Below the pieces are notes generated by a model. That model made no database searches, was not told the DNA's origin, and was given only the letters and a program-made list of their open reading frames with translations. DNA of 64,000 bases from Bacteriovoracia bacterium (lineage in GTDB: Bacteria > Bdellovibrionota > Bacteriovoracia > Bacteriovoracales > Bacteriovoracaceae), in assembly GCA_046570105.1 (NCBI GenBank), contig JBKHVI010000001.1, positions 1 to 64,000 of the forward strand. The letters run 5' to 3'. Positions 1-64,000 of the stretch are shown piece after piece (the first letter of the stretch is position 1; the number at the start of each line of letters is the position of its first letter). The position numbers and the translations under genes were made by a program.

Positions 1-118
1 TGAACACATCACTATTTATCAGCGAGAAATAGTATCGTACCGCAAATATAGCTCTGCTCTAAATGATAAGTTTTATCCTGACATTACAGAAGTAGAAGCT
101 CAGCCCAAGCCTAAATAG
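1..118 (+). CDS. possible 3' end of a gene truncated by the window edge
   Basis: Open frame from position 2 (EHITIYQREIVSYRKYSSALNDKFYPDITEVEAQPKPK) ending in TAG at 116-118; no recognisable motif. Confidence 0.35.
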   Translation, partial: EHITIYQREIVSYRKYSSALNDKFYPDITEVEAQPKPK

Positions 119-359
119 CCAATTTTAGTTATGAACCAATAACTTTTAGTTCTTGTGCTTTAAGATATCTTTGATTTTCCAAGCTAGGTTTTAGTGCCTG
201 ATTTTCTTTTTTAAAAATCTGATTTAGCTTTTGCAGTTTCTCGTCAATTTTTCTTTCGGGATGTTCTACCATAGATTTTGATAGCTGATTGAAAGCTACT
301 TCAAAACCACTTTCAAAGTGAACAAAACTCAAATATCGAGCACCTGCCTCTACCAAGCC

Positions 360-1139
360 ATGAAGTTCTCTTATAAAGACTTGCTGCTAGTTTTTTTGTC
401 TTTATTTCATTTAACTACTGTTCTTTTGGTCTTCATCTATCCTCTCAACGGACTACAAGTTTTCATTGCCGGGACCATTGTGGTTTTGCTGATCAGCACC
501 AACTACCAATGCATCTCGCATAATTTTATTCATACTCCCTTCTTTAAAAGCACATTCATTAATAACCTATTTTCTGTCCTAAATTCGCTATGCCTTGGAC
601 TCCCGCAATCAGTTTACCGTGAACATCATCTCAACCATCACCGCTATAACAATGATCCAGCAAAAGATGAATCATCTCTTTATAAATTTGGCAAAGAAGG
701 AAAAGAAGAAAATGTTTTTAGCTACTGCTTGATTGGCGTATTTCGTACCGACCTCAAGTCCCTTTTTGTGAGAGCTCGGAAAGCAAATAATAAACTCGTA
801 TTACTAGAGCTGTTAGCCGTGCTCTGTTTTATGATACTTCTGATAAAATTATCACCCATCAGATTTATCACTTTTTATGCCAGCACTTGGTATTTCGGAC
901 AAGTCTTCGCTCTATTAGAAAACTTCGCCGAACATCATGGTGCCAAATTGCACGACCGCCAAAGAGATAGCGTGAGCTGTTACAATTCTGTTTATAATTT
1001 AGTTTGGTTTAATAATGGCTATCACCAAGAGCACCATTACCGCCCCCTGGTTCACTGGACGAAAATTAAGAGTGTAACTCAGGAGCTGCCCAAGGATCGC
1101 AAAACGACACGCTTCCTTCATCTAAGTAACTTAGGCTGA
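360..1139 (+). CDS. membrane fatty acid desaturase family protein
   Basis: Three His boxes (HNFIH, HHLNHH, HQEHH) and hydrophobic segments; ATG at 360 preferred over GTG at 318. Confidence 0.85.
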   Translation: MKFSYKDLLLVFLSLFHLTTVLLVFIYPLNGLQVFIAGTIVVLLISTNYQCISHNFIHTPFFKSTFINNLFSVLNSLCLGLPQSVYREHHLNHHRYNNDPAKDESSLYKFGKEGKEENVFSYCLIGVFRTDLKSLFVRARKANNKLVLLELLAVLCFMILLIKLSPIRFITFYASTWYFGQVFALLENFAEHHGAKLHDRQRDSVSCYNSVYNLVWFNNGYHQEHHYRPLVHWTKIKSVTQELPKDRKTTRFLHLSNLG

Positions 1140-1511
1140 CTCTTTACTCACGGTAATAAGTTTCAAATATTTTGAAAACTTTTCGAGATCAATTGGTTTA
1201 TCTAGAAAAAAAGTATTTTCAATAGTTTTGATCGAATCATAGAAATCCGGCACAAAACCAGAAATCATCATTACGGGGGTAAATTGATTCACACCCGGGC
1301 GCGACCGCAATGCTTTAAGAAAGTCTGCCCCTTTCAACAGCGGCATTTTATGATCAAGCGTAATCACATCAAATTTTCTTTGAGAGCAAAGTACAAATGC
1401 ATCAAGAGAGTCGTTTGATAATACGACGTCCTCATACCCAAGATGACTAAGATATTTTGAGTAAACTTCTTTCAATTCAACTTCGTCATCAATGATAAGT
1501 GCGCTTTTCAT
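1131..1511 (-). CDS. single-domain response regulator (CheY-like receiver)
   Basis: LIIDDE, phosphoacceptor in ITLDHKMP, ISG, KP motifs. Confidence 0.9.
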   Translation of the reverse strand: MKSALIIDDEVELKEVYSKYLSHLGYEDVVLSNDSLDAFVLCSQRKFDVITLDHKMPLLKGADFLKALRSRPGVNQFTPVMMISGFVPDFYDSIKTIENTFFLDKPIDLEKFSKYLKLITVSKESA

Positions 1512-1711
1512 AAAACCTCGCTATTAGAATCTAATCTATTATCGACATATTTGAGATTAACGGAGAGCTTAATTTTCCTAAGAAATATCAGCCAAAGACC
1601 GCTTTAGTTAGTTTGCTCTTACACTGTTGCTGTTTTTGCAACAAATATTCTTAATTGTTGCGACTTATGCACAGACGGCAAAACGATTATAGTGTGTTCA
1701 TGGAGGTTGTT

Positions 1712-2407
1712 ATGATTAAGATTCGCCGTTCCGCTGAAAGAGGTCAGGCAGACCATGGTTGGCTCAAAAGCCATCACACTTTTTCTTTTGCTGGCTATTA
1801 CGATCCCAAACATATGGGTTTCAGAAACTTACGCGTGATTAACCAAGGCTATGTTGCTGGCGGAGGTGGATTCCCGACTCACCCACATCGAGATATGGAA
1901 ATTGTCACGTATATGGTTGAGGGAGAACTCACCCACCGCGACACGATGGGAAACCAAGAAGTCATTCGTCGGGGAGAAATTCAGTATATGTGCGCCGGTA
2001 CTGGTGTTGCGCATTCTGAATATAACGCCAACACTGACAAGACTGCTCATCTTTTGCAAATTTGGATTGAGCCACAAGCAACAGGACTTAAGCCTGCTTA
2101 TGGCCAAAAATCCTTTTTGCCTCAATTTGCTCAAGGGGAGCTAGTTCGGGTTTTGTCGCCTGACGGTATTGATGGCTCAGTGGCCATCAATCAAGATGCA
2201 AATCTTTGGGTAGGATGGCTTAAGGCACAAAAACTTAAACTGCCATTGAAAAAAGAGCGTCACGGTTGGCTGCAAATTGTAAGCGGCGTTGTGAAAATTC
2301 ATAACGAGACACTCGTAGCGGGTGATGCCGTAGCAATAAGTGGTGAAGCTGATACTGAAATTGAAACGAGCGACAAAACAGAGTTACTCTTCTTTGATCT
2401 CACTTGA
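1712..2407 (+). CDS. pirin family protein (YhhW-like bicupin)
   Basis: HGWLKSHHTFSFAGYYDP, FPTHPHRDMEIVTY, AGTGVAHSE; GGAGG RBS before ATG 1712. Confidence 0.92.
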   Translation: MIKIRRSAERGQADHGWLKSHHTFSFAGYYDPKHMGFRNLRVINQGYVAGGGGFPTHPHRDMEIVTYMVEGELTHRDTMGNQEVIRRGEIQYMCAGTGVAHSEYNANTDKTAHLLQIWIEPQATGLKPAYGQKSFLPQFAQGELVRVLSPDGIDGSVAINQDANLWVGWLKAQKLKLPLKKERHGWLQIVSGVVKIHNETLVAGDAVAISGEADTEIETSDKTELLFFDLT

Positions 2408-3109
2408 AGCAAAGATCTTCTGCAAGATTTCGTTAAGCTCTGCTGGATTCGATCGCATAGGCCAGTGTCCAGCAGAGATTACATGCAATTCAACGTCGTC
2501 AAAAAAGCGTTTTAATTCTTTTAACTCTGGAGCAATCAAAAACGGATCTTTGTTGCCAAAAATAAATGTCGTCTTCACCATGACAGTTCCGCCAGGCTCA
2601 AATAGTTTTTTTGGAACACGCCAAGACATCTCTTTGTAGCGGGCCAAACCGTTTAAGACCTCAAATGAGTTTTGGCGTAGAGGATCATCTTTAGGTACAC
2701 CGCCTGCATCGTAAGCCAGTTTCAAGAATTGCTTTATGAATGGTTTAAGCGTGAAGGTATTGACCAGTGGATTAAAGAAAACTGTCATATAACTCGACTT
2801 AAGGACTTGATCCATTCTCTTAAGACGATGAGCAAACATCGCCAACCCCATCGTGTTTATTAGAACGAGATGACGAACCTGATCTGGATATGTTTGGGCG
2901 TACTCTACGGCCACTGGTCCACCCATATCATGAGCGACCAAAACGACTTCTTCGGTACCGATAAGTTCTTTCAACTTAAAGAGCTGATCCTCAAATTTCC
3001 AAGAATGAATGGTGGGCGCGATACAGCTATAAGATTTATCAAAGTGATAAGCTTGGTAGCTCCACACTTCAGCATTATCTGGAAAGCCATGTAAAAATAC
3101 GATTTTCAT
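2384..3109 (-). CDS. alpha/beta fold hydrolase (epoxide hydrolase-like)
   Basis: LHGFPD oxyanion motif, AHDMGG nucleophile elbow, C-terminal AGHW; GGAGGA RBS. Confidence 0.88.
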   Translation of the reverse strand: MKIVFLHGFPDNAEVWSYQAYHFDKSYSCIAPTIHSWKFEDQLFKLKELIGTEEVVLVAHDMGGPVAVEYAQTYPDQVRHLVLINTMGLAMFAHRLKRMDQVLKSSYMTVFFNPLVNTFTLKPFIKQFLKLAYDAGGVPKDDPLRQNSFEVLNGLARYKEMSWRVPKKLFEPGGTVMVKTTFIFGNKDPFLIAPELKELKRFFDDVELHVISAGHWPMRSNPAELNEILQKIFASSEIKEE

Positions 3110-3188
3110 TTCCTCCCAATAATAGCACACAGTAAAATATTTTTTAGTAGGATATCTCTCTTACTCTTTTACTCCACTATGGATTTAT

Positions 3189-3713
3189 ATGATTCGCCTA
3201 TTAAAAGAAAATGAAGCCGATCTTTATGTTCAACATCAGCTGCGCCTTTATGCAGAATCAGGCCGAGATGGGGATATTTTATTTGAGCCCTATAGTGTCC
3301 ATCACAAACATGACCCAGTAGAAATGAAGAAAAGAGCAGAAGACTCGATGAAAGCAACGGTAGGCTCACACGGCTGGAGACGATTTTGGGCACTCGAAGT
3401 TGATGGCATCATGCGAGGTGATATTTCTTTAGGAGGTAGCGGATTTCCAGCGACCTCTCATAGGGTGCAAATGGGAATGGGAATTGAGCGAGCCTTTCGC
3501 GGTCAAGGCCATGGAAAAAGAATGATCCAAACAGTAATTAATTGGTCACAAGAACAGAAGTTTACTTGGCTTGATCTACGAGTTTTTGGACACAACACAC
3601 CGGCCCGAGCTCTCTATCAGAAAATGGGATTTAGTGAAGTTGGAACGATGACTGATTTATTTCGGATTGATGAGCAGTCAATTGATGATGTGATGATGGT
3701 GCTTAAGCTTTAA
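3189..3713 (+). CDS. GNAT family N-acetyltransferase
   Basis: FRGQGHGKRM acetyl-CoA motif, NTPARALYQKMGF. Confidence 0.88.
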   Translation: MIRLLKENEADLYVQHQLRLYAESGRDGDILFEPYSVHHKHDPVEMKKRAEDSMKATVGSHGWRRFWALEVDGIMRGDISLGGSGFPATSHRVQMGMGIERAFRGQGHGKRMIQTVINWSQEQKFTWLDLRVFGHNTPARALYQKMGFSEVGTMTDLFRIDEQSIDDVMMVLKL

Positions 3714-4911
3714 CTAGCACACTTAAAAGTTCAACATGGGGAGTGTGCGGAAACATATCAAGTGGTGTGACCTGAGCCACTTTCCAACCGTTAAGTTGAA
3801 AGTCTTTAACATCCCGGGCCCAAGTTGTGGGCTCACACGAAATATAAATGAGCATTTCCAGCCTTGATAGATGAGTAAACATTCCTTTGCGTTTCTCAAT
3901 TCCTTCTCGTGGTGGATCGACTAACAAAATTTTAGCTTGAGCTTGCTTGCGTGCTAATTGCTGCCATACATCTTTGTCGTTCATATCAATTTCCATGATA
4001 CGAACACCTGGCAATTCTTTCTCTTTCAATTCTTGAATGGCACTTCCTCTCACTTCGGCTGCAAAAATATTATTAAAGCCTGCGCGTGAAAGAGCTTCCG
4101 TAAAATTACCAGAACCACAGAATGCTTCCACGATGGGATCTTCTCTACGACGCTCTTGTAGAGCAGCTATGATCCACGATTTCATGGCTTCGTTTTGCTC
4201 AGAGTTACCTTGGCGAAAAGGCCTGCGACGATTTGGAATCACCTCTTCTGTCTTTTGCAAATCATCCACTTCAAGATAACTCCAAGGATGAGTTGGAGTC
4301 GGTTGCCATTCAGCGTTTGGCAACTTTGCTCGTAATTCTTTGAGAATTCCACGCATGGGAGGATTGAGAATTAAGCAGTCTTCAATGGGAGCAAGATCAT
4401 TCGTGCCTTCAGAAACATAACCAAGACGCTTTCCATCCGTTTTAAACTGAGCACGATTGCGATAGCCCCACTCCGAAGGCGCAGCGATTAAAGGAAAGCG
4501 CACAGAAGGATGAATTCCGTTTTTATCTAAAAGAAAACTGATCCGCTGTTCTTTGGCCTGTACTTGGGCGGCATAACTAACAAACATCCAAGGACAACCT
4601 CCACAGGATGCTCCGGAATCGCCTCGATGTGGGCAAGGGGCTGCTACTCGCTCCTGTGCAGGCTTTGTAAGTTCGACAAGTTCAGCAAATTGATAATTTT
4701 GAGCTTTTTCCTCAACCCGAAAACGACCTTCGTCTCCCACCCATGTGCCCTTAGCAAAGAAAACTCTGCCATCAGCATGATCAATGACGCCATGACCTTT
4801 ATGGGATAGCGCGCGCACAGAAGCAATAAATTCTATGCTAGGATTGATCTCATGAGATGGCTTTGTTTGATCTTTATGATTCATAGTTTTGTGGGCTGTA
4901 GTTCGATTCAA
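3703..4911 (-). CDS. RlmD/TrmA family RNA (uracil-5)-methyltransferase
   Basis: TRAM-like N-terminus, CPH..CGGC Fe-S motif, YRNR, FCGSGNF, DPPREG, YISCEP, DMFPHTPHVE; true start uncertain because of head-to-head overlap with the next gene. Confidence 0.85.
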   Translation of the reverse strand: MNRTTAHKTMNHKDQTKPSHEINPSIEFIASVRALSHKGHGVIDHADGRVFFAKGTWVGDEGRFRVEEKAQNYQFAELVELTKPAQERVAAPCPHRGDSGASCGGCPWMFVSYAAQVQAKEQRISFLLDKNGIHPSVRFPLIAAPSEWGYRNRAQFKTDGKRLGYVSEGTNDLAPIEDCLILNPPMRGILKELRAKLPNAEWQPTPTHPWSYLEVDDLQKTEEVIPNRRRPFRQGNSEQNEAMKSWIIAALQERRREDPIVEAFCGSGNFTEALSRAGFNNIFAAEVRGSAIQELKEKELPGVRIMEIDMNDKDVWQQLARKQAQAKILLVDPPREGIEKRKGMFTHLSRLEMLIYISCEPTTWARDVKDFQLNGWKVAQVTPLDMFPHTPHVELLSVLVKA

Positions 4912-5136
4912 CCGAAAACTACTCCGGCCCTAGCAGAAGAGGAAGTAAAATCCCACCTCGTCACAGTTGGGACCACCTTAGAGCATATTTTTCAGTCCTA
5001 TGCCCTTGGCTGTGTCGAGGCGAATCAAGCTCTTGGCCGCAAAAATGTCTTTCTTGAATGTCGTGCCAAGGCCCAAAAACACACTGAAGCCGTAGAAAAC
5101 CTACTTAGAATGCCCGCTGAAGGAGAAAAGCCATGA
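4852..5136 (+). CDS. putative lipoprotein
   Basis: Short hydrophobic leader with lipobox-like FVGC; stop overlaps next ATG (ATGA). Confidence 0.6.
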   Translation: MRWLCLIFMIHSFVGCSSIQPKTTPALAEEEVKSHLVTVGTTLEHIFQSYALGCVEANQALGRKNVFLECRAKAQKHTEAVENLLRMPAEGEKP

Positions 5137-5594
5137 GAACTTTTCAAGAATGGATGGATGAATATGCAATCTCTCATCAAAATCCAACCAATCAATTAAT
5201 CCATAAAATTTTCGTTCCATTGATTATGCTTTCAGTTTTGGGGATTCTCTGGAGCATTCCTAGTCCGGCATTTTTCGTGTACGCACGCGGCTTAAATTGG
5301 GCGACACTTTTTGTGATTTTTGCCCTTAGTTTTTACTACCGGCTTAATCGACTTATGTTTGTCGGTATGATGATACAAACGACTCTTATGCTGATGATTT
5401 GCGCATATGTCGCCACGACTGGATTTCTCCTTCAGGCGAGTATAGGAGTATTTGTGATCTCATGGATTTTCCAATTTTGGGGGCACAAGATTGAAGGTAA
5501 AAAACCATCATTTGCCACCGATTTGGCCTTTCTTCTTATCGGGCCTATGTGGGTTCAACGCTTTATTTTTGCCAAAATAGGACTTAAAGTCTAA
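5133..5594 (+). CDS. DUF962 / Mpo1-like membrane protein
   Basis: YAISHQNPTNQLIH, QFWGHKIEGKKPSF, LLIGP motifs. Confidence 0.85.
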   Translation: MRTFQEWMDEYAISHQNPTNQLIHKIFVPLIMLSVLGILWSIPSPAFFVYARGLNWATLFVIFALSFYYRLNRLMFVGMMIQTTLMLMICAYVATTGFLLQASIGVFVISWIFQFWGHKIEGKKPSFATDLAFLLIGPMWVQRFIFAKIGLKV

Positions 5595-5689
5595 TTCATT
5601 CATTTTACTTATCAACAAGATCAAATTGATTCATTGTATTGATTCAATCTTCTTTGTTACTTCTTACTCACCAAGAATAAGGAGTCATT

Positions 5690-6346
5690 ATGAATTCACG
5701 TCGAAATTTTCTCACTCACGGCTTTGTATTAGGGGCGATGGGACTCGCAGGAAAAGCCATTGCCGATAGCTGCGACTTTCGTCTCACTCCTCGCCAGGCC
5801 TTGGGGCCATTCTACCCTGTTGAGTTTCCCGCTGATAGTGATGTGGATTTAACTCAAATTAAGGGTTCAAACCGACGCGCAACTGGACAAGTAATGATCG
5901 TTGAAGGAGTTGTCACTGATGAATTTTGCCATCCAATTCAAGGTGCTGTGGTTGAGATTTGGCAGGCCTGTCATACCGGCCGATACAATCATCCTTCTGA
6001 TACCAGCACTAATAAACTTGATCCTCATTTTCAATACTATGGAGTAATGAAAACAGATGCTCAAGGACGTTACCGCTTTAAGACGATCAAGCCTGGCCAT
6101 TATGCAGCTAGTGACACTTGGATGCGTCCGCCACATATTCATTACAAAGTGACTTTGCGAGGCTACAAAGAGTTGGTGACTCAAATGTATTGGGGTGATG
6201 AAGACCTCAATAATCAAGATCGCATTCTGATGGCAATTCCTGCTGCAGAAAGAAGTAAAGTTGTCGTGCCATTTGCATCTGTTGTGGTGGATGGTGAAAG
6301 AGTGGGCCGCGGACAATTTGATATTACACTCGCCAAGATTCCTTAA
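5690..6346 (+). CDS. Tat-exported intradiol ring-cleavage dioxygenase family protein
   Basis: SRRNFL twin-arginine leader; GPFYP, VEIWQA..GRY, RPPHIH iron-ligand motifs. Confidence 0.85.
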   Translation: MNSRRNFLTHGFVLGAMGLAGKAIADSCDFRLTPRQALGPFYPVEFPADSDVDLTQIKGSNRRATGQVMIVEGVVTDEFCHPIQGAVVEIWQACHTGRYNHPSDTSTNKLDPHFQYYGVMKTDAQGRYRFKTIKPGHYAASDTWMRPPHIHYKVTLRGYKELVTQMYWGDEDLNNQDRILMAIPAAERSKVVVPFASVVVDGERVGRGQFDITLAKIP

Positions 6347-6348
6347 AT

Positions 6349-6381
6349 AAAAAGGCCCACCAAAGTGGGCCTTCATTTTTT
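6349..6381. terminator. bidirectional intrinsic terminator
   Basis: aaggcccac-caaa-gtgggcctt stem flanked by A and T tracts between convergent genes. Confidence 0.8.
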
Positions 6382-9232
6382 ATGGAGTCGTGTAATTCGG
6401 ATTTGGACCGTAGAGCATCCCTCCACCGAAGAACGAGTAAATCAAGCGACGAGAGTCAACCGGATCTATCGTAATAGAGCGAGCGTTACGTTGTAATGGA
6501 AGCGAAGTATTTTTAAACCACGTCACGCCACCATCAGGACTATTCAACTGACCACCTTCACCCCATGTCCCAGAGAGATCATAGTATCCTGCGACTGAAA
6601 TCTTTTTGGTGTCTTTTGGATCAATTTTAATATCAACCGCGTGAGTGACCTGTTTTACACGATTCCAAGTCACACCTCTGTCTGTTGATTTCCAAACACC
6701 CGACATGAGCCAGTTGCGATTATTTTCGTAATCAACCAACCACAAATTATTTGGCTCTTTGAAATCAATCGCAAAGGCAGTCGGATAATACCAAACCTTA
6801 GAACCTAAATCAGCCGTCGGTGGATAATTCACTGTTCCTCTGAGAAGTGTCCATGTGGTTGAACCGGCCACTACGTTTAAGAAGTAAATCCCTGTGCCAG
6901 CTTGATTGGAGAATGTCGGTGCATCACCAGTCAAAAGTGCATAAACGTTACCGTTACTCGGATCAACTTCAATCTGAGGAATGATTTTATTGCCTGCAGG
7001 AAGTCCTGCATTGAACAGCGACCAAGTGGCACCATTATCAGTTGAGCGGGCAATCCCCACTTCATGTGTACCTGCGTAAATATGCTTGCGAGTTGAATCG
7101 AAACCGATCGACAAGAACTGACGATTAAAGGTGGCATCATTAGGAGTGAGGCGGCGATAAGTACGACCGCGATCTGATGATGAATAAACTCCACCTTCGT
7201 TTTTGACTGCATTTGCATGCCACTCATTTGGGAAGTCGTGCAAATTGCCGACAGCGGTATAAACCACATTGTCGTTTGTCGAATCAAAAGCATAGTCGTA
7301 GTGACTGTTGTAAGCCGCTTTCGTAATACGGAAACTCTGTCCCCCATCTTCTGAAACCATACCCGCAATATCAGCAACAGCAGCATAAAGTAGATTGGCA
7401 TTTGTCGGGTGGAACTTTGAGCGATAGACCGTGATAACTTCTAGACCGCGAGTTTTCCAATTCTGCTTGAGAGCTGGTTCAGTTGTTCCAGCATATTGAG
7501 TAAAGGCCGCTTTCCAGTTTGAACCCGCATTAGCCGTCGCATGCATAAAGAAATATCCAGTACCTGCTGCGACTTGAGAGTTACGACGATTAATTTCAAA
7601 ACTCGTATAACCATCATCCCACCAACCGACATCCATGGCGACTGCTGAGTATTCAATCTTGTCTTTAGGCCATGGAGCATATGGGATTACATCGTAGTTG
7701 ATTTGATTCAACTTTAATTCCCAAGTTTGACCTTTGTTACGAGATACATGAATTTTTGTACCGTACTGACGAATCCAAGCACGTGCACCTGTCACATAAA
7801 TGGTTGAGGCATCGTTTTCTGCCATCTTAATATGATCACCAGCAATCTGAGCATTTCTTACGAAGCTCGTACCCGCTTGGCTAACCCACACATAACCACA
7901 ATTCGCTTTGGTTTGTGTGATTGAGTTTTGGCCCCAATCATTTAGATACGGATCAACCCAGGCACAGGCCTGAGTTCCATTATTATCTACAAATGAAAGT
8001 GTCAGACCTGTTGAATCGCGGCCACCTGCAAAACCTCTTACTTCTAAACCAGCTGGTGAGTAGAAAGTTGTGAAGCTGCCGCCGTTGTTACTTGAAACAA
8101 GAAGCCCCGTTCGAACTGCGTGATAAACTTTTGCATCAGCTGAATCAATAAATGTCCCGACCGAATCACCGGCCGCACTAGCAATACGCACCCAAGACAC
8201 GCCTTTATCTTCAGACTTCAAGAGTCCAAGATTGGTGGCGCAATAGATACGGTTGGCGTTAGTAGAATCACCATGCCAATACTTAATATATTCGCTAGTA
8301 CCAAGTGGCATACTGATATTCGTAAACGTATCACCGCTATCAAGACTGCGACGTGGACGAATGCCTCCAGCGGCATGAAACACAGTCGTACCATCGGCTG
8401 AGAATCCAACACTCACTGAGCGTGTCAGATCCGAACTGAAAACAGCTTGGAGATGGTTAACAGCGCGCCAGCTCTGACCTTGATCGATACTCTTAAAGAG
8501 CGTCCCCATATCGGTTCCGACGAACCATAGATTGCTGTATGGTGAAATTGAAACGCCGCTCATGGCACCACCACCACCTACACCAATAGGTATGTAGCCC
8601 GTGGGTACTGGTGTTGGAGTCGGTGTCGGCGTTGGCTCCGGTGTTGGAGTCGGTGTCGGCGTTGGCTCCGGTGTTGGAGTCGGTGTCGGCGTTGGCTCTG
8701 GTGTTGGAGTCGGTGTCGGCGTTGGCTCCGGTATTGGCGCTGGAGTCACATCCACCACTGAGAAATCATCCACATATAAATAGGAAGAGGCCCCTGCTTC
8801 TTTCAGCGCGTAGATCTCCGCCTTCGCTGCATTAGCAGGAACTTTTACAGTACGAGAATATTCACGATAGGTCGTTGCACCAATCGCGATTTTATCTTCT
8901 TGAAGTAGTGCCCCCGCTGCATTTTTAAAACGGATACTCACTAGCGAAGAAACGGCCATCGAGCCGATCTTTGCCCAAGCAGAAAACTTATAAGTGTTGC
9001 CCACTTTGAGCTTACTCATAACATCTTGTGTGACTGAACTTTGTTTGGTGCCCAGCCTTACCGCCTTACTGCCACTATGCTGGTTATTCGCCATCATTGT
9101 GGTGGAGCCACTTCGTTTCCAGCTAGTGAAGCTCGATTCGAAGCCAGGGTTAGTAACGAGGTTTTGCGCAAACGCCATTGAAGATGTCAGCGCAATAACC
9201 AAACTAAGTGTTTTAAATAGTGTATTTTTCAT
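6380..9232 (-). CDS. secreted carbohydrate-binding module + PT linker + GH74-like BNR-repeat beta-propeller
   Basis: Signal peptide (AFA), [13 protein letters not shown]-like start, Pro/Thr linker, GGGG..GTDMG motif, many SxDxGxTW BNR repeats. Confidence 0.75.
8610..8729. repeat. 4 x 30-bp tandem repeat encoding the [10 protein letters not shown] linker
   Basis: ggtgttggagtcggtgtcggcgttggctc(c/t) repeated four times. Confidence 0.95.
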
Positions 9233-9313
9233 TCTTCCATTTTGAGTGGTGGAATGAAAATTTGCGACGAGAGCTTTTTGCCGTTTTGCTTTTAACAACC
9301 TGTATAGGTCGGA

Positions 9314-10600
9314 TTATTCCCAAGTCATGTTGGTAGGATTAAATCGGCCTTGAACTTTTTGCTGTGAGATAAACTCAATCGATTTGTCTTTGGTATCAAT
9401 GAATAAATCAACTGTGGCGAAGTAGCCAGTTCCAAAACTTTGCCAATCAGGTGCCAAGAAATCTGCACCAAAACGTACACTCCAAGATCCGTCAGGTATA
9501 AACATTTCAAAGCGCTTGTGTCGTGTATCGACCGTTTTGCTAATAACGGTCTCCCCTCTCTTTTGAACATTGGTAATAATTCGAGGTCTGCGGCCTTCTC
9601 GCATCTGAACCGACTGAGGCAGATTATTTCCACCAAACAGCAACGGAAACTGACGATCAAAGAAAATGCGATAATCCTGCGGATTCAAACCTAGATCGGT
9701 CGCCGTTTGATAAAAACGATCCCACAAATAAACTGAACTCAATCGCTGACCATGCCAGAATCCTCGCGGAAATTTTTCAAGCACGACATTTTCATGCTGT
9801 AACTTTTCAAAAAGCTTTACTCTCCACTCACAAACCAAGCGCAACTCATTTTCATTGTAAGGAGCTTCTTGTCCACGATCTTCCAAAAGATAATCTGGCC
9901 CTTTAAATTTTGTGAGCGAAGGCATGGAGCTTTTTTCTTTCACTAATGTTGTTTCTGCTAACAGCTGCCTTAATTCATCAGCTCCCAGATTGGGTCGGCC
10001 TAAAATATCAGTCAGTGGACCAAGCGCATTTTCAACTTCGTGCTCATCCATTCGTTGAGCATTTCCACCAGGGCCAGTGTCTGGACCCATAAACGGAAAA
10101 TGAAACTCGGGATGATTATGAAGCCAAGCAAAATAGCGTGCAACAAGTTTGGGATTGTGATGAAGAGGATTGGTGGCTGCTGTAAAGCCACCCATATTCA
10201 CATGGCAGCCGCCTTCCGTTCCACCCTTCACTCCGTACCACCAATTGCGATAGGTCACGAGTCCTGAATTGAGTGCACCTTGAAACATCGGAGCATTCAC
10301 TTCCTCAATTTGATCTATGAGGCACGGTGGTGTTTTAACTTCGATTGAACCTGGATCCATGGTGACATAAAACTGCGTCTCGCCTTTTCGATTTATGACC
10401 TCATATTGAATATGATTCCAAATATCGAGACTCTCCTTAACTCTTCCACCCAAAACTTTTGCTGTCTCTTCCGCACACGCCAGCATTCGCTCGCGCTTTT
10501 TTGGAGTATCCGAAGTTGAAACAAAGCCGGGCTCAGTCCACCAATCAGTAGTGGTAAAAGTTTGCTCAAAACCAAAACTTAAATTCTTGCGAATATCCAT
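9314..10600 (-). CDS. putative amidoligase (DUF2126-like COOH-NH2 ligase domain)
   Basis: GFEQ, DPGSIEV and GTEGGCHVNMGG resemble DUF2126 motifs as I recall them; start coupled to aspC stop (TAATG). Confidence 0.6.
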   Translation of the reverse strand: MDIRKNLSFGFEQTFTTTDWWTEPGFVSTSDTPKKRERMLACAEETAKVLGGRVKESLDIWNHIQYEVINRKGETQFYVTMDPGSIEVKTPPCLIDQIEEVNAPMFQGALNSGLVTYRNWWYGVKGGTEGGCHVNMGGFTAATNPLHHNPKLVARYFAWLHNHPEFHFPFMGPDTGPGGNAQRMDEHEVENALGPLTDILGRPNLGADELRQLLAETTLVKEKSSMPSLTKFKGPDYLLEDRGQEAPYNENELRLVCEWRVKLFEKLQHENVVLEKFPRGFWHGQRLSSVYLWDRFYQTATDLGLNPQDYRIFFDRQFPLLFGGNNLPQSVQMREGRRPRIITNVQKRGETVISKTVDTRHKRFEMFIPDGSWSVRFGADFLAPDWQSFGTGYFATVDLFIDTKDKSIEFISQQKVQGRFNPTNMTWE

Positions 10601-11790
10601 TAATGCAATTTCGCTAAGGCCGTTTTAATTCTATTCACCGCTTCAGTGATCTTTGCTTCACTGGTGGCATATGAGAGGCGGAAGTAATCAGGAGCGCCAA
10701 ATGAGCCGCCTGGAGTAAGGGCCACGTGAGCTTCATCCAAGAGCCACAAGCATAAATGCTTAGCGTCTGTGATGGTCGTTTTTCCATCGGTCTTACCAAA
10801 GTACTTATTCACTTTCGGGAAAAGGTAGAATGCTCCCTCTGGATGATTGACTTCGACGTGCGGAATCTCTTTAAAGAGCTTCACAATCAAATCACGACGC
10901 TTACGAAACTCTTCGCGCATCGGTGCAATCTCACTCGGATCGACATCCATAGCAGCGATGACAGCTTTCTGGGTAATTGAACAAGCGCCACTGGTGAACT
11001 GACCTTGGATTTTCACACAGGCATCAGCGATGGCCTTAGGCGCACCGATGTAACCTAAGCGCCAGCCCGTCATGGCAAAGCCTTTTGAAACACCATTCAC
11101 TGTTACCGTACGGTCAAATAATTCTGGAATCGCAGCAAGAGAAAAAGTTTTACCTTGGAAATTAATATGCTCGTAAATCTCATCTGAAATAATGACGACA
11201 TGAGGATGCTTCTTAAATACTTCACCTAAAGCGCGCAATTCATTCTCAGTATAGGTCGTTCCCGTTGGATTACAGGGACTCGAGAACAAGAAGGCTTTGG
11301 TTTTAGGTGTGATCGATTTTTCAAGTAGAGCAGGTGTGAGTTTGAAATCGGTTTCGATGCCAGTTTTAAGTTCAACCACTTTACCATCAAAAAGTGTCAC
11401 CATTTCTGCGTAACTGACCCAGTAGGGAGCAGGCAAAACCACTTCATCACCTGGATTCACCAGCGCCATTATAACATTGATAATCGATTGCTTGGCGCCA
11501 GTCGAAGTTACAATTTGATTCGGTTTATAATCAAGTCCGTTATCACGTTTAAACTTGCGCGCAATGGCTTCTTGCAAATCTTTGTAACCTGGAACTGGTG
11601 TGTAGTAGGAGAAATCTTTATCAATCGCTTCTTTGGCTGCACGCTTGATAAAATCTGGTGTTTTAAAATCAGGCTCACCCAAACTCATGTTGATAACATC
11701 AACACCTTTGTCTTTGAGTTCGTTCGCCCGTCGACTCATGGCCAATGTTTCTGACTCAGCAAGATTCTGGACACGATTTGATAATTGCAT
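10600..11790 (-). CDS. aspC: aspartate aminotransferase (class I PLP)
   Basis: GEPDF, SPCNPTG, SDEIYE, SKGFAMTGWRLG PLP-lysine motif. Confidence 0.9.
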   Translation of the reverse strand: MQLSNRVQNLAESETLAMSRRANELKDKGVDVINMSLGEPDFKTPDFIKRAAKEAIDKDFSYYTPVPGYKDLQEAIARKFKRDNGLDYKPNQIVTSTGAKQSIINVIMALVNPGDEVVLPAPYWVSYAEMVTLFDGKVVELKTGIETDFKLTPALLEKSITPKTKAFLFSSPCNPTGTTYTENELRALGEVFKKHPHVVIISDEIYEHINFQGKTFSLAAIPELFDRTVTVNGVSKGFAMTGWRLGYIGAPKAIADACVKIQGQFTSGACSITQKAVIAAMDVDPSEIAPMREEFRKRRDLIVKLFKEIPHVEVNHPEGAFYLFPKVNKYFGKTDGKTTITDAKHLCLWLLDEAHVALTPGGSFGAPDYFRLSYATSEAKITEAVNRIKTALAKLH

Positions 11791-11820
11791 GAGAGTTCAT
11801 CCTTCGGGAGAGGTTCCCGC

Positions 11821-12249
11821 CTATTTTAGAAAAGTGCGCAGGGTTGCGATAGTCACTTGTGCCTGTTCTGGTGTGATGTTTTTATTAGCAAAGTCTTGCA
11901 TCTGTAACCAAGGAGGATTTTCGCGCTTTGGGTCATCAATATAACGCGGGAAAAGATGCCAGTGCACATGGTCGACGACATTACCGAGAGAACAAAGATT
12001 CATTTTAAATGGATTGAGGGCCTTCTCCACCGCAGACTGCGCGCGCAACAATTCTTGAAAAACCGCTGTCGATTTCTGACTAGTCAGCTCAGTCATCTCG
12101 CGATGATGACCCTTAAGTAACAAGACGCTGTAGCCGGCGTAATATTGATGCTCGCCTAATAACCACCAAGAATTTTCAAATTCATGTATGAGAAAAGGAT
12201 ACTCGCCTTTAATTAGTTTTTTTTCGCGTTCACATAAGGCGCAACTCAT
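11821..12249 (-). CDS. HIT family protein
   Basis: N-terminal CxxC and HVHWH histidine triad; start overlaps upstream stop. Confidence 0.88.
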   Translation of the reverse strand: MSCALCEREKKLIKGEYPFLIHEFENSWWLLGEHQYYAGYSVLLLKGHHREMTELTSQKSTAVFQELLRAQSAVEKALNPFKMNLCSLGNVVDHVHWHLFPRYIDDPKRENPPWLQMQDFANKNITPEQAQVTIATLRTFLK

Positions 12250-12845
12250 ACCACTCCTCTTTCTGCATCCAGAAACCAACCCGTCAAAGATCTTCTCTCT
12301 CTCTTAGCGGGAAGAACTTCATGAGGAAATTCTTCACTCAAAAATGCCACCAGTCGTCCACCCAAGGGAGCCACCCTCTTTATCTCAACATCAATCTTGT
12401 TAAAGATGACCAACTCTCCGCCAAAATGTGGCGACCAATTCTCGTTGAGATAGAGTATAAGCGAAAGTTTGCGATGAGAGGAATTTTGATGGCGATCAAG
12501 GTGTTTCTTGTAACCTGCACCTGCAGGATAAATCGCCAAATGCGCTTCCCAATTTTTGAGTCCCAAAAATAATTCGCGATTGAGTTGAACTCGCAATTCA
12601 TCAATTCTTTTTAAGATTGATGATAATTCTGACGGAGGATCAAGTGGGTCAAACCACCAAGTCTCATCACCTCTAATTTCTGCGTTCAAAACTTGGTTTT
12701 CGGCTTTACCAATCTTCGCTGGAGTAAATTGCTTGTCTATCATCCATTGGTCAAAACCACGCGAGATACGTGCCAACTCCTGATCACTTAACCAGTTATC
12801 AACCACTCCTAGGCCATCTCTCGCAAGACTCGCAATTAAATCCAC
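12246..12845 (-). CDS. 2OG-Fe(II) oxygenase (prolyl hydroxylase-like)
   Basis: IRGD, HLD, YLNENW..GGEL, HEV, RRSLTGW. Confidence 0.88.
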   Translation of the reverse strand: MDLIASLARDGLGVVDNWLSDQELARISRGFDQWMIDKQFTPAKIGKAENQVLNAEIRGDETWWFDPLDPPSELSSILKRIDELRVQLNRELFLGLKNWEAHLAIYPAGAGYKKHLDRHQNSSHRKLSLILYLNENWSPHFGGELVIFNKIDVEIKRVAPLGGRLVAFLSEEFPHEVLPAKRERRSLTGWFLDAERGVV

Positions 12846-12917
12846 TTCGCCTCCGGCGATTTCTTCCCTATTGTACGCATAGCTACTAGGCCCGAAAATG
12901 GAAAAAAAGGATATTCC

Positions 12918-13433
12918 ATGACACGAGCGATACTTTGCTTCTTATTTTTTCTTTCTATGCTTTTCACTCTAGATGTTCCGGCAGCTACTCAAGGCACGAA
13001 AAGCTGGACGCGTGAGACAAAGGCTATTCTGAGAGAGTATTCCTACGCTTGCCGAAATTCCGATGTGGTGGTTGATGAGATAGTCAGTGACTCTCATATC
13101 GCCGGCCGGGTAATCGGTTTGCCACAAGATTCTTATGAAAAGTTCAAAGTTATCTTCTATGTAAAAACCAATCGCTGGTACGTACATCCTTACTTCCAAC
13201 CAGAAAATCCAGAAGAAGGATCTGCTTTTGCCAAAATTCGTGAAGACGGAAGCTTTAGAATCAAAACGGTGAAACGTAATGTGAACGCTTCTCGCTTAGC
13301 TGTCAGTGTGGTGCCTGAACCTTATGTGATTTCATCGCAAAGAAGATGGCTGCGCCCGTTCTTAGGTTTGTTCGGCGGCGTCTTTAAGTATTCTTGTCGC
13401 GGAGTTGTCGTTCCTTTGAACGGCGAGCTGTGA
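12918..13433 (+). CDS. exported hypothetical protein
   Basis: 171-aa ORF with hydrophobic leader; 3' end overlaps the convergent MATE gene. Confidence 0.65.
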   Translation: MTRAILCFLFFLSMLFTLDVPAATQGTKSWTRETKAILREYSYACRNSDVVVDEIVSDSHIAGRVIGLPQDSYEKFKVIFYVKTNRWYVHPYFQPENPEEGSAFAKIREDGSFRIKTVKRNVNASRLAVSVVPEPYVISSQRRWLRPFLGLFGGVFKYSCRGVVVPLNGEL

Positions 13434-14729
13434 GACTTTTCTCCACGTCAAAATAAACAATCCACTGGCGACCAGCGCAAGCGAAATCGCCAGTCCGACC
13501 CAAAATCCCTGCGCTTCCAATCCAAATTTATTTCCTAAGCTCCAGCCGAGTGGAATACCAATCACCCAGTAGCCAATAAAAGTAATTATTGAAACCGGAC
13601 GAGAGATGGTGAGTCCGCGCAAAATCGCACCGAGTGTAACTTGGGCCCCATCAAAAACTTGGAAGAGAGCAACCCAGAACATTAATTTAATTCCAAAAGC
13701 CAACACCGCTTCTTCTGAACCAAACCAACTTAAAATGGGGCCAGGAACAGTGGCGAAAGTCAGCGCTGAACAGGCCATGAATCCCACGCTCATAGACAAA
13801 CCGACCCAAGCGTAGCGCGAAATCATATGCGCATTCTTTTCACCAAACGCATGACCGACTTTTACACCGACTGCGCTGGCAATCGCCATGGGAATCATAA
13901 ATGTCACTGAGGCCAAGGTGAGTACGAGATTATTGGCCGCAGTTTGAATTTCACCAAACTGACCGACAAAAAGTGTCACTGAACAGAACGCCATGACTTC
14001 GAAGAACATGGCAATCGCTGTCGGCCACCCGAGTTTGATAACTTCACGAATAAAATGCCAATCGACTCTTCTTGATTTGATAAAAACCGGTAGCACCGGA
14101 ATCAATAATAGAATTCCTAAAAAACAACGAACCAGTAATGAGGCCCAGGCCAATCCATCAACGCCAAGATTAGGGAATCCCCAATTGCCGAAAACTAATA
14201 ACCAATTAAATAAAAGATTGGCAGGCACGCCTAGAATTGAAACTGCATTGGCCCAAAAAGTTTTTTCGTGGGCCTGCAACCATTCACGCAAAGAGGTGTA
14301 GAGAAATGCACCTGGAATCGACCATGCGGAAATTCGCACATAGGAAGCCACCATTTCAGTGAGTTCTGCTTCGTAGCCCAGCAAAGGAACCAAGTACGAA
14401 GCGAGCCACGTAAGCAACATAAATGGTAGCGACAAAAGCATGGAATAAACCACTGAGGCCCAGGCCAGCTCATCAGTGGATTTTCCTTCACCACGATGTT
14501 TGGCAATGAGGGGTGAAAGCGCAAATTGAAATGCCAACCCCACGACAAAAACCGGATTCACAAAAGCTACACCAAGGCCAATGGCAGCCAGTGCAGTGGT
14601 GGAATGTTGTGTTGCCATCAACATATCGCCTGCACCAATTAACATAAGACCAAGTTGGCCCACAATGACGGGACCTGCGAACTTGATGAGCTCCGAAAAA
14701 GTTTGCGTGCGAGTGAGTTCTCTAGACAT
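13362..14729 (-). CDS. MATE family efflux transporter (NorM-like)
   Basis: About 12 TM segments, LVFGNWGFPNLGVDG, FQVFDGAQV. Confidence 0.9.
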   Translation of the reverse strand: MSRELTRTQTFSELIKFAGPVIVGQLGLMLIGAGDMLMATQHSTTALAAIGLGVAFVNPVFVVGLAFQFALSPLIAKHRGEGKSTDELAWASVVYSMLLSLPFMLLTWLASYLVPLLGYEAELTEMVASYVRISAWSIPGAFLYTSLREWLQAHEKTFWANAVSILGVPANLLFNWLLVFGNWGFPNLGVDGLAWASLLVRCFLGILLLIPVLPVFIKSRRVDWHFIREVIKLGWPTAIAMFFEVMAFCSVTLFVGQFGEIQTAANNLVLTLASVTFMIPMAIASAVGVKVGHAFGEKNAHMISRYAWVGLSMSVGFMACSALTFATVPGPILSWFGSEEAVLAFGIKLMFWVALFQVFDGAQVTLGAILRGLTISRPVSIITFIGYWVIGIPLGWSLGNKFGLEAQGFWVGLAISLALVASGLFILTWRKVSQLAVQRNDNSATRILKDAAEQT

Positions 14730-15279
14730 CGTCTTCATCCAGTGTCGGCGCCTGACCATAGAATTGTTGAAACTCTTCTTGGAAACTTAATAGGCGCGTA
14801 TCACTGAGACGATCCACGTAGAGATAACCGAAAAGATGATCGAGTTCATGTTGAACAACGGTAGCGAGAAAATTACTGGCGATAAGTATCTGCTCCTCAC
14901 CTAATTCATTCCAATATGTGACTTTCACTTGGCGAGGACGCTCCACATAACCGCGCAGTCCTGGCACTGAGAGGCAGCCTTCCCAAAAACCTTGCTTGGT
15001 TTCATCAATCACTTCCATCACCGGATTAATGAAAACGGTATAGGGCAAACTATCATCACTGCCATAACGATTTTGCCCTGGAGCCAGTTCAATCACGGCC
15101 AATTGTATCGACTCACCTATCTGTGGAGCGGCGAGACCAATACCACCGTAGTGCTGCATATTCTCGCGCATATCTGCAATAAGAGATTGGATCTCAGGTT
15201 TTCTGAGATCTTCTTTGGTGAGCTTAGCAGCGGTTTGTCTCAGGAGGGGATGTCCCATCCGGCATAAGGGGCGAATCAT
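14722..15279 (-). CDS. def: peptide deformylase
   Basis: GIGLAAPQIG, EGCLSVPG, QHELDHL. Confidence 0.95.
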   Translation of the reverse strand: MIRPLCRMGHPLLRQTAAKLTKEDLRKPEIQSLIADMRENMQHYGGIGLAAPQIGESIQLAVIELAPGQNRYGSDDSLPYTVFINPVMEVIDETKQGFWEGCLSVPGLRGYVERPRQVKVTYWNELGEEQILIASNFLATVVQHELDHLFGYLYVDRLSDTRLLSFQEEFQQFYGQAPTLDEDDV

Positions 15280-15324
15280 GGTTAGGAGTTTAGCAATTTT
15301 CCTCTCCTCTAGAAACTTTTTCCC

Positions 15325-15351
15325 TCAACTTTTAAGAGGAGTAACCGATAT
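15325..15351 (+). promoter_or_regulatory. sigma28 (FliA)-type promoter
   Basis: TCAA-N15-ACCGATAT versus consensus TAAA-N15-GCCGATAA, 30 bp before ORF 15382. Confidence 0.55.
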
Positions 15352-15381
15352 GGTCAGGTGTCACCATGATGGGGAGATTTT

Positions 15382-16062
15382 ATGTGGGTTTGCTTCAAAC
15401 GATCACTGTTATTCTTTGTACTTACACTTCCACTCGCGCAAGCAGTGAGTGCCAAAATGACCGACAAGCGCGATCCACTATTTCGTATCGAGCCTGATCT
15501 ATTAGAGCGCGGTGATGTGCACTACTCTTTCTATCAATTGCCTGCGACAACTGTACAAAAGAAGCTTCCCGAGTTCGTCGATCTCGATGGACTTAAACTT
15601 TTGGAGCGTGAAGGTGTCACCGTTCAAGTTGTAAAACTCGCCTACGTCGTCAACAAGCCAGCAGGTTTTTTCTCCGCCACTCAAGTCACAGATCCGGCTT
15701 GGGTTGAAACACTTTTAGGACATAAAGTAGAACAGATCACAGAAGGTCACTATCAAGTGCCGGGTGATAAGTTTCATGTCTACTATGATTCAGATGACAT
15801 GACCTCAGTGAAGAACTCGCGCATTGTCCACGCCGTCACTCAAAGTAAAAAACTCGATCCCATTTCCTTGAGTGGTTTCTCAACCGTCATTCTTCACAAC
15901 AGTGACATGTTGCAGGTGGATAACCATGTCCCACTCTCATCCAAGAAAACTCTTGTGGTGAGCTACCAGCTATCTGTTGTAAAAAAATCCGACGAAGCAA
16001 AAGCACAGCGCGCGAATTTCCTAAAAGAAACCCGCGCGCGCCTGGCACGTGCTTATCCTTGA
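15382..16062 (+). CDS. secreted hypothetical protein
   Basis: 226-aa ORF with signal-peptide-like leader and GGGGAG RBS. Confidence 0.7.
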   Translation: MWVCFKRSLLFFVLTLPLAQAVSAKMTDKRDPLFRIEPDLLERGDVHYSFYQLPATTVQKKLPEFVDLDGLKLLEREGVTVQVVKLAYVVNKPAGFFSATQVTDPAWVETLLGHKVEQITEGHYQVPGDKFHVYYDSDDMTSVKNSRIVHAVTQSKKLDPISLSGFSTVILHNSDMLQVDNHVPLSSKKTLVVSYQLSVVKKSDEAKAQRANFLKETRARLARAYP

Positions 16063-16388
16063 TCAATCACGAGCGCTTTCGGACGTTGAAAGCGCTTATT
16101 GATGCGATCTTTAGTGTAGCGTTTAAACTCACCTACTTTTCTCATCAATGCATCGAAAGCTCTATTAAGGCCTTCGGCCAGATTATCTCCCTCACCAGTT
16201 ACCCACCAGTCGCGTCCCATGGCGACAGCGTGGACACGAGCGCGGTAGCGATTTCCTTCTTGGCGAAATCTCACACCTAACTGCCCATCAACCGGAAAGT
16301 GCTTTTCCAAGCGGCCAATCTCGCGAGCGAGAATTGGATCCATAAAAGGAGAAGCGGGGATGTTGTGCCAATTAACTTGAACGTTCAC
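16053..16388 (-). CDS. HPF/RaiA-like ribosome-associated protein (divergent)
   Basis: Size and pattern MNVQVNWHNI..RLEKHF..DNLAEGLNRAFDALMRKV; AGGAGG RBS. Confidence 0.6.
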   Translation of the reverse strand: MNVQVNWHNIPASPFMDPILAREIGRLEKHFPVDGQLGVRFRQEGNRYRARVHAVAMGRDWWVTGEGDNLAEGLNRAFDALMRKVGEFKRYTKDRINKRFQRPKALVIDQG

Positions 16389-16448
16389 TAGAAACCTCCT
16401 TGTGTCAGTTCGTATAAATAGCTTAGGCCTCTAGGTGCTCCGGCAACA

Positions 16449-16581
16449 TGTCCAAATCTAGATGCTTACCTTCACTTATCTAGAAGACCTGTTGAAAAAT
16501 TTGACAATGATCCCAAAAGTGTCAAGGGTTTAGACAATTATCCCCTTGAAATCACAGGGATTCACCTGGCACGTATCTTGG
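16449..16581 (+). promoter_or_regulatory. sigma54 promoter with upstream palindromic activator sites
   Basis: TGGCACG-TATC-TTGG at 16567-16581; TGTY-N9-GACA palindromes at 16490-16506 and 16520-16536, weaker copy at 16449. Confidence 0.6.
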
Positions 16582-16608
16582 ATATAGAGAGGCACAGGGA
16601 GACACTAT

Positions 16609-16980
16609 ATGAAAACGATCAACTTAACTCACATCTTTAGCATCATGGGCTTGCTCTTAGCTTTGAATATCTTCGGCAAAGCGCACGCCTCAACCATTCA
16701 GTGTGAAACGGCTTTTGGGGAAAAGACGTTTATCATTGAAGCGGATCGCGTGGTCTTTTCCAAAGATATGCCAGAACAGGGCCGCTCAATTTCATCAATT
16801 GATCATGTTCGTACAGAGCGTCGTCACAAAGGTTTCGATAAAGTGCTTTTCAAAGATGGTTTGAAGCACAGAATCCACATCGAAAACCCAACAGCGTTAA
16901 ATGAAGTGGATGACTACATGGTAATCACGTCCCCAAAAGGACACGAAATGACCTACCCCCTGTCATGTCGTAAGTCCTAG
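16609..16980 (+). CDS. secreted hypothetical protein
   Basis: Signal peptide ending AHA; one Cys near each end of the mature chain. Confidence 0.75.
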   Translation: MKTINLTHIFSIMGLLLALNIFGKAHASTIQCETAFGEKTFIIEADRVVFSKDMPEQGRSISSIDHVRTERRHKGFDKVLFKDGLKHRIHIENPTALNEVDDYMVITSPKGHEMTYPLSCRKS

Positions 16981-16994
16981 TTTCCCCCCTGTCG

Positions 16995-17029
16995 AAAATG
17001 GGGTTCACGGGATGTGAACCTCATTTTTT
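16995..17029 (+). terminator. intrinsic terminator
   Basis: aaaatggggttcac-gggat-gtgaacctcatttt plus T tract. Confidence 0.8.
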
Positions 17030-17096
17030 ATTCTGAGTAAATCTCTCCACCTTTCTCTTGTTTCCACCTCACATCTCTTCTGAATAAAATTTCTAT

Positions 17097-17822
17097 ATGA
17101 AATACCTTATTTGTTTTGTTCTCTTTACGAGCGCAGCCTGGGCTAATCGTCCAAAGGCTTACACCGAGCTTGCTGATTATGTGATTCAGGCCCCTGATCA
17201 GGCCGACACAGGAACATGTTTATTTATGGGATCGACTGGCTCACTTGAAATTCTTTTGAATCAACGTGATGGTCTTAGAGACCAACGTCCTGGTGACATC
17301 AACGATCTCTCCGAGACATTTTTGATTCACCAGAAAGCTTGGAACTCTCGCTTACCTACTATTGAAAGTGCTTTCATGAAATTCAATTGGGGCGAAACGA
17401 TGCATGCAAGTGTACTGCCTTTTGATGCTGAAACTGTTTGGACTAAGCCACCCGGCTTTGGCGTACTCGAACGAATTGAAGCACCAAAAGTTAAAACCAT
17501 TCGCCTCTTCAACTCTGGCGGTCAGTGGGACACCAATGTTCTCAAAATCAGTGATCTTGAAAAAGTTAAGCAGGCCATGTGGAAACACAAAAGCCCAATT
17601 CTTATTAACTATAATGAGAATCGTTACTGGCACGTCATCAATATCGTGGGCTACGATGACGAACTCGAAGGTCCTTGTCATGAAATCACCGAAGAAGAGT
17701 GCGCCGTCACCAAGGGCTCATTCTATGTGCGTGATCACTTTGGCGAAGGCGTCGAAGTCAGAGATGCCGACTGGTTCCGAGTGAAAGGCAATGCAGCTAT
17801 CGTAGTGAAGCTTGCTGAATAA
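17097..17822 (+). CDS. secreted papain-like (C1) cysteine protease
   Basis: Signal peptide; DQADTGTC (oxyanion Gln, catalytic Cys), DLSE, WHVINIVGYDD (His), FYVRDHFG. Confidence 0.7.
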   Translation: MKYLICFVLFTSAAWANRPKAYTELADYVIQAPDQADTGTCLFMGSTGSLEILLNQRDGLRDQRPGDINDLSETFLIHQKAWNSRLPTIESAFMKFNWGETMHASVLPFDAETVWTKPPGFGVLERIEAPKVKTIRLFNSGGQWDTNVLKISDLEKVKQAMWKHKSPILINYNENRYWHVINIVGYDDELEGPCHEITEEECAVTKGSFYVRDHFGEGVEVRDADWFRVKGNAAIVVKLAE

Positions 17823-17891
17823 CCCTTATTGCGCTGCTCATCTCTTTCCTGTCTAGGCCTATTCCGGTAAACTCCTCTCTCGGAGGACGAC

Positions 17892-20297
17892 ATGGAATAT
17901 AAGCATCTCGAGATTGAAGCCAAGTGGCAGAAGTACTGGGCCCAGAACAAAACCTTTAAAACGGTACTGGATAAAACAAAGCCTAAGTATTACGTCCTCG
18001 ATATGTTTCCTTATCCATCGGGGGCTGGTCTTCACGTGGGACACCCAGAAGGTTACACCGCGACTGATATCATGGCGCGCTTCAAGCGTATGAAGGGTTT
18101 CAATGTTCTCCATCCAATGGGATGGGATTCATTTGGTTTACCAGCAGAAAACTACGCTATCAAAACTGGTATTCACCCTGACATCGTGACTCAACAAAAT
18201 ATCGCCACTTTCAAACGTCAACTCTCCTCTTTGGGCTTCAGCTACGATTGGGATCGTGAGATTGCGACGTCTAACGTTGATTACTACAAATGGACGCAAT
18301 GGATATTCGTTCAGCTCTACAATAAGGGCCTGGCTTACGAATCTGAAATGATGGTCAACTGGTGTCCTGAACTTAAAACCGTTCTTGCAAACGAAGAAGT
18401 CATTAACGGCAAATCAGAAGTGGGCGGTCACCCAGTCATTCGTAAACCCATGAAACAGTGGATGCTCAGAATTACTCAATATGCTGAGCGCCTCTTAGCA
18501 GATCTTGAAACACTTGATTGGTCTGAATCCATCAAAGAACAACAGCGTGTATGGATCGGTAAGTCTGAAGGGGCCACCATCAAGTTTGCCGTTGATGGCG
18601 CGAAAGAAACGATCGAAGTCTTCACCACTCGCCCAGATACACTTTTCGGTGCGACCTATATGGTGCTTGCACCGGAACATAAACTCGTTGATGTGATTTC
18701 TACGGCTGATAAAAAAGCGGATATTGAAAAGTATCGCGGAGTCTGTGCGCTTAAATCAGATCTTGAACGTACCGAACTCAACAAAGACAAATCAGGCGTC
18801 TTCACCGGTGCCTACGCCATCAACCCTGCTAACGGACAAAAGATTCCGGTGTGGATCGCTGATTATGTCCTCACGACTTATGGCACAGGGGCCATCATGT
18901 CAGTGCCAGGCCACGACGAGCGCGACTGGGAATTTGCTAAAAAGTTTAATCTTCCTATCGTGGAAGTTTTGAAGGGCGGCAACGTCCAAGAAGCGGCTTT
19001 CACTGAAGATGGCGAACACATCAATTCTGAGTTCTTGAATGGCACCAACAAAGTTGATGGCATCAAAAAGATGATCGCTTGGTTAGAAGAGAAAAATCTT
19101 GGTACAAAAAAAGTTAATTATAAACTTCGTGACTGGCTCTTCTCACGCCAACGCTATTGGGGCGAGCCGTTCCCGATTTTGAAATACGAAGATGGCACCG
19201 TTCGCTGTCTTGACGCTGATGAACTTCCAGTCGCTCTTCCTCCCGTTGAGCGCTATGAACCATCAGGCACGGGTGAATCACCACTTGCTACCATTCCAGA
19301 ATGGGTGAATGTTATTTGTCCCAAGACAGGCAAGAAAGCTCGTCGCGAAACCAACACCATGCCTCAGTGGGCCGGCTCATGCTGGTACTATCTTCGCTTT
19401 ATTGATCCAACCAACGAAAAAGGTGCCTGGGATAAAGATCTTGAAAAATTCTGGATGCCAGTTGATCTGTATGTCGGTGGAACTGAGCACGCTGTTCTTC
19501 ACTTATTGTACTCGCGCTTTTGGCATAAAGTTCTCTATGACCTAAAACTTGTTTCAACCATCGAGCCTTTCCAGAAATTGGTGAACCAAGGAATGATCCT
19601 TGGTGAAGACGGCGAGAAGATGAGTAAGAGTCGCGGCAACGTCATTAACCCCGATTCAATTGTCCAAGAGTGTGGCGCGGATACTTTGCGCTTGTACGAA
19701 ATGTTCATGGGGCCGCTTGAGAAAGTGAAACCGTGGAATCAAAACGGTGTGAAGGGTGTTCATACTTTCTTGTCACGAGCGCTTCGCATTTTTGGCAACA
19801 AAGATCTTTGGCACGATGGCGCGGAAGATCCGGCCGTCTTAAAAGAGCTTCACAAGTCGATCAAGAAAGTAACGGAAGATATTGAAGGCATGAAGTTCAA
19901 TACAGCTATTTCTCAGCTGATGATTTTAGTGAACGTTGCCAGCAAAGTCGGCAAAGTCACTAAGAAGAGTGCTGAACTTTTTGCTTTGATCATTTCTCCG
20001 ATGGCACCTCACGTAGCCGAAGAATTGTGGGAGATGACAGGTCACACGAAGACACTCGCCCATGAAGCATGGCCCGCGTTTGATCCCGCTCTCGCTAAAG
20101 ACGACACCATTACTATGGCCGTGCAGGTGAATGGAAAAACGCGCGCAACCATTGATGTGCCGGCAGATATTTCTAAAGAAGACTTCCTGGCGACCGCCAA
20201 AGCCGAGGCTAATGTGGCGAAATGGTTGGCAGAAGGACAACTCGTTAAAGAGATTTATGTTCCGGGTAAAATTTGCAACTTTGTCGTCAAAAGCTAA
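17892..20297 (+). CDS. leuS: leucine--tRNA ligase
   Basis: [14 protein letters not shown] (HIGH), KMSKS, TTRPDT editing domain. Confidence 0.98.
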
Positions 20298-20319
20298 TTG
20301 AAATGGGAGTTTCTGGGTC

Positions 20320-20853
20320 ATGCTAACTTGTCTTGCATTCGTCGCCATGGCCCAAACTCTCCCTAGCTTCGCCACTCTTGAGCGTGGCTCTGTTCGTCTT
20401 GAAACTGGCCATATCAGCACTAATATCATGCATGACCGCCGCACCTTTTTAAAGAAACAAGACAACGCACATTTCTATTTGGTGGAATCAACTCACGGAC
20501 CGATGAAGCGTTACGTGGAAAAAGTTCCACAACGTGGATTACCGGCGGAATTTTGCGGCATCATGAATGTTGAATTTGAAAACATTGAAGGCACCACTTG
20601 GTCAATGGCGGGAAATCTCACCGAAGAAAATGGCGGCCAACCAGTGACTGGACTTGTTGATACTTCTCGCAGTTACTTTTTCAATCATGTGTGGGTGAGT
20701 GTTCCTGGTGTATTGCATTTCAACGTTACACCACTTCCGAGCATCAATATCGCTGAACTCGATCTGACTGCCGTTACTTTTTGCGAAGAAGGTTCGGAAG
20801 GTTTCACTCTCGGTTGCAGCGATCATATTGATCTCTCTCATCTCAAAAATTAA
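20320..20853 (+). CDS. hypothetical exported protein
   Basis: 177-aa ORF directly downstream of leuS; start may lie slightly upstream. Confidence 0.6.
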   Translation: MLTCLAFVAMAQTLPSFATLERGSVRLETGHISTNIMHDRRTFLKKQDNAHFYLVESTHGPMKRYVEKVPQRGLPAEFCGIMNVEFENIEGTTWSMAGNLTEENGGQPVTGLVDTSRSYFFNHVWVSVPGVLHFNVTPLPSINIAELDLTAVTFCEEGSEGFTLGCSDHIDLSHLKN

Positions 20854-20939
20854 TTTCCAAACAGTGCCAGGTTATTTAAAAAGATAGCAGCCCCCTTACT
20901 GTCAATTGACCAAGTTTAACGAGATAGATACTTTAGTTC

Positions 20940-21419
20940 ATGATGAAACTTAAGGCTTTTGAGAATAGTAACTACTTCTTTCCAATAGTATTCTCAATCC
21001 TTCATATCCTCACTTACTCAACATACTTCGCACTAGAGAATAGTTTTTCAAGTGGTGCCTGGTTCACTGATGATAGATATGGATTAACGAATTTGCTTTT
21101 CTTTTGGTCGGTATATCTACCAAATTTCGCCGGATTATTTACTGCATATTATTTAATATATAAAAAAAGGTATTTTAAAACGGCATTCATTTATTTCTTC
21201 TCCATATATTGCGAACAATTTCTAATTGGTGCTGATTATATGGGAAGCTTTGATGGATATTCACTCGCCAGTGCCGACTACCAAATAATACTTACTGATC
21301 TCACGATGTCTCAAATTAATGATGGTAATACTGTTATTCATTTCAGTCTTTTCACAGCACTTGCACAATTAGCACTTACTGCTGCTTCGTCAGCATGGAG
21401 AAAGTATGTCGTTAAGTGA
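20940..21419 (+). CDS. AT-rich hypothetical membrane protein
   Basis: About 4 hydrophobic segments; overlaps next gene. Confidence 0.7.
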   Translation: MMKLKAFENSNYFFPIVFSILHILTYSTYFALENSFSSGAWFTDDRYGLTNLLFFWSVYLPNFAGLFTAYYLIYKKRYFKTAFIYFFSIYCEQFLIGADYMGSFDGYSLASADYQIILTDLTMSQINDGNTVIHFSLFTALAQLALTAASSAWRKYVVK

Positions 21420-22308
21420 ATGGGTTTACAAACCTAACAAGTATGAAAAGAAGCTAATGGAAGAAGATTCCCGCTTAGCCAATATTGCAATTGATTGCGC
21501 TATACTTGCTCAAGCGGCGATGACAATCCTGTATCTAACACCATTTCAACAACACAATAACGGCGATGCTTTTCGCCATTGTTTTTGGTCAGCCCTTATC
21601 TCCAATCGAACCAATCCAGATTGGGCACTGCTATGGACAACAGCACATGAAGAAATCCTGCCTACAGAAAACATAACCCGCATTATGGATTTGAAAAATA
21701 ATGCTGCCGGTATTCAGATTTTTAAAGAAAATCTCAAATCGAAAGAAAGTGATCTTATTTATTACTGTCTTGAAAAAATAAAAAATGGTGAGTTATCACG
21801 AATTGAAAATGGTACAATCGTACCCACGAATACAATTGGTTTTAATATCCCAAGTATTTTCTTTGCTATTTCTCAAAGAGCAGACGTGATTGTTTCCTAC
21901 TTATCTAGTTATCATTTTGACTCAATCAATGAAATCGATGGCGATATGAATTCAGCTCTTCATCGATGCATTCTAGATAATTATGAAGAAGGATTTAAAA
22001 TACTCTTAGATGTCATTGATGTTAATCGACGTGGAAGTTCAGACTTAACTCCATTAATGGTTAGCGCTGGCTGCCCCCATGGCGTTGAATATGCCCAGGC
22101 TTTGTTAAATCGTGGAGCAAATCCTAATTTACAAGAAAAATTTTACCTTGAAACGGCGCTCATAATTGCAGCAAGTTCTGGTGACAAACGAATGGTTGAA
22201 TTACTGATCCCCTTTTCAGATAAAAGCATTAAATCTAAAAATGGATTTAATGCCTATGACAAAGCTATGAATGAAGGGCATCTTGAAATAGCCAAATTGC
22301 TTCTTTGA
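21406..22308 (+). CDS. DAFRH-motif (DUF6973-like) domain fused to ankyrin repeats
   Basis: GDAFRHCFWSA..AHE..MDLKNNAAG, then SALH, TPLM, TALIIAA, NAYDKA ankyrin repeats. Confidence 0.7.
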   Translation: MSLSEWVYKPNKYEKKLMEEDSRLANIAIDCAILAQAAMTILYLTPFQQHNNGDAFRHCFWSALISNRTNPDWALLWTTAHEEILPTENITRIMDLKNNAAGIQIFKENLKSKESDLIYYCLEKIKNGELSRIENGTIVPTNTIGFNIPSIFFAISQRADVIVSYLSSYHFDSINEIDGDMNSALHRCILDNYEEGFKILLDVIDVNRRGSSDLTPLMVSAGCPHGVEYAQALLNRGANPNLQEKFYLETALIIAASSGDKRMVELLIPFSDKSIKSKNGFNAYDKAMNEGHLEIAKLLL

Positions 22309-22490
22309 TATTAGCTAAAAAGTGCCAGGTTCCATTTTTTAAATAAATTGCTACGTCCAATTTTTTCCTAAACGCGGTTCTTTTTTTCCAACTCACCACA
22401 CAGTCTCATTTATAAATTCCAGCACTTGCTCTTAAGATTTTTTCAACTCAACTTGCAAGTGAATGCTCCTAACCATCCAGAGGAGGATTC

Positions 22491-22856
22491 ATGTATAATG
22501 CCCTTCAGTACACCGAGCGTTTAGAGAAAGCAGGTTTCACCCGAGAAGAGGCTGAGGCTACAACCCACATGGTGCTAGAAACGATGACTGATAATTTTTC
22601 CACCAAAGATGATTTGAAACTAACTGAGCTGGCGCTTCGATCAGATATGAAAGTGATGGAGCAATCTATTCGCTCAGACATGAAAACGATGGAACAATCC
22701 ATTCGTGCCGACATGAAAATCATGGAACTGTCTCTGCGAGCAGAGATTCAAGAATTACGATCGGAGATGAAACAGATGGAATCTCGACTCACTCTTAAGC
22801 TGGGTGGTATGTTGATTGCTGCTATTGCAGTGATGGAATACTTACGTTCATCCTGA
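22491..22856 (+). CDS. DUF1640/CCDC90-like coiled-coil protein
   Basis: LEKAGFTREEAE, TKDDL, 11-aa repeats RSDMKxMEQSI, C-terminal LTLKLGGML anchor; GAGGAGG RBS. Confidence 0.8.
   Translation: MYNALQYTERLEKAGFTREEAEATTHMVLETMTDNFSTKDDLKLTELALRSDMKVMEQSIRSDMKTMEQSIRADMKIMELSLRAEIQELRSEMKQMESRLTLKLGGMLIAAIAVMEYLRSS
22638..22736 (+). repeat. 3 x 33-bp degenerate coding tandem repeat
   Basis: RSDMKVMEQSI / RSDMKTMEQSI / RADMKIMELSL. Confidence 0.85.
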
Positions 22857-22865
22857 GGGGTGAAC

Positions 22866-23261
22866 TTAGGGCGTTTGTTTGAATTTTTTTTCTTTCGAAT
22901 CAAAAGTCCAAACGATCTCTTTGCTTTTTTCTTTATTGATACTGGAGCTGTTGTAGCGATGCTTGAAGCGACTCCAGTCCCCTACTTTGATTGAATTGAT
23001 TTTTCCTTCCACTGAAACTAACGGCTTCCAGCAAGCTTTCTCCTGAAGAAGGAAGCTCACCTGACAGGAATCTTTGGTGCAACTTTGAGGAAGATACATC
23101 CATTGGCCAGCAAGAGAGCCGATTGTGATATTTTTGCGAATCAGAGCTTGGACTGGTTTTTCTTCATGACCCCACTCGTCTGCGTAATGGGCCCAAACGC
23201 TCTCTGCACTTGAAATACATTCCGCTGCCAAGACTTGAGTCGAGAGCAATAACCACAACAT
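22866..23261 (-). CDS. secreted hypothetical protein
   Basis: Short signal-like leader, 4 Cys; abuts upstream gene. Confidence 0.65.
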   Translation of the reverse strand: MLWLLLSTQVLAAECISSAESVWAHYADEWGHEEKPVQALIRKNITIGSLAGQWMYLPQSCTKDSCQVSFLLQEKACWKPLVSVEGKINSIKVGDWSRFKHRYNSSSINKEKSKEIVWTFDSKEKKFKQTP

Positions 23262-23930
23262 CTAGAGAACTTTGAAAAGATAGTTCAGCACCGTGAGACC
23301 CAAGCCAGAGACTACGGGAATGGTGAGGTTATCATCAATATTAAATGCCGAGAGCATTTCTGCAATTGAACCAATCACACCACCCAATATCGCAAACCAC
23401 AAAAGGTTTGTATTATCTGCGCCGTGAGCGATTCCGTAGAAGAGCGTCAGTAGATAACAGGTAAAGAAACAGGCGATGGCACCTTGTAGTGATTTATTCG
23501 GCATGATCTTGTCTTTGCCATAAATGATGCCGAAGAAAGAAGAGATCGGATCAGCAAAAACCAAAAACATGGTGGCGAGCAGGGCAACTTTTGGTTGGAA
23601 AAGTAAAAGTGCTAAGGAAACGCCTAAAGCATAAAACGGTAGGCCAGATAAACCGTTTTGCTCAGATGTCCGCATAAATGGACCCATTAAACGAATAACG
23701 ATGTCATTAAGACCTGACCAGCGCGCACGGGCAAAATCAATGGCAAAGCCAGTAATGGCGATACCTAAAATTGTCCAACCCCAAGCCGACGTTTCAAACG
23801 AGGTTAAGTAGTAGAGAACCAGACACGCCGTTCCACTTCCCATGTGCCAAATCTTACGTAAGAGGTGAAGATCGGAACGAAGGGCCTTAACACGACCAAG
23901 AGGACTCACAACAGATTGACTAAGAGACAT
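23262..23930 (-). CDS. CTP-dependent diacylglycerol/polyprenol (phytol/dolichol) kinase family membrane protein
   Basis: RKIWH, ADPISSFFG, NKSLQG, IDDNLTIP. Confidence 0.85.
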   Translation of the reverse strand: MSLSQSVVSPLGRVKALRSDLHLLRKIWHMGSGTACLVLYYLTSFETSAWGWTILGIAITGFAIDFARARWSGLNDIVIRLMGPFMRTSEQNGLSGLPFYALGVSLALLLFQPKVALLATMFLVFADPISSFFGIIYGKDKIMPNKSLQGAIACFFTCYLLTLFYGIAHGADNTNLLWFAILGGVIGSIAEMLSAFNIDDNLTIPVVSGLGLTVLNYLFKVL

Positions 23931-24126
23931 TACGACCGCCAATAAACTAAATAAAAAACGTTCTAATCTCACTGAATCTTACAAAGTGTTCACTTTAAGG
24001 ATTTTAACTCAGCCAGTCTACCCTAAAGCAAGACGAGCTTTCTCAAGTCCTGCATTTTCTAGTAATTACGCTCTTTCTGAATGGGCCACTCACTCGGTAT
24101 AATGCTGGATAACAAGGAAGTGAGAT

Positions 24127-25077
24127 ATGGCCGAAGGCTTCAATGAAGCTGGCTTGGGCGCTGGATTTTTAGGCGCCGGATCCAATAAAAAAGTTTGGGC
24201 CATTGGTGGCGGTAAAGGTGGCGTGGGCAAGAGTCTTGTCACGGCCAACATTTCTATTTGCTTGGCCTTAATGGGTTACAAAGTTGTCGCCGTAGATTTG
24301 GATTTAGGTGGCGCCAATCTTCATACATGTTTAGGACTTCCAATACCTGAACTCACTCTTTCAGATTACGTTTCAAAAAAAGTGACCAACTTCGAAGACT
24401 TGTTGGTGAAAACTCCCATCACCAATTTAATGATTGTTTCAGGTGCACAAGATGAGATTGGTATCGCCAACCTCAAGCACATGCACAAAAACAAAATCAT
24501 CTCAAAATTGCATGAACTCAATGCTGACTTCATTCTGTTCGATCTTGGTGCCGGAACATCTTTCAACACGGTTGATTTTTTTATCACCGCTGATAAAGGA
24601 ATTCTGGTCTCGTTGCCTGAGCCAACTTCTATCGAAAACACTTACCGCTTTATCAAGACGGTGTATTACCGTCGTTTGAAAATGTTGGAAGGATTCTTGG
24701 ATATTGAGCCGCTCATCAATCAAGCGATGAATGCCAAGCTCTCATCGCCTAATAGCTCTCCGACAGATATGGTGAGAAAGGTGATTGAGATCAATCCTCA
24801 AATGGGCATGCGCCTAAAACAAGAGATCGCACGTTTTCAACCATCAATGATTTTGAATCAAGTCCGCAGCCAAGCGGATATTGATATTGGTTTTTCTATT
24901 CAAAGTGTTTGCCGTCGTTATTTTGGGATTGAGATGGATTATGTGGGTTACCTCGATCACGACGCAGCCGTTTGGCAGTCTGTGAAGAAACGTCGCCCAC
25001 TTTTGATGGAATCGCCTAACTCAAAATTGGTTCACCATTTTGATCGAATTGTTCACCGTTTGCTCGGTGTTTCGTAA
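24127..25077 (+). CDS. MinD/FlhG-like P-loop ATPase
   Basis: GGKGGVGKS deviant Walker A, DLDLGGANLH, DLGAGTS, PEPTSIENTY. Confidence 0.9.
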   Translation: MAEGFNEAGLGAGFLGAGSNKKVWAIGGGKGGVGKSLVTANISICLALMGYKVVAVDLDLGGANLHTCLGLPIPELTLSDYVSKKVTNFEDLLVKTPITNLMIVSGAQDEIGIANLKHMHKNKIISKLHELNADFILFDLGAGTSFNTVDFFITADKGILVSLPEPTSIENTYRFIKTVYYRRLKMLEGFLDIEPLINQAMNAKLSSPNSSPTDMVRKVIEINPQMGMRLKQEIARFQPSMILNQVRSQADIDIGFSIQSVCRRYFGIEMDYVGYLDHDAAVWQSVKKRRPLLMESPNSKLVHHFDRIVHRLLGVS

Positions 25078-25089
25078 AAGGATCGCTCC

Positions 25090-25839
25090 ATGGATACGGA
25101 AAAAAGAAATTATTACGAAGTACTAGAGATTCCCATCGGAGCTAGTCCACAAGAAATCGAGCGCGCTTACACACGCGCCCGCAATGCTTATTCGGGTGAT
25201 TCAGTCGCACTCTACTCGCTCATGTCGAGTGATGAGTGTGCCGCCATTCTTAATCAAATCGAAGAAGCCTACAGTGTTCTGGGTTTTCCTGAGAAACGTC
25301 GTGAGTATGATCGGATTCGAGGTTTCAATTCAACTCCTAAAAATCCATTTGAAGAAACCTACAGTACTCCCTCTCTCTCAAGACCCGTGCCACGTCCTCA
25401 GCCGAGCATGGAAACATTTCAAGAAAATCCGGCTCAAATTACCCAAGACACCACACGACCTAATTTTCAGTACGAAGACTACGGCTCGAATATTCAGGAA
25501 GCCAAAGTTTCTAAGGTACAGGCCCTCAAGAAATTTGGACTTGATTACACCGTTGATCCCATGATGGAACAAAAGATCGAGCAATCAACTGAGTTCACTG
25601 GAGCTTATTTGCGCCAAATTCGTGAATACAAAAGTGTTCCGATGGAGCGCTTAGTTGAGATGACTCGTATTTCGCGCACGCAATTGGAAGCGATTGAGAA
25701 TGACAATATCGCCAAGCTGCCAGCCGATGCCTACACCCGCGGATTTGTTGCTCAATATGCGAAGGTTTTAAAACTAAATCCTGATTTAGTGGCGACATCT
25801 TATCTTCATCACATCAAACGCCTCAAGGGCATGAAGTAA
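25090..25839 (+). CDS. J-like domain + C-terminal RodZ-type HTH protein
   Basis: NYYEVLEI..IEEAYSVL..KRREYD at N-terminus; GAYLRQIRE..LEAIE..YTRGFVAQYAKVLKL at C-terminus. Confidence 0.8.
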   Translation: MDTEKRNYYEVLEIPIGASPQEIERAYTRARNAYSGDSVALYSLMSSDECAAILNQIEEAYSVLGFPEKRREYDRIRGFNSTPKNPFEETYSTPSLSRPVPRPQPSMETFQENPAQITQDTTRPNFQYEDYGSNIQEAKVSKVQALKKFGLDYTVDPMMEQKIEQSTEFTGAYLRQIREYKSVPMERLVEMTRISRTQLEAIENDNIAKLPADAYTRGFVAQYAKVLKLNPDLVATSYLHHIKRLKGMK

Positions 25840-25841
25840 GC

Positions 25842-26822
25842 ATGACGGGACCTCAAGCCATGGAAGAGGTCGAGGCCCGTGTTTTTTTGGTCACATCCCT
25901 TGATCGTGAACAATTTAGACGCCTCGATCATTGGTTAGTCGCAAAACTTCCCGATCTCTCTCGCAGCACGATCAGACGACTTTTTGATGACGGTAATATT
26001 ACCACGCTCGATGGACGTAATCTCTCTCTCAACAAAATGCCTCCTGAGAAAAGCGAAGTGGAAGTGGAAGTTCCACCGCCATTACCAACGGAGTTGGCCG
26101 CGCAAAATATCCCGCTGGAAATTTTGTTCGAAGATTCCCATCTTATTATTCTCGTGAAGCCCGCGGGTCTCTGCGTACACCCAGCGCCTGGCCACCCTGA
26201 CAATACTTTGGTCAATGCTATTCTCTTTCATTGTCCCGATCTTGCGGGCATTGGCGGAGAGAAGCGACCAGGGATCGTTCACCGACTTGATCTAGGAACT
26301 TCAGGAGTCATGGTGGTGGCCAAAACTCAAGCCGCTCACGAAGGACTGGTGCAACTTTTCTCAAAGCACGATATCGAACGCGCCTATGAAGCCATTGTTT
26401 GGGGCACACCTAAATCACTTTCTGGAAAAATCGAAACATTTATCGCCCGCCACTCGCAGCATCGTCAAAAGATGAGCTGCAGTGTGAAGTTCGGAAAAAA
26501 GGCGATTTCTTATTACAAGGTTTTAAAGAAAGGTGTGCAGCTCACCCACATGGAGTTTCGTTTGGAAACCGGTCGCACTCATCAAATTCGTGTGCATGCT
26601 TCGCAATTTCTGCAAACGCCTCTATTGTGCGATCCCCTTTATGCAGACGTGCCTCACCAATTAAAGCGTCTGGATGAAAAACAATTAGAGCTTATTAAAG
26701 CTTGGCCCCACCAGTTGTTGCACGCGAAAATCTTAGGCTTTAAACATCCCATTACCGGTGAAGCGTTGCGCTTCGAAGCACCGCTACCGACTCCTATGCG
26801 AGAAGTGATGGAGTCACTATGA
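25842..26822 (+). CDS. rluD: RluA family 23S rRNA pseudouridine synthase
   Basis: S4 domain, KPAGLCVHP, GIVHRLDLGTSG, LETGRTHQIRVH; next to pgeF. Confidence 0.9.
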   Translation: MTGPQAMEEVEARVFLVTSLDREQFRRLDHWLVAKLPDLSRSTIRRLFDDGNITTLDGRNLSLNKMPPEKSEVEVEVPPPLPTELAAQNIPLEILFEDSHLIILVKPAGLCVHPAPGHPDNTLVNAILFHCPDLAGIGGEKRPGIVHRLDLGTSGVMVVAKTQAAHEGLVQLFSKHDIERAYEAIVWGTPKSLSGKIETFIARHSQHRQKMSCSVKFGKKAISYYKVLKKGVQLTHMEFRLETGRTHQIRVHASQFLQTPLLCDPLYADVPHQLKRLDEKQLELIKAWPHQLLHAKILGFKHPITGEALRFEAPLPTPMREVMESL

Positions 26823-27406
26823 AGACACTCTTTGAAAAAAAACTCTCCTTCGGCTGGTTTAGATCTCTCGACAGCAAACCTAGTGAAGCCGTTTTTCATG
26901 TGCACCAGACGCATTCTAATCGTGTTTTAGCTGTCACAACGGCGAATCTTTCAGAACAGGAAGCCGATGGACTCGTCTCTAAAGTGCCTGTCGCAATGGC
27001 GATTAAGACAGCCGACTGCTTGCCCATTTATCTGGCCAGTGAATCAGGAGTTGCGCTTTTGCATGCTGGTTGGCGTGGACTTGCTGGCAACATTATCAGT
27101 GCGCCAGAAGTTATCGCCATCAAACCAACTGAAGCCTTTATTGGCCCCTGCATTCGCGTTTGTTGTTTTGAAGTGACTGAAGAATTCAAACAGCACTTCC
27201 CTTATACCCCGGTGACAAAAAACTCCGAGGGGAAGCTGCGCTTTGATTTGGTGGCCGAGGCTTATCGTCAGCTTCATGAGCACTATCCCTGGATCAAGGT
27301 CACAGATTCAGGAGACTGTACGTGTTGTAATAATAAATATCCCAGTTTTCGACGCGACAAGACCACACAACGTATTTGGAATCTGTTCGTCCCGCTGGCA
27401 CAATAG
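26819..27406 (+). CDS. pgeF: PgeF/YfiH polyphenol oxidase (laccase-domain) family protein
   Basis: QTHS, TADCLP, HAGWRG, GPCI..CCFEV, SFRR. Confidence 0.88.
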   Translation: MKTLFEKKLSFGWFRSLDSKPSEAVFHVHQTHSNRVLAVTTANLSEQEADGLVSKVPVAMAIKTADCLPIYLASESGVALLHAGWRGLAGNIISAPEVIAIKPTEAFIGPCIRVCCFEVTEEFKQHFPYTPVTKNSEGKLRFDLVAEAYRQLHEHYPWIKVTDSGDCTCCNNKYPSFRRDKTTQRIWNLFVPLAQ

Positions 27407-27428
27407 GAAGCAACAAAGGATTGGTTTT

Positions 27429-28571
27429 ATGGATAAAAAAGGTCTCACTCTGCAAGGTATGACGGGTATGCATGCTCTTCATATTTTGAATGCAATCTTC
27501 ATGGTCGGCACGGGAATTTATCTCACCACCCATTACTACGATACACTTTTTCCAACTCAACTTGGCAGTGCCAGCACGCTTTGCGATGTTTCGGCTTTCT
27601 GGAATTGTGACGTGGCCACACATTCACCCATTGCGGCCCTGGCTGGAGTACCTATTGCATTCTTCGGATTGCTTCATGGATTGTTGCTATTGAGTTCTTC
27701 GATGTTTCCGTCAGAGGCGCAGGAAAAAACTTGCAGTGCTGTCTCTAAAGTCAATGCCATTGGTTGCCTTGCCCTTATGAGCTACTCACTCATCGCTCTC
27801 GGTGGCCTATGCCCAGTGTGCACAATTTATTACGTGCTCAGCTTTTTGGCGGCATTTTTATATATGCGCTTTGGTCTCAACTCATGGATGCCAGATGTAA
27901 AGATTTCTGGAATCTGGTTGGTGATTCTGTTGGCCTCTTCTGTTGGTTTTAATCGTTTCACTGCTGGAAAAGTTGAAAAGCAGACAACTCTTTCAGCAGG
28001 TGTGATCGAGCAGTTCAAAAAACTAGCCGATTACGGTGACCCAGAACCTGTTTCAAATTTCCGCATCCATTCAGCGACGGAAAAATTCGCAGATGCACCG
28101 ATTCGTGTCAGCGTTTTCTCTGATTTTCAATGTCCATTCTGTAAAATCGTTGCCGAACAAGTTCCTCAACTGGTTCGTCGTTACGGTAAGCAAATTAACG
28201 TACAGTATTTCTTCTATCCGCTCGATAGTGCCTGTAACGCTAGCGTGAAGAGCGCCATGCACCAGTACGCTTGTCGAGCAGCTGAGCTAGCTGCTTGTGA
28301 TCCTACGAAATTTGTCGAAATCCACGACGAGATCTTTGCCAAGCAAGAAGGCCTGAACTACGACGTTTTAAAAGCCATTGCTGATAAGCACGGTCTCACA
28401 AAATGTTTTGAAGATCGTTCGGCACGCGACGCTGTATTGGCCTCAATCAATGGAGCCTCGAAGTTTAATCTTCGCAGCACTCCGACGATTATTATTAATG
28501 GCCGCAAGATTGAAGGATCGATTCCTAATCCTCAATTCCATGCCATCTTTGATGAGTTGTTGAAAAAATGA
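27429..28571 (+). CDS. VKOR domain fused to DsbA-like thioredoxin
   Basis: C..C loop and CPVC in the membrane part; FSDFQCPFC and STPT in the soluble part. Confidence 0.88.
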   Translation: MDKKGLTLQGMTGMHALHILNAIFMVGTGIYLTTHYYDTLFPTQLGSASTLCDVSAFWNCDVATHSPIAALAGVPIAFFGLLHGLLLLSSSMFPSEAQEKTCSAVSKVNAIGCLALMSYSLIALGGLCPVCTIYYVLSFLAAFLYMRFGLNSWMPDVKISGIWLVILLASSVGFNRFTAGKVEKQTTLSAGVIEQFKKLADYGDPEPVSNFRIHSATEKFADAPIRVSVFSDFQCPFCKIVAEQVPQLVRRYGKQINVQYFFYPLDSACNASVKSAMHQYACRAAELAACDPTKFVEIHDEIFAKQEGLNYDVLKAIADKHGLTKCFEDRSARDAVLASINGASKFNLRSTPTIIINGRKIEGSIPNPQFHAIFDELLKK

Positions 28572-29338
28572 AAATCGCTGAGACTCACTGCCACCTCGAC
28601 TATCTGAAAGACCGCCCACTGGCGGAAACTTTAAGACTGTGCGCGGAGGCAGGAGTCGAAAAGCTCGTCACCATTGGTGTTGACCCGGATAATTTAGATG
28701 GAGTGATGGCACTGGCCGAATCCCATTCACAAATTTGGTGCACCCAAGGCATTCATCCTCACGATGCAAAAGCCGTTACCGATGATGTACTGACAAAAAT
28801 TCAAAGTCGCGCTCATCACCCAAAAGTGGTGGCGATTGGTGAAATCGGTCTTGATTACTATTACAACAATTCTCCCAAAGACGTGCAGCTCAAATACTTT
28901 CGCGCTCAACTCGAAATTGCCGCCGCTTGTGACAAACCTATCGTTATTCACTCTCGGGATGCCGACGAAGATATGATGGCTTTTCTAAAAGAATTCGGAC
29001 CAAAGCTCAAAAAGAAAGGTGTGGTTCATAGTTTTTCTTCTGGCCTGGAGTTGGCGCAGACAGCTTTGGATCAGGGATTTTTTCTCGGCTTCAATGGCAT
29101 GATTACCTTCCCTAAAGCAGAAAATGTCCGCGATGCCGTGAGGCTTTGTCCTGCCGAGCGGATTTTAGTGGAAACTGACAGCCCTTTTCTTACGCCGGTG
29201 CCTCACCGTGGAAAAGAAAATGCACCCTTTTATTTGCCCTTTGTGGTGCAAAAAATAGCCGAGCTGAAGAGTATGTCGGTGGAAGATTTAGGGAATCAGG
29301 TCTGGCGAAATGCTCATACGCTCTTCGGATTGATCTAG
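28568..29338 (+). CDS. tatD: TatD family hydrolase
   Basis: THCHL, GIHPH, IGEIGLDYY, IHSRDA, ETDSPFL. Confidence 0.93.
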   Translation: MKIAETHCHLDYLKDRPLAETLRLCAEAGVEKLVTIGVDPDNLDGVMALAESHSQIWCTQGIHPHDAKAVTDDVLTKIQSRAHHPKVVAIGEIGLDYYYNNSPKDVQLKYFRAQLEIAAACDKPIVIHSRDADEDMMAFLKEFGPKLKKKGVVHSFSSGLELAQTALDQGFFLGFNGMITFPKAENVRDAVRLCPAERILVETDSPFLTPVPHRGKENAPFYLPFVVQKIAELKSMSVEDLGNQVWRNAHTLFGLI

Positions 29339-29404
29339 GCCCGTAGTTGCGCGCGCACCCATAATCACCAAAAGTACTGTCAAAATGATAAAAGTTAGCC
29401 TCAT
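29288..29404 (-). CDS. candidate 38-aa hydrophobic small protein (absent from ORF track)
   Basis: MRLTFIILTVLLVIMGARATTGLDQSEERMSISPDLIP, preceded by GGGAGGCGAGAGAGGG; overlaps tatD 3' end. Confidence 0.4.
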   Translation of the reverse strand: MRLTFIILTVLLVIMGARATTGLDQSEERMSISPDLIP

Positions 29405-29588
29405 GCGAACCCTCTCTCGCCTCCCAGTTTACCAATCTAGGTAAAAACTAAAGGCCGGGTAGTTTCTGCCCAATGCTGCCCCGCAATAACCCTACCCAAT
29501 TTGTGGCTTCCGTGGCATTTTGCAGGAACATTTTTTCTATCGTCATTGATTCATTCTCACCTCTCTCGAGGTGTCTTAAGGAGTCCTC

Positions 29589-30611
29589 ATGAAAAGCGTT
29601 AAAATTGGTATCAACGGTATGGGCCGAATTGGTCGCACAATCTTGCGTGAATTGGTTAAGCGTCAACACAAAGGCATCGATCTTCATATCGAAGTTGTGG
29701 CGGTTAATAATCCAGGTAACCCTGATCCTTACGTTCATCTTTTACGTTATGACTCTCTTCACGGAAAACTTCCTGTTGAGGCGACCATCAATGGCGACAC
29801 AATTACTGTAGGCGGAAAGAAAATTAAATTTTTCGGAATTAAGAGCCCAGCGGAAATTCCTTGGGACTCACTTGGTGTTGAAGTTGTTATCGATGCTACC
29901 GGTATCTTCAAAGACAAGCAGGGACTTTCTCAGCACATTCGCGGCTCAGTGAAGAAAGCTATCATGTGTGCTCCAGGAAAAGATCTTGATGGAACTTTCG
30001 TTATGGGCATCAACCACGACAAGTATGACTCGGCTAAACATCACATCATCTCAAACGCCAGCTGTACGACGAACTGTCTAGCTCCGATTGTAAAAGTTTT
30101 GAACGACACATTCGGAATTGAGAATGGTTTCATGACGACTGTCCATGCTTATACATCTGATCAAAACATTCTTGATAACTCTCACACAGACATGCGTCGT
30201 GCACGTGCAGCTGCTGTCAGTATGATTCCTACTTCAACAGGTGCGGCTAAAGCTTTAGGTGATGTGATTCCAGAAATGACAGGCAAGCTTGATGGCTACG
30301 CCGTTCGTGTTCCGACTCCTGATGTTTCCATGGTTGACCTCACTGTTAACCTCACTAAAGCTGCTGATAAGAAATCTATCAATGCAGCTATGAAAGAAGC
30401 CAGTCAGGGATACTTGAAAGGCGTCTTGGGTTACACCGAGGAAGAATTAGTCTCTGTCGATTTCATGGGTGCACCGGAATCATCTATTTTTGATTCAAAA
30501 CTCACTAACGTCATCGGTAAAACGGCGAAAGTCGTCAGCTGGTACGATAACGAAGTCGGCTTTTCTAACCGTGTGATCGATCTCGCAAACTTTGTGGGCC
30601 AAAAGCTCTAA
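29589..30611 (+). CDS. gap: glyceraldehyde-3-phosphate dehydrogenase type I
   Basis: GINGMGRIGR, SNASCTTNCLAP, WYDNE. Confidence 0.98.
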   Translation: MKSVKIGINGMGRIGRTILRELVKRQHKGIDLHIEVVAVNNPGNPDPYVHLLRYDSLHGKLPVEATINGDTITVGGKKIKFFGIKSPAEIPWDSLGVEVVIDATGIFKDKQGLSQHIRGSVKKAIMCAPGKDLDGTFVMGINHDKYDSAKHHIISNASCTTNCLAPIVKVLNDTFGIENGFMTTVHAYTSDQNILDNSHTDMRRARAAAVSMIPTSTGAAKALGDVIPEMTGKLDGYAVRVPTPDVSMVDLTVNLTKAADKKSINAAMKEASQGYLKGVLGYTEEELVSVDFMGAPESSIFDSKLTNVIGKTAKVVSWYDNEVGFSNRVIDLANFVGQKL

Positions 30612-30620
30612 GGATTATTT

Positions 30621-31799
30621 ATGCAACTCAAATCGATTCAAGATGCAGAACTCAAAGGCAAACGTGTGTTGGCACGCTTTGATTTCAACGTTCCTCTGAC
30701 GAAAACAGAGCCACGTCAAATCTCTGATACGAGTCGAATCGATCTGGCCCTTCCCACCATTCGTCTCATGCTTGAGAAAGGTGCTTCGAAAATTGTTCTT
30801 ATGAGTCACCTCGGTCGCCCGGATGGCCAACCGAATGCCAAATACTCACTCGAACCAGTCGCCACTTATCTTGCGGAGAAACTCGGAACTGATGTAGTGC
30901 TGACAACTTCAGCGGTTGATTCAGGAGTGAAGGAGTTTTTGCAACTACCAGAAACAAAAATTGTGTTACTAGAAAACTTACGCTTCTCGCCGCTCGAAGA
31001 AAAAAACGATATCGATTTCGCAGAAAAGCTCGCCTCTTACGGTGACTTCTACGTGAACGATGCCTTCGGTGCCGCTCACAGAAAGCATGCTTCAGTTCAT
31101 GCGGTTAACAATTTCTTTAAGGGCCGCTCTTACGCCGGACTTCTTTTGAAAAAAGAAATCGATGCGCTTGGGTATCTCTTAGAAAAACCAGCGAAACCAT
31201 TTGTTGCTGTTCTAGGTGGCGCTAAAGTTGCTGATAAGATCAAAACCATCGAGCGTCTCTTAGTTCTCGTTGATAAAATTCTTATTGGTGGAGCGATGGC
31301 TTACCCATTCTTGAAAGCCAAAGGTCATGCTGTTGGTAAATCACTGTGCGGTGATGAAGACGTGGCTCTCGCCAAGCAACTTATCGCCCAAGACAAGGGT
31401 GGAAAAATTCAATTACCAGTAGATCACGTGGTCGCTGCCAATCCTGATTCAGCAGCCTCAAAATCAGCCAACATTGCTGATGATCAAATGGGTCTCGATA
31501 TCGGAGATCGCACTATTCAAAACTACGGCGACATGCTGAAGAATGCTAAAACCGTTTTCTGGAATGGCCCGATGGGTTTATTTGAAAATCCAAATTTCGC
31601 CAAAGGCACTATGGAGCTCGCAAAAATTATCGCTCACACTGAAGCCTTTACAGTCGTAGGTGGAGGTGATTCTGTAGCAGCGGCTCATCAGAGTGGATTT
31701 GCTGAAAAGTTCACTCACGTCTCGACTGGCGGTGGTGCTTCTTTGGAGTTCATCGAAAAAGGTGAACTGCCAGGCGTACAAATTCTTAAAGGGCTCTAA
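30621..31799 (+). CDS. pgk: phosphoglycerate kinase
   Basis: DFNVP, SHLGRP, NDAFGAAHR, STGGGASLE. Confidence 0.98.
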   Translation: MQLKSIQDAELKGKRVLARFDFNVPLTKTEPRQISDTSRIDLALPTIRLMLEKGASKIVLMSHLGRPDGQPNAKYSLEPVATYLAEKLGTDVVLTTSAVDSGVKEFLQLPETKIVLLENLRFSPLEEKNDIDFAEKLASYGDFYVNDAFGAAHRKHASVHAVNNFFKGRSYAGLLLKKEIDALGYLLEKPAKPFVAVLGGAKVADKIKTIERLLVLVDKILIGGAMAYPFLKAKGHAVGKSLCGDEDVALAKQLIAQDKGGKIQLPVDHVVAANPDSAASKSANIADDQMGLDIGDRTIQNYGDMLKNAKTVFWNGPMGLFENPNFAKGTMELAKIIAHTEAFTVVGGGDSVAAAHQSGFAEKFTHVSTGGGASLEFIEKGELPGVQILKGL

Positions 31800-32524
31800 T
31801 GAAACTCATCGTCGGTAATTGGAAAATGAATCAAACGCTCGCGGAAGTGAAAAGCTTCTTTGAGACCATGAAATCTGCCCAACGCCGTCACGAAGCGTGG
31901 ATCGCCCCTCAGGCCCTCCATATTCCACTCGCTCTTTCACTTGCCCCAGCTAGTGTAAAAATTGGCGCGCAAAACTGTAGTGACAAAAAAGCTGGCGCCT
32001 TCACTGGAGAAAACTCGCCGATTAGCCTCAAAGAATTGGGCGCTGATTTTGTTTTAGTGGGCCACTCTGAGCGTCGCCAATTGTTCAACGAAACAGACGC
32101 GACGTGCGCACTTAAAACGAAGCTCGCTCTCGAAACGAACCTCACGGTGATTTACTGCGTAGGTGAAACACTTGCCGAGCGTGAAGCGGGTAACACGATT
32201 AAAGTCGTCACCACTCAATTGCGTACGGGTCTTAAAGACATCGGCACTTGGCAGCCAGGCCAATTGATTATTGCCTATGAACCCGTTTGGGCGATTGGTA
32301 CTGGCAAAGTCGCGACGCCAGCTCAGGCCGAAGAAGTTCACGCCGCCATTCGTTCCGAAATGAAGACCATGCTGGGTACTCAAGGCGAACAAGTCCGTCT
32401 CTTATATGGTGGCAGCGTAAAACCCGATAATGTCGCAGAGCTTATGCAGCAAAAAAACATCGACGGCGCCCTAGTGGGCGGCGCGAGCCTTAAAGCGCAG
32501 GATTTTCTAGCGCTGTGTCAGTGA
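31799..32524 (+). CDS. tpiA: triosephosphate isomerase
   Basis: GNWKMN, GHSERR, AYEPVWAIGTG, LVGGASL. Confidence 0.98.
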   Translation: MKLIVGNWKMNQTLAEVKSFFETMKSAQRRHEAWIAPQALHIPLALSLAPASVKIGAQNCSDKKAGAFTGENSPISLKELGADFVLVGHSERRQLFNETDATCALKTKLALETNLTVIYCVGETLAEREAGNTIKVVTTQLRTGLKDIGTWQPGQLIIAYEPVWAIGTGKVATPAQAEEVHAAIRSEMKTMLGTQGEQVRLLYGGSVKPDNVAELMQQKNIDGALVGGASLKAQDFLALCQ

Positions 32525-32528
32525 ACGT

Positions 32529-32693
32529 GAATTCAAAACTCTAGGGTAAGTCTGAAGCTAATCCAGGTTTAGAAAGACGATATCACTTGAAGACGCCTTA
32601 AGCTTTCTAGTTAGAGTCATTGATTCAAACTGGCATAAGCTCTATATTTTAAATGGTTTCTGCGCCAGTTTGAGACCCTAGAGTTTTGAATTC
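32529..32693. other. structured intergenic element, copy 1 (candidate ncRNA or non-autonomous mobile element)
   Basis: Perfect 19-bp terminal IR (32529-32547 / 32675-32693), internal 10-bp stem (32625-32634 / 32664-32673), flanking 10-bp direct repeat gtcagtgaac; core homologous to 46252-46423. Confidence 0.75.
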
Positions 32694-32756
32694 GTCAGTG
32701 AACCTTATAGCTTTTAAGCAAAAGGGCATGTTACAACTATTGCCCTAGGAGATTTT

Positions 32757-33164
32757 ATGATTACGACCTTGATTGTTTTGCATGTCATCATCTGCGTTCT
32801 TCTCGTGGTGACCGTTCTTCTTCAATTCGGCAAAGGCGCTGAAATGGGTGCAGTTATGGGTGGCGGTGCCTCTCAAGCTGTTTTCTCTAGCTCAAGCAAA
32901 GGCAACTTTTTCACCAAGCTGACTTCAGTTTTGGCGATCGGTTTCATGTTGAATTCAATCGCGCTCACAACGTTGAAGAGCCGCGAAGCTAAAAAATCTC
33001 TCTTTGATGATGAAGCAGAAATTGCTCAACCACTTAATAGTGATGCTGCTCAAGCTGATGCTGCTGCCAAAGCGGCGGCTCCAACTGCTACAGCTCCAGC
33101 TGAAGCAACTGCTCCTCAAGCAGCTGCTCCTGCCACAGCTCCAACAGAAGCTCCTAAGCAGTAA
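32757..33164 (+). CDS. secG: preprotein translocase subunit SecG
   Basis: VLLQFGKGAEMGAVMGGG, two TMs, after tpiA; Ala/Pro-rich tail. Confidence 0.93.
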   Translation: MITTLIVLHVIICVLLVVTVLLQFGKGAEMGAVMGGGASQAVFSSSSKGNFFTKLTSVLAIGFMLNSIALTTLKSREAKKSLFDDEAEIAQPLNSDAAQADAAAKAAAPTATAPAEATAPQAAAPATAPTEAPKQ

Positions 33165-33200
33165 CTAAGAGATTAGTCACAATCCAGTACTAGTAGTTCT

Positions 33201-33225
33201 ATGGGGGCTTCAAGCCCCCATTTTT
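33201..33225 (+). terminator. intrinsic terminator after secG
   Basis: atgggggctt-c-aagcccccat then T tract. Confidence 0.8.
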
Positions 33226-33313
33226 ATTAGTGACTGTACTTATTTAGCAAAATCTATAATTAACTCCCCCCCCCCTCTGGTTTATTAGTGTTAAACATTA
33301 GTAAACTAGCCTA

Positions 33314-34429
33314 ATGAAAACATTCAACTCAGGAAGTTATAAGCAGCAATTTAAATACAAGAGCTTTTCACCTTCCTTTCTTCCAAAAAATCTTATTATT
33401 GAAGATCCAGCGCTCAACTTACTTGTTGCTGAAGCAAGCAGACATCTAGGTGAGCTCAACGCTTTATCGCAGATGGTTCCTAACGTTGACTTGTTTATCC
33501 ATATGCACGTGATGAAAGAAGCGACTCAATCAAGCCGCATTGAGGGTACACAAACAGGATTTGACGAGGCCCTCATGGAGGAAGAGCAAATCCTTCCCGA
33601 AAAAAGAGATGATTGGCGCGAAATTCAAAATTACACCCTGGCAATGAATCATGCTATTGCACGCTTAAACGAACTACCTCTGAGCATGAGATTAGTTAAG
33701 GAAACTCACAAGACACTGATGACAGCAGCAAGAGGTGAAAGCAAGCTTCCAGGTGAAGTCAGATCAAGTCAAAACTGGATTGGTGGCTCCTCGCTCACTG
33801 ATGCATTTTTTATTCCACCTCACAAAGATGAACTATCGAATCTATTGAGCAATTTGGAAGATTTTTGGCATGATGAAAATATTGTACTAGCACCACTCAT
33901 CAAAGCAGCGCTTTCGCACTATCAATTTGAAACGATTCACCCTTTTTTAGATGGTAACGGTAGAATTGGACGCTTGTTAATTACTCTATACCTCTTAGAT
34001 AAAAAAATACTCAAATACCCAGTTCTCTATCTGTCAGATTTTTTTGAGAGAAACAAAGGCTCATATTACGATAGCCTTACTGTTGTTCGATCAAGCCACG
34101 ATATCGGACAATGGCTGCGTTTTTTCATGACAGGCGTTATCGAAACTTCACAAAAGGGAAAGACAACCTTCGAAAAAATACTCTCACTAAAAGCCAAAAC
34201 GGATCAGGAAGGAACGCGACTGGGGAAAAAATCACCTGAACTCTTCCAGTACCTTTATCGTCACCCTGTCACAAATGTAAATTCAGTTGCTTCAAATCTT
34301 AATATGAGTATCCCTGGCGCCAATAATCTGATTGAACGTTTTACAAACGAAAAATATCTTGTGGAATGGACAGGCCATAAACGAAATAGAAGTTTTACAT
34401 TTGAACCTTACTTAAAGATTTTTGTGTGA
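33314..34429 (+). CDS. Fic family protein (class II, with C-terminal HTH-like region)
   Basis: HPFLDGNGRIGR catalytic motif; SSRIEG inhibitory motif N-terminal to it. Confidence 0.93.
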   Translation: MKTFNSGSYKQQFKYKSFSPSFLPKNLIIEDPALNLLVAEASRHLGELNALSQMVPNVDLFIHMHVMKEATQSSRIEGTQTGFDEALMEEEQILPEKRDDWREIQNYTLAMNHAIARLNELPLSMRLVKETHKTLMTAARGESKLPGEVRSSQNWIGGSSLTDAFFIPPHKDELSNLLSNLEDFWHDENIVLAPLIKAALSHYQFETIHPFLDGNGRIGRLLITLYLLDKKILKYPVLYLSDFFERNKGSYYDSLTVVRSSHDIGQWLRFFMTGVIETSQKGKTTFEKILSLKAKTDQEGTRLGKKSPELFQYLYRHPVTNVNSVASNLNMSIPGANNLIERFTNEKYLVEWTGHKRNRSFTFEPYLKIFV

Positions 34430-35175
34430 ACGAAGAAATCTTTGTCGTCCTCCTCTCACTCATCGCTGGCTTCATCGATTCAATCGCCGGTGGCGGTGGG
34501 CTGATCACCATTCCGATGTGGACGCTTGTTTTGGGGCCAGGTGCGCATGTGGTGGCCACCAATAAAGTCGGCGCATTTGTTTCATGTGTCGTTGCTTTGT
34601 GGGTGTATCAGCGGCACCACAAGATTCAGTGGAAAACGGGCATGTGGTTTTTGATCGCCATCTCTGTTGGATCCCTTTGTGGAGCTCAACTCACGGGTCT
34701 AGTATCACCGCTGTTTTTTGCTTGGCTCTTACTCTTGTTGTGCCCATTCATTCTGGTGATTGTCTGGAAAAAAGAGCGTCTCTTTGCCGAGCGACCTGAT
34801 CGACCAGTCTCGCGCAGAAAATTGCTCGCGGCCGGACTCGCGGTGGGAATTTATGACGGCTTCTTTGGACCAGGCGGCGGCACGTTTATGCTACTTGCGC
34901 TCCTGGGACTCACTCAAATGCCCCTGATGGCGGCACTGGCACTCTCCAAACTCTCCAACTCTTTGTCGGCCGGGATATCGCTCGCCAGCTTCACTTGGCA
35001 AGGTTTGGTGGATTGGCGATGGGGAGTTATTGGTGGAGCTTCGATTGTTCTTGGTTCTTTTTTAGGTGCGAGACTCACGACAAGAAAATCATCCCATGTG
35101 GTGAAGCCTGCACTAACGATTGTGGTAATTCTCTTGATGACAAAAATTGTCGTTGATCTGATTAGATCAAATTGA
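34426..35175 (+). CDS. TauE/SafE (TSUP) family transporter
   Basis: AGFIDSIAGGGGLI, ATNK, GIYDGFFGPGGG. Confidence 0.9.
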   Translation: MNEEIFVVLLSLIAGFIDSIAGGGGLITIPMWTLVLGPGAHVVATNKVGAFVSCVVALWVYQRHHKIQWKTGMWFLIAISVGSLCGAQLTGLVSPLFFAWLLLLLCPFILVIVWKKERLFAERPDRPVSRRKLLAAGLAVGIYDGFFGPGGGTFMLLALLGLTQMPLMAALALSKLSNSLSAGISLASFTWQGLVDWRWGVIGGASIVLGSFLGARLTTRKSSHVVKPALTIVVILLMTKIVVDLIRSN

Positions 35176-35773
35176 TTCCCATGACACAGCCGACTTTCTC
35201 TTTATTGATCTGGTCTTCATCGTGCAAATCGCGCGCGGTAAATCCGACTGTAATATGAGGGGCCCAACGCTGCCATTTGAAATCATCCCCTGAGCCACCG
35301 CGTGCGACATAAAGGCGCCAAGCTTCTTGGCGAAAATCTTTCATCGCTGGTGAATCAATGGCAACAAACCAACTGTCTTCACTGCGACCCTTAATTGTGG
35401 CAGTCACTTTTTTGAGACATTTCACTTTGAACTTACTCTTCATCAAGCGCTCTTTGAGCACTAGCTTTTCTACATCTTCCATTTTGAGAACTTGCGACAA
35501 GATACTCCACTCAGGTGGAGTGAGGATGGTGATATGAGCTTCACCACGATGTTGCAGTTTTGCATTAATGGATTTTTCTAAGTTCTGACGAAGCTGATCA
35601 ATCGGTGCAAATGGAAGTGGGACGGCCACCCAATCAGGATGAGAAAGAAAATAAGGTCTCTTTTCAACAGATTCGATTTCTTTTGAAAGAGGAATAGACT
35701 GGATGACTGATTCGGCGTGGGCGACAGAAAGCAGAATAAAAAGTAGGAGGAAACTAAGACTTCTTTTTTTCAT
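35162..35773 (-). CDS. secreted 2H phosphoesterase family protein
   Basis: Signal peptide ending AHA; two HxT motifs (AHITIL, PHITVG). Confidence 0.75.
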   Translation of the reverse strand: MKKRSLSFLLLFILLSVAHAESVIQSIPLSKEIESVEKRPYFLSHPDWVAVPLPFAPIDQLRQNLEKSINAKLQHRGEAHITILTPPEWSILSQVLKMEDVEKLVLKERLMKSKFKVKCLKKVTATIKGRSEDSWFVAIDSPAMKDFRQEAWRLYVARGGSGDDFKWQRWAPHITVGFTARDLHDEDQINKEKVGCVMGINLI

Positions 35774-36908
35774 TTTTTTTATTATCCCCGATCACTCGAA
35801 TTTTACCAAAGTCGGCATTCTGTAATGCTTTCACTTCTTCCAAAGGGAGCTGTGCCCATGGAATGGTCGGATCAAAACGATCTGAGAGTTTTAAGTCGCG
35901 TTTAACATCCGCTTTAACGTAGTCGACATGCTTCTCAAAAATATCAAATAACTTTGGCTCAAGCTTCACACCTCTGAACTTTCTCATAACATTCAAGGCA
36001 TCGGCCACATGGAGCACTTGGTTGTAAGAGCGTTTGGTGGTGATGGCATCAAAGAAATCGGCAATGGTACAGGCCCGGGCCATGGGATGAATATCTTCGC
36101 CAGGGATTTGGCGCGGATAACCTTTCCCGTCCCAGTTTTCATGGTGTTCATGCACAATACGAGCGATGACATTTACATCTAATGATGGATGAACTTTTAC
36201 ATGACCAGACAGGAGAAGTTCCAGACCATAACCTGGATGCAATTTGATGGTTTCATACTCGGCGTCCGACAATCCACCAGGACTGTTGAGAATATGCGTG
36301 GGAATTTTTACTTTACCGAGATCGTGCAACAAACCACCGAGACCAATATTCACTAGATCTTGCCGTGAAGCTTTGGGATGGGCCGCACGCCAAATGCTGA
36401 TGCAATACATGGAAACGTTAATCGAGTGATCGTAAGTGTAAAAATCATGAAAGCTTAAATTACCAATCAAACCTTTGAGATCATCAATACCGTACTCTCC
36501 TAAAAGATCGACCATATTTTCGACGACTTCGCGACAGCCTTCAATATTGGCTTCTAAAAGTTCAGTAGAGAACTCACGATTGCCATCGAAGATTTTTCCC
36601 AAATATTCGAGTGCTGAATCTTTTAAGACTGAGGCTTTCTCAGAATCTTCATACTGATCAGAATGCACCAAACTCTTCATATAGAGATTACGCTGATCTT
36701 CTGGAATATAGAGTTGCAGATATTTTCGTCTGAGATTTTCTAGATCCTCTGTCGAAAGCGCTTCTCCCGCAGGAAAAATGCGCACGAATTTTTCCTTCTC
36801 TTTTAGAGAAGAAGAATTGACGAATAAATCAAAGGGGAGCTTGAGGCCTGTCGTAATGAGGTCATAACGAACAGAGAAAAAACTCCGGTAAACACCCGCT
36901 GTGAGCAT
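35754..36908 (-). CDS. HD-GYP domain phosphodiesterase
   Basis: HSINV, LLHDLGK, HEHHENWDGKGYP, IADFFDAIT. Confidence 0.9.
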   Translation of the reverse strand: MLTAGVYRSFFSVRYDLITTGLKLPFDLFVNSSSLKEKEKFVRIFPAGEALSTEDLENLRRKYLQLYIPEDQRNLYMKSLVHSDQYEDSEKASVLKDSALEYLGKIFDGNREFSTELLEANIEGCREVVENMVDLLGEYGIDDLKGLIGNLSFHDFYTYDHSINVSMYCISIWRAAHPKASRQDLVNIGLGGLLHDLGKVKIPTHILNSPGGLSDAEYETIKLHPGYGLELLLSGHVKVHPSLDVNVIARIVHEHHENWDGKGYPRQIPGEDIHPMARACTIADFFDAITTKRSYNQVLHVADALNVMRKFRGVKLEPKLFDIFEKHVDYVKADVKRDLKLSDRFDPTIPWAQLPLEEVKALQNADFGKIRVIGDNKKNEKKKS

Positions 36909-36961
36909 TCAAAGATTGTAGCATGGGCCTCAAATTCTATGTATTTGGCAGTGCTTATAGG

Positions 36962-36990
36962 CAAAAAAAGGGCCCACCTAAGTGGGCCCA
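36962..36990 (-). terminator. intrinsic terminator after ssb
   Basis: gggcccac-ttag-gtgggccc followed by T7 on the minus strand. Confidence 0.8.
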
Positions 36991-37020
36991 TTGGCAACTT
37001 AATGAGTCAGAGATCAAGGC

Positions 37021-37482
37021 CTAAAATGGGATGTCATCAGAAGCGAAATTAGCTTCAGTTGAAACCTTAAAGTCTTGATTCATTTCAACCGGTGCTGCAC
37101 CTTGGTTGAAGCCAGCGCCATTATCAACATTGCGTTCTGCACCGCGATCAGCAGAAGGGCCGCCAATGAATTGAACTGTGGATGCGTTGATTTCAGTCAT
37201 GTAACGCTTGTTACCGTCTTTGTCGTCCCATGAACGAGTTTGCAGACGGCCTTCAACGAAAGCTTGGCGACCTTTTGAGAGGTACTGGTTACAAAGCTCA
37301 GCGAGCTTGCCCCAGACAACCACACGGTGCCACTCTGTTTTTTCTTGTTTCTGTCCGCCCTTGTCAGTCCACGCTTCAGTGGTAGCAAGAGAGAAATTAC
37401 AAACCGGCGCGCCGCCTGGTGTGTACTTCAACTCTGGGTCTTGACCCAAACGTCCTAGCAAGATGACTTTGTTAACGCTCAT
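37021..37482 (-). CDS. ssb: single-stranded DNA-binding protein
   Basis: [23 protein letters not shown]-terminal DDIPF. Confidence 0.98.
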
Positions 37483-37600
37483 AGAATCTCCTTCGCCTGA
37501 TGGTTAGGCATAAATGGTTTAAGTGATATCCATCACGAACACCTGTTGTATCGCGAACGATTCAGTCAGGAAATAGTAAGGAATCTCACAAGGGCCTACT

Positions 37601-37617
37601 TGCGTACAGCGTGCCAA
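37601..37617 (-). promoter_or_regulatory. sigma54-type promoter facing ssb
   Basis: Minus strand TTGGCACG-CTGT-ACGCA with exact GG-N10-GC spacing. Confidence 0.5.
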
Positions 37618-37683
37618 TAGAGAGATGAGCGAAGTACTTGAAACACTTCATGTGAAAAAAAACAAAATGAAAATTATTGGACG

Positions 37684-38064
37684 TCAGTTGGAAATTTCTG
37701 GACTCTTTTGAGGCTTTCTTGCGCGAAGCACCGCCGATTCGGGATGCTCGCGAAGATGGTCTTCTACATGACGACGAGCGATGCGCACATCGCGCTTATA
37801 CCAAGTGGGATCAAAGCCACAGACTGTGCACTTGAGTTCGCGTCGATAAAGTAATTTGCGTGAGAATTCGTAGCTGGCCCAAATGAAAAAGAAGCTGCCC
37901 AAAGTTTTCCATTCTAAAAAATCAAACATCAGCCAAGTCAGAACAACTGTTAGCAAGGCCATTTGCAAGTAATGGAGTGGTGAAAGATGACGCTGATAAC
38001 TCATGCTACGCGGGCTGCGACATAAGGCACAGTAACAATCTCTTTTAGCAGCTTTTTGAAACAT
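37684..38064 (-). CDS. membrane protein with two CxxC motifs
   Basis: CALC, two TM segments, CTVCGFDP; GAGGTG RBS. Confidence 0.7.
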   Translation of the reverse strand: MFQKAAKRDCYCALCRSPRSMSYQRHLSPLHYLQMALLTVVLTWLMFDFLEWKTLGSFFFIWASYEFSRKLLYRRELKCTVCGFDPTWYKRDVRIARRHVEDHLREHPESAVLRARKPQKSPEISN

Positions 38065-38295
38065 TCTTCACCTCACAGAGTATTAAACCACGTCTCGGGG
38101 CAAGACTGAGACTGGGCAGAAATGGCCGCCGAGTCTCCTGCGAGACTCGGGGTAAAGAAGTTGTTGGTGGCGGGGTACTAACAGGTGGGATGCAGAGGGG
38201 GGACAGCCTAGCCAGCTTACGTTCCACATCCAGACCCAAGGCTTCCGTGCCTGGATGCTTTACACACTCCAAATCCCGTACCAAAATACTCGTAA

Positions 38296-40992
38296 ATGAT
38301 ATCAAGAACTTCCCCCAGCCTAGTGACAAAATGCGCCAGTGAGCGGGGCCAAATCAGCATCTTTTTTGCCTCCAGCTTGATCGTTTTGATTTCGATCATC
38401 GCTTTCGTCATCAATATTGGATTGTTCGTTAAGGCGAAGATCAACTTGCAAAATGCGACTGATGCCTCCGCCTATGCCGGTGCAGCTGTTCAAGCCCGTA
38501 TGCTCACTCGCATCGGTTACATGAATTGGGAAATGCGCAACGTCTACAAAGAGTGGATGTTCAAATACTACGTGCTGGGAAATCTCAACATCGACGAAGT
38601 CGAGAATCCTGATATCGCTGGGGATAACATCAGTTTTGCCATGCGACCGGATCCCAACCTCAGTGCCGCTCAAGGTGGAACTGATATTTATAATTTTCCC
38701 TCTGTGTGTCTACACTATGCGGGCGTTCCCACTAACGTCTGTCGTCGCTACGCTGTTCCCGGTATCCCGCGCTTTGAACCCACTAACCTCGTCGGTATTG
38801 ATGAGACCACTTCTTCATTTATTGATGCCATTGTAAAAGAAAAATCGAGTGACTGCTCCAAGCGCACGCAACTGAATTACAACGTCACAAATATGTGGGC
38901 CTACAACTTGAATGATGGCACCACTTCCAGTTCAACTGCTTTTGCAGATGCGCCACAGATTGCTGCTGATCGAGTGGGAGCGTGGCCCAAGGCCGTTGAA
39001 CTTGCCATTCGCACGCGCTCACTTGAATTTGCGATGAATCGTGCTCCTATTTCAGAGGGAGTTTGTAACCCCAACACAGGCCAAGGCTCGCCGGGCTGTC
39101 GAAGTGTAAAAGATTTTGAATCGCAACAACACTACGGTAATGAACGAATCATTAAGGCCTATTATTCAGGCATGAGAAATTTGGGAAGTGATCGCGACAA
39201 TGAAATGCGCGCGAGCTACACCATGTTTGAACTTCCTCCTACTCAAGTTGAAATACCTTCTGAAAATTCTCTCAGTGCACTTTTGATGAGTCCCGATGCA
39301 CGTAATGCGGGTAAATGGTTTGTTGATTTACAACTCCACCTCGTCAACTACGCAACTTTTTTCACCGCGCTCATTGCTCGTGACGATAGTCTTTCTGTCT
39401 CTGGGCAGACGGTGGTAGCAGAAGGTGCTTGTGACGTTTCCAAAATCGCCATTCCGGTTCCTGGTTATCCGTTAGGTTTTATAAAAAATCCAGATGTCCT
39501 CACCTACTACGCAGTTCGTGGAGAAGCAAAATTTCAAGGGCTCTTTAATCCCTTCTCTGGCCCCGTAAAACTGACTGCATGGGCCGCCGCTAAACCCATG
39601 GGTGGAAGAATTGGCCCCGCATTGTTTCGTCAGAGTACAGAAAACACTATTGCTTCACGAACGACGGCTAACAAGAAACGCTCGACTGCTTACTTGAGTG
39701 GCCTCAACCTCACAGATGTACCCAGAAAGGGTGGCGGTGGTAATGTTCCGCTAGGTCAATATGCTCCTGGTATGCCCATTCCAATTAATATGTCGGCAAA
39801 CCCCGAGGGACGCTTCTGGATCAGCGACGCTGGAGACGATGTCGGCGGATGGATTGCGGGACCTAGTATTGTCTTTGGAATTCCTAACTTGGTTTATGAT
39901 TTTGATTTAGATGCAACCGAATCAGGCGAAGTGACTTATCAATCAGGCAGCCAGGACACCAATGTTATCACTCCGGCAGCAGTAGGAAGCGAAGACAACT
40001 ATTCCAAAGGACTTTTTAAAACCAGTCAGTTCAAAAAATTTAAAGAGAATCTAGTTGGAACAGATGATCCGCTAGCGATTGCCACTTCGATCAGCAAAGT
40101 GCGTGCCCCGACTCGTTACGAGGCGGCTAATTATACGGTTCCTGTGCCATCGGAACTCAGCGTGAACGAAGATATTGATGGTGGCACGATGGATACTTTT
40201 GGTTTTGTGACTGGCCCCAACGAAGATGATCGGCGATTTGCGCAAATTTATGCGCCTCTTTATGGGGCGCAAGAAGATGCCATGTATAAAAATGCACCCG
40301 ACGTCGTAAACGCTATTCACACTTTCATGCAGCAACAATCGCAGGCCATGACAAAATACCGCAATTCGATGAATCAAGTGGCGAAAAGAATTTTTCTAGA
40401 TAACCCCGATAAATATCGAGATGCGGCTGAACGAATTTCAAATTTTGATTTTAACCAAGATGCGAACTCAAGCAATCCACTTAACTGCAGAAGTATTACG
40501 GGATCGTTCTTGTGGTTTTATTTTAATGGTGAGGGCAGTCTCGCTGTCAGTAATGCCGATGGACTTTGCCCGACGAGTTTCAAAACTAGTATTGAAACTT
40601 ATTTCACGACCCTAAGCGATAGGTTCAATCCCACTTCACACATTATTGAATATTCGTACAAAGAGGATATGCCTGGCTTAGCTAATTTTTCGCAACTTTT
40701 AACGGGCTATATGCCTGGGCCATTACGTGGTGCAGACCAGAGAGGAATATTTAATACTCCGTTTGGAGGGGCCACTAACTCCGAAACAATGAGACGCACA
40801 GGATACTCCACCAAGCTCGTAACAGTGAAATCGCTGACTGGTTCAGGCAACTATGGTCTAGGGGCCGCTGTAGGATTTGCCATGTACTCTGAGGGTAATC
40901 CCACAACGCTCCAGGAAGACGTAAAACAGAATGCTTTACGCAATGCTTTGGACCTGACCCTAAGCGGCGTCCCTGCAACTATCAATCACTGA
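38296..40992 (+). CDS. large Tad domain (TadE/G-like pseudopilin N-terminus) protein
   Basis: ERGQISIFFA cleavage-type motif, TM helix, LQNATDASAYAGA. Confidence 0.8.
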   Translation: MISRTSPSLVTKCASERGQISIFFASSLIVLISIIAFVINIGLFVKAKINLQNATDASAYAGAAVQARMLTRIGYMNWEMRNVYKEWMFKYYVLGNLNIDEVENPDIAGDNISFAMRPDPNLSAAQGGTDIYNFPSVCLHYAGVPTNVCRRYAVPGIPRFEPTNLVGIDETTSSFIDAIVKEKSSDCSKRTQLNYNVTNMWAYNLNDGTTSSSTAFADAPQIAADRVGAWPKAVELAIRTRSLEFAMNRAPISEGVCNPNTGQGSPGCRSVKDFESQQHYGNERIIKAYYSGMRNLGSDRDNEMRASYTMFELPPTQVEIPSENSLSALLMSPDARNAGKWFVDLQLHLVNYATFFTALIARDDSLSVSGQTVVAEGACDVSKIAIPVPGYPLGFIKNPDVLTYYAVRGEAKFQGLFNPFSGPVKLTAWAAAKPMGGRIGPALFRQSTENTIASRTTANKKRSTAYLSGLNLTDVPRKGGGGNVPLGQYAPGMPIPINMSANPEGRFWISDAGDDVGGWIAGPSIVFGIPNLVYDFDLDATESGEVTYQSGSQDTNVITPAAVGSEDNYSKGLFKTSQFKKFKENLVGTDDPLAIATSISKVRAPTRYEAANYTVPVPSELSVNEDIDGGTMDTFGFVTGPNEDDRRFAQIYAPLYGAQEDAMYKNAPDVVNAIHTFMQQQSQAMTKYRNSMNQVAKRIFLDNPDKYRDAAERISNFDFNQDANSSNPLNCRSITGSFLWFYFNGEGSLAVSNADGLCPTSFKTSIETYFTTLSDRFNPTSHIIEYSYKEDMPGLANFSQLLTGYMPGPLRGADQRGIFNTPFGGATNSETMRRTGYSTKLVTVKSLTGSGNYGLGAAVGFAMYSEGNPTTLQEDVKQNALRNALDLTLSGVPATINH

Positions 40993-41063
40993 TGCTTGCC
41001 CAACAAATTCGCGGCTTTTATACTAGATAAAGTTTTTCCTCCCCCTTCAGCAAAGGATCATTT

Positions 41064-41642
41064 GTGGCCGCTAAAAAAGTAAAAAAAGCTCCTGCAAAAA
41101 AAGCAGCTAAAAAACCAGCTAAGAAAGTCGCTGCTAAGAAACCAGCGAAAAAAGTCGCCGCTAAAAAGCCGGCGAAAAAAGTCGCCGCTAAGAAGCCAGC
41201 GAAAAAAGTAGCTGCCAAGAAGCCAGCGAAAAAAGTAGCTGCCAAGAAGCCAGCGAACAAAGCTGCTGCTCCTGCTAAGAAAGCGGCACCAAAAGCTGCT
41301 GCTAAAGAAAGCAAGAAAGCCAAGGTCGTCGTTCTTCCTGCTGTTGTTCCTGCAACACCTGCTCATGCAAAAACGGCTGCCTTTGACGAAGACTACAATT
41401 CTGATGGCGCTGATGAATTTGACGCTGACTTTGATGATGAAGAAGAAGAAACTCCTGCCAAGCCAGCTGCTGACGAGCCAGCTGAAGAAGAGGAAGAAGA
41501 GGGATCTTATGGTTACGGTTGGGGCTATGAGGAAGGCCTTGATAACCCAGAGGAAGCCGAGGAAGAAGACGAAATCTTTGATGAAGATGAAGAGTACGTT
41601 AAGGGCCCCAAAAAGCCTGAGACAGAGGAAGAAGACGATTAG
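41064..41642 (+). CDS. histone H1-like basic repeat protein with acidic C-terminal half
   Basis: KKPAKKVAA repeats followed by D/E-rich tail; AAAGGA RBS, GTG start, own terminator. Confidence 0.8.
   Translation: MAAKKVKKAPAKKAAKKPAKKVAAKKPAKKVAAKKPAKKVAAKKPAKKVAAKKPAKKVAAKKPANKAAAPAKKAAPKAAAKESKKAKVVVLPAVVPATPAHAKTAAFDEDYNSDGADEFDADFDDEEEETPAKPAADEPAEEEEEEGSYGYGWGYEEGLDNPEEAEEEDEIFDEDEEYVKGPKKPETEEEDD
41109..41259 (+). repeat. 27-bp coding tandem repeat (KKPAKKVAA), about 5.5 units
   Basis: Repeated aa(a/g)aa(a/g)cc(a/g)gc(g/t)aa(a/g)aaagt(c/a)gc(t/c)gc(t/c) with synonymous variation. Confidence 0.85.
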
Positions 41643-41663
41643 TCAGTTCAACATGGAATACTC

Positions 41664-41694
41664 AGAAGTGGCCCAAACGGGCCACTTCTTTTTT
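41664..41694 (+). terminator. intrinsic terminator
   Basis: agaagtggccc-aaac-gggccacttct plus T tract. Confidence 0.85.
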
Positions 41695-41702
41695 AAGGCG
41701 AT

Positions 41703-41954
41703 ATGAAAAAACTAGCTCTCTATTATTTTGATGAATGCCCTTACTGCCAGATCGTCATTCGTGCCTTGAGCGAGACTAAGCTCACTGAACATGTCACAAT
41801 GAATAATATAAGAAAGGTCGCAGCTCATCGAGAAAAGCTCATGAATGATACGGGAAGATCAACCGTGCCATGCCTCTATATCGATGACAAACCAATGTTT
41901 GAGAGTCGTGATATTGCCCGCTGGCTTCATGATTATGCCAAAACGTTGAAGTAA
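41703..41954 (+). CDS. glutaredoxin-like protein
   Basis: CPYC, TVPCLYID, ESRDI. Confidence 0.88.
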   Translation: MKKLALYYFDECPYCQIVIRALSETKLTEHVTMNNIRKVAAHREKLMNDTGRSTVPCLYIDDKPMFESRDIARWLHDYAKTLK

Positions 41955-41964
41955 GGAGTCAGTA

Positions 41965-43260
41965 GTGGAAATTCGAGATCCCGTCCATGGCTCAATCGCA
42001 ATCCACGATGCAGAGATTCCCATTATCGATCATCCGCTCTTTCAGCGATTGAGAAATATTAAACAACTGGGTTTTTCTGAATTTGTTTTTCCTGGTGCCA
42101 CTCACACTCGCTACTTACATTCAATTGGCGTAATGAATGTGGGCACGCTCGTTTTTAATGCTCTCTTCAAAGACAACCTCTACGACAAAGAAGTTTTGCG
42201 TCTACGTCAAACACTTCGACTTGGCTGTCTTCTCCATGACATTGGTCATGCTCCCCTCTCTCACGCCACCGAGAGTGTCATGCCAATGGTGGCTGAACTG
42301 AAACTTCCTAAACGGTTTGATGCGGGTAAAGCTCGCCAGGCTTCTCACGAAGACTACACTCTCAAAAGTATTGTGGACTCGAGTTTTACGAGTTCTTTCA
42401 AAGCCGTTCGCGCTGAATTCGGTGTCACTCCAGAAGCCGTTGCCGAATTAGTCTTAGGCGAAACCAGCGATCCTGCTTATTTTAAAATCGGCGGCGTTGA
42501 TTATTTCCCACTACTCCACCAACTTGTCTCATCAGAGATGGACTGTGATCGCATGGATTATCTCTTGCGTGACAGCTATTTTTGCGGCGTGAGCTACGGG
42601 AAATTTGATCTCGACTGGATTATTGATAATCTTAAATCATGTGAAGAAAATGGCAGATCTTACTTAGGAATTAGTGAACGAGCCGTCTCAACGTTCGATG
42701 ATTTTCTCTTAAGCCGCTTTCATATGTTTATGATGGTGTATTTCCACTATCGTGCCGTCTGCCTCGAACAAATGCTTATGCGTTACTTCAAAGCCTCAGG
42801 CACTTCTGAATATGCTATTCCTGCCGACATTGAAGCGTATCTCGATCACGATGACCCACATCTTTGGAAAATTCTACGGAAGAGCCAAGATCCTTGGGCG
42901 AAACGAGTCGTCAGAAATCACATCCCTCGCAAAGTGATGGAAACATTTGGGCCAGACGGTGAAGACCGCATGGCTCAACTTGAGACATTCCTAAAAACAG
43001 CCAACATTGATTACATTAAGTGTTCCTCCAAGGGCAGACTTTCAAAATATTACGCCGACTCAGCCCCACCGAATACTTATCCAATGAAAGTTTTGCGTGA
43101 AGCTCCTCTGGCCGGCGACAAACGTCACATCAATGTAAATCAAGCGACAGATCTCTTTGAGAAATACTCTAAGAGCCACGCAGTCACTCGTCTCCATCTC
43201 GATTACGATGAACTCTCTGCAAATGAGCAGAAGGCCATCCTCGATATTGTGAGGGCCTAG
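41965..43260 (+). CDS. HD-domain phosphohydrolase (SAMHD1/YwfO-like dNTPase family)
   Basis: RDPVHG, FQRLRNIKQLG, HTRYLHSIG, LLHDIGHAPLSH, DCDRMDYLLRDS. Confidence 0.9.
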   Translation: MEIRDPVHGSIAIHDAEIPIIDHPLFQRLRNIKQLGFSEFVFPGATHTRYLHSIGVMNVGTLVFNALFKDNLYDKEVLRLRQTLRLGCLLHDIGHAPLSHATESVMPMVAELKLPKRFDAGKARQASHEDYTLKSIVDSSFTSSFKAVRAEFGVTPEAVAELVLGETSDPAYFKIGGVDYFPLLHQLVSSEMDCDRMDYLLRDSYFCGVSYGKFDLDWIIDNLKSCEENGRSYLGISERAVSTFDDFLLSRFHMFMMVYFHYRAVCLEQMLMRYFKASGTSEYAIPADIEAYLDHDDPHLWKILRKSQDPWAKRVVRNHIPRKVMETFGPDGEDRMAQLETFLKTANIDYIKCSSKGRLSKYYADSAPPNTYPMKVLREAPLAGDKRHINVNQATDLFEKYSKSHAVTRLHLDYDELSANEQKAILDIVRA

Positions 43261-43261
43261 C

Positions 43262-43921
43262 GTGCAAAAGATATTCCTCTATTTCACTCTAGTCATTTTC
43301 TACTTGGGGTTGTCGAAAACACTTTCGCCGACTGAGTTAGGAATGGACTATGTACCCAATGAGAGAGGATTATCGAAAATCATTCCAGGTCAAAACGTCA
43401 CAGTTATCTTAACTGACACTCATGCCACCGGCTTTGTGATTAAAACTTATTATCAAAAATATCGTTTGGTTTATGGCTTTCAAGGCGTAGAAGAAATGAT
43501 CGTACGCACGTCACGGGATTTCGCTTTGAAAAACCGCCAAAACATCGGCATGTCACTCTTTAGGCGACAAGATGGCGCAGAAGAAAGCCTACCCATGCCA
43601 CCAGGTGTAACCTATGTCGGGCATAGAGGATTTGGGGAATGGCGAGCTGACAAAAAAGGTGTGATGCGCTGGAGATTTTATCGCGCTTACAAAAACCTCC
43701 CTCGCTATTTAGGCTGGGGACGTTGGCGTCCTGATGTGACCTTCCAAGAGGACTACATCAGTTTCCGTGAAAGGAAAAAACCATTCTATGGGCGCGAACA
43801 AGAGTTTGGCTCGGATGGAAAAATCACAAAAAAGAATTTTCCCAATTTTTTCAAACCTGAACGTCAAAAGAAAGTTGATCTCAAAAGCTTGTTAGTTCGC
43901 TACTTAAAAGAGAACTTCTAA
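43262..43921 (+). CDS. hypothetical membrane-anchored protein
   Basis: N-terminal TM; PPGVTYVG..GEW aromatic-rich region. Confidence 0.7.
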   Translation: MQKIFLYFTLVIFYLGLSKTLSPTELGMDYVPNERGLSKIIPGQNVTVILTDTHATGFVIKTYYQKYRLVYGFQGVEEMIVRTSRDFALKNRQNIGMSLFRRQDGAEESLPMPPGVTYVGHRGFGEWRADKKGVMRWRFYRAYKNLPRYLGWGRWRPDVTFQEDYISFRERKKPFYGREQEFGSDGKITKKNFPNFFKPERQKKVDLKSLLVRYLKENF

Positions 43922-43938
43922 GAGAGAAAGGCAGTTAT

Positions 43939-44841
43939 ATGAATGAAATTTTTGATCGACTCCTCATTCGCATCATTTTGGTGGCCATCGTTTGTGCCAT
44001 GCTCTTTATCTATAAATATGCCCATGTACTGTTTTATCCTAGTATGAAGCAGCAAATGACCAAACGATTCTATCCGGCACAAAATCCCGCCGACACCCTC
44101 CACATGTTTTCGCGTCTCATTGGTTTCGCTGTCATTTTAAGCTCTCTCGGTTTCGATGAAAGCCATGGCCTTTTTCTTAGTATTTTCCATTTCCTCGTTT
44201 GGGGCACTCTCACTTGTGGGCTTTATCTCATCTCACTCTTCATTATCGAAAGCATCGTGCTTTATAACTTCGAATACAAAGATGAGATCCTCAAACGCCA
44301 GAACTTAAGCTACGCGACAGTTTGTTTTTCCCATGCCCTTGCCGTGGCCTATGTGACACGAGCCGTAGTCGATCAATCAGAAAACTCTTTGGTTATTCTT
44401 TTTGTACTCTGGCTACTCTCGATGGTTTTTTTGGGCTTCGGTTCACGCTACTACTCTCTTTTAACAAAATTGAATTTTGACCGTTTGATCACTCAACAGA
44501 AGCCGACGATTGCCCTATCTTATATGGGTTTTACCATCGGCCTTGGATGGTTGGTGGGAGAGAGCTTCACCCAAGAACACTACGACATCACCATGTACTG
44601 CGTTCAGGTATTGCTCAAAATGCTCTTGGCGCTGATTATCTACCCACTTTTTAAACGCGGACTTGAGTATGTCTTCAAAACCCGCATCTATGCCGCTGGG
44701 CCCGACTCTGCTCCTCAGGACGTCGATGTCCAGAACTGGGGCTATGGATTTTACGAGTGTGCCCTCTTTATCGCGTCAGCAATCCTGACTTCGATGATCG
44801 TGAATCATATCCAATTCGGCACGATTTACCCCTTCTTCTAA
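43939..44841 (+). CDS. multi-pass membrane protein, DUF350-like duplication
   Basis: About 8 TM segments; DEILKRQNLSYA resembles the DUF350 pattern. Confidence 0.6.
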   Translation: MNEIFDRLLIRIILVAIVCAMLFIYKYAHVLFYPSMKQQMTKRFYPAQNPADTLHMFSRLIGFAVILSSLGFDESHGLFLSIFHFLVWGTLTCGLYLISLFIIESIVLYNFEYKDEILKRQNLSYATVCFSHALAVAYVTRAVVDQSENSLVILFVLWLLSMVFLGFGSRYYSLLTKLNFDRLITQQKPTIALSYMGFTIGLGWLVGESFTQEHYDITMYCVQVLLKMLLALIIYPLFKRGLEYVFKTRIYAAGPDSAPQDVDVQNWGYGFYECALFIASAILTSMIVNHIQFGTIYPFF

Positions 44842-44891
44842 GCCACTCTCCAGAAGAGGTAAAATAGAGCTTGGGACAGGAGGTCCCGAGC

Positions 44892-45428
44892 ATGGGAATT
44901 CGCGAAAAAATTCAAAGCAACGTTTTTCATCTCATCAATCTTTTGACTGGTCGCCTCGCTGCGGTTGAGCGTCGTGTGATGAGATTGCAAGAAGAAGTTG
45001 ATCGCCAACTCGCCATTCAACGTAGTCAGATGGTGCGAATCAAAAATCGCGAAGAAATCAGCGATGACTTTATTTTACGTGGAAAAAGCTACAACGATCT
45101 TTCTCCCGAAAAAGCCTGGAAGTTATTCCAACAAAAAGATTTTGATTTTGTTTTCTTGGATGTCTCTCACAGCGATTTTGAACCTGAAGGTCAGCGCCCA
45201 GGTGTGACGATCCATATTCCATTAGAAGAACTCGAGCGTCGCTGGGATGAAATTCCTAATCACTCCACCCCTGTTTTTATTATTTCCGAAGAAGGCCTGC
45301 GCTCAGTTTTGGCCTGCGACTATCTGGCCACCAAGGGCTACTTCAATTGCAATAATGTGTCTGGGGGATGGAAATTCTGGCCAGGGCATCGCTTAGTAGA
45401 TGTCTCTAAGCGAGAAGCGAGCGCTTAA
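44892..45428 (+). CDS. coiled coil + rhodanese-like domain protein
   Basis: FLDVS, IHIPLEEL, GLRS, NVSGGWKFW; AGGAGG RBS. Confidence 0.75.
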   Translation: MGIREKIQSNVFHLINLLTGRLAAVERRVMRLQEEVDRQLAIQRSQMVRIKNREEISDDFILRGKSYNDLSPEKAWKLFQQKDFDFVFLDVSHSDFEPEGQRPGVTIHIPLEELERRWDEIPNHSTPVFIISEEGLRSVLACDYLATKGYFNCNNVSGGWKFWPGHRLVDVSKREASA

Positions 45429-45473
45429 CTTCAAGCCTTAGGCTCAACTGATGAATTTGAGATTTTCAAGCGC

Positions 45474-45929
45474 TTAGATCAGCGTGCCTTTCTTCTGACT
45501 GCTGATTAATTCTTTGTGCAAGTTCTCAAGCATCAACTCCACACGATCAAGCTCAACCTCACCTAGTTTGCGTGAGTAATGAAGCTCGATATCGTTAATA
45601 ACCTGCAATAGATTGATTTTGAATTTCTCGCCATAATCAGTGAGTTTCACCAACTGCTCGCGCTTATCCACATCTGAGTTATGACGTTTAACGTAGCCGC
45701 GTCTTTCGAGCTCGTTGAGATGGCTCGTCATGGTCTGCTTTTTGAGACCGCAGGCCTTGCCAATTAATTTAATCGAGGGTGAGTCGTGTTCGCTAAGGAA
45801 CATGAGGATCTCTAAAAACGATGCTCTCAAATCGGTGAAACCTCTACCTTGGAGTTCATGAATGAGCTCTACGCTGTAGAGGCGATAGATCTGTTTAACT
45901 AAACTTCCGATGTGGGCTATTCGTCGCAT
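45474..45929 (-). CDS. MarR family transcriptional regulator
   Basis: KQTMTSHLNELERRGYVKR..DKREQLVKLTDYG. Confidence 0.9.
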   Translation of the reverse strand: MRRIAHIGSLVKQIYRLYSVELIHELQGRGFTDLRASFLEILMFLSEHDSPSIKLIGKACGLKKQTMTSHLNELERRGYVKRHNSDVDKREQLVKLTDYGEKFKINLLQVINDIELHYSRKLGEVELDRVELMLENLHKELISSQKKGTLI

Positions 45930-45963
45930 ATAGTATGAAGATAATACTATGCGACCCTATTGA

Positions 45964-46176
45964 TTACAACTGTAACTTAGTAAGAACTCGGCTGATCTCT
46001 TCAGGCAATGGCTTCTGCCCTTGGGCCTTACTTACTTCACCGCTAGATGCTTGAAATTCCTCAACTCCCTCAACCCAAAGATCCCATTTCACGCGCTCTT
46101 TAAGACTCACAGGAGCTTCAGCTAAAGCCGCAGATGAAAGTGTTAGGGCCAAAAGAATGAAAGCAAATAAGCGCAT
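45964..46176 (-). CDS. small secreted hypothetical protein
   Basis: MRLFAFILLALTLSSAALA signal peptide; GAGGAG RBS. Confidence 0.7.
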   Translation of the reverse strand: MRLFAFILLALTLSSAALAEAPVSLKERVKWDLWVEGVEEFQASSGEVSKAQGQKPLPEEISRVLTKLQL

Positions 46177-46251
46177 GTAAGTCTCCTCGTAGACCAAGGA
46201 TAAGGGATAACCCCACGTGCGTGGGGTTCCTGTGTAAAACTTATCAGGGGC

Positions 46252-46423
46252 TTTTAGATATATAACTCACAAGTAAAGTCCGAAGCTTAAATCAATTTAA
46301 AATCAAAGATTGATTGAGGACGCCTCAAGCATTCTACTAGAATGTGCCGTTCATCCTGGAACAGAACTCCCATTACTAATGGGGCCCTGAACCAGGATGA
46401 GACTTGTGAGTTATATTCTAAAA
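46252..46423. other. structured intergenic element, copy 2 (candidate ncRNA or non-autonomous mobile element)
   Basis: 22-bp terminal IR with one bulge (perfect 15 bp at 46260-46274 / 46402-46416), internal tcatcctgg/ccaggatga stem; core homologous to 32529-32693. Confidence 0.75.
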
Positions 46424-47539
46424 TCAGTTAAAGAAATTTCGACTATTACTGATCGCCGTGACCATTCCAATACAGACACCATAAGTGAGCATCGCGGATC
46501 CGCCATAACTCATCATGGGTAAGGGGATACCCACAATCGGCATAAGGCCTGAGACCATGCTCATATTAATAAAGGTGTGCCAGAAGAAGATCGCCATGAT
46601 GCCAATTACGAGAACTGAGTCGTAGAAGCGCTGGACCGAGGTCGCTAACCAAATCAAGCGTGTCATTAGAATCAAATATAAAAGCATAAGGAAAACTGAG
46701 CCGACAAAACCATGCTCTTCATTAAAAATGGCAAACACGAAGTCGGTATGGTTTTCCGGAAGATACTGCAAAGAGGCCTGCGAAGAGTTTTTAAAACCCT
46801 TTCCAAACAGACGACCCGAACCAATCGCGATCTCAGATTGAATAGCGTTGTAACCTGAACCTTTGGCATCGGCGTAGGGATCAATGAAGGTATGAATACG
46901 CTTACGTTGATATTCACGTAGTCCGAAGTTATACATTAGGACACCGCCAACCAAGGCAACAAGTCCTAGGGAAATAATCGTCTTCCACTTCAATCGCTTG
47001 TAGAAAATCACTAAGGAGAAAATAAGCAACAGGAGCATTCCGGTACCTAAGTCAGGTTGGAGAATAACCATGACGGCAGGAATTCCGGCGATGAGTCCTG
47101 GAACAGGAAGATCTGTGAGCGAAAGCTCCCTTTCCGGAGAAACACGAGAAAAATAGCGGGCCAGCGCCATCGCCAATCCCAGCTTCATAAACTCAGAAGG
47201 CTGCATACGAATCGGACCTAAATTCAACCAACGTTGCGCCCCCATCCCCACATCACCCATCACCATCACCAAAATCAACAGGAAGAAAGTCACGCCATAA
47301 GCGAAATAAGAGACGCGCTCAAATGTTTTAGGATTGAAAACAATACTGACAACGATCGCGACAACTGTAGCGAGTAGCCACCACATAATTTGTGAACGGT
47401 AGAGGTCACCAAGGCCTTCATGACTTTGCGAGTGAGTTGCCGAGTAGAGATTGAGAACGCCAATGAGAAAGATGGCAAAAAAGCTTCCAATAAAGCTGAA
47501 ATCGTATCGTTTAATATATTGCAGAATTGTTTGATACAT
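46424..47539 (-). CDS. rodA: rod shape-determining protein RodA
   Basis: GAQRW, QPSEFMK, QPDLGT, LPENHTDF, SYGGS; follows PBP2. Confidence 0.95.
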   Translation of the reverse strand: MYQTILQYIKRYDFSFIGSFFAIFLIGVLNLYSATHSQSHEGLGDLYRSQIMWWLLATVVAIVVSIVFNPKTFERVSYFAYGVTFFLLILVMVMGDVGMGAQRWLNLGPIRMQPSEFMKLGLAMALARYFSRVSPERELSLTDLPVPGLIAGIPAVMVILQPDLGTGMLLLLIFSLVIFYKRLKWKTIISLGLVALVGGVLMYNFGLREYQRKRIHTFIDPYADAKGSGYNAIQSEIAIGSGRLFGKGFKNSSQASLQYLPENHTDFVFAIFNEEHGFVGSVFLMLLYLILMTRLIWLATSVQRFYDSVLVIGIMAIFFWHTFINMSMVSGLMPIVGIPLPMMSYGGSAMLTYGVCIGMVTAISNSRNFFN

Positions 47540-49494
47540 TATTCATCCTCTGCTGGCGGGGCTTCTGCTTTAATAGCGCGCGCCCACTGGGCGCTCATTT
47601 CTTTTTCTTTTTCAAGATTCTTCAAGTAAGCGGCCGGATGATACTTTTGCATGTAAACCGAAACGACCGCTTCTACGACCGGAGTAGCAGCAGAAGAACC
47701 GTGACATCCGTGCTCCACCAAGGCGGCGGCGGCAATCTTAGGATTATCGTACGGAGCAAAACCTACAAACACACCGTGGTGACGGTAGTCATAATCCATC
47801 TGTTCACATTTTTGATAAACTTTGTCGGCAGCAGCGCGGATAACTTGTGATGTACCCGTTTTCCCTGCCATCAAAATACCCTTACCACGACGATAGAATG
47901 CCGTTCCTTTGGGATTGTTTACCACTTGGAAAAGTCCCTCGCGTACAAACTTCAAAGTCTTTTCGTTTTTAAGTTTGAAATCGTTTAAGAGTTCTGGAGT
48001 GAACGTCTTAATCAATTCGCCTTTGGGATTATAGATATCTTTTACGACATATGGACGGAAGATTTTCCCACCGTTGGCAATGGCTCCATAGGCCTGGGCC
48101 ATCTGAATAGTACTCGCGAGAACATAAGACTGCCCGATAGCACAAGAAAGTGTTTCACCGGGCTGCCACTCTTGCCCGAAACGTTTCTTCTTCCATGACT
48201 CAGTTGGAATGAGTCCCGACACTTCTCGTGGAAGAGAAATTCCCGTACGCTTACCAAGACCAAACATGTTGGCGTACTTCGCGATGGTATCAATATCCAT
48301 TTTCATCGCTGCACGCTGGAAGTACATATTACAGCTTTCACGAATGGCTTTCGGTAAAGTTGTTGAACCGTGACCGGCTTGCTTCCAGCAGTGATAAACT
48401 TTGCGACCAAAGCGCATGTTACCGGAACAGAACACCTCGGTATTCTCATCCAGCACACCTTCCTCAAAACCGGCAATTCCCGTTAATGCTTTAAAAGTTG
48501 AACCAGGAGAATAGTGTTCTTGGATATTACGGTCACGCAGTGGATTGTGTTTGTTTTCAGTCAGACTGCGCCAGTATTCAGACGTAAGGCCTCGTGAAAA
48601 CTGAGATGGATCGAACGCCGGGCGAGAAACCATCGCTAAAACTTCACCAGACTCAACATCAATTGCGATGATACTGCCAACCTTGCCTTCCAGAGCTGCG
48701 TAACCTGCCATCTGCATATCACGATCAATCGTCAATTTGACGTTCATCCCCTGCAAGGGCTTTTCATCCTCAATACCTTTAAACAAGTTATCAGTATTGA
48801 TATAACGCTTACGGCGACCACGAGCATCCACCTCAACAAACTCATGTCCGTTGTTACCACGCAGATACTTATCTAATTGTTCTTCAATACCAAACTGGCC
48901 GATGAAATCTCCCAAGCGATAATCCATAGCATCGCGCTTTCTAAATCTGGGGAGCTGTTGTTGGCTGATTTCAGAAATGTAGCCAAGCAGATGGGCACCG
49001 ACATCTTTGTCTTTGTACTCACGAGAAATAAAAGTCTCAACACTCACACCAGGAAGTTCAGCGTTCAAACTCTCAATCTGAGCGAGTTCTTCAAAATTAA
49101 TATTTTTCTTAATCGTGATGGGACGATAAGTCGCTTGATTGGAATTCTTTTTGAGAACTTTATCAATCGTGCCTTCTTCCAGGCTCAGAATTTTATGCAA
49201 GCGCTTGAGAGTCTCTTCTTTATCCAATAAATACTGAGGAGTCAGAATCGCATCGTAACGAGGGATGTTATCCACCAGAAGCTGGTCATCACGGCTGTGA
49301 ATCATTCCTCGTGGGGCCCACACCACTTCTTTACGAAGACGATTTTGAATAGAGAACTGATGAAGCTGTTCACCTTTATACACCTGCAAATACCACAAGC
49401 GGGCCAACAAAAGGCCAAAGGCTGCGAAGATGATATTGGTAATCATCCCGGCACGGGTTTTATGGACTTTAACGAGTTCTTCTTCGCCAAACAT
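47539..49494 (-). CDS. mrdA: penicillin-binding protein 2
   Basis: PGSTFK (SxxK), SCN (SxN), KTGT; operon context. Confidence 0.95.
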   Translation of the reverse strand: MFGEEELVKVHKTRAGMITNIIFAAFGLLLARLWYLQVYKGEQLHQFSIQNRLRKEVVWAPRGMIHSRDDQLLVDNIPRYDAILTPQYLLDKEETLKRLHKILSLEEGTIDKVLKKNSNQATYRPITIKKNINFEELAQIESLNAELPGVSVETFISREYKDKDVGAHLLGYISEISQQQLPRFRKRDAMDYRLGDFIGQFGIEEQLDKYLRGNNGHEFVEVDARGRRKRYINTDNLFKGIEDEKPLQGMNVKLTIDRDMQMAGYAALEGKVGSIIAIDVESGEVLAMVSRPAFDPSQFSRGLTSEYWRSLTENKHNPLRDRNIQEHYSPGSTFKALTGIAGFEEGVLDENTEVFCSGNMRFGRKVYHCWKQAGHGSTTLPKAIRESCNMYFQRAAMKMDIDTIAKYANMFGLGKRTGISLPREVSGLIPTESWKKKRFGQEWQPGETLSCAIGQSYVLASTIQMAQAYGAIANGGKIFRPYVVKDIYNPKGELIKTFTPELLNDFKLKNEKTLKFVREGLFQVVNNPKGTAFYRRGKGILMAGKTGTSQVIRAAADKVYQKCEQMDYDYRHHGVFVGFAPYDNPKIAAAALVEHGCHGSSAATPVVEAVVSVYMQKYHPAAYLKNLEKEKEMSAQWARAIKAEAPPAEDE

Positions 49495-49497
49495 GAA

Positions 49498-50034
49498 TTA
49501 GATTTCCACGCCGGAGCGGCCGACTTCATTCTCTACTGCCCAGACCTTATCCAATAGTTTGAATAAGAAGGGAGAGAGGATAGATAATAAAAAGGTACTT
49601 GGGATTGCATTCCAGAACAAAAGACTGAACTGATCAAAGCTACCGAGCTTAAGACATATAATTGAAACCGTCGTGAGGTACCAAACGATCTGGAATATTT
49701 GCACGGTAATAATAGTGGCGATAGCACTTGAGAACTGCAGAATTTCTTTCATGTAGCTAGCGATCAATGACACAAAAATTCCTACCAAGGTACCAAGCGC
49801 CCAACCTTCCATTGAGAAAGCTGAATGGACGAGTTGCAACATCACTACGAACCACGGCAAGAGCGGTGTGGTTAATTTAAGTGCCATGAACAAAATGATC
49901 ACAACGTTGAATGCCAGACGATAATCACGCCAGCCGATCGCGGGCAAGAATGCCGAGGTGGCAATTTCAAGTGCGACGAGAATGCCTAAGGTGACAAGTG
50001 TCGAAAGAATAAGTCTAGAGAGACGCGGTTGCAT
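49498..50034 (-). CDS. mreD: MreD-like membrane protein
   Basis: Hydrophobic 178-aa ORF between mreC and mrdA. Confidence 0.7.
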   Translation of the reverse strand: MQPRLSRLILSTLVTLGILVALEIATSAFLPAIGWRDYRLAFNVVIILFMALKLTTPLLPWFVVMLQLVHSAFSMEGWALGTLVGIFVSLIASYMKEILQFSSAIATIITVQIFQIVWYLTTVSIICLKLGSFDQFSLLFWNAIPSTFLLSILSPFLFKLLDKVWAVENEVGRSGVEI

Positions 50035-50036
50035 AC

Positions 50037-50915
50037 TTACTTCCCTTTCGCTTGTTCAGTGGTGGTCGTTGGCACCAACAGTGCAGTGACTTGAGGACGT
50101 GGAAGAATCACAATCACTTCTTCCAGTTTTCTAAAATCAACCGACGGAGTGATTTCTACTCCCAAAGTCATGCCAGAAGTTTCACGATCAATATCTGTGA
50201 TCATGCCGACCTTAATGCCTTTGGGATAAATGCCACCCACACCGGCCGTCATGAGCTTGTCGCCCACTTCAATCGGTTCAGTACGAGATACATATTTCAA
50301 AGCACAGCGGTAGTTAAAGACACCTTCTACAATACCGTGAGTACGTGTGCGCTCACTAATGGCGTCCACTCGGTTGTTGGGATCTAGAATGGTGAGTACG
50401 TCAGCGTAATTAGGGCCCACACGATAAATGTAACCAACTAGACCCATGTGAGTGATGACCGGAGACATCAGTTTAATTCCGTCATTCCCACCACGATTCA
50501 AACGTAAGACTTTAAACTGGTTGGCCGAATCCCACCCGATCACTTGCGCCAAGATTTTCTCTTGGCCGATATCTTCTGAGTAATTCAACATTTGTTTGAG
50601 ACGGAAATTTTCGCGACGGATTTCTTCCATCTGAAAAAGATCGTCTTCTAGCCGTTCAATCTTCTTACGAAGATAAACGTTTTCTTTGCTGGTGTTCACA
50701 ATGCGAACATAATTATCAACTAGGTTACTTAGCTCCTGACGTGAGTTGGATAAACCTTTCTGCACAGGAGCAACAACTTCAACGACGAGTTGTTGGAAAA
50801 GCGTCATCTCTTCTAAATCGAAGCGCTTTTGTGAAAGACCATAAATGGCCAAGCCCAACACCAGTAGGTTGTTGATGATTTTAACTTTGGAAGACTCAGA
50901 AACTATCCGTCTCAA
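50037..50915 (-). CDS. mreC: rod shape-determining protein MreC
   Basis: TM, coiled coil ENFRLKQML, AQVIG, TAGVGGIYPKGI, VDFRKLEEV. Confidence 0.93.
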   Translation of the reverse strand: MRRIVSESSKVKIINNLLVLGLAIYGLSQKRFDLEEMTLFQQLVVEVVAPVQKGLSNSRQELSNLVDNYVRIVNTSKENVYLRKKIERLEDDLFQMEEIRRENFRLKQMLNYSEDIGQEKILAQVIGWDSANQFKVLRLNRGGNDGIKLMSPVITHMGLVGYIYRVGPNYADVLTILDPNNRVDAISERTRTHGIVEGVFNYRCALKYVSRTEPIEVGDKLMTAGVGGIYPKGIKVGMITDIDRETSGMTLGVEITPSVDFRKLEEVIVILPRPQVTALLVPTTTTEQAKGK

Positions 50916-51048
50916 GAATTACCTCGGGTGAAAATGAACTACTCAAGGGTAACGCGCTCTGAGTCGCCTTGCCAATGATGGAATCTCCTTTGACCACATA
51001 AGGTTCGTGCCGTTAGAATGTGTGGGTTCGTAACCCTTAGGAGAAGTC

Positions 51049-52542
51049 ATGAAAAACTCTTTTGTGAGCAAAATTGCCACGTTTGTCCTCAGTCTTGTAT
51101 TCCTACTTATCATTGTGAGTTTCCTCTTTGGGGACTACCAAAACCAAGGCTCAGCATCTCCACAGGACGTTGCATCAGTGGATGGTCTTTCTATCACTCC
51201 GCGTGAATTTAATATGCGCCTCTCACAACAAGTTGAGTTTTTTAATCAGATGATGGGCCAACAGCTCACACCGCAACAAATTCAACAAATGGGCATTAAA
51301 GAGACCGTCTTAGGTCAATTGGTGCAAGGCAAACTACTTCTTTCATTCGGTATGAAGAATGGTTTCAATCTATCTGAAGCCGAGCTCAAAGATGAAATCA
51401 AGCGCCTTCCTTATTTCCAACGCGACGGGCGTTTTGATGTCGGCATGTACCGTGGTCTTTTGGCACAAAACCAATACACACCAGCTCAATTCGAAGAAAC
51501 GATCGGCCAAGATGTAGCTTCGCGCAAAATTGAGCAGATGCTTTCAACGCAAGTTATCTCGGAAAACCTGGCCCGCGATATTCTTCGCTTCAAACTGACA
51601 GGCGTAAAAACTGAAGCCGTCCGCGTTGAGCGCCAAGACTTGGTGGCCCTGATCGAAGTTACTTCTCAGGAAGCGACTGAGTTTGCCAATAAACCAGAAA
51701 ATAAAAAACTTCTAGAAGACATGTATCAGGAGAGCTTTGCCAAATATAATAAGCCAGAAGAAGCCAAAGCACGCCACATCCTCTTCGCTGCTAAGTCCCC
51801 TGCCGAAGAAGCAGCCGCTAAAGCGAAAGCCGATAAATTGGCCGGTACACTTAACGCCAAAAACTTTGCTGAAAAAGCCAAAGCACTCACTGAAGATCCA
51901 TCAGGCAAAGACAATGGTGGTGATCTAGGATGGTTCGCTCGTGGTCGTATGGTGCCAGAATTTGAAAAAGCTGCGTTCGAAGGCAAAGTTGGCCAAGTTG
52001 TCGGCCCAATCAAAACTAGCTTCGGTTATCACTGGCTCTTTATCGAAGGCAAAAAAGGCGAAGAGAAAAAAACTTTCGATCAAGTCAAAGCAGAGCTCGC
52101 TCGCATGGCCCTGCAAAAACGTAAAAGTCTCGACCTGGATAAAATCATGGCCGATACCAAGACTCATCTCCAGCAAGTCCTTCAAACCAACAATAAAGCC
52201 GCTATCACAACTGATAAAGCACGCATGAATTTGGTGCATTTACCGGGAACTGAGGTCAATCAATATGATTTAACTGTTGGCCCCCACGCCCTTACGGCCG
52301 TTGAAGGCGGACGCCTGTTCGCTGCCAAAGAGGGGGAAATTCTTGATTTCTCAACTCCTGGCGCACTGTTTCTCGTTAAAGTAGGCGCAAAAACTAACGC
52401 AGACGTTGCCGCCAAAATCGACGCCCAAGTTAAGACAGAAGTTCAATCTCAGGCACAGGTCTTTGGCCGCAGTCTTAGAGATGACCTCATCAAAGAGCTA
52501 AACGCCAACGCTAAAGTTGTCACTAACCCTGCTCTCCTGTAA
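51049..52542 (+). CDS. PpiD/SurA-like periplasmic chaperone with parvulin PPIase domain
   Basis: N-terminal TM, SurA-N region, ARHIL, GGDLGWF, MVPEFE, FGYH. Confidence 0.88.
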   Translation: MKNSFVSKIATFVLSLVFLLIIVSFLFGDYQNQGSASPQDVASVDGLSITPREFNMRLSQQVEFFNQMMGQQLTPQQIQQMGIKETVLGQLVQGKLLLSFGMKNGFNLSEAELKDEIKRLPYFQRDGRFDVGMYRGLLAQNQYTPAQFEETIGQDVASRKIEQMLSTQVISENLARDILRFKLTGVKTEAVRVERQDLVALIEVTSQEATEFANKPENKKLLEDMYQESFAKYNKPEEAKARHILFAAKSPAEEAAAKAKADKLAGTLNAKNFAEKAKALTEDPSGKDNGGDLGWFARGRMVPEFEKAAFEGKVGQVVGPIKTSFGYHWLFIEGKKGEEKKTFDQVKAELARMALQKRKSLDLDKIMADTKTHLQQVLQTNNKAAITTDKARMNLVHLPGTEVNQYDLTVGPHALTAVEGGRLFAAKEGEILDFSTPGALFLVKVGAKTNADVAAKIDAQVKTEVQSQAQVFGRSLRDDLIKELNANAKVVTNPALL

Positions 52543-52550
52543 ATATAGCT

Positions 52551-52577
52551 CGCCCCTCCTCGTGAGGGGCGCTTTTT
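52551..52577 (+). terminator. intrinsic terminator
   Basis: cgcccctc-ctcgt-gaggggcg followed by T tract. Confidence 0.7.
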
Positions 52578-52590
52578 CAGGAGTCCTCTA

Positions 52591-52821
52591 ATGGCAGATA
52601 AAAAACATAAATTCGCTCAAAACGTAGCCGGTAAATACTTCGTCGATGACCAGTGCATTGCCTGTGATGCCTGCTGTGTAGAAGCTCCGCGTTTTTTTGC
52701 CATGAATGACGACGATGGCCATGCCTTTGTAAAATTGCAGCCCATCACTCCGGAAGATTTTAAAGAAGCTGAAAATGCGCTGGCGGCCTGCCCTGTTGAA
52801 GCCATTGGCAACGACGGCTGA
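52591..52821 (+). CDS. single-cluster ferredoxin
   Basis: CIACDAC..CPVEAI. Confidence 0.9.
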   Translation: MADKKHKFAQNVAGKYFVDDQCIACDACCVEAPRFFAMNDDDGHAFVKLQPITPEDFKEAENALAACPVEAIGNDG

Positions 52822-52891
52822 GACAAAACTCTTGTCGTTTTATGCCCTGTTTCTTAAATTGAAATGACATAAATATTCGAAGGAACTGACT

Positions 52892-53305
52892 ATGTTGAAG
52901 ACTCTTGTTGTCGCTTTAAGCTTTCTCTCATTTGCCCACGCCGCAACTCCAGGCCCAAAACTTAGCTATCCAAAACCTTTCTGGTTTTTCGAAGCCACCT
53001 ACGCTGATGGCCGTATCCTCACCTATCCAATCCAAATGGAAGAGTTCACCATGAAGCTTCCTTACAATGGCCGTGTGCTGTCAGCAGAAATTCCTGAAGT
53101 CATCAGTGCTGCCCATGCAGTAAAGAAAAACCTCAAACGTCGCTTCACTGCTGTTCGTGGCAACGACAAGCTTTCAGGCGAAATGCAGTGTGATCTCTCT
53201 AAGTTTAAAGACGAAGGCAAAGAGGCCGGCGAAGCTGTCCTCAATTTCAGCGGCGGTGACAAGAATGGCACGCCCACGAAACTTCGCATGTTCTGTCAGT
53301 TTTAG
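52892..53305 (+). CDS. secreted hypothetical protein
   Basis: Signal peptide ending AHA; AAGGA RBS. Confidence 0.72.
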   Translation: MLKTLVVALSFLSFAHAATPGPKLSYPKPFWFFEATYADGRILTYPIQMEEFTMKLPYNGRVLSAEIPEVISAAHAVKKNLKRRFTAVRGNDKLSGEMQCDLSKFKDEGKEAGEAVLNFSGGDKNGTPTKLRMFCQF

Positions 53306-53339
53306 TCTGGGTTAATCAATTAAATCAGATGGTTACGCC

Positions 53340-53382
53340 TATAAGTGAAAATCCGTGGTAGCTCCACGGATTTTCACTTATA
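53340..53382. promoter_or_regulatory. perfect 19-bp inverted repeat overlapping a TATAAT box
   Basis: tataagtgaaaatccgtgg-tagct-ccacggattttcacttata. Confidence 0.75.
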
Positions 53383-53390
53383 ATGATATT

Positions 53391-54545
53391 ATGTATATTA
53401 AAAGAGCACTGGATCTAAAAAAACATCTCGATCAAAAAAGTGTTCTTTTACTTGGCCCTCGAAGAACCGGTAAATCTTCGTTCATCCAGCAGCAGATCAA
53501 ACCAGACATTTATCTCAACTTGCTCGACACCGAAACTTTTGCCAAATTTGCCTATCAACCAAGCCTACTAAACCAGCTAATCAAAAAAACAGATCGCATT
53601 ATCTGCATTGATGAAATTCAAAAACTCCCTAATTTAATGGATGAAGTCCACGGCCTCATAGAAAAACATAAAGACAAACGCTTCATACTTACAGGCTCAA
53701 GTGCCAAGAACCTAAAAAAAACTCATACTTCCCTTATGGCAGGAAGAGCGCGCCAGTTAAACTTTCTGCCTTTTAACTATCATGAAGTGAAAGATTACAA
53801 GTTCGATTTAAATAAATTTTTACTCTACGGTGGTCTGCCTGATACTTATCTTTCAACTGACCCCTGGGAAGAGCTTAAAGACTATGCAGGCACCTATCTG
53901 CGAGAAGAAATTCAAGCCCAAGCATTCGTTCGTAAAATTGAAAACTACGCGCGCTTCCTCGAGTTTGCCGCCCAAACGAGCGGACAAATTCTCAACTACG
54001 AATCCTTAGCAAGTGATTCATTTATCCCTGCTCGCACCATTAAAGACTATTACCGCCTGTTAGAAGAAACGATGATTGGGTATAACCTTCAGCCGTATCG
54101 AAAGAAAGGTAGTCGCAAAGAGGTATCAACAAGTAAGTTCTATCTATTTGATACGGGAATTTTGAACGCCTTCGTTAGAAGAAAAGCTCTTAAAGAAAAA
54201 ACAGAAGAATTTGGACTCTTATTCGAGCACTTTATCTTTCTCGAACTTAAAGCGTACCAATTACTCAATCGAGCCGACTGGACTCTCGAATTTTGGCGCA
54301 GTCACAAACACGAAGAAGTCGACTTCATCCTTGGTAGTGGCGAAGTCATTATTGAAGTAAAATCTGGAACGAAAATTCGACCTGAACATCTTAAAGGTCT
54401 ACAGAAGTTCAAGTCCGATTATAACTGCAAAAGATCGATCATCATCTGCCAAGCCACTCAAAAAGAAACGATTCAAGGAATCGAAATCTATCCTTGGGAT
54501 GAGTTTTTAAATGAACTTTGGCTTGGCGAAATTATTAAAGACTAA
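53391..54545 (+). CDS. AAA_14 ATPase + DUF4143 (C-terminal PD-(D/E)xK-like) protein
   Basis: GPRRTGKS, IDEIQK, LTGSS, KFYLFDTG, EVDF..IEVK. Confidence 0.9.
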   Translation: MYIKRALDLKKHLDQKSVLLLGPRRTGKSSFIQQQIKPDIYLNLLDTETFAKFAYQPSLLNQLIKKTDRIICIDEIQKLPNLMDEVHGLIEKHKDKRFILTGSSAKNLKKTHTSLMAGRARQLNFLPFNYHEVKDYKFDLNKFLLYGGLPDTYLSTDPWEELKDYAGTYLREEIQAQAFVRKIENYARFLEFAAQTSGQILNYESLASDSFIPARTIKDYYRLLEETMIGYNLQPYRKKGSRKEVSTSKFYLFDTGILNAFVRRKALKEKTEEFGLLFEHFIFLELKAYQLLNRADWTLEFWRSHKHEEVDFILGSGEVIIEVKSGTKIRPEHLKGLQKFKSDYNCKRSIIICQATQKETIQGIEIYPWDEFLNELWLGEIIKD

Positions 54546-54653
54546 AATCTTGGTTTAAATCGCGTGCTCTCCCTCTGTTATTTTTACCCACGCTTCCCCC
54601 TAAATTTTAATTTTCGCTATATTGCGCGCTCACCAAACAACCGGAGCGCGTGC

Positions 54654-55412
54654 ATGAAATCTCAACTTGTCCTAGGCCTCATTATCCTGACTTCTGCTAC
54701 AGCACACGCCCGCGTAGTACGCGAGAAACCGGTTGAGAAGATTTTTAAAAACACCCAATGCGAAGCTTCTGATAGTTGTGGGCTCACTGAATTCAAAGTT
54801 CATACTTATAACTATGAAGCTATTTTCCCAGATGGCTCATCTCACGGCACCAGTGCCTTCATGAGTTACAAAACGCAAAAAGTAGATCAACTGGAGAACT
54901 TTGCCATCGTTCAAAAAATTAAAGGCTGCCAATTCCAATCTCAACTCACACCAGAAGGAGTTGTGACTAAGAATTTTGCCCTCGCTCGTGAATTCTTTGA
55001 TCAAGTGATTACTTATAATCATCCTGAGTGGGTGATTGATTCAGTTGATCTCGATCCCATGTATAACAACTGGTCGCCTGATCGCCGTCACGCCGCTTAT
55101 CGCTGGAACAAAGTCGCCGGCTCTTATGACAAGACCACCGAAATGAAATTCGGCCCAACCTTCCCTACTCGCCCTGAGCTCTATGTTTCAGATCTTCCGG
55201 GCACAGCTTTCTTCATGGGTGGTGTGGCTAAAAACATCAGCCTGCAATTTGAAGTCTGTATTCACAAGACAAGTGATGTCCCCACAACCTCTCGTCCCGA
55301 TTCCGAAATCGCTTCTCCTATCGCCTGCCACACTTGGGCCAGCTCGTTCATTTACAATCACACAACGAACAAGTTCGAATCGAAAGCTGAGATTGATGAG
55401 TTTTGTAAGTAA
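54654..55412 (+). CDS. secreted hypothetical protein
   Basis: Signal peptide ending AHA after GGAG RBS; 6 Cys. Confidence 0.72.
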   Translation: MKSQLVLGLIILTSATAHARVVREKPVEKIFKNTQCEASDSCGLTEFKVHTYNYEAIFPDGSSHGTSAFMSYKTQKVDQLENFAIVQKIKGCQFQSQLTPEGVVTKNFALAREFFDQVITYNHPEWVIDSVDLDPMYNNWSPDRRHAAYRWNKVAGSYDKTTEMKFGPTFPTRPELYVSDLPGTAFFMGGVAKNISLQFEVCIHKTSDVPTTSRPDSEIASPIACHTWASSFIYNHTTNKFESKAEIDEFCK

Positions 55413-55430
55413 AAACCCAATAAAAGAACT

Positions 55431-57020
55431 TTGATTATAGATAAAGAAAATTTACTCTTTGGTATGAGAGAAAAACTTGCTCTATTGATAAGAAGTAATT
55501 GGGCACCCCTTTTTGCCATCTATCTCTTTGCCATTTTTTTTGCCACCCTCAATCTCCCTTACGCAACAATAGATCTGTATGATGAAACAATTTATCAGGT
55601 TGGAGCGAAATTTAATTTAATTCAAAGCTGGTCACCTCTCTACTCACTCTACTATCGATTGATAGGTTTATTTACCGAAGATCAATTAACCGTACAGCTC
55701 GCGGGACACCTTTCGATAAATTATCTGCTCTTTCCAACTGCAGTTTATTCGCTCTCGATGCGGTTTTTTGCGGGAAGATCTATTCCATTCATCTTAACTC
55801 TGTATTTACTTTTAACTTTTTTAAACGTTAACGAGATACCAAGAGTTCACTCATTTAACTTTTCGATACTTACACTTTCAGTTCTCACTCTATTTGATCT
55901 AAAAAACAGAAAAAAGCTAATCGCTTTGTCATTCTTGTTTGGATTATTCATACATATTCGATTTGAAAATCTGGCTGGAGGCTTACTCTTTCTGGCCCTG
56001 GTCATGTTTTATTTAGGTGACCCCAAAACCAAAATAGGAACTATCAAAGTTTCTATGATCAGTATTATTTCTGTAACTTTTGGATACGGCTTATTATTTA
56101 TATTCTTTAGTGATTGGTCTTTTATTGCCCATGACAATCGCTCATTTCACGCTTTCCAAGACTACTTCACATGGGAAAAAAGTAATGCATATACCAACAT
56201 CGGTGAATTTAATCAGCAGTTTAACTCCTCTAAAGATTTAGTTTCTTTTATCTTGAATTACCCAACAACATTCATTAAACATTTATTAAATAATCTTTTG
56301 GCACTTCCAGAAGCAATATTCGCAACACTGTATCCAGCCAAAGTCTCGGTTCTACATACGTATAGCAGGAGATTCGTTCTAATCTTCTTTGCCACACTAA
56401 TTTTTCTGCCTATAAAACCCAGAAACGATTGGTCGCGACATTTCATAATTGCTTTCTCAGCTCAATCAATACTGGTCTCACTCATTACAAAACCAGCAAT
56501 TAAATATCTTCTTTTTCCAGGATTTTCCTGGTTACTACTCATACTCATTGGGATTAACAAGGTCCGAAGTAAAATTACATACGACCTGACTCGTTTTCGA
56601 TTCATTCCCATAACCTTTGTTGTCCTTTTGGCAGCATTTCAATCTTATGAAATTAAAAGCCAAGACAGAGGTCTACGAAAAGCAATTGATAGCCACATCA
56701 ATGAATGGAATAAAATAGATATTCAACAAGAAGAAGTTATCTTTTTTCCAAATTCAATTCCATTTTTTGCCGGTGTAAATACGCAAAGAAGCTTGGTTAC
56801 ACAATTTGATTACCGGAATGAACTTGAGCAACATTTTTTAGATTGGATAGAAAAACGAAAAATTTCACTCATTTGCTATTCTGATGGTTTTACCTGGTAC
56901 AATTTTATTCATAAGCCTGCTGACTATGATCAATTCGAAGAAAAACATAACGAACTTCTTTACGAAAGAATCAATCCAGAAGATCAGTTTATTAGATGTT
57001 ATCGAAAGATTGAGCTTTAA
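55431..57020 (+). CDS. AT-rich polytopic membrane protein, GT-C glycosyltransferase-like
   Basis: YDE in first loop, WSPLYSLY, IRFEN, more than 10 TMs, soluble C-terminal tail. Confidence 0.55.
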   Translation: MIIDKENLLFGMREKLALLIRSNWAPLFAIYLFAIFFATLNLPYATIDLYDETIYQVGAKFNLIQSWSPLYSLYYRLIGLFTEDQLTVQLAGHLSINYLLFPTAVYSLSMRFFAGRSIPFILTLYLLLTFLNVNEIPRVHSFNFSILTLSVLTLFDLKNRKKLIALSFLFGLFIHIRFENLAGGLLFLALVMFYLGDPKTKIGTIKVSMISIISVTFGYGLLFIFFSDWSFIAHDNRSFHAFQDYFTWEKSNAYTNIGEFNQQFNSSKDLVSFILNYPTTFIKHLLNNLLALPEAIFATLYPAKVSVLHTYSRRFVLIFFATLIFLPIKPRNDWSRHFIIAFSAQSILVSLITKPAIKYLLFPGFSWLLLILIGINKVRSKITYDLTRFRFIPITFVVLLAAFQSYEIKSQDRGLRKAIDSHINEWNKIDIQQEEVIFFPNSIPFFAGVNTQRSLVTQFDYRNELEQHFLDWIEKRKISLICYSDGFTWYNFIHKPADYDQFEEKHNELLYERINPEDQFIRCYRKIEL

Positions 57021-57051
57021 TCGTCTGATCTGTAACTAAATTCAAATTAAT

Positions 57052-57080
57052 AAAAAAGGCCCCCATCGCTGGGGGCCCTT
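57052..57080 (-). terminator. intrinsic terminator after flgE
   Basis: ggcccc(c)/(g)ggggcc stem followed by T6 on the minus strand. Confidence 0.8.
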
Positions 57081-57120
57081 CCGGAAAATTTAACTATCAG
57101 TAGTAATATCAGTCTAACTA

Positions 57121-58401
57121 TTAGCGTTTGATGTTCAGAACTTCTTGCAACATCTGGTCCGAAGTTGTGATCGTACGAGTGTTCGCTTGGAAGTTACGTT
57201 GAGCTGCCATCAAGTTAATGAACTCGTTAGCAATATCGACGTTCGAAGCTTCAATAGACTTCGAGAGAACTTCACCGCGACCATCGAGACCCGGCTTGCC
57301 GATAGCGGCCTGACCAGATTTACGAGTTTCTTTGAACAAGTTCTTACCAGTTTTGAACAAGCCTTCAGTGTTTTCGAACTTCGCGATCGCCACTTGGCCC
57401 AATTCGCGTTGAACACCGTTGTCGTAAACCGCTGTGAGTACGCCGTCGTCATTGAATGACATTGAGGCAAGTGTCGCAGCTGAAGAACCGTTCTGACTGT
57501 GACGAGCCACTGAAGAACGTGAACCGTACTGAGTTGAAGCATCGATACCTGTTCCGCCGTCCTTGATTGACTTACCGAAGTCGAAAGCAATCTTCTGGCC
57601 TTGACCGGCGCCCTTGTTGAAATTGAAAGCGTTGTTCTTTTCAACTTCTTCTTCGAGCACACCTTTAGCATTGAACTTCAGTGTACCTGTTGCCATCTCA
57701 ACCATTTCACCTGGTTTTCCGCCTTGAGCGTCAGCACCGTCTACCAATGCATGGTAATCCCAGTTGCCGTCCGCGGTCTTATTGAAATAGAGAGTCACTA
57801 AGCGAGCTGTACCGACGTTGTCGTAAACAGTCACAGAGTTGTTGAAGTTTGAAGTCTTGTCTGGATTCTTTGGATCGAACTGCATAACGTTTTCACGGCT
57901 ATCAAGGTTCATTGAAAGCTTCACTTCTTCCGTAGCTGTCGCTGGAATTGTGGTGCTACCAAGCTTGATTGGCTCGAGTTTGTTTGTCATTTTACCATCA
58001 GCGTCCGGTTGGAAACCGTTTACACGGTAGCCGTCGCCGTTGATCATGTAGCCTTCTTTATCGAAATGGAATGAACCATCGCGAGTATAACCTTTACCAA
58101 ATGGTGCATCGACTTGGAAAAAGCCGTTACCGTTAATGGCAAGGTCAGTGATTGACTGGGTACGCTGAATGGTACCTTGAGTCCACTGTGGTGTGACGTG
58201 CGCAAGCTTAGTACCAGAACCGATCTGGTCACCGCCGTCGATACCTTTTAATGAGGATGCGAGAGTGTCTTGAAACTCTGCGCGAGATGATTTGAAACCG
58301 AAGGTGCCGGCGTTGGCGATGTTATCACCCACGACACTCATCGATGAGCCAGCTGCGTTCAGGCCCGTGATACCAATGTTAAACGATGAAAGAATACTCA
58401 T
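57121..58401 (-). CDS. flgE: flagellar hook protein
   Basis: GDNIANAGTFGFK, DLAINGNGFF, YTRDGSF, EASNVDIANE..QRNFQAN. Confidence 0.95.
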   Translation of the reverse strand: MSILSSFNIGITGLNAAGSSMSVVGDNIANAGTFGFKSSRAEFQDTLASSLKGIDGGDQIGSGTKLAHVTPQWTQGTIQRTQSITDLAINGNGFFQVDAPFGKGYTRDGSFHFDKEGYMINGDGYRVNGFQPDADGKMTNKLEPIKLGSTTIPATATEEVKLSMNLDSRENVMQFDPKNPDKTSNFNNSVTVYDNVGTARLVTLYFNKTADGNWDYHALVDGADAQGGKPGEMVEMATGTLKFNAKGVLEEEVEKNNAFNFNKGAGQGQKIAFDFGKSIKDGGTGIDASTQYGSRSSVARHSQNGSSAATLASMSFNDDGVLTAVYDNGVQRELGQVAIAKFENTEGLFKTGKNLFKETRKSGQAAIGKPGLDGRGEVLSKSIEASNVDIANEFINLMAAQRNFQANTRTITTSDQMLQEVLNIKR

Positions 58402-58547
58402 TCGTGTCCCTCCTAGACTTCTTGCTTGAGTTCTCTTGGTACTACAGACCTTGAGAGGGGCTTCCGGGAAGGACCAGCCTTATACTCAAACAAACGTTAA
58501 TATTACTACCGTCTCACACGTGGCTTCCGTTCCTCGTGTGTGATTTC

Positions 58548-58949
58548 TTAATTCATAAATATGGTCGAGTCGATCTTAGTAAAGACGTTCTCACCCATAC
58601 TGTCGCGATCAACTGCAGTCACCACCATGCCGCGATCTACGTCCATGACGTATGCCGCTTTATTTGTGATAACGAGCGAATCATGACCACCTTTCACGCG
58701 CAATTTTCCAAGAGCTTCTTGTAGCTTTATGTACTCTTGCGTATCAAATTCAATATTACGTTCCTGCAAACGTTTCGTAGCGTGAGTCGAAAGTTCTACA
58801 CCATTCTTCGCTTGCGGCTTTTCAGCTTGCTTCACGAGTTGATCGAACTCACTCTTCTGACCTGGGGTCAGTTTATTCGACGTCTGGGCCTTTTCCTGTG
58901 AAGGAAGGCTCGTGACATTGGGAATAAGTAAGTCGTTAATCCGTGACAT
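58548..58949 (-). CDS. flagellar operon protein (TIGR02530-like)
   Basis: STHATKRLQERNI, VVTAVD, ENVFTKIDS; position between flgD and flgE. Confidence 0.8.
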   Translation of the reverse strand: MSRINDLLIPNVTSLPSQEKAQTSNKLTPGQKSEFDQLVKQAEKPQAKNGVELSTHATKRLQERNIEFDTQEYIKLQEALGKLRVKGGHDSLVITNKAAYVMDVDRGMVVTAVDRDSMGENVFTKIDSTIFMN

Positions 58950-58961
58950 TTACTTCTCTAG

Positions 58962-59873
58962 TTAATCGTAAATTCCCTCTCCTTGTGCACGGTAAGCATT
59001 TTGTGCTTGCTGCGCGCTCGGAGCTGGAGCGTTATTCAATCTTAAGGCATTCTGTTGCTGTTGTGCAGTAGGCATGTTTTGCATTGCGCCTGTATTTTCT
59101 TGATTATGGAAACTCACTACATCACGCAAGAAAACTTTTTGTCCATCAACTGAAAGCACTGGCTCACCTTCATCAAAAGTCACACTCGTCACAAGACCTG
59201 TCGCCTGTGTGCGTGTAGGAACTTCTTGACCCGCAAGATCCCAAGCTTTGACTGTCGCTTTGTAATTTCCTTTAGCAGTCAACTGACCATCTAAAGTTAC
59301 ACCATCCCAAGTGACTTCATGAGCACCTTGAGACATACCATCTTTCCAGATCTCACCAACTGTTTGGCCTTTCTGATCTTGGATACGGATAAGAACTTTA
59401 GCTGCTTCGCCATCAAGCTTGAAGAGAACATCAGCGTTGCCGCCTTCTTCTTCAATCTTCAAAGATGAACCTGCAGTGACAACTTTTTTGCCAACAAAGT
59501 TTGCGGCATAAAATTTATCTTGGATCATTTGGTTTTTTTGAACCTTATCAAACTTTGAGTTTAAGTTTGAAAGCTGCTCGAGTTGTGAGAACTGAGCAAG
59601 TTCACCGGTCATTTTACCTTGATCCATCGGATTCATCGGATCTTGGTTTTGTAATTGATAAGTGAGGAGTTTCAAAAACTCATCCTTACCCATTTCATTA
59701 TGAGGACCGTCTTTATGAATGCCTTCTGGTTTTCTACCAGTGGCACGATTGATAATTTGTTCATCTAGTTGGCGTGCGCCACCACCAGTACGATTGGACA
59801 AAGCCTTGGGGGCCATAGTGACTTGGCGATATTGCTGTGCTTGTGGATCGACCGGGCGTCCAATTTCAGGCAT
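58962..59873 (-). CDS. flgD: flagellar hook capping protein
   Basis: GKDEFLKLLTYQLQNQDPMNPMD, LAQFSQLEQ, TWDG. Confidence 0.95.
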   Translation of the reverse strand: MPEIGRPVDPQAQQYRQVTMAPKALSNRTGGGARQLDEQIINRATGRKPEGIHKDGPHNEMGKDEFLKLLTYQLQNQDPMNPMDQGKMTGELAQFSQLEQLSNLNSKFDKVQKNQMIQDKFYAANFVGKKVVTAGSSLKIEEEGGNADVLFKLDGEAAKVLIRIQDQKGQTVGEIWKDGMSQGAHEVTWDGVTLDGQLTAKGNYKATVKAWDLAGQEVPTRTQATGLVTSVTFDEGEPVLSVDGQKVFLRDVVSFHNQENTGAMQNMPTAQQQQNALRLNNAPAPSAQQAQNAYRAQGEGIYD

Positions 59874-59875
59874 GG

Positions 59876-61186
59876 CTAGGCGACTTCCTTCTCACGCATG
59901 AGTTCCCAAAGATCGTGGCGGCGTTGTTGCTCTTCACGACGTTGGTTCTGTTCACTGCCGAACTGACGATCATGGCCTGGAGAACCTTGTTGATTCGATT
60001 GGCCCATATCTTTTTGTGAGTTCGAGCTCTGCTCCATCTTCAAATCAGTGACCGATACACCGGCCTGAGAAAGATGAGTCATAAGTTGTTCACGGTGTTG
60101 ACCTAAGAACATCTTGGCACCTTGATCTTGAGCAGCGATAGCAATGTTAACTGCATCGTTCACACCACGATTAACCGTGATATCCAAAAGACCTAAGTCT
60201 TGGTGCATAACTTTCATGTTCACTGTCGGCTCTTTAGCGGCTTTGGCTTGTACGATATAGTCAGTGACTTGAGTCAAAACAGTTTCAGCATCTAAGTTTT
60301 GTGACTTCGAAAGATTCTGCAAATCAAATACTTTCTGAGGAGCTTCATTTTCGGCTGCCATTAATGTCGCTGGTGCAGCTACTGCAAAAACAGTTTCAGC
60401 ATTCGTCATTTGTGGAGCCGTCATAAGTGGTGAAGTCTCAAGCGCTTTCAAAGACTCGTTATTCAATTGAGTCTTCACTGGCTCATTCAAAGTCGATTTC
60501 ATCGGCATGCCATAAGCATTAGGATTAATCGTTTTACCAGTCACCGCATTTTTCTGAGCTACGAAGTCTTCAAAGCCCATCAGTTGTGGATCAACTTCTG
60601 CTTTAGCAAAATCAATCGCCGGAGCACGCCCTGGCGTTTTAGCACTTTGCTGCATCAAAAGATCTTTCAATTGAAGCAACTCACCTTCCGCTGGCATCGC
60701 CTGAACTTGTTCTGCACCTTGCGGAAGAACAACTTCATTCACTTGCTTGATCAGCGTAGGGTCAATTAGCTTTGGAGTTGGCTCAGTTGAAAGTGGAAGA
60801 CTTTGTGGTGAGCGCTCCATGGCCCAATTCACTTCTTCCATTGTAACAGGAGCCGCTTGCATATTACCCTGTGGCTTCACTGCATGAACCAATGACTCGG
60901 AAGTAGGCATTGCTTCACCAAGAAGCTGAGTACTCAATTCGGGATTTAAAATGGCTTCACCATCGACCACAGGCATTGCTTCGCCAGTGACAACAGCTTC
61001 TTTGCCAGTCAGTGCATCAAGAGTATTCGCACGGCCTTCTCCAACCTGCTCCATGAGCATAGAAGCAAAGTCACCTGGCATGACTGGAGCTTCACCTACG
61101 AGCTTGTTGGCACCTTGAGGCGCGGTTTTACCTGCGCTCTTCGCTGCTACAATCTGTTGGTCTAGGTTTTGGATAGGCGTCATCAC
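59876..61186 (-). CDS. fliK: flagellar hook-length control protein
   Basis: Low-complexity N-terminus, C-terminal domain (DLGLLDITV..LSQAGV), Q-rich tail, upstream of flgD. Confidence 0.75.
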   Translation of the reverse strand: MMTPIQNLDQQIVAAKSAGKTAPQGANKLVGEAPVMPGDFASMLMEQVGEGRANTLDALTGKEAVVTGEAMPVVDGEAILNPELSTQLLGEAMPTSESLVHAVKPQGNMQAAPVTMEEVNWAMERSPQSLPLSTEPTPKLIDPTLIKQVNEVVLPQGAEQVQAMPAEGELLQLKDLLMQQSAKTPGRAPAIDFAKAEVDPQLMGFEDFVAQKNAVTGKTINPNAYGMPMKSTLNEPVKTQLNNESLKALETSPLMTAPQMTNAETVFAVAAPATLMAAENEAPQKVFDLQNLSKSQNLDAETVLTQVTDYIVQAKAAKEPTVNMKVMHQDLGLLDITVNRGVNDAVNIAIAAQDQGAKMFLGQHREQLMTHLSQAGVSVTDLKMEQSSNSQKDMGQSNQQGSPGHDRQFGSEQNQRREEQQRRHDLWELMREKEVA

Positions 61187-61205
61187 TCTGCGTTACCTCG
61201 TTGGG

Positions 61206-61754
61206 CTATCTTTTCATATTCATGTACTGTTTTTGAAGCCGGGCAGAAACTTCCTTGTCCATGAGATTAAAAATCTTAGACGCCTTCTTAGGATCAAGGA
61301 GTTGCAAAATCTGAACTGCAATGTCGGCTTCTTGCACAGATAAGAGCAAGGCAGCTTTTGCCGGTTGCATATTAGAGACGACTTCAACCTGTTGACTCAC
61401 ACGATTTTTGGCGTCTTCTTCATTTTTTTGCAAACAACCCAACACCGCATTTTGTTCGGCATTAAAATCTTTGATCTTCTTTTCTAAATCTTGCGAACTC
61501 ACTTTCAATTGGTCTTGACGCTTTTCTAGGTCAAGCTCTCTCAATCGAAGTGTCTCTTCTTTGGTAACAAGTTCTTTGGTGAGTTCACTGACACTTTTAT
61601 TTTTTACGTTATCAACTTGGCGACGAACTTCTTCAGCCACTTTTTTGGTGAATTCTTCTTCACTATAGGTCTTGCTTGCTTTGGCAGGCTTTGCGTTTTG
61701 GGCATAAGAGGTATTAATAAATAAGGTCACTAGGACAAGAATGAAGTACTTCAT
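61206..61754 (-). CDS. MotE/FlbB-like flagellar protein
   Basis: Signal peptide, coiled coil, MQPAKAA..LDPKKASKIFNLMD; position after fliJ. Confidence 0.75.
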   Translation of the reverse strand: MKYFILVLVTLFINTSYAQNAKPAKASKTYSEEEFTKKVAEEVRRQVDNVKNKSVSELTKELVTKEETLRLRELDLEKRQDQLKVSSQDLEKKIKDFNAEQNAVLGCLQKNEEDAKNRVSQQVEVVSNMQPAKAALLLSVQEADIAVQILQLLDPKKASKIFNLMDKEVSARLQKQYMNMKR

Positions 61755-62212
61755 CTTTCCTCCTGATTGCTTTTGAGGTTTTCACCCCATAATTGAACCA
61801 TCTCTTCAACTTTCATATTTTCTTCTTTATTAAAGGCTTTTTTCCAAGCCTGTAGATCTTTTTCTTTCAGATTTTCCATTAACTTTAAATCAGCACGTTT
61901 TTGAGTAAGTTCGACTTTTTTATCTGCTATCTTGGCATCTAAAAGCTCTATCTCTTTTTTAATCTCTTTAATTTTACTCTCTTTCCCGCTTACGGCCTGA
62001 GGAAAGAAAGCCGCATGAGATGCTTTCATGCCTTTCGACATGTGTGTTTCTTGTTCTGTGTAAGCCGATTGAATATCATGAAGAAGGGTTTCAATAAATT
62101 CGACTAAGTTTTGTCGCTCTACCATCAAGAGACCTAGTTCACTTCGACAGGTCTCTTCCAACATTGATCGCATCTTGCGGACTGCTTCGAGGCGGAATTG
62201 ATAGCGTTTCAT
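61751..62212 (-). CDS. fliJ: flagellar export protein FliJ
   Basis: YQFRLEAV start, coiled coil, immediately after fliI. Confidence 0.85.
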   Translation of the reverse strand: MKRYQFRLEAVRKMRSMLEETCRSELGLLMVERQNLVEFIETLLHDIQSAYTEQETHMSKGMKASHAAFFPQAVSGKESKIKEIKKEIELLDAKIADKKVELTQKRADLKLMENLKEKDLQAWKKAFNKEENMKVEEMVQLWGENLKSNQEER

Positions 62213-62215
62213 CTA

Positions 62216-63574
62216 TCACCCCTGAGGATAGCTTGGATCAACAGCACGCTCAGCTTTGCGGGCAATCTCAAGCATAAGATCAAACAACTCATTAATCGTG
62301 AGTTTCTCTGTCACGTCTTGGCGCAAGAGCGCATTAAGATCGTCAATAACAGCAATGGCTTTATCTACTTTAGTGTTACTGCCGCGGGCATAGGCACCGA
62401 CGGTAATAAGATCTTCACTTTGTTTATAGGCGGCCATCAAATCACGCAAGTGGCTGGCGACGATTTTGTGTTCGCGAGTAGAAACTTTGGGCATAACCCG
62501 TGACACACTCTGAAGAACATCAATAGCAGGATAATGATTTCGAGCGGCCAGCTCACGCGAAAGAACAATGTGACCATCTGAAATTGATCGAACTGCATCA
62601 GCGATTGGCTCATCCATATCGCCACCCTCTACAAGGACAGTGTAAATTCCTGTGATCGTCCCAGCGCCAGCTTTCGTTCCTGCTCGCTCCATTAATTTGG
62701 GAAGTTTGGCAAATACTGAAGGTGAATAACCTTTGGGGCCTGGTGCTTCACCACTTGATAAAGAAATTTCTCGGCTTGCCATAGCAAAACGGGTGATCGA
62801 ATCCATCATCAACAAAACGTCTTTGGATTGATCACGGAAATATTCTGCAATCGTAGTAGCGGCATACGCCGCCTTCATACGAATAAGAGCTGAGGTATCT
62901 GATGTCGCCACGATCACAACCGAACGTGCCAAGCCTTCTTCACCCAAATCACTTTGGATAAACTCGAGAACTTCTCGGCCACGTTCTCCGATCATAGCAA
63001 TGACGTTAATATCCGCAGAAGTATTGCGCGCTACCATTCCCATCAAAACTGATTTACCCACACCCGAACCGGCCATAATAGCTAAACGCTGACCTTTGCC
63101 GGCAGTGATAAATGAATTAATTGATTTAATGCCCACATCAAGTGGCTCACGAATCGGCGGACGATCTAGCGGGTTCATGGGCTGACCATAAATCGAGCGC
63201 GTCTCAAAAGTCCCTTCAAGAGGTCCCTTGCCATCCATCGGACGGCCTTGGAAATCCAAAACGCGGCCAAGCATAGCCGTGCTGACTTTAAGTTCAGTCA
63301 CAATATCTTTGAGATAAATTTTTGTTTCAGAATTGATGCCTGAGAGTTCATGATACGGCATCACCATACATTTACCGTTTTGCAAGGCGACCACTTCACC
63401 AAGAGAGCGATCACCTTGTTCTGTTTCAAACTCAACGTGTGAGCCAAGCACGGCCCTTGGTATGCTCGCCTCATAAACCATTCCGCGCGTTGAAACGATC
63501 TTACCTATGCGCTGCCAAGGCACGCGGTTTTCTGTCCACTTGGAAATATCTCGCAAGTGAAGCGAATCAGACAT
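62216..63574 (-). CDS. fliI: flagellar export ATPase
   Basis: AGSGVGKS, IGERGREV, MDSITRFA, DGHIVLSR. Confidence 0.95.
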   Translation of the reverse strand: MSDSLHLRDISKWTENRVPWQRIGKIVSTRGMVYEASIPRAVLGSHVEFETEQGDRSLGEVVALQNGKCMVMPYHELSGINSETKIYLKDIVTELKVSTAMLGRVLDFQGRPMDGKGPLEGTFETRSIYGQPMNPLDRPPIREPLDVGIKSINSFITAGKGQRLAIMAGSGVGKSVLMGMVARNTSADINVIAMIGERGREVLEFIQSDLGEEGLARSVVIVATSDTSALIRMKAAYAATTIAEYFRDQSKDVLLMMDSITRFAMASREISLSSGEAPGPKGYSPSVFAKLPKLMERAGTKAGAGTITGIYTVLVEGGDMDEPIADAVRSISDGHIVLSRELAARNHYPAIDVLQSVSRVMPKVSTREHKIVASHLRDLMAAYKQSEDLITVGAYARGSNTKVDKAIAVIDDLNALLRQDVTEKLTINELFDLMLEIARKAERAVDPSYPQG

Positions 63575-64000
63575 GATTCACCACGGTTTCATACATTTTA
63601 TCAATCGTTTGAAAGAGAGCTTCAGGTGTTGAGTCAAGAATGCCGTTTTCTGTTTCTAGAATGACTCCACGGCCTTTCATATCGACGTCTGGCTCGATAC
63701 GAAGATTAGTCAGCGAACCTAGACGTTTTTCTAGATCTGCAATGATCTGGGGCATATGGGCGAAATCATCAGGGTGAACGCGCAAAGTAATATTTTGACG
63801 CTGATTCATTTCAAGAATCATTTTCTCGATGAGCTTTGGTAAATAAGCCTCATCTTTAACTTCTTTTAATACCAACCACTTCACTAAGCGCTTACTCATC
63901 TCGTAAATATCACTCTTATGAGCTTCTAAGCGTGACTCACACTGCTGGCGAAGATCGACGAGCATGTTTTCCACTTCGTCGATTTGTTTCGCATGCTTCT
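63567..64000 (-). CDS. fliH: flagellar assembly protein FliH, C-terminal part (truncated by window end)
   Basis: LRVHPDD..GVILETENGILD directly upstream of fliI. Confidence 0.85.
   Translation of the reverse strand, partial: KHAKQIDEVENMLVDLRQQCESRLEAHKSDIYEMSKRLVKWLVLKEVKDEAYLPKLIEKMILEMNQRQNITLRVHPDDFAHMPQIIADLEKRLGSLTNLRIEPDVDMKGRGVILETENGILDSTPEALFQTIDKMYETVVNHV

What the first reader, a model, noticed from the sequence alone, without database searches (positions are those of the whole stretch)
32529..46423. Two-member family of ~170-bp structured intergenic elements with unrelated arms but a conserved, covarying 127-nt core
Seen: element 1 (32529-32693, tpiA-secG gap) and element 2 (46252-46423, directly after the rodA stop) each close with a long terminal inverted repeat (19 bp perfect; 22 bp with one bulge). 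The two IRs differ in sequence except for the innermost GT/AC. Both interiors are 127 nt (32548-32674; 46275-46401) and share ordered motifs: GT-AA(A)GTCYGAAGCT, TTGARGACGCCTYAAGC, TTCTA..TAGA, TTCAnnCTGG, CCAGnnTGAG-AC. The differences are compensatory: tcaAActgg/ccagTTtga versus tcaTCctgg/ccagGAtga, and gtcT/Agac versus gtcC/Ggac. The gtcY/Rgac pairing crosses the gct/agc pairing, as in a pseudoknot. Inference: selection acts on a single-stranded fold rather than on end sequence, unlike ordinary MITEs. Options are a small ribozyme (UAA..GAAGC..CCUYAAGC loosely recalls twister, but does not match it), an orphan retron-type msr-msd RNA (outer IR, short stems, long 3' hairpin) with the RT elsewhere, or an ssDNA-mobilised element. 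I do not recognise it as a described family.
Basis: partly seen in the sequence, partly recalled or inferred. Interest (0 to 1): 0.85.

Follow-up and report, generated by a model that had tools for sequence, protein, structure and literature searches.

The report
Folded passenger of miniature transposons
The two elements are members of a family of folded 160-base sequences, with at least 32 copies in this predatory bacterium, that miniature transposons carry in related species and that keeps its shape after losing the transposon ends, which suggests it has a job of its own.

Summary
The core is a three-way junction: 26 of 30 pairs covary; the proposed pseudoknot is unsupported (61% paired). 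No Rfam match. In relatives the core sits inside 215-237-bp MITEs whose terminal repeats match 1-1.25-kb IS1-like elements of three end types, with 9-bp target duplications. The window copies lack these ends; element 1 has a 10-bp direct repeat and empty sites in relatives. At orthologous sites stems and junction motifs stay conserved while loops drift. Best reading (0.5): a MITE passenger retained as a 3'-end RNA structure after its ends were lost. Open anomaly: 8 end-less copies sit between intact 9-13-bp repeats 175-185 bp apart with no end remnant, which leaves room for a separately mobile unit (0.25). Retron and HUH links failed. No expression data. The scan had not noted this element before.

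The parts
32529..32693 (+). Element 1: TIR-less copy of the structured core, closed by stem P1 (19 bp), sense to tpiA-secG
   Evidence: R2 125 bits
32517..32526 (+). Left direct repeat GTCAGTGAAC (first 8 bases are the end of tpiA)
32694..32703 (+). Right direct repeat GTCAGTGAAC (non-coding, intact); element plus one repeat = 177 bp absent in relatives
32548..32555 (+). AA-GUCU-GA: junction, 5' strand of P2 and first GA of the tandem GA pairs
32589..32596 (+). GA-AGAC-GC: second GA, 3' strand of P2 and conserved GC
32625..32673 (+). Stem P3 (TCAAACTGGC / GCCAGTTTGA) with variable loop of about 30 nt
46252..46423 (+). Element 2: TIR-less copy, P1 22 bp with one bulge, abuts the rodA stop, antisense to rodA; no direct repeat found
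   Evidence: R2 131 bits
46276..46323 (+). P2 module AA-GUCC-GA ... GA-GGAC-GC of element 2
46351..46400 (+). Stem P3 (TCATCCTGG / CCAGGATGA) of element 2
31799..32524 (+). tpiA, host gene upstream of element 1
   Evidence: TIGR00419 over cut-off
32757..33164 (+). secG, host gene downstream of element 1
   Evidence: TIGR00810 over cut-off
46424..47539 (-). rodA, whose stop codon abuts element 2
   Evidence: TIGR02210 over cut-off

Best explanation
The elements are old, end-less copies of a MITE interior. SHOWN: a 160-nt three-way junction (P1 15-21 bp; P2 GYCY/RGRC with tandem GA; P3 9-10 bp; three variable linkers of near-constant length) is enclosed in relatives by the terminal inverted repeats of IS1-like elements, giving 215-237-bp MITEs with 9-bp target duplications; matching autonomous elements are present, three of them in this genome. 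INFERRED: the transposase acting in trans spread the MITE; insertions survived mainly at gene 3' ends; the ends were then lost from most fixed copies while the fold stayed under purifying selection. INFERRED, untested: the fold acts on the co-transcribed RNA (3'-end protection, nuclease processing site or a protein-binding site built on the AA-GUCC-GA/GA-GGAC-GC module), as reported for other 3'-located MITEs.
For: Outer repeats around the core in 19 of 75 aligned copies (type 1a), 4 more of type 1b, 5 of type 2 plus 2 variants read by eye. The same repeats bound 1036-1039-bp elements and a 1253-bp element with Zn-ribbon/HTH/D-D-N proteins. 9-bp duplications at 5 of 34 type-1a and 7 of 17 type-2 elements (0.03 expected for type 1a, type-2 background higher). 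Types 1a and 1b start 27 nt before the core in all tree clades inspected, pointing to one origin. Paralogs at least 90% alike occur only among end-bearing copies, 9 of 26 against 0 of 48. One relative's copy (L079), orthologous to an end-less G000 copy, keeps a right-end remnant (p 0.001-0.01), and L147 has decayed ends on both sides. At 5 orthologous sites: differences P3 0/100, P2 1/40, conserved unpaired 2/65, against loops 26/136 and 23/136 and 40% at four-fold sites; 10 of 14 P1 differences form compensatory pairs. End-less copies have fewer broken pairs (18 in 51 copies) than type-1a copies (46 in 19). 17 of 28 classed sites are convergent gaps and none divergent, against 522 and 508 of 2905 gaps genome-wide. 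14 of 17 other MITE interiors with these ends fold no better than shuffles (z above -2), so the fold is not needed for transposition.
Against: No end remnant in 64 flanks of the 32 G000 copies (3 at p<=0.05, chance level); only 1 of 36 other end-less flanks shows one, and the apparent remnant at the rodA site is not significant (p 0.24). Eight end-less copies lie between exact 9-13-bp repeats spaced 175-185 bp, and in 5 of the 6 G000 cases a non-coding repeat copy is intact: erosion of two 25-bp ends should have been slower than decay of these repeats. No strand preference in co-directional gaps (6 sense, 5 antisense) and no G-U excess over A-C (P1 14 vs 16). The core is deleted at several orthologous sites, leaving P1 alone, so it is dispensable per site. 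The tree is poorly resolved.
Confidence: 0.5

Rival explanations
1. The core is a mobile unit of about 170 nt in its own right (RNA or single-stranded DNA) that inserts without IS ends, duplicating 9-13 bp, and was captured more than once by IS1-like ends. One route would be nuclease trimming of the long stem of a MITE transcript followed by re-insertion.
For: Exact repeats of 9 bp or more flank 7 of 32 G000 copies (0.29 expected; one low-complexity case dropped), plus L077 and L529 in other genomes; spacing 175-185 bp in all 8 kept; intact non-coding repeats; no end remnants in G000; the core occurs with two end families whose transposases are about 20% alike; its fold is worse where ends are present; element 1 is skipped by contigs of a near relative.
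Against: No recent end-less paralogs (0 of 48 at 90%). No RT in 5 of 6 carrier genomes. No element with P1-type ends around an ORF in G000. The offset of the repeat from P1 varies on each side. Remnant at L079.
Confidence: 0.25
2. The conserved module is a self-cleaving or ligand/protein-binding RNA of a new class that the MITE picked up; cleavage or binding in 3' UTRs is what selection keeps. Compatible with either mobility model.
For: Sequence-invariant junction bases (A18 71/75, G20 72/75, GA+GA 64/75, G72 71/75) while P1 and P3 change sequence wholesale between lineages and keep pairing; linker lengths near constant.
Against: No ribozyme or riboswitch family among 4227 Rfam models even at E up to 5-10; no supported pseudoknot; both orientations to host transcripts occur.
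Confidence: 0.1
3. No function of the fold: covariation arises from template switching at quasi-palindromes plus gene conversion among copies.
For: P1 arms are almost purely Watson-Crick with no G-U bias; P1 extends by copying the opposite flank at C44 and C103 (read); the mechanism is described in PMC7202029 (listing and abstract start only).
Against: The 4-bp P2, whose strands are about 40 nt apart, covaries at three positions; unpaired junction bases stay fixed at orthologous sites while neighbouring loops drift.
Confidence: 0.1
4. REP/REPIN-like substrate of the HUH (Y1) transposase family found in this genome.
For: A 3' half abuts the stop of one Y1-like gene in G000 and its ortholog; 4 of 5 genus members with the Y1 family carry the core.
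Against: 1 of 9 Y1 copies only; the family has its own upstream motif; it was not found in G161 (96% complete) or G136 (100%), which carry the core, and is present in many genomes without a core match; target duplications are not expected from Y1 enzymes (recalled).
Confidence: 0.02
5. Orphan retron msr-msd or retro-copied msDNA.
For: Size and outer repeat fit; a G near the end of P1 is 72/75 conserved; a precedent is cited in the reference list of PMC6868368 (titles only).
Against: No RT match in G000, G003, G006, G161, G136; the one in G007 has a stop and no core nearby.
Confidence: 0.03

Closest known systems
bcr1 of the Bacillus cereus group (about 155 bp; PMC3184786, passages read)
   Same: Dispersed, patchy between strains, flanked by direct repeats, cruciform-like fold with two inner stem-loops kept by compensatory changes.
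   Different: bcr1 has 5-bp repeats and, in the passages read, no named transposase; here candidate autonomous elements are identified, repeats are 9-13 bp, and the core exists with three end types and without ends. No sequence comparison was made.
3'-located MITEs ERIC, Correia/NEMIS, YPAL (PMC3184786, passages read)
   Same: Non-autonomous, intergenic, at gene 3' ends; reported there to be co-transcribed and to alter mRNA stability.
   Different: ERIC has TA ends and conserved terminal repeats; here the terminal repeats are lost and an inner junction module is what persists. Co-transcription is untested here.
IS1 family (NF033558, PF03400) for the partner elements
   Same: Zn ribbon, HTH, RNase-H-type acidic motifs, about 24-bp IRs, 9-bp duplications; nearest named Atlas clusters are IS1.
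   Different: Score 36 bits against a cut-off of 100; no Pfam hit; the third triad position is N, not E, a pattern recalled for the IS1595 family. Called IS1-like, not filed.
REP/REPIN with RAYT
   Same: Same habitat: multi-copy, intergenic, convergent gaps.
   Different: No REP-type short hairpin unit, target duplications present, no consistent link to a Y1 gene.

Membership tests
MITE | Short, non-coding, multi-copy and dispersed | tested here: met
   32 full copies on many contigs, intergenic
MITE | Terminal inverted repeats shared with an autonomous IS | tested here: met
   Met for copies in relatives
MITE | Terminal inverted repeats on the window copies themselves | tested here: not met
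   No remnant in 64 G000 flanks
MITE | Target-site duplication and empty sites | tested here: met
   9 bp at end-bearing copies; 10 bp and empty sites for element 1; none for element 2
MITE | Mobilised in trans by the cognate transposase | not testable with these tools
   Inferred from shared ends and recent paralogs
IS1 family (partner element) | NCBIfam NF033558 over cut-off | tested here: not met
   36 and 31 bits vs 100; 34.6 for the type-2 N-terminal piece
IS1 family (partner element) | Zn ribbon + HTH + DDE triad | tested here: inconclusive
   CxxC, HTH-like stretch, D119 and D198 conserved; third position N244
Known self-cleaving ribozymes (twister, hammerhead, pistol, hatchet, HDV, others in Rfam 15) | Match to a family covariance model | tested here: not met
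Known self-cleaving ribozymes (twister, hammerhead, pistol, hatchet, HDV, others in Rfam 15) | Pseudoknot as in twister/pistol/HDV (recalled) | tested here: not met
   61% paired; no alternative pair above APC 0.28
Known self-cleaving ribozymes (twister, hammerhead, pistol, hatchet, HDV, others in Rfam 15) | Self-cleavage | not testable with these tools
   bench test
Retron msr-msd | Linked reverse transcriptase | tested here: not met
   G000 is 88% complete
Retron msr-msd | msDNA produced | not testable with these tools
   bench test
REP/REPIN-RAYT | Repeats flank the HUH gene and co-occur with it | tested here: not met
   1 of 9 genes; not found in 2 near-complete carriers

The most novel reading that the evidence does not exclude
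A structured unit of about 170 nt with an invariant AA-GUCC-GA/GA-GGAC-GC module inserts into bacterial chromosomes without transposon ends, making 9-13-bp duplications (a SINE-like or single-strand capture route, possibly from nuclease-trimmed MITE RNA), and has hitch-hiked on unrelated IS1-like ends at least twice; its fold is needed for that second route or for a catalytic or binding activity.
Probability: 0.25. Interest if true: 0.85.

Novelty: new variant of a known kind. Interest (0 to 1): 0.58.

Why it matters
It offers a rare series, within one bacterial family, from active MITE to end-less but conserved RNA-like element, with autonomous partners, empty sites and orthologous pairs all in hand, so domestication of a MITE can be tested directly. 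If the repeat-flanked end-less copies were inserted as such, it would be a mobility route for small structured nucleic acids in bacteria that needs neither IS ends nor a resident reverse transcriptase.

Tried and rejected
Rfam at gathering score and by E-value: only sub-threshold terminator-like or snoRNA hits. Y1/RAYT link: looked good at first, rejected. Core inside an autonomous IS: not in 34 IS loci. P1 arms as degenerate IS ends: an alternative hairpin forms in two type-1b MITEs, but statistics are weak (31 of 150 non-independent arms above the 95th percentile, consensus not significant, comparison chosen after seeing the data); left open. Terminator and promoter scans: no consistent site. 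Viral contigs: 0 of 40 pattern hits score with the model; metagenome contigs 7 of 72; phage and plasmid blastn gave only chance hits. Expression: no RNA holder listed; contigs of three RNA-labelled runs did not cover the element; this is no evidence either way. One search used a wrong spacer; one search was a low-specificity pattern with hits at control level outside G000; two G061 hits from it did not score with the model. Literature: searches and a term search in one preprint showed no description of this element; ISfinder, subscription journals and supplements were not searched, so an ISfinder entry for the partner IS or a supplementary listing of the motif is not excluded.
Full report
Observation. 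An HMM built from the pair and iterated on the whole genome found 32 full-length and 4 partial copies; the reversed genome gave nothing better than E 0.77. The genome is 3.0 Mb and 88% complete. The tool does not name it, but every titled contig that scored with my model is labelled Bacteriovoracaceae, Bacteriovoracia or Halobacteriovoraceae.

Anatomy. Alignments of 39 and 52 copies give a three-way junction: P1 (15 or more pairs), a 2-3-nt junction ending AA, P2 (GYCY/RGRC) continued by tandem GA opposite GA, a linker of about 30 nt starting GC, P3 (9-10 pairs) and one purine before P1. In the 52-copy set 26 of 30 pairs show a change on both sides; covariation is 0.42 against 0.13 in shuffles (0 of 500) and at most 0.14 for slid partners; relatedness inflates such counts. 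P3 changes sequence wholesale between lineages and keeps pairing, while the P2 module hardly changes. The proposed pseudoknot pairs in 61% of cells and no other pairing stands out. Rfam has no match.

Range. An exact P3 pattern hit 3 of 10 other genomes of the genus and 0 of 30 others. Models found the core in 5 of 151 family genomes, 11 of 51 genomes of a second genus and 0 of 127 genomes outside the family. These searches score only 19-58 candidates per genome, so they give lower bounds.

Vehicle. Longer flanks showed outer inverted repeats around the core in relatives. Type 1a also bounds 1036-1039-bp elements, two in this genome (C3, C11), encoding a 294-aa protein; type 1b matches the ends of a third, 49% identical element on C38 and encloses four cores in G007; type 2 bounds a 1253-bp element and five near-identical cores in G136, with two variants in G232 read by eye. 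The proteins resemble IS1 transposases but miss the cut-off and carry D-D-N. A 9-bp duplication stands out at the expected offset. The transposase family is in 50 of 151 family genomes, far wider than the core; the core was in none of 34 IS loci, and 14 of 17 other MITE interiors with these ends are unstructured. So the core is a passenger, not a requirement of transposition.

Window copies. Neither has outer repeats. The tpiA-secG gap is 49-58 bp in 7 relatives against 232 here, and G006 matches both flanks; contigs of one public run skip exactly 177 bases, the element plus one repeat (a second joint of 185 has unknown letters between; precise loss would look the same as an empty site). At the rodA site G007 keeps both P1 arms with the interior gone, and 8 other relatives with sequence there show no core.

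Selection. At 5 orthologous sites in a close relative, P3, P2 and unpaired conserved bases differ at 0/100, 1/40 and 2/65 positions, loops at 17-19%, pooled four-fold sites at 1526/3769. End-less copies are better paired than end-bearing ones (copies are not independent). Sites are biased to convergent gaps; 4 of 32 copies could not be classed. Against a simple sense-strand RNA: equal sense and antisense copies in co-directional gaps and no G-U excess; only the tandem GA marks one strand, and it would be stable in single-stranded DNA too (recalled). Template switching can explain P1 but hardly P2 and the junction bases.

Direction of change. For loss of ends: the same 27-nt offset for types 1a and 1b across clades, recent paralogs only among end-bearing copies (collapsed repeats in assemblies may hide some), and a remnant at L079 (1 of 36 end-less flanks tested, so borderline after correction). 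Against: no remnant in G000, and 8 end-less copies between exact 9-13-bp repeats at 175-185 bp (the eighth, L529, counted by hand, where it is 1 of 7 end-less copies), with intact non-coding repeat copies in 5 of 6 G000 cases. That IS1 makes duplications of varying length is recalled, not checked. I weigh this as 0.5 for the MITE-then-domestication reading and 0.25 for an independently mobile unit.

Rejected partners. The Y1-like gene beside one partial copy fails on linkage and co-occurrence. Reverse transcriptase is not found in 5 of 6 carriers.

Comparison. It works like bcr1 and the 3'-located MITEs described in PMC3184786 (passages read). The end-bearing copies meet the testable MITE criteria; the window copies do not and are best called MITE-derived. 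PMC6868368 was seen only as two reference lines, PMC7202029 only as a listing, 10.64898/2026.10.21.760802 only as term passages, with no mention of this group or of MITEs. Earlier notes of this scan describe a different structured repeat beside a RAYT gene in the same genome; sequence and word look-ups returned nothing for this element.

Verdict. Real, undescribed in the sources searched, a new variant of a known kind; interest 0.58, carried by the conserved junction module, the three end types and the unexplained repeat-flanked end-less copies.

Noticed in passing
G000 C33:17232-17864 and eight more loci (L011:2233-2865, L049, L053, L056, L058, L060, L061): A nine-copy family of about 205-aa HUH (Y1)-like genes, below Pfam and NCBIfam cut-offs, each with ACATATGCCCCWWTCAA before the start and a second inverted copy inside the gene; in G008 the motif forms inverted pairs upstream, REPIN-like. 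In 38 of 238 genomes of the order.
   Followed up: partly
L214:1501-2537, L222:1501-2580, G000 C38:27615-28701, L288:1501-2753: A widespread IS1-like family with N at the third triad position and no Pfam hit; L222 has a tandem duplication of one end.
   Followed up: partly
L271-L297: MITEs with type-2 ends in one genus are all 229-258 bp long but have unrelated interiors from genome to genome, suggesting a length constraint and repeated capture.
   Followed up: partly
G000 C29:8003-8040, C9:43455-43503, C13 near 34180, C6 near 22236; L309: P1-only hairpins left after loss of the interior, with short new loops; possible terminators.
   Followed up: partly
G000 genome-wide, e.g. C76 near 9035: A further repeat family with GGTGTCA/TGACACC arms (8-9 exact copies of several 16-mers) and a nine-copy repeat containing GGTGGTGTAAGAAATCTTGTGTAAATT.
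   Followed up: no
upstream of Y1-like genes and inside the long end of type-1a MITEs: A shared GTTTCA-N4-TGAA-like box, seen by eye; perhaps a host regulator site.
   Followed up: no
L336:380-640, L337:400-660 (G061): Two related intergenic stretches with a P2-like GTCCGAAGC...TTGAGGAC module in another conserved context; no score with the full model.
   Followed up: partly
L520, L521: Two divergent end-less copies lie 9-30 nt before a same-strand start codon, that is in a 5' rather than 3' position.
   Followed up: no
window 46205-46230: Separate hairpin AACCCCACG-TG-CGTGGGGTT between element 2 and a small ORF; kept in G007.
   Followed up: no
L513:1126-2370: A reverse transcriptase gene split by a stop in G007, type not determined.
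   Followed up: no
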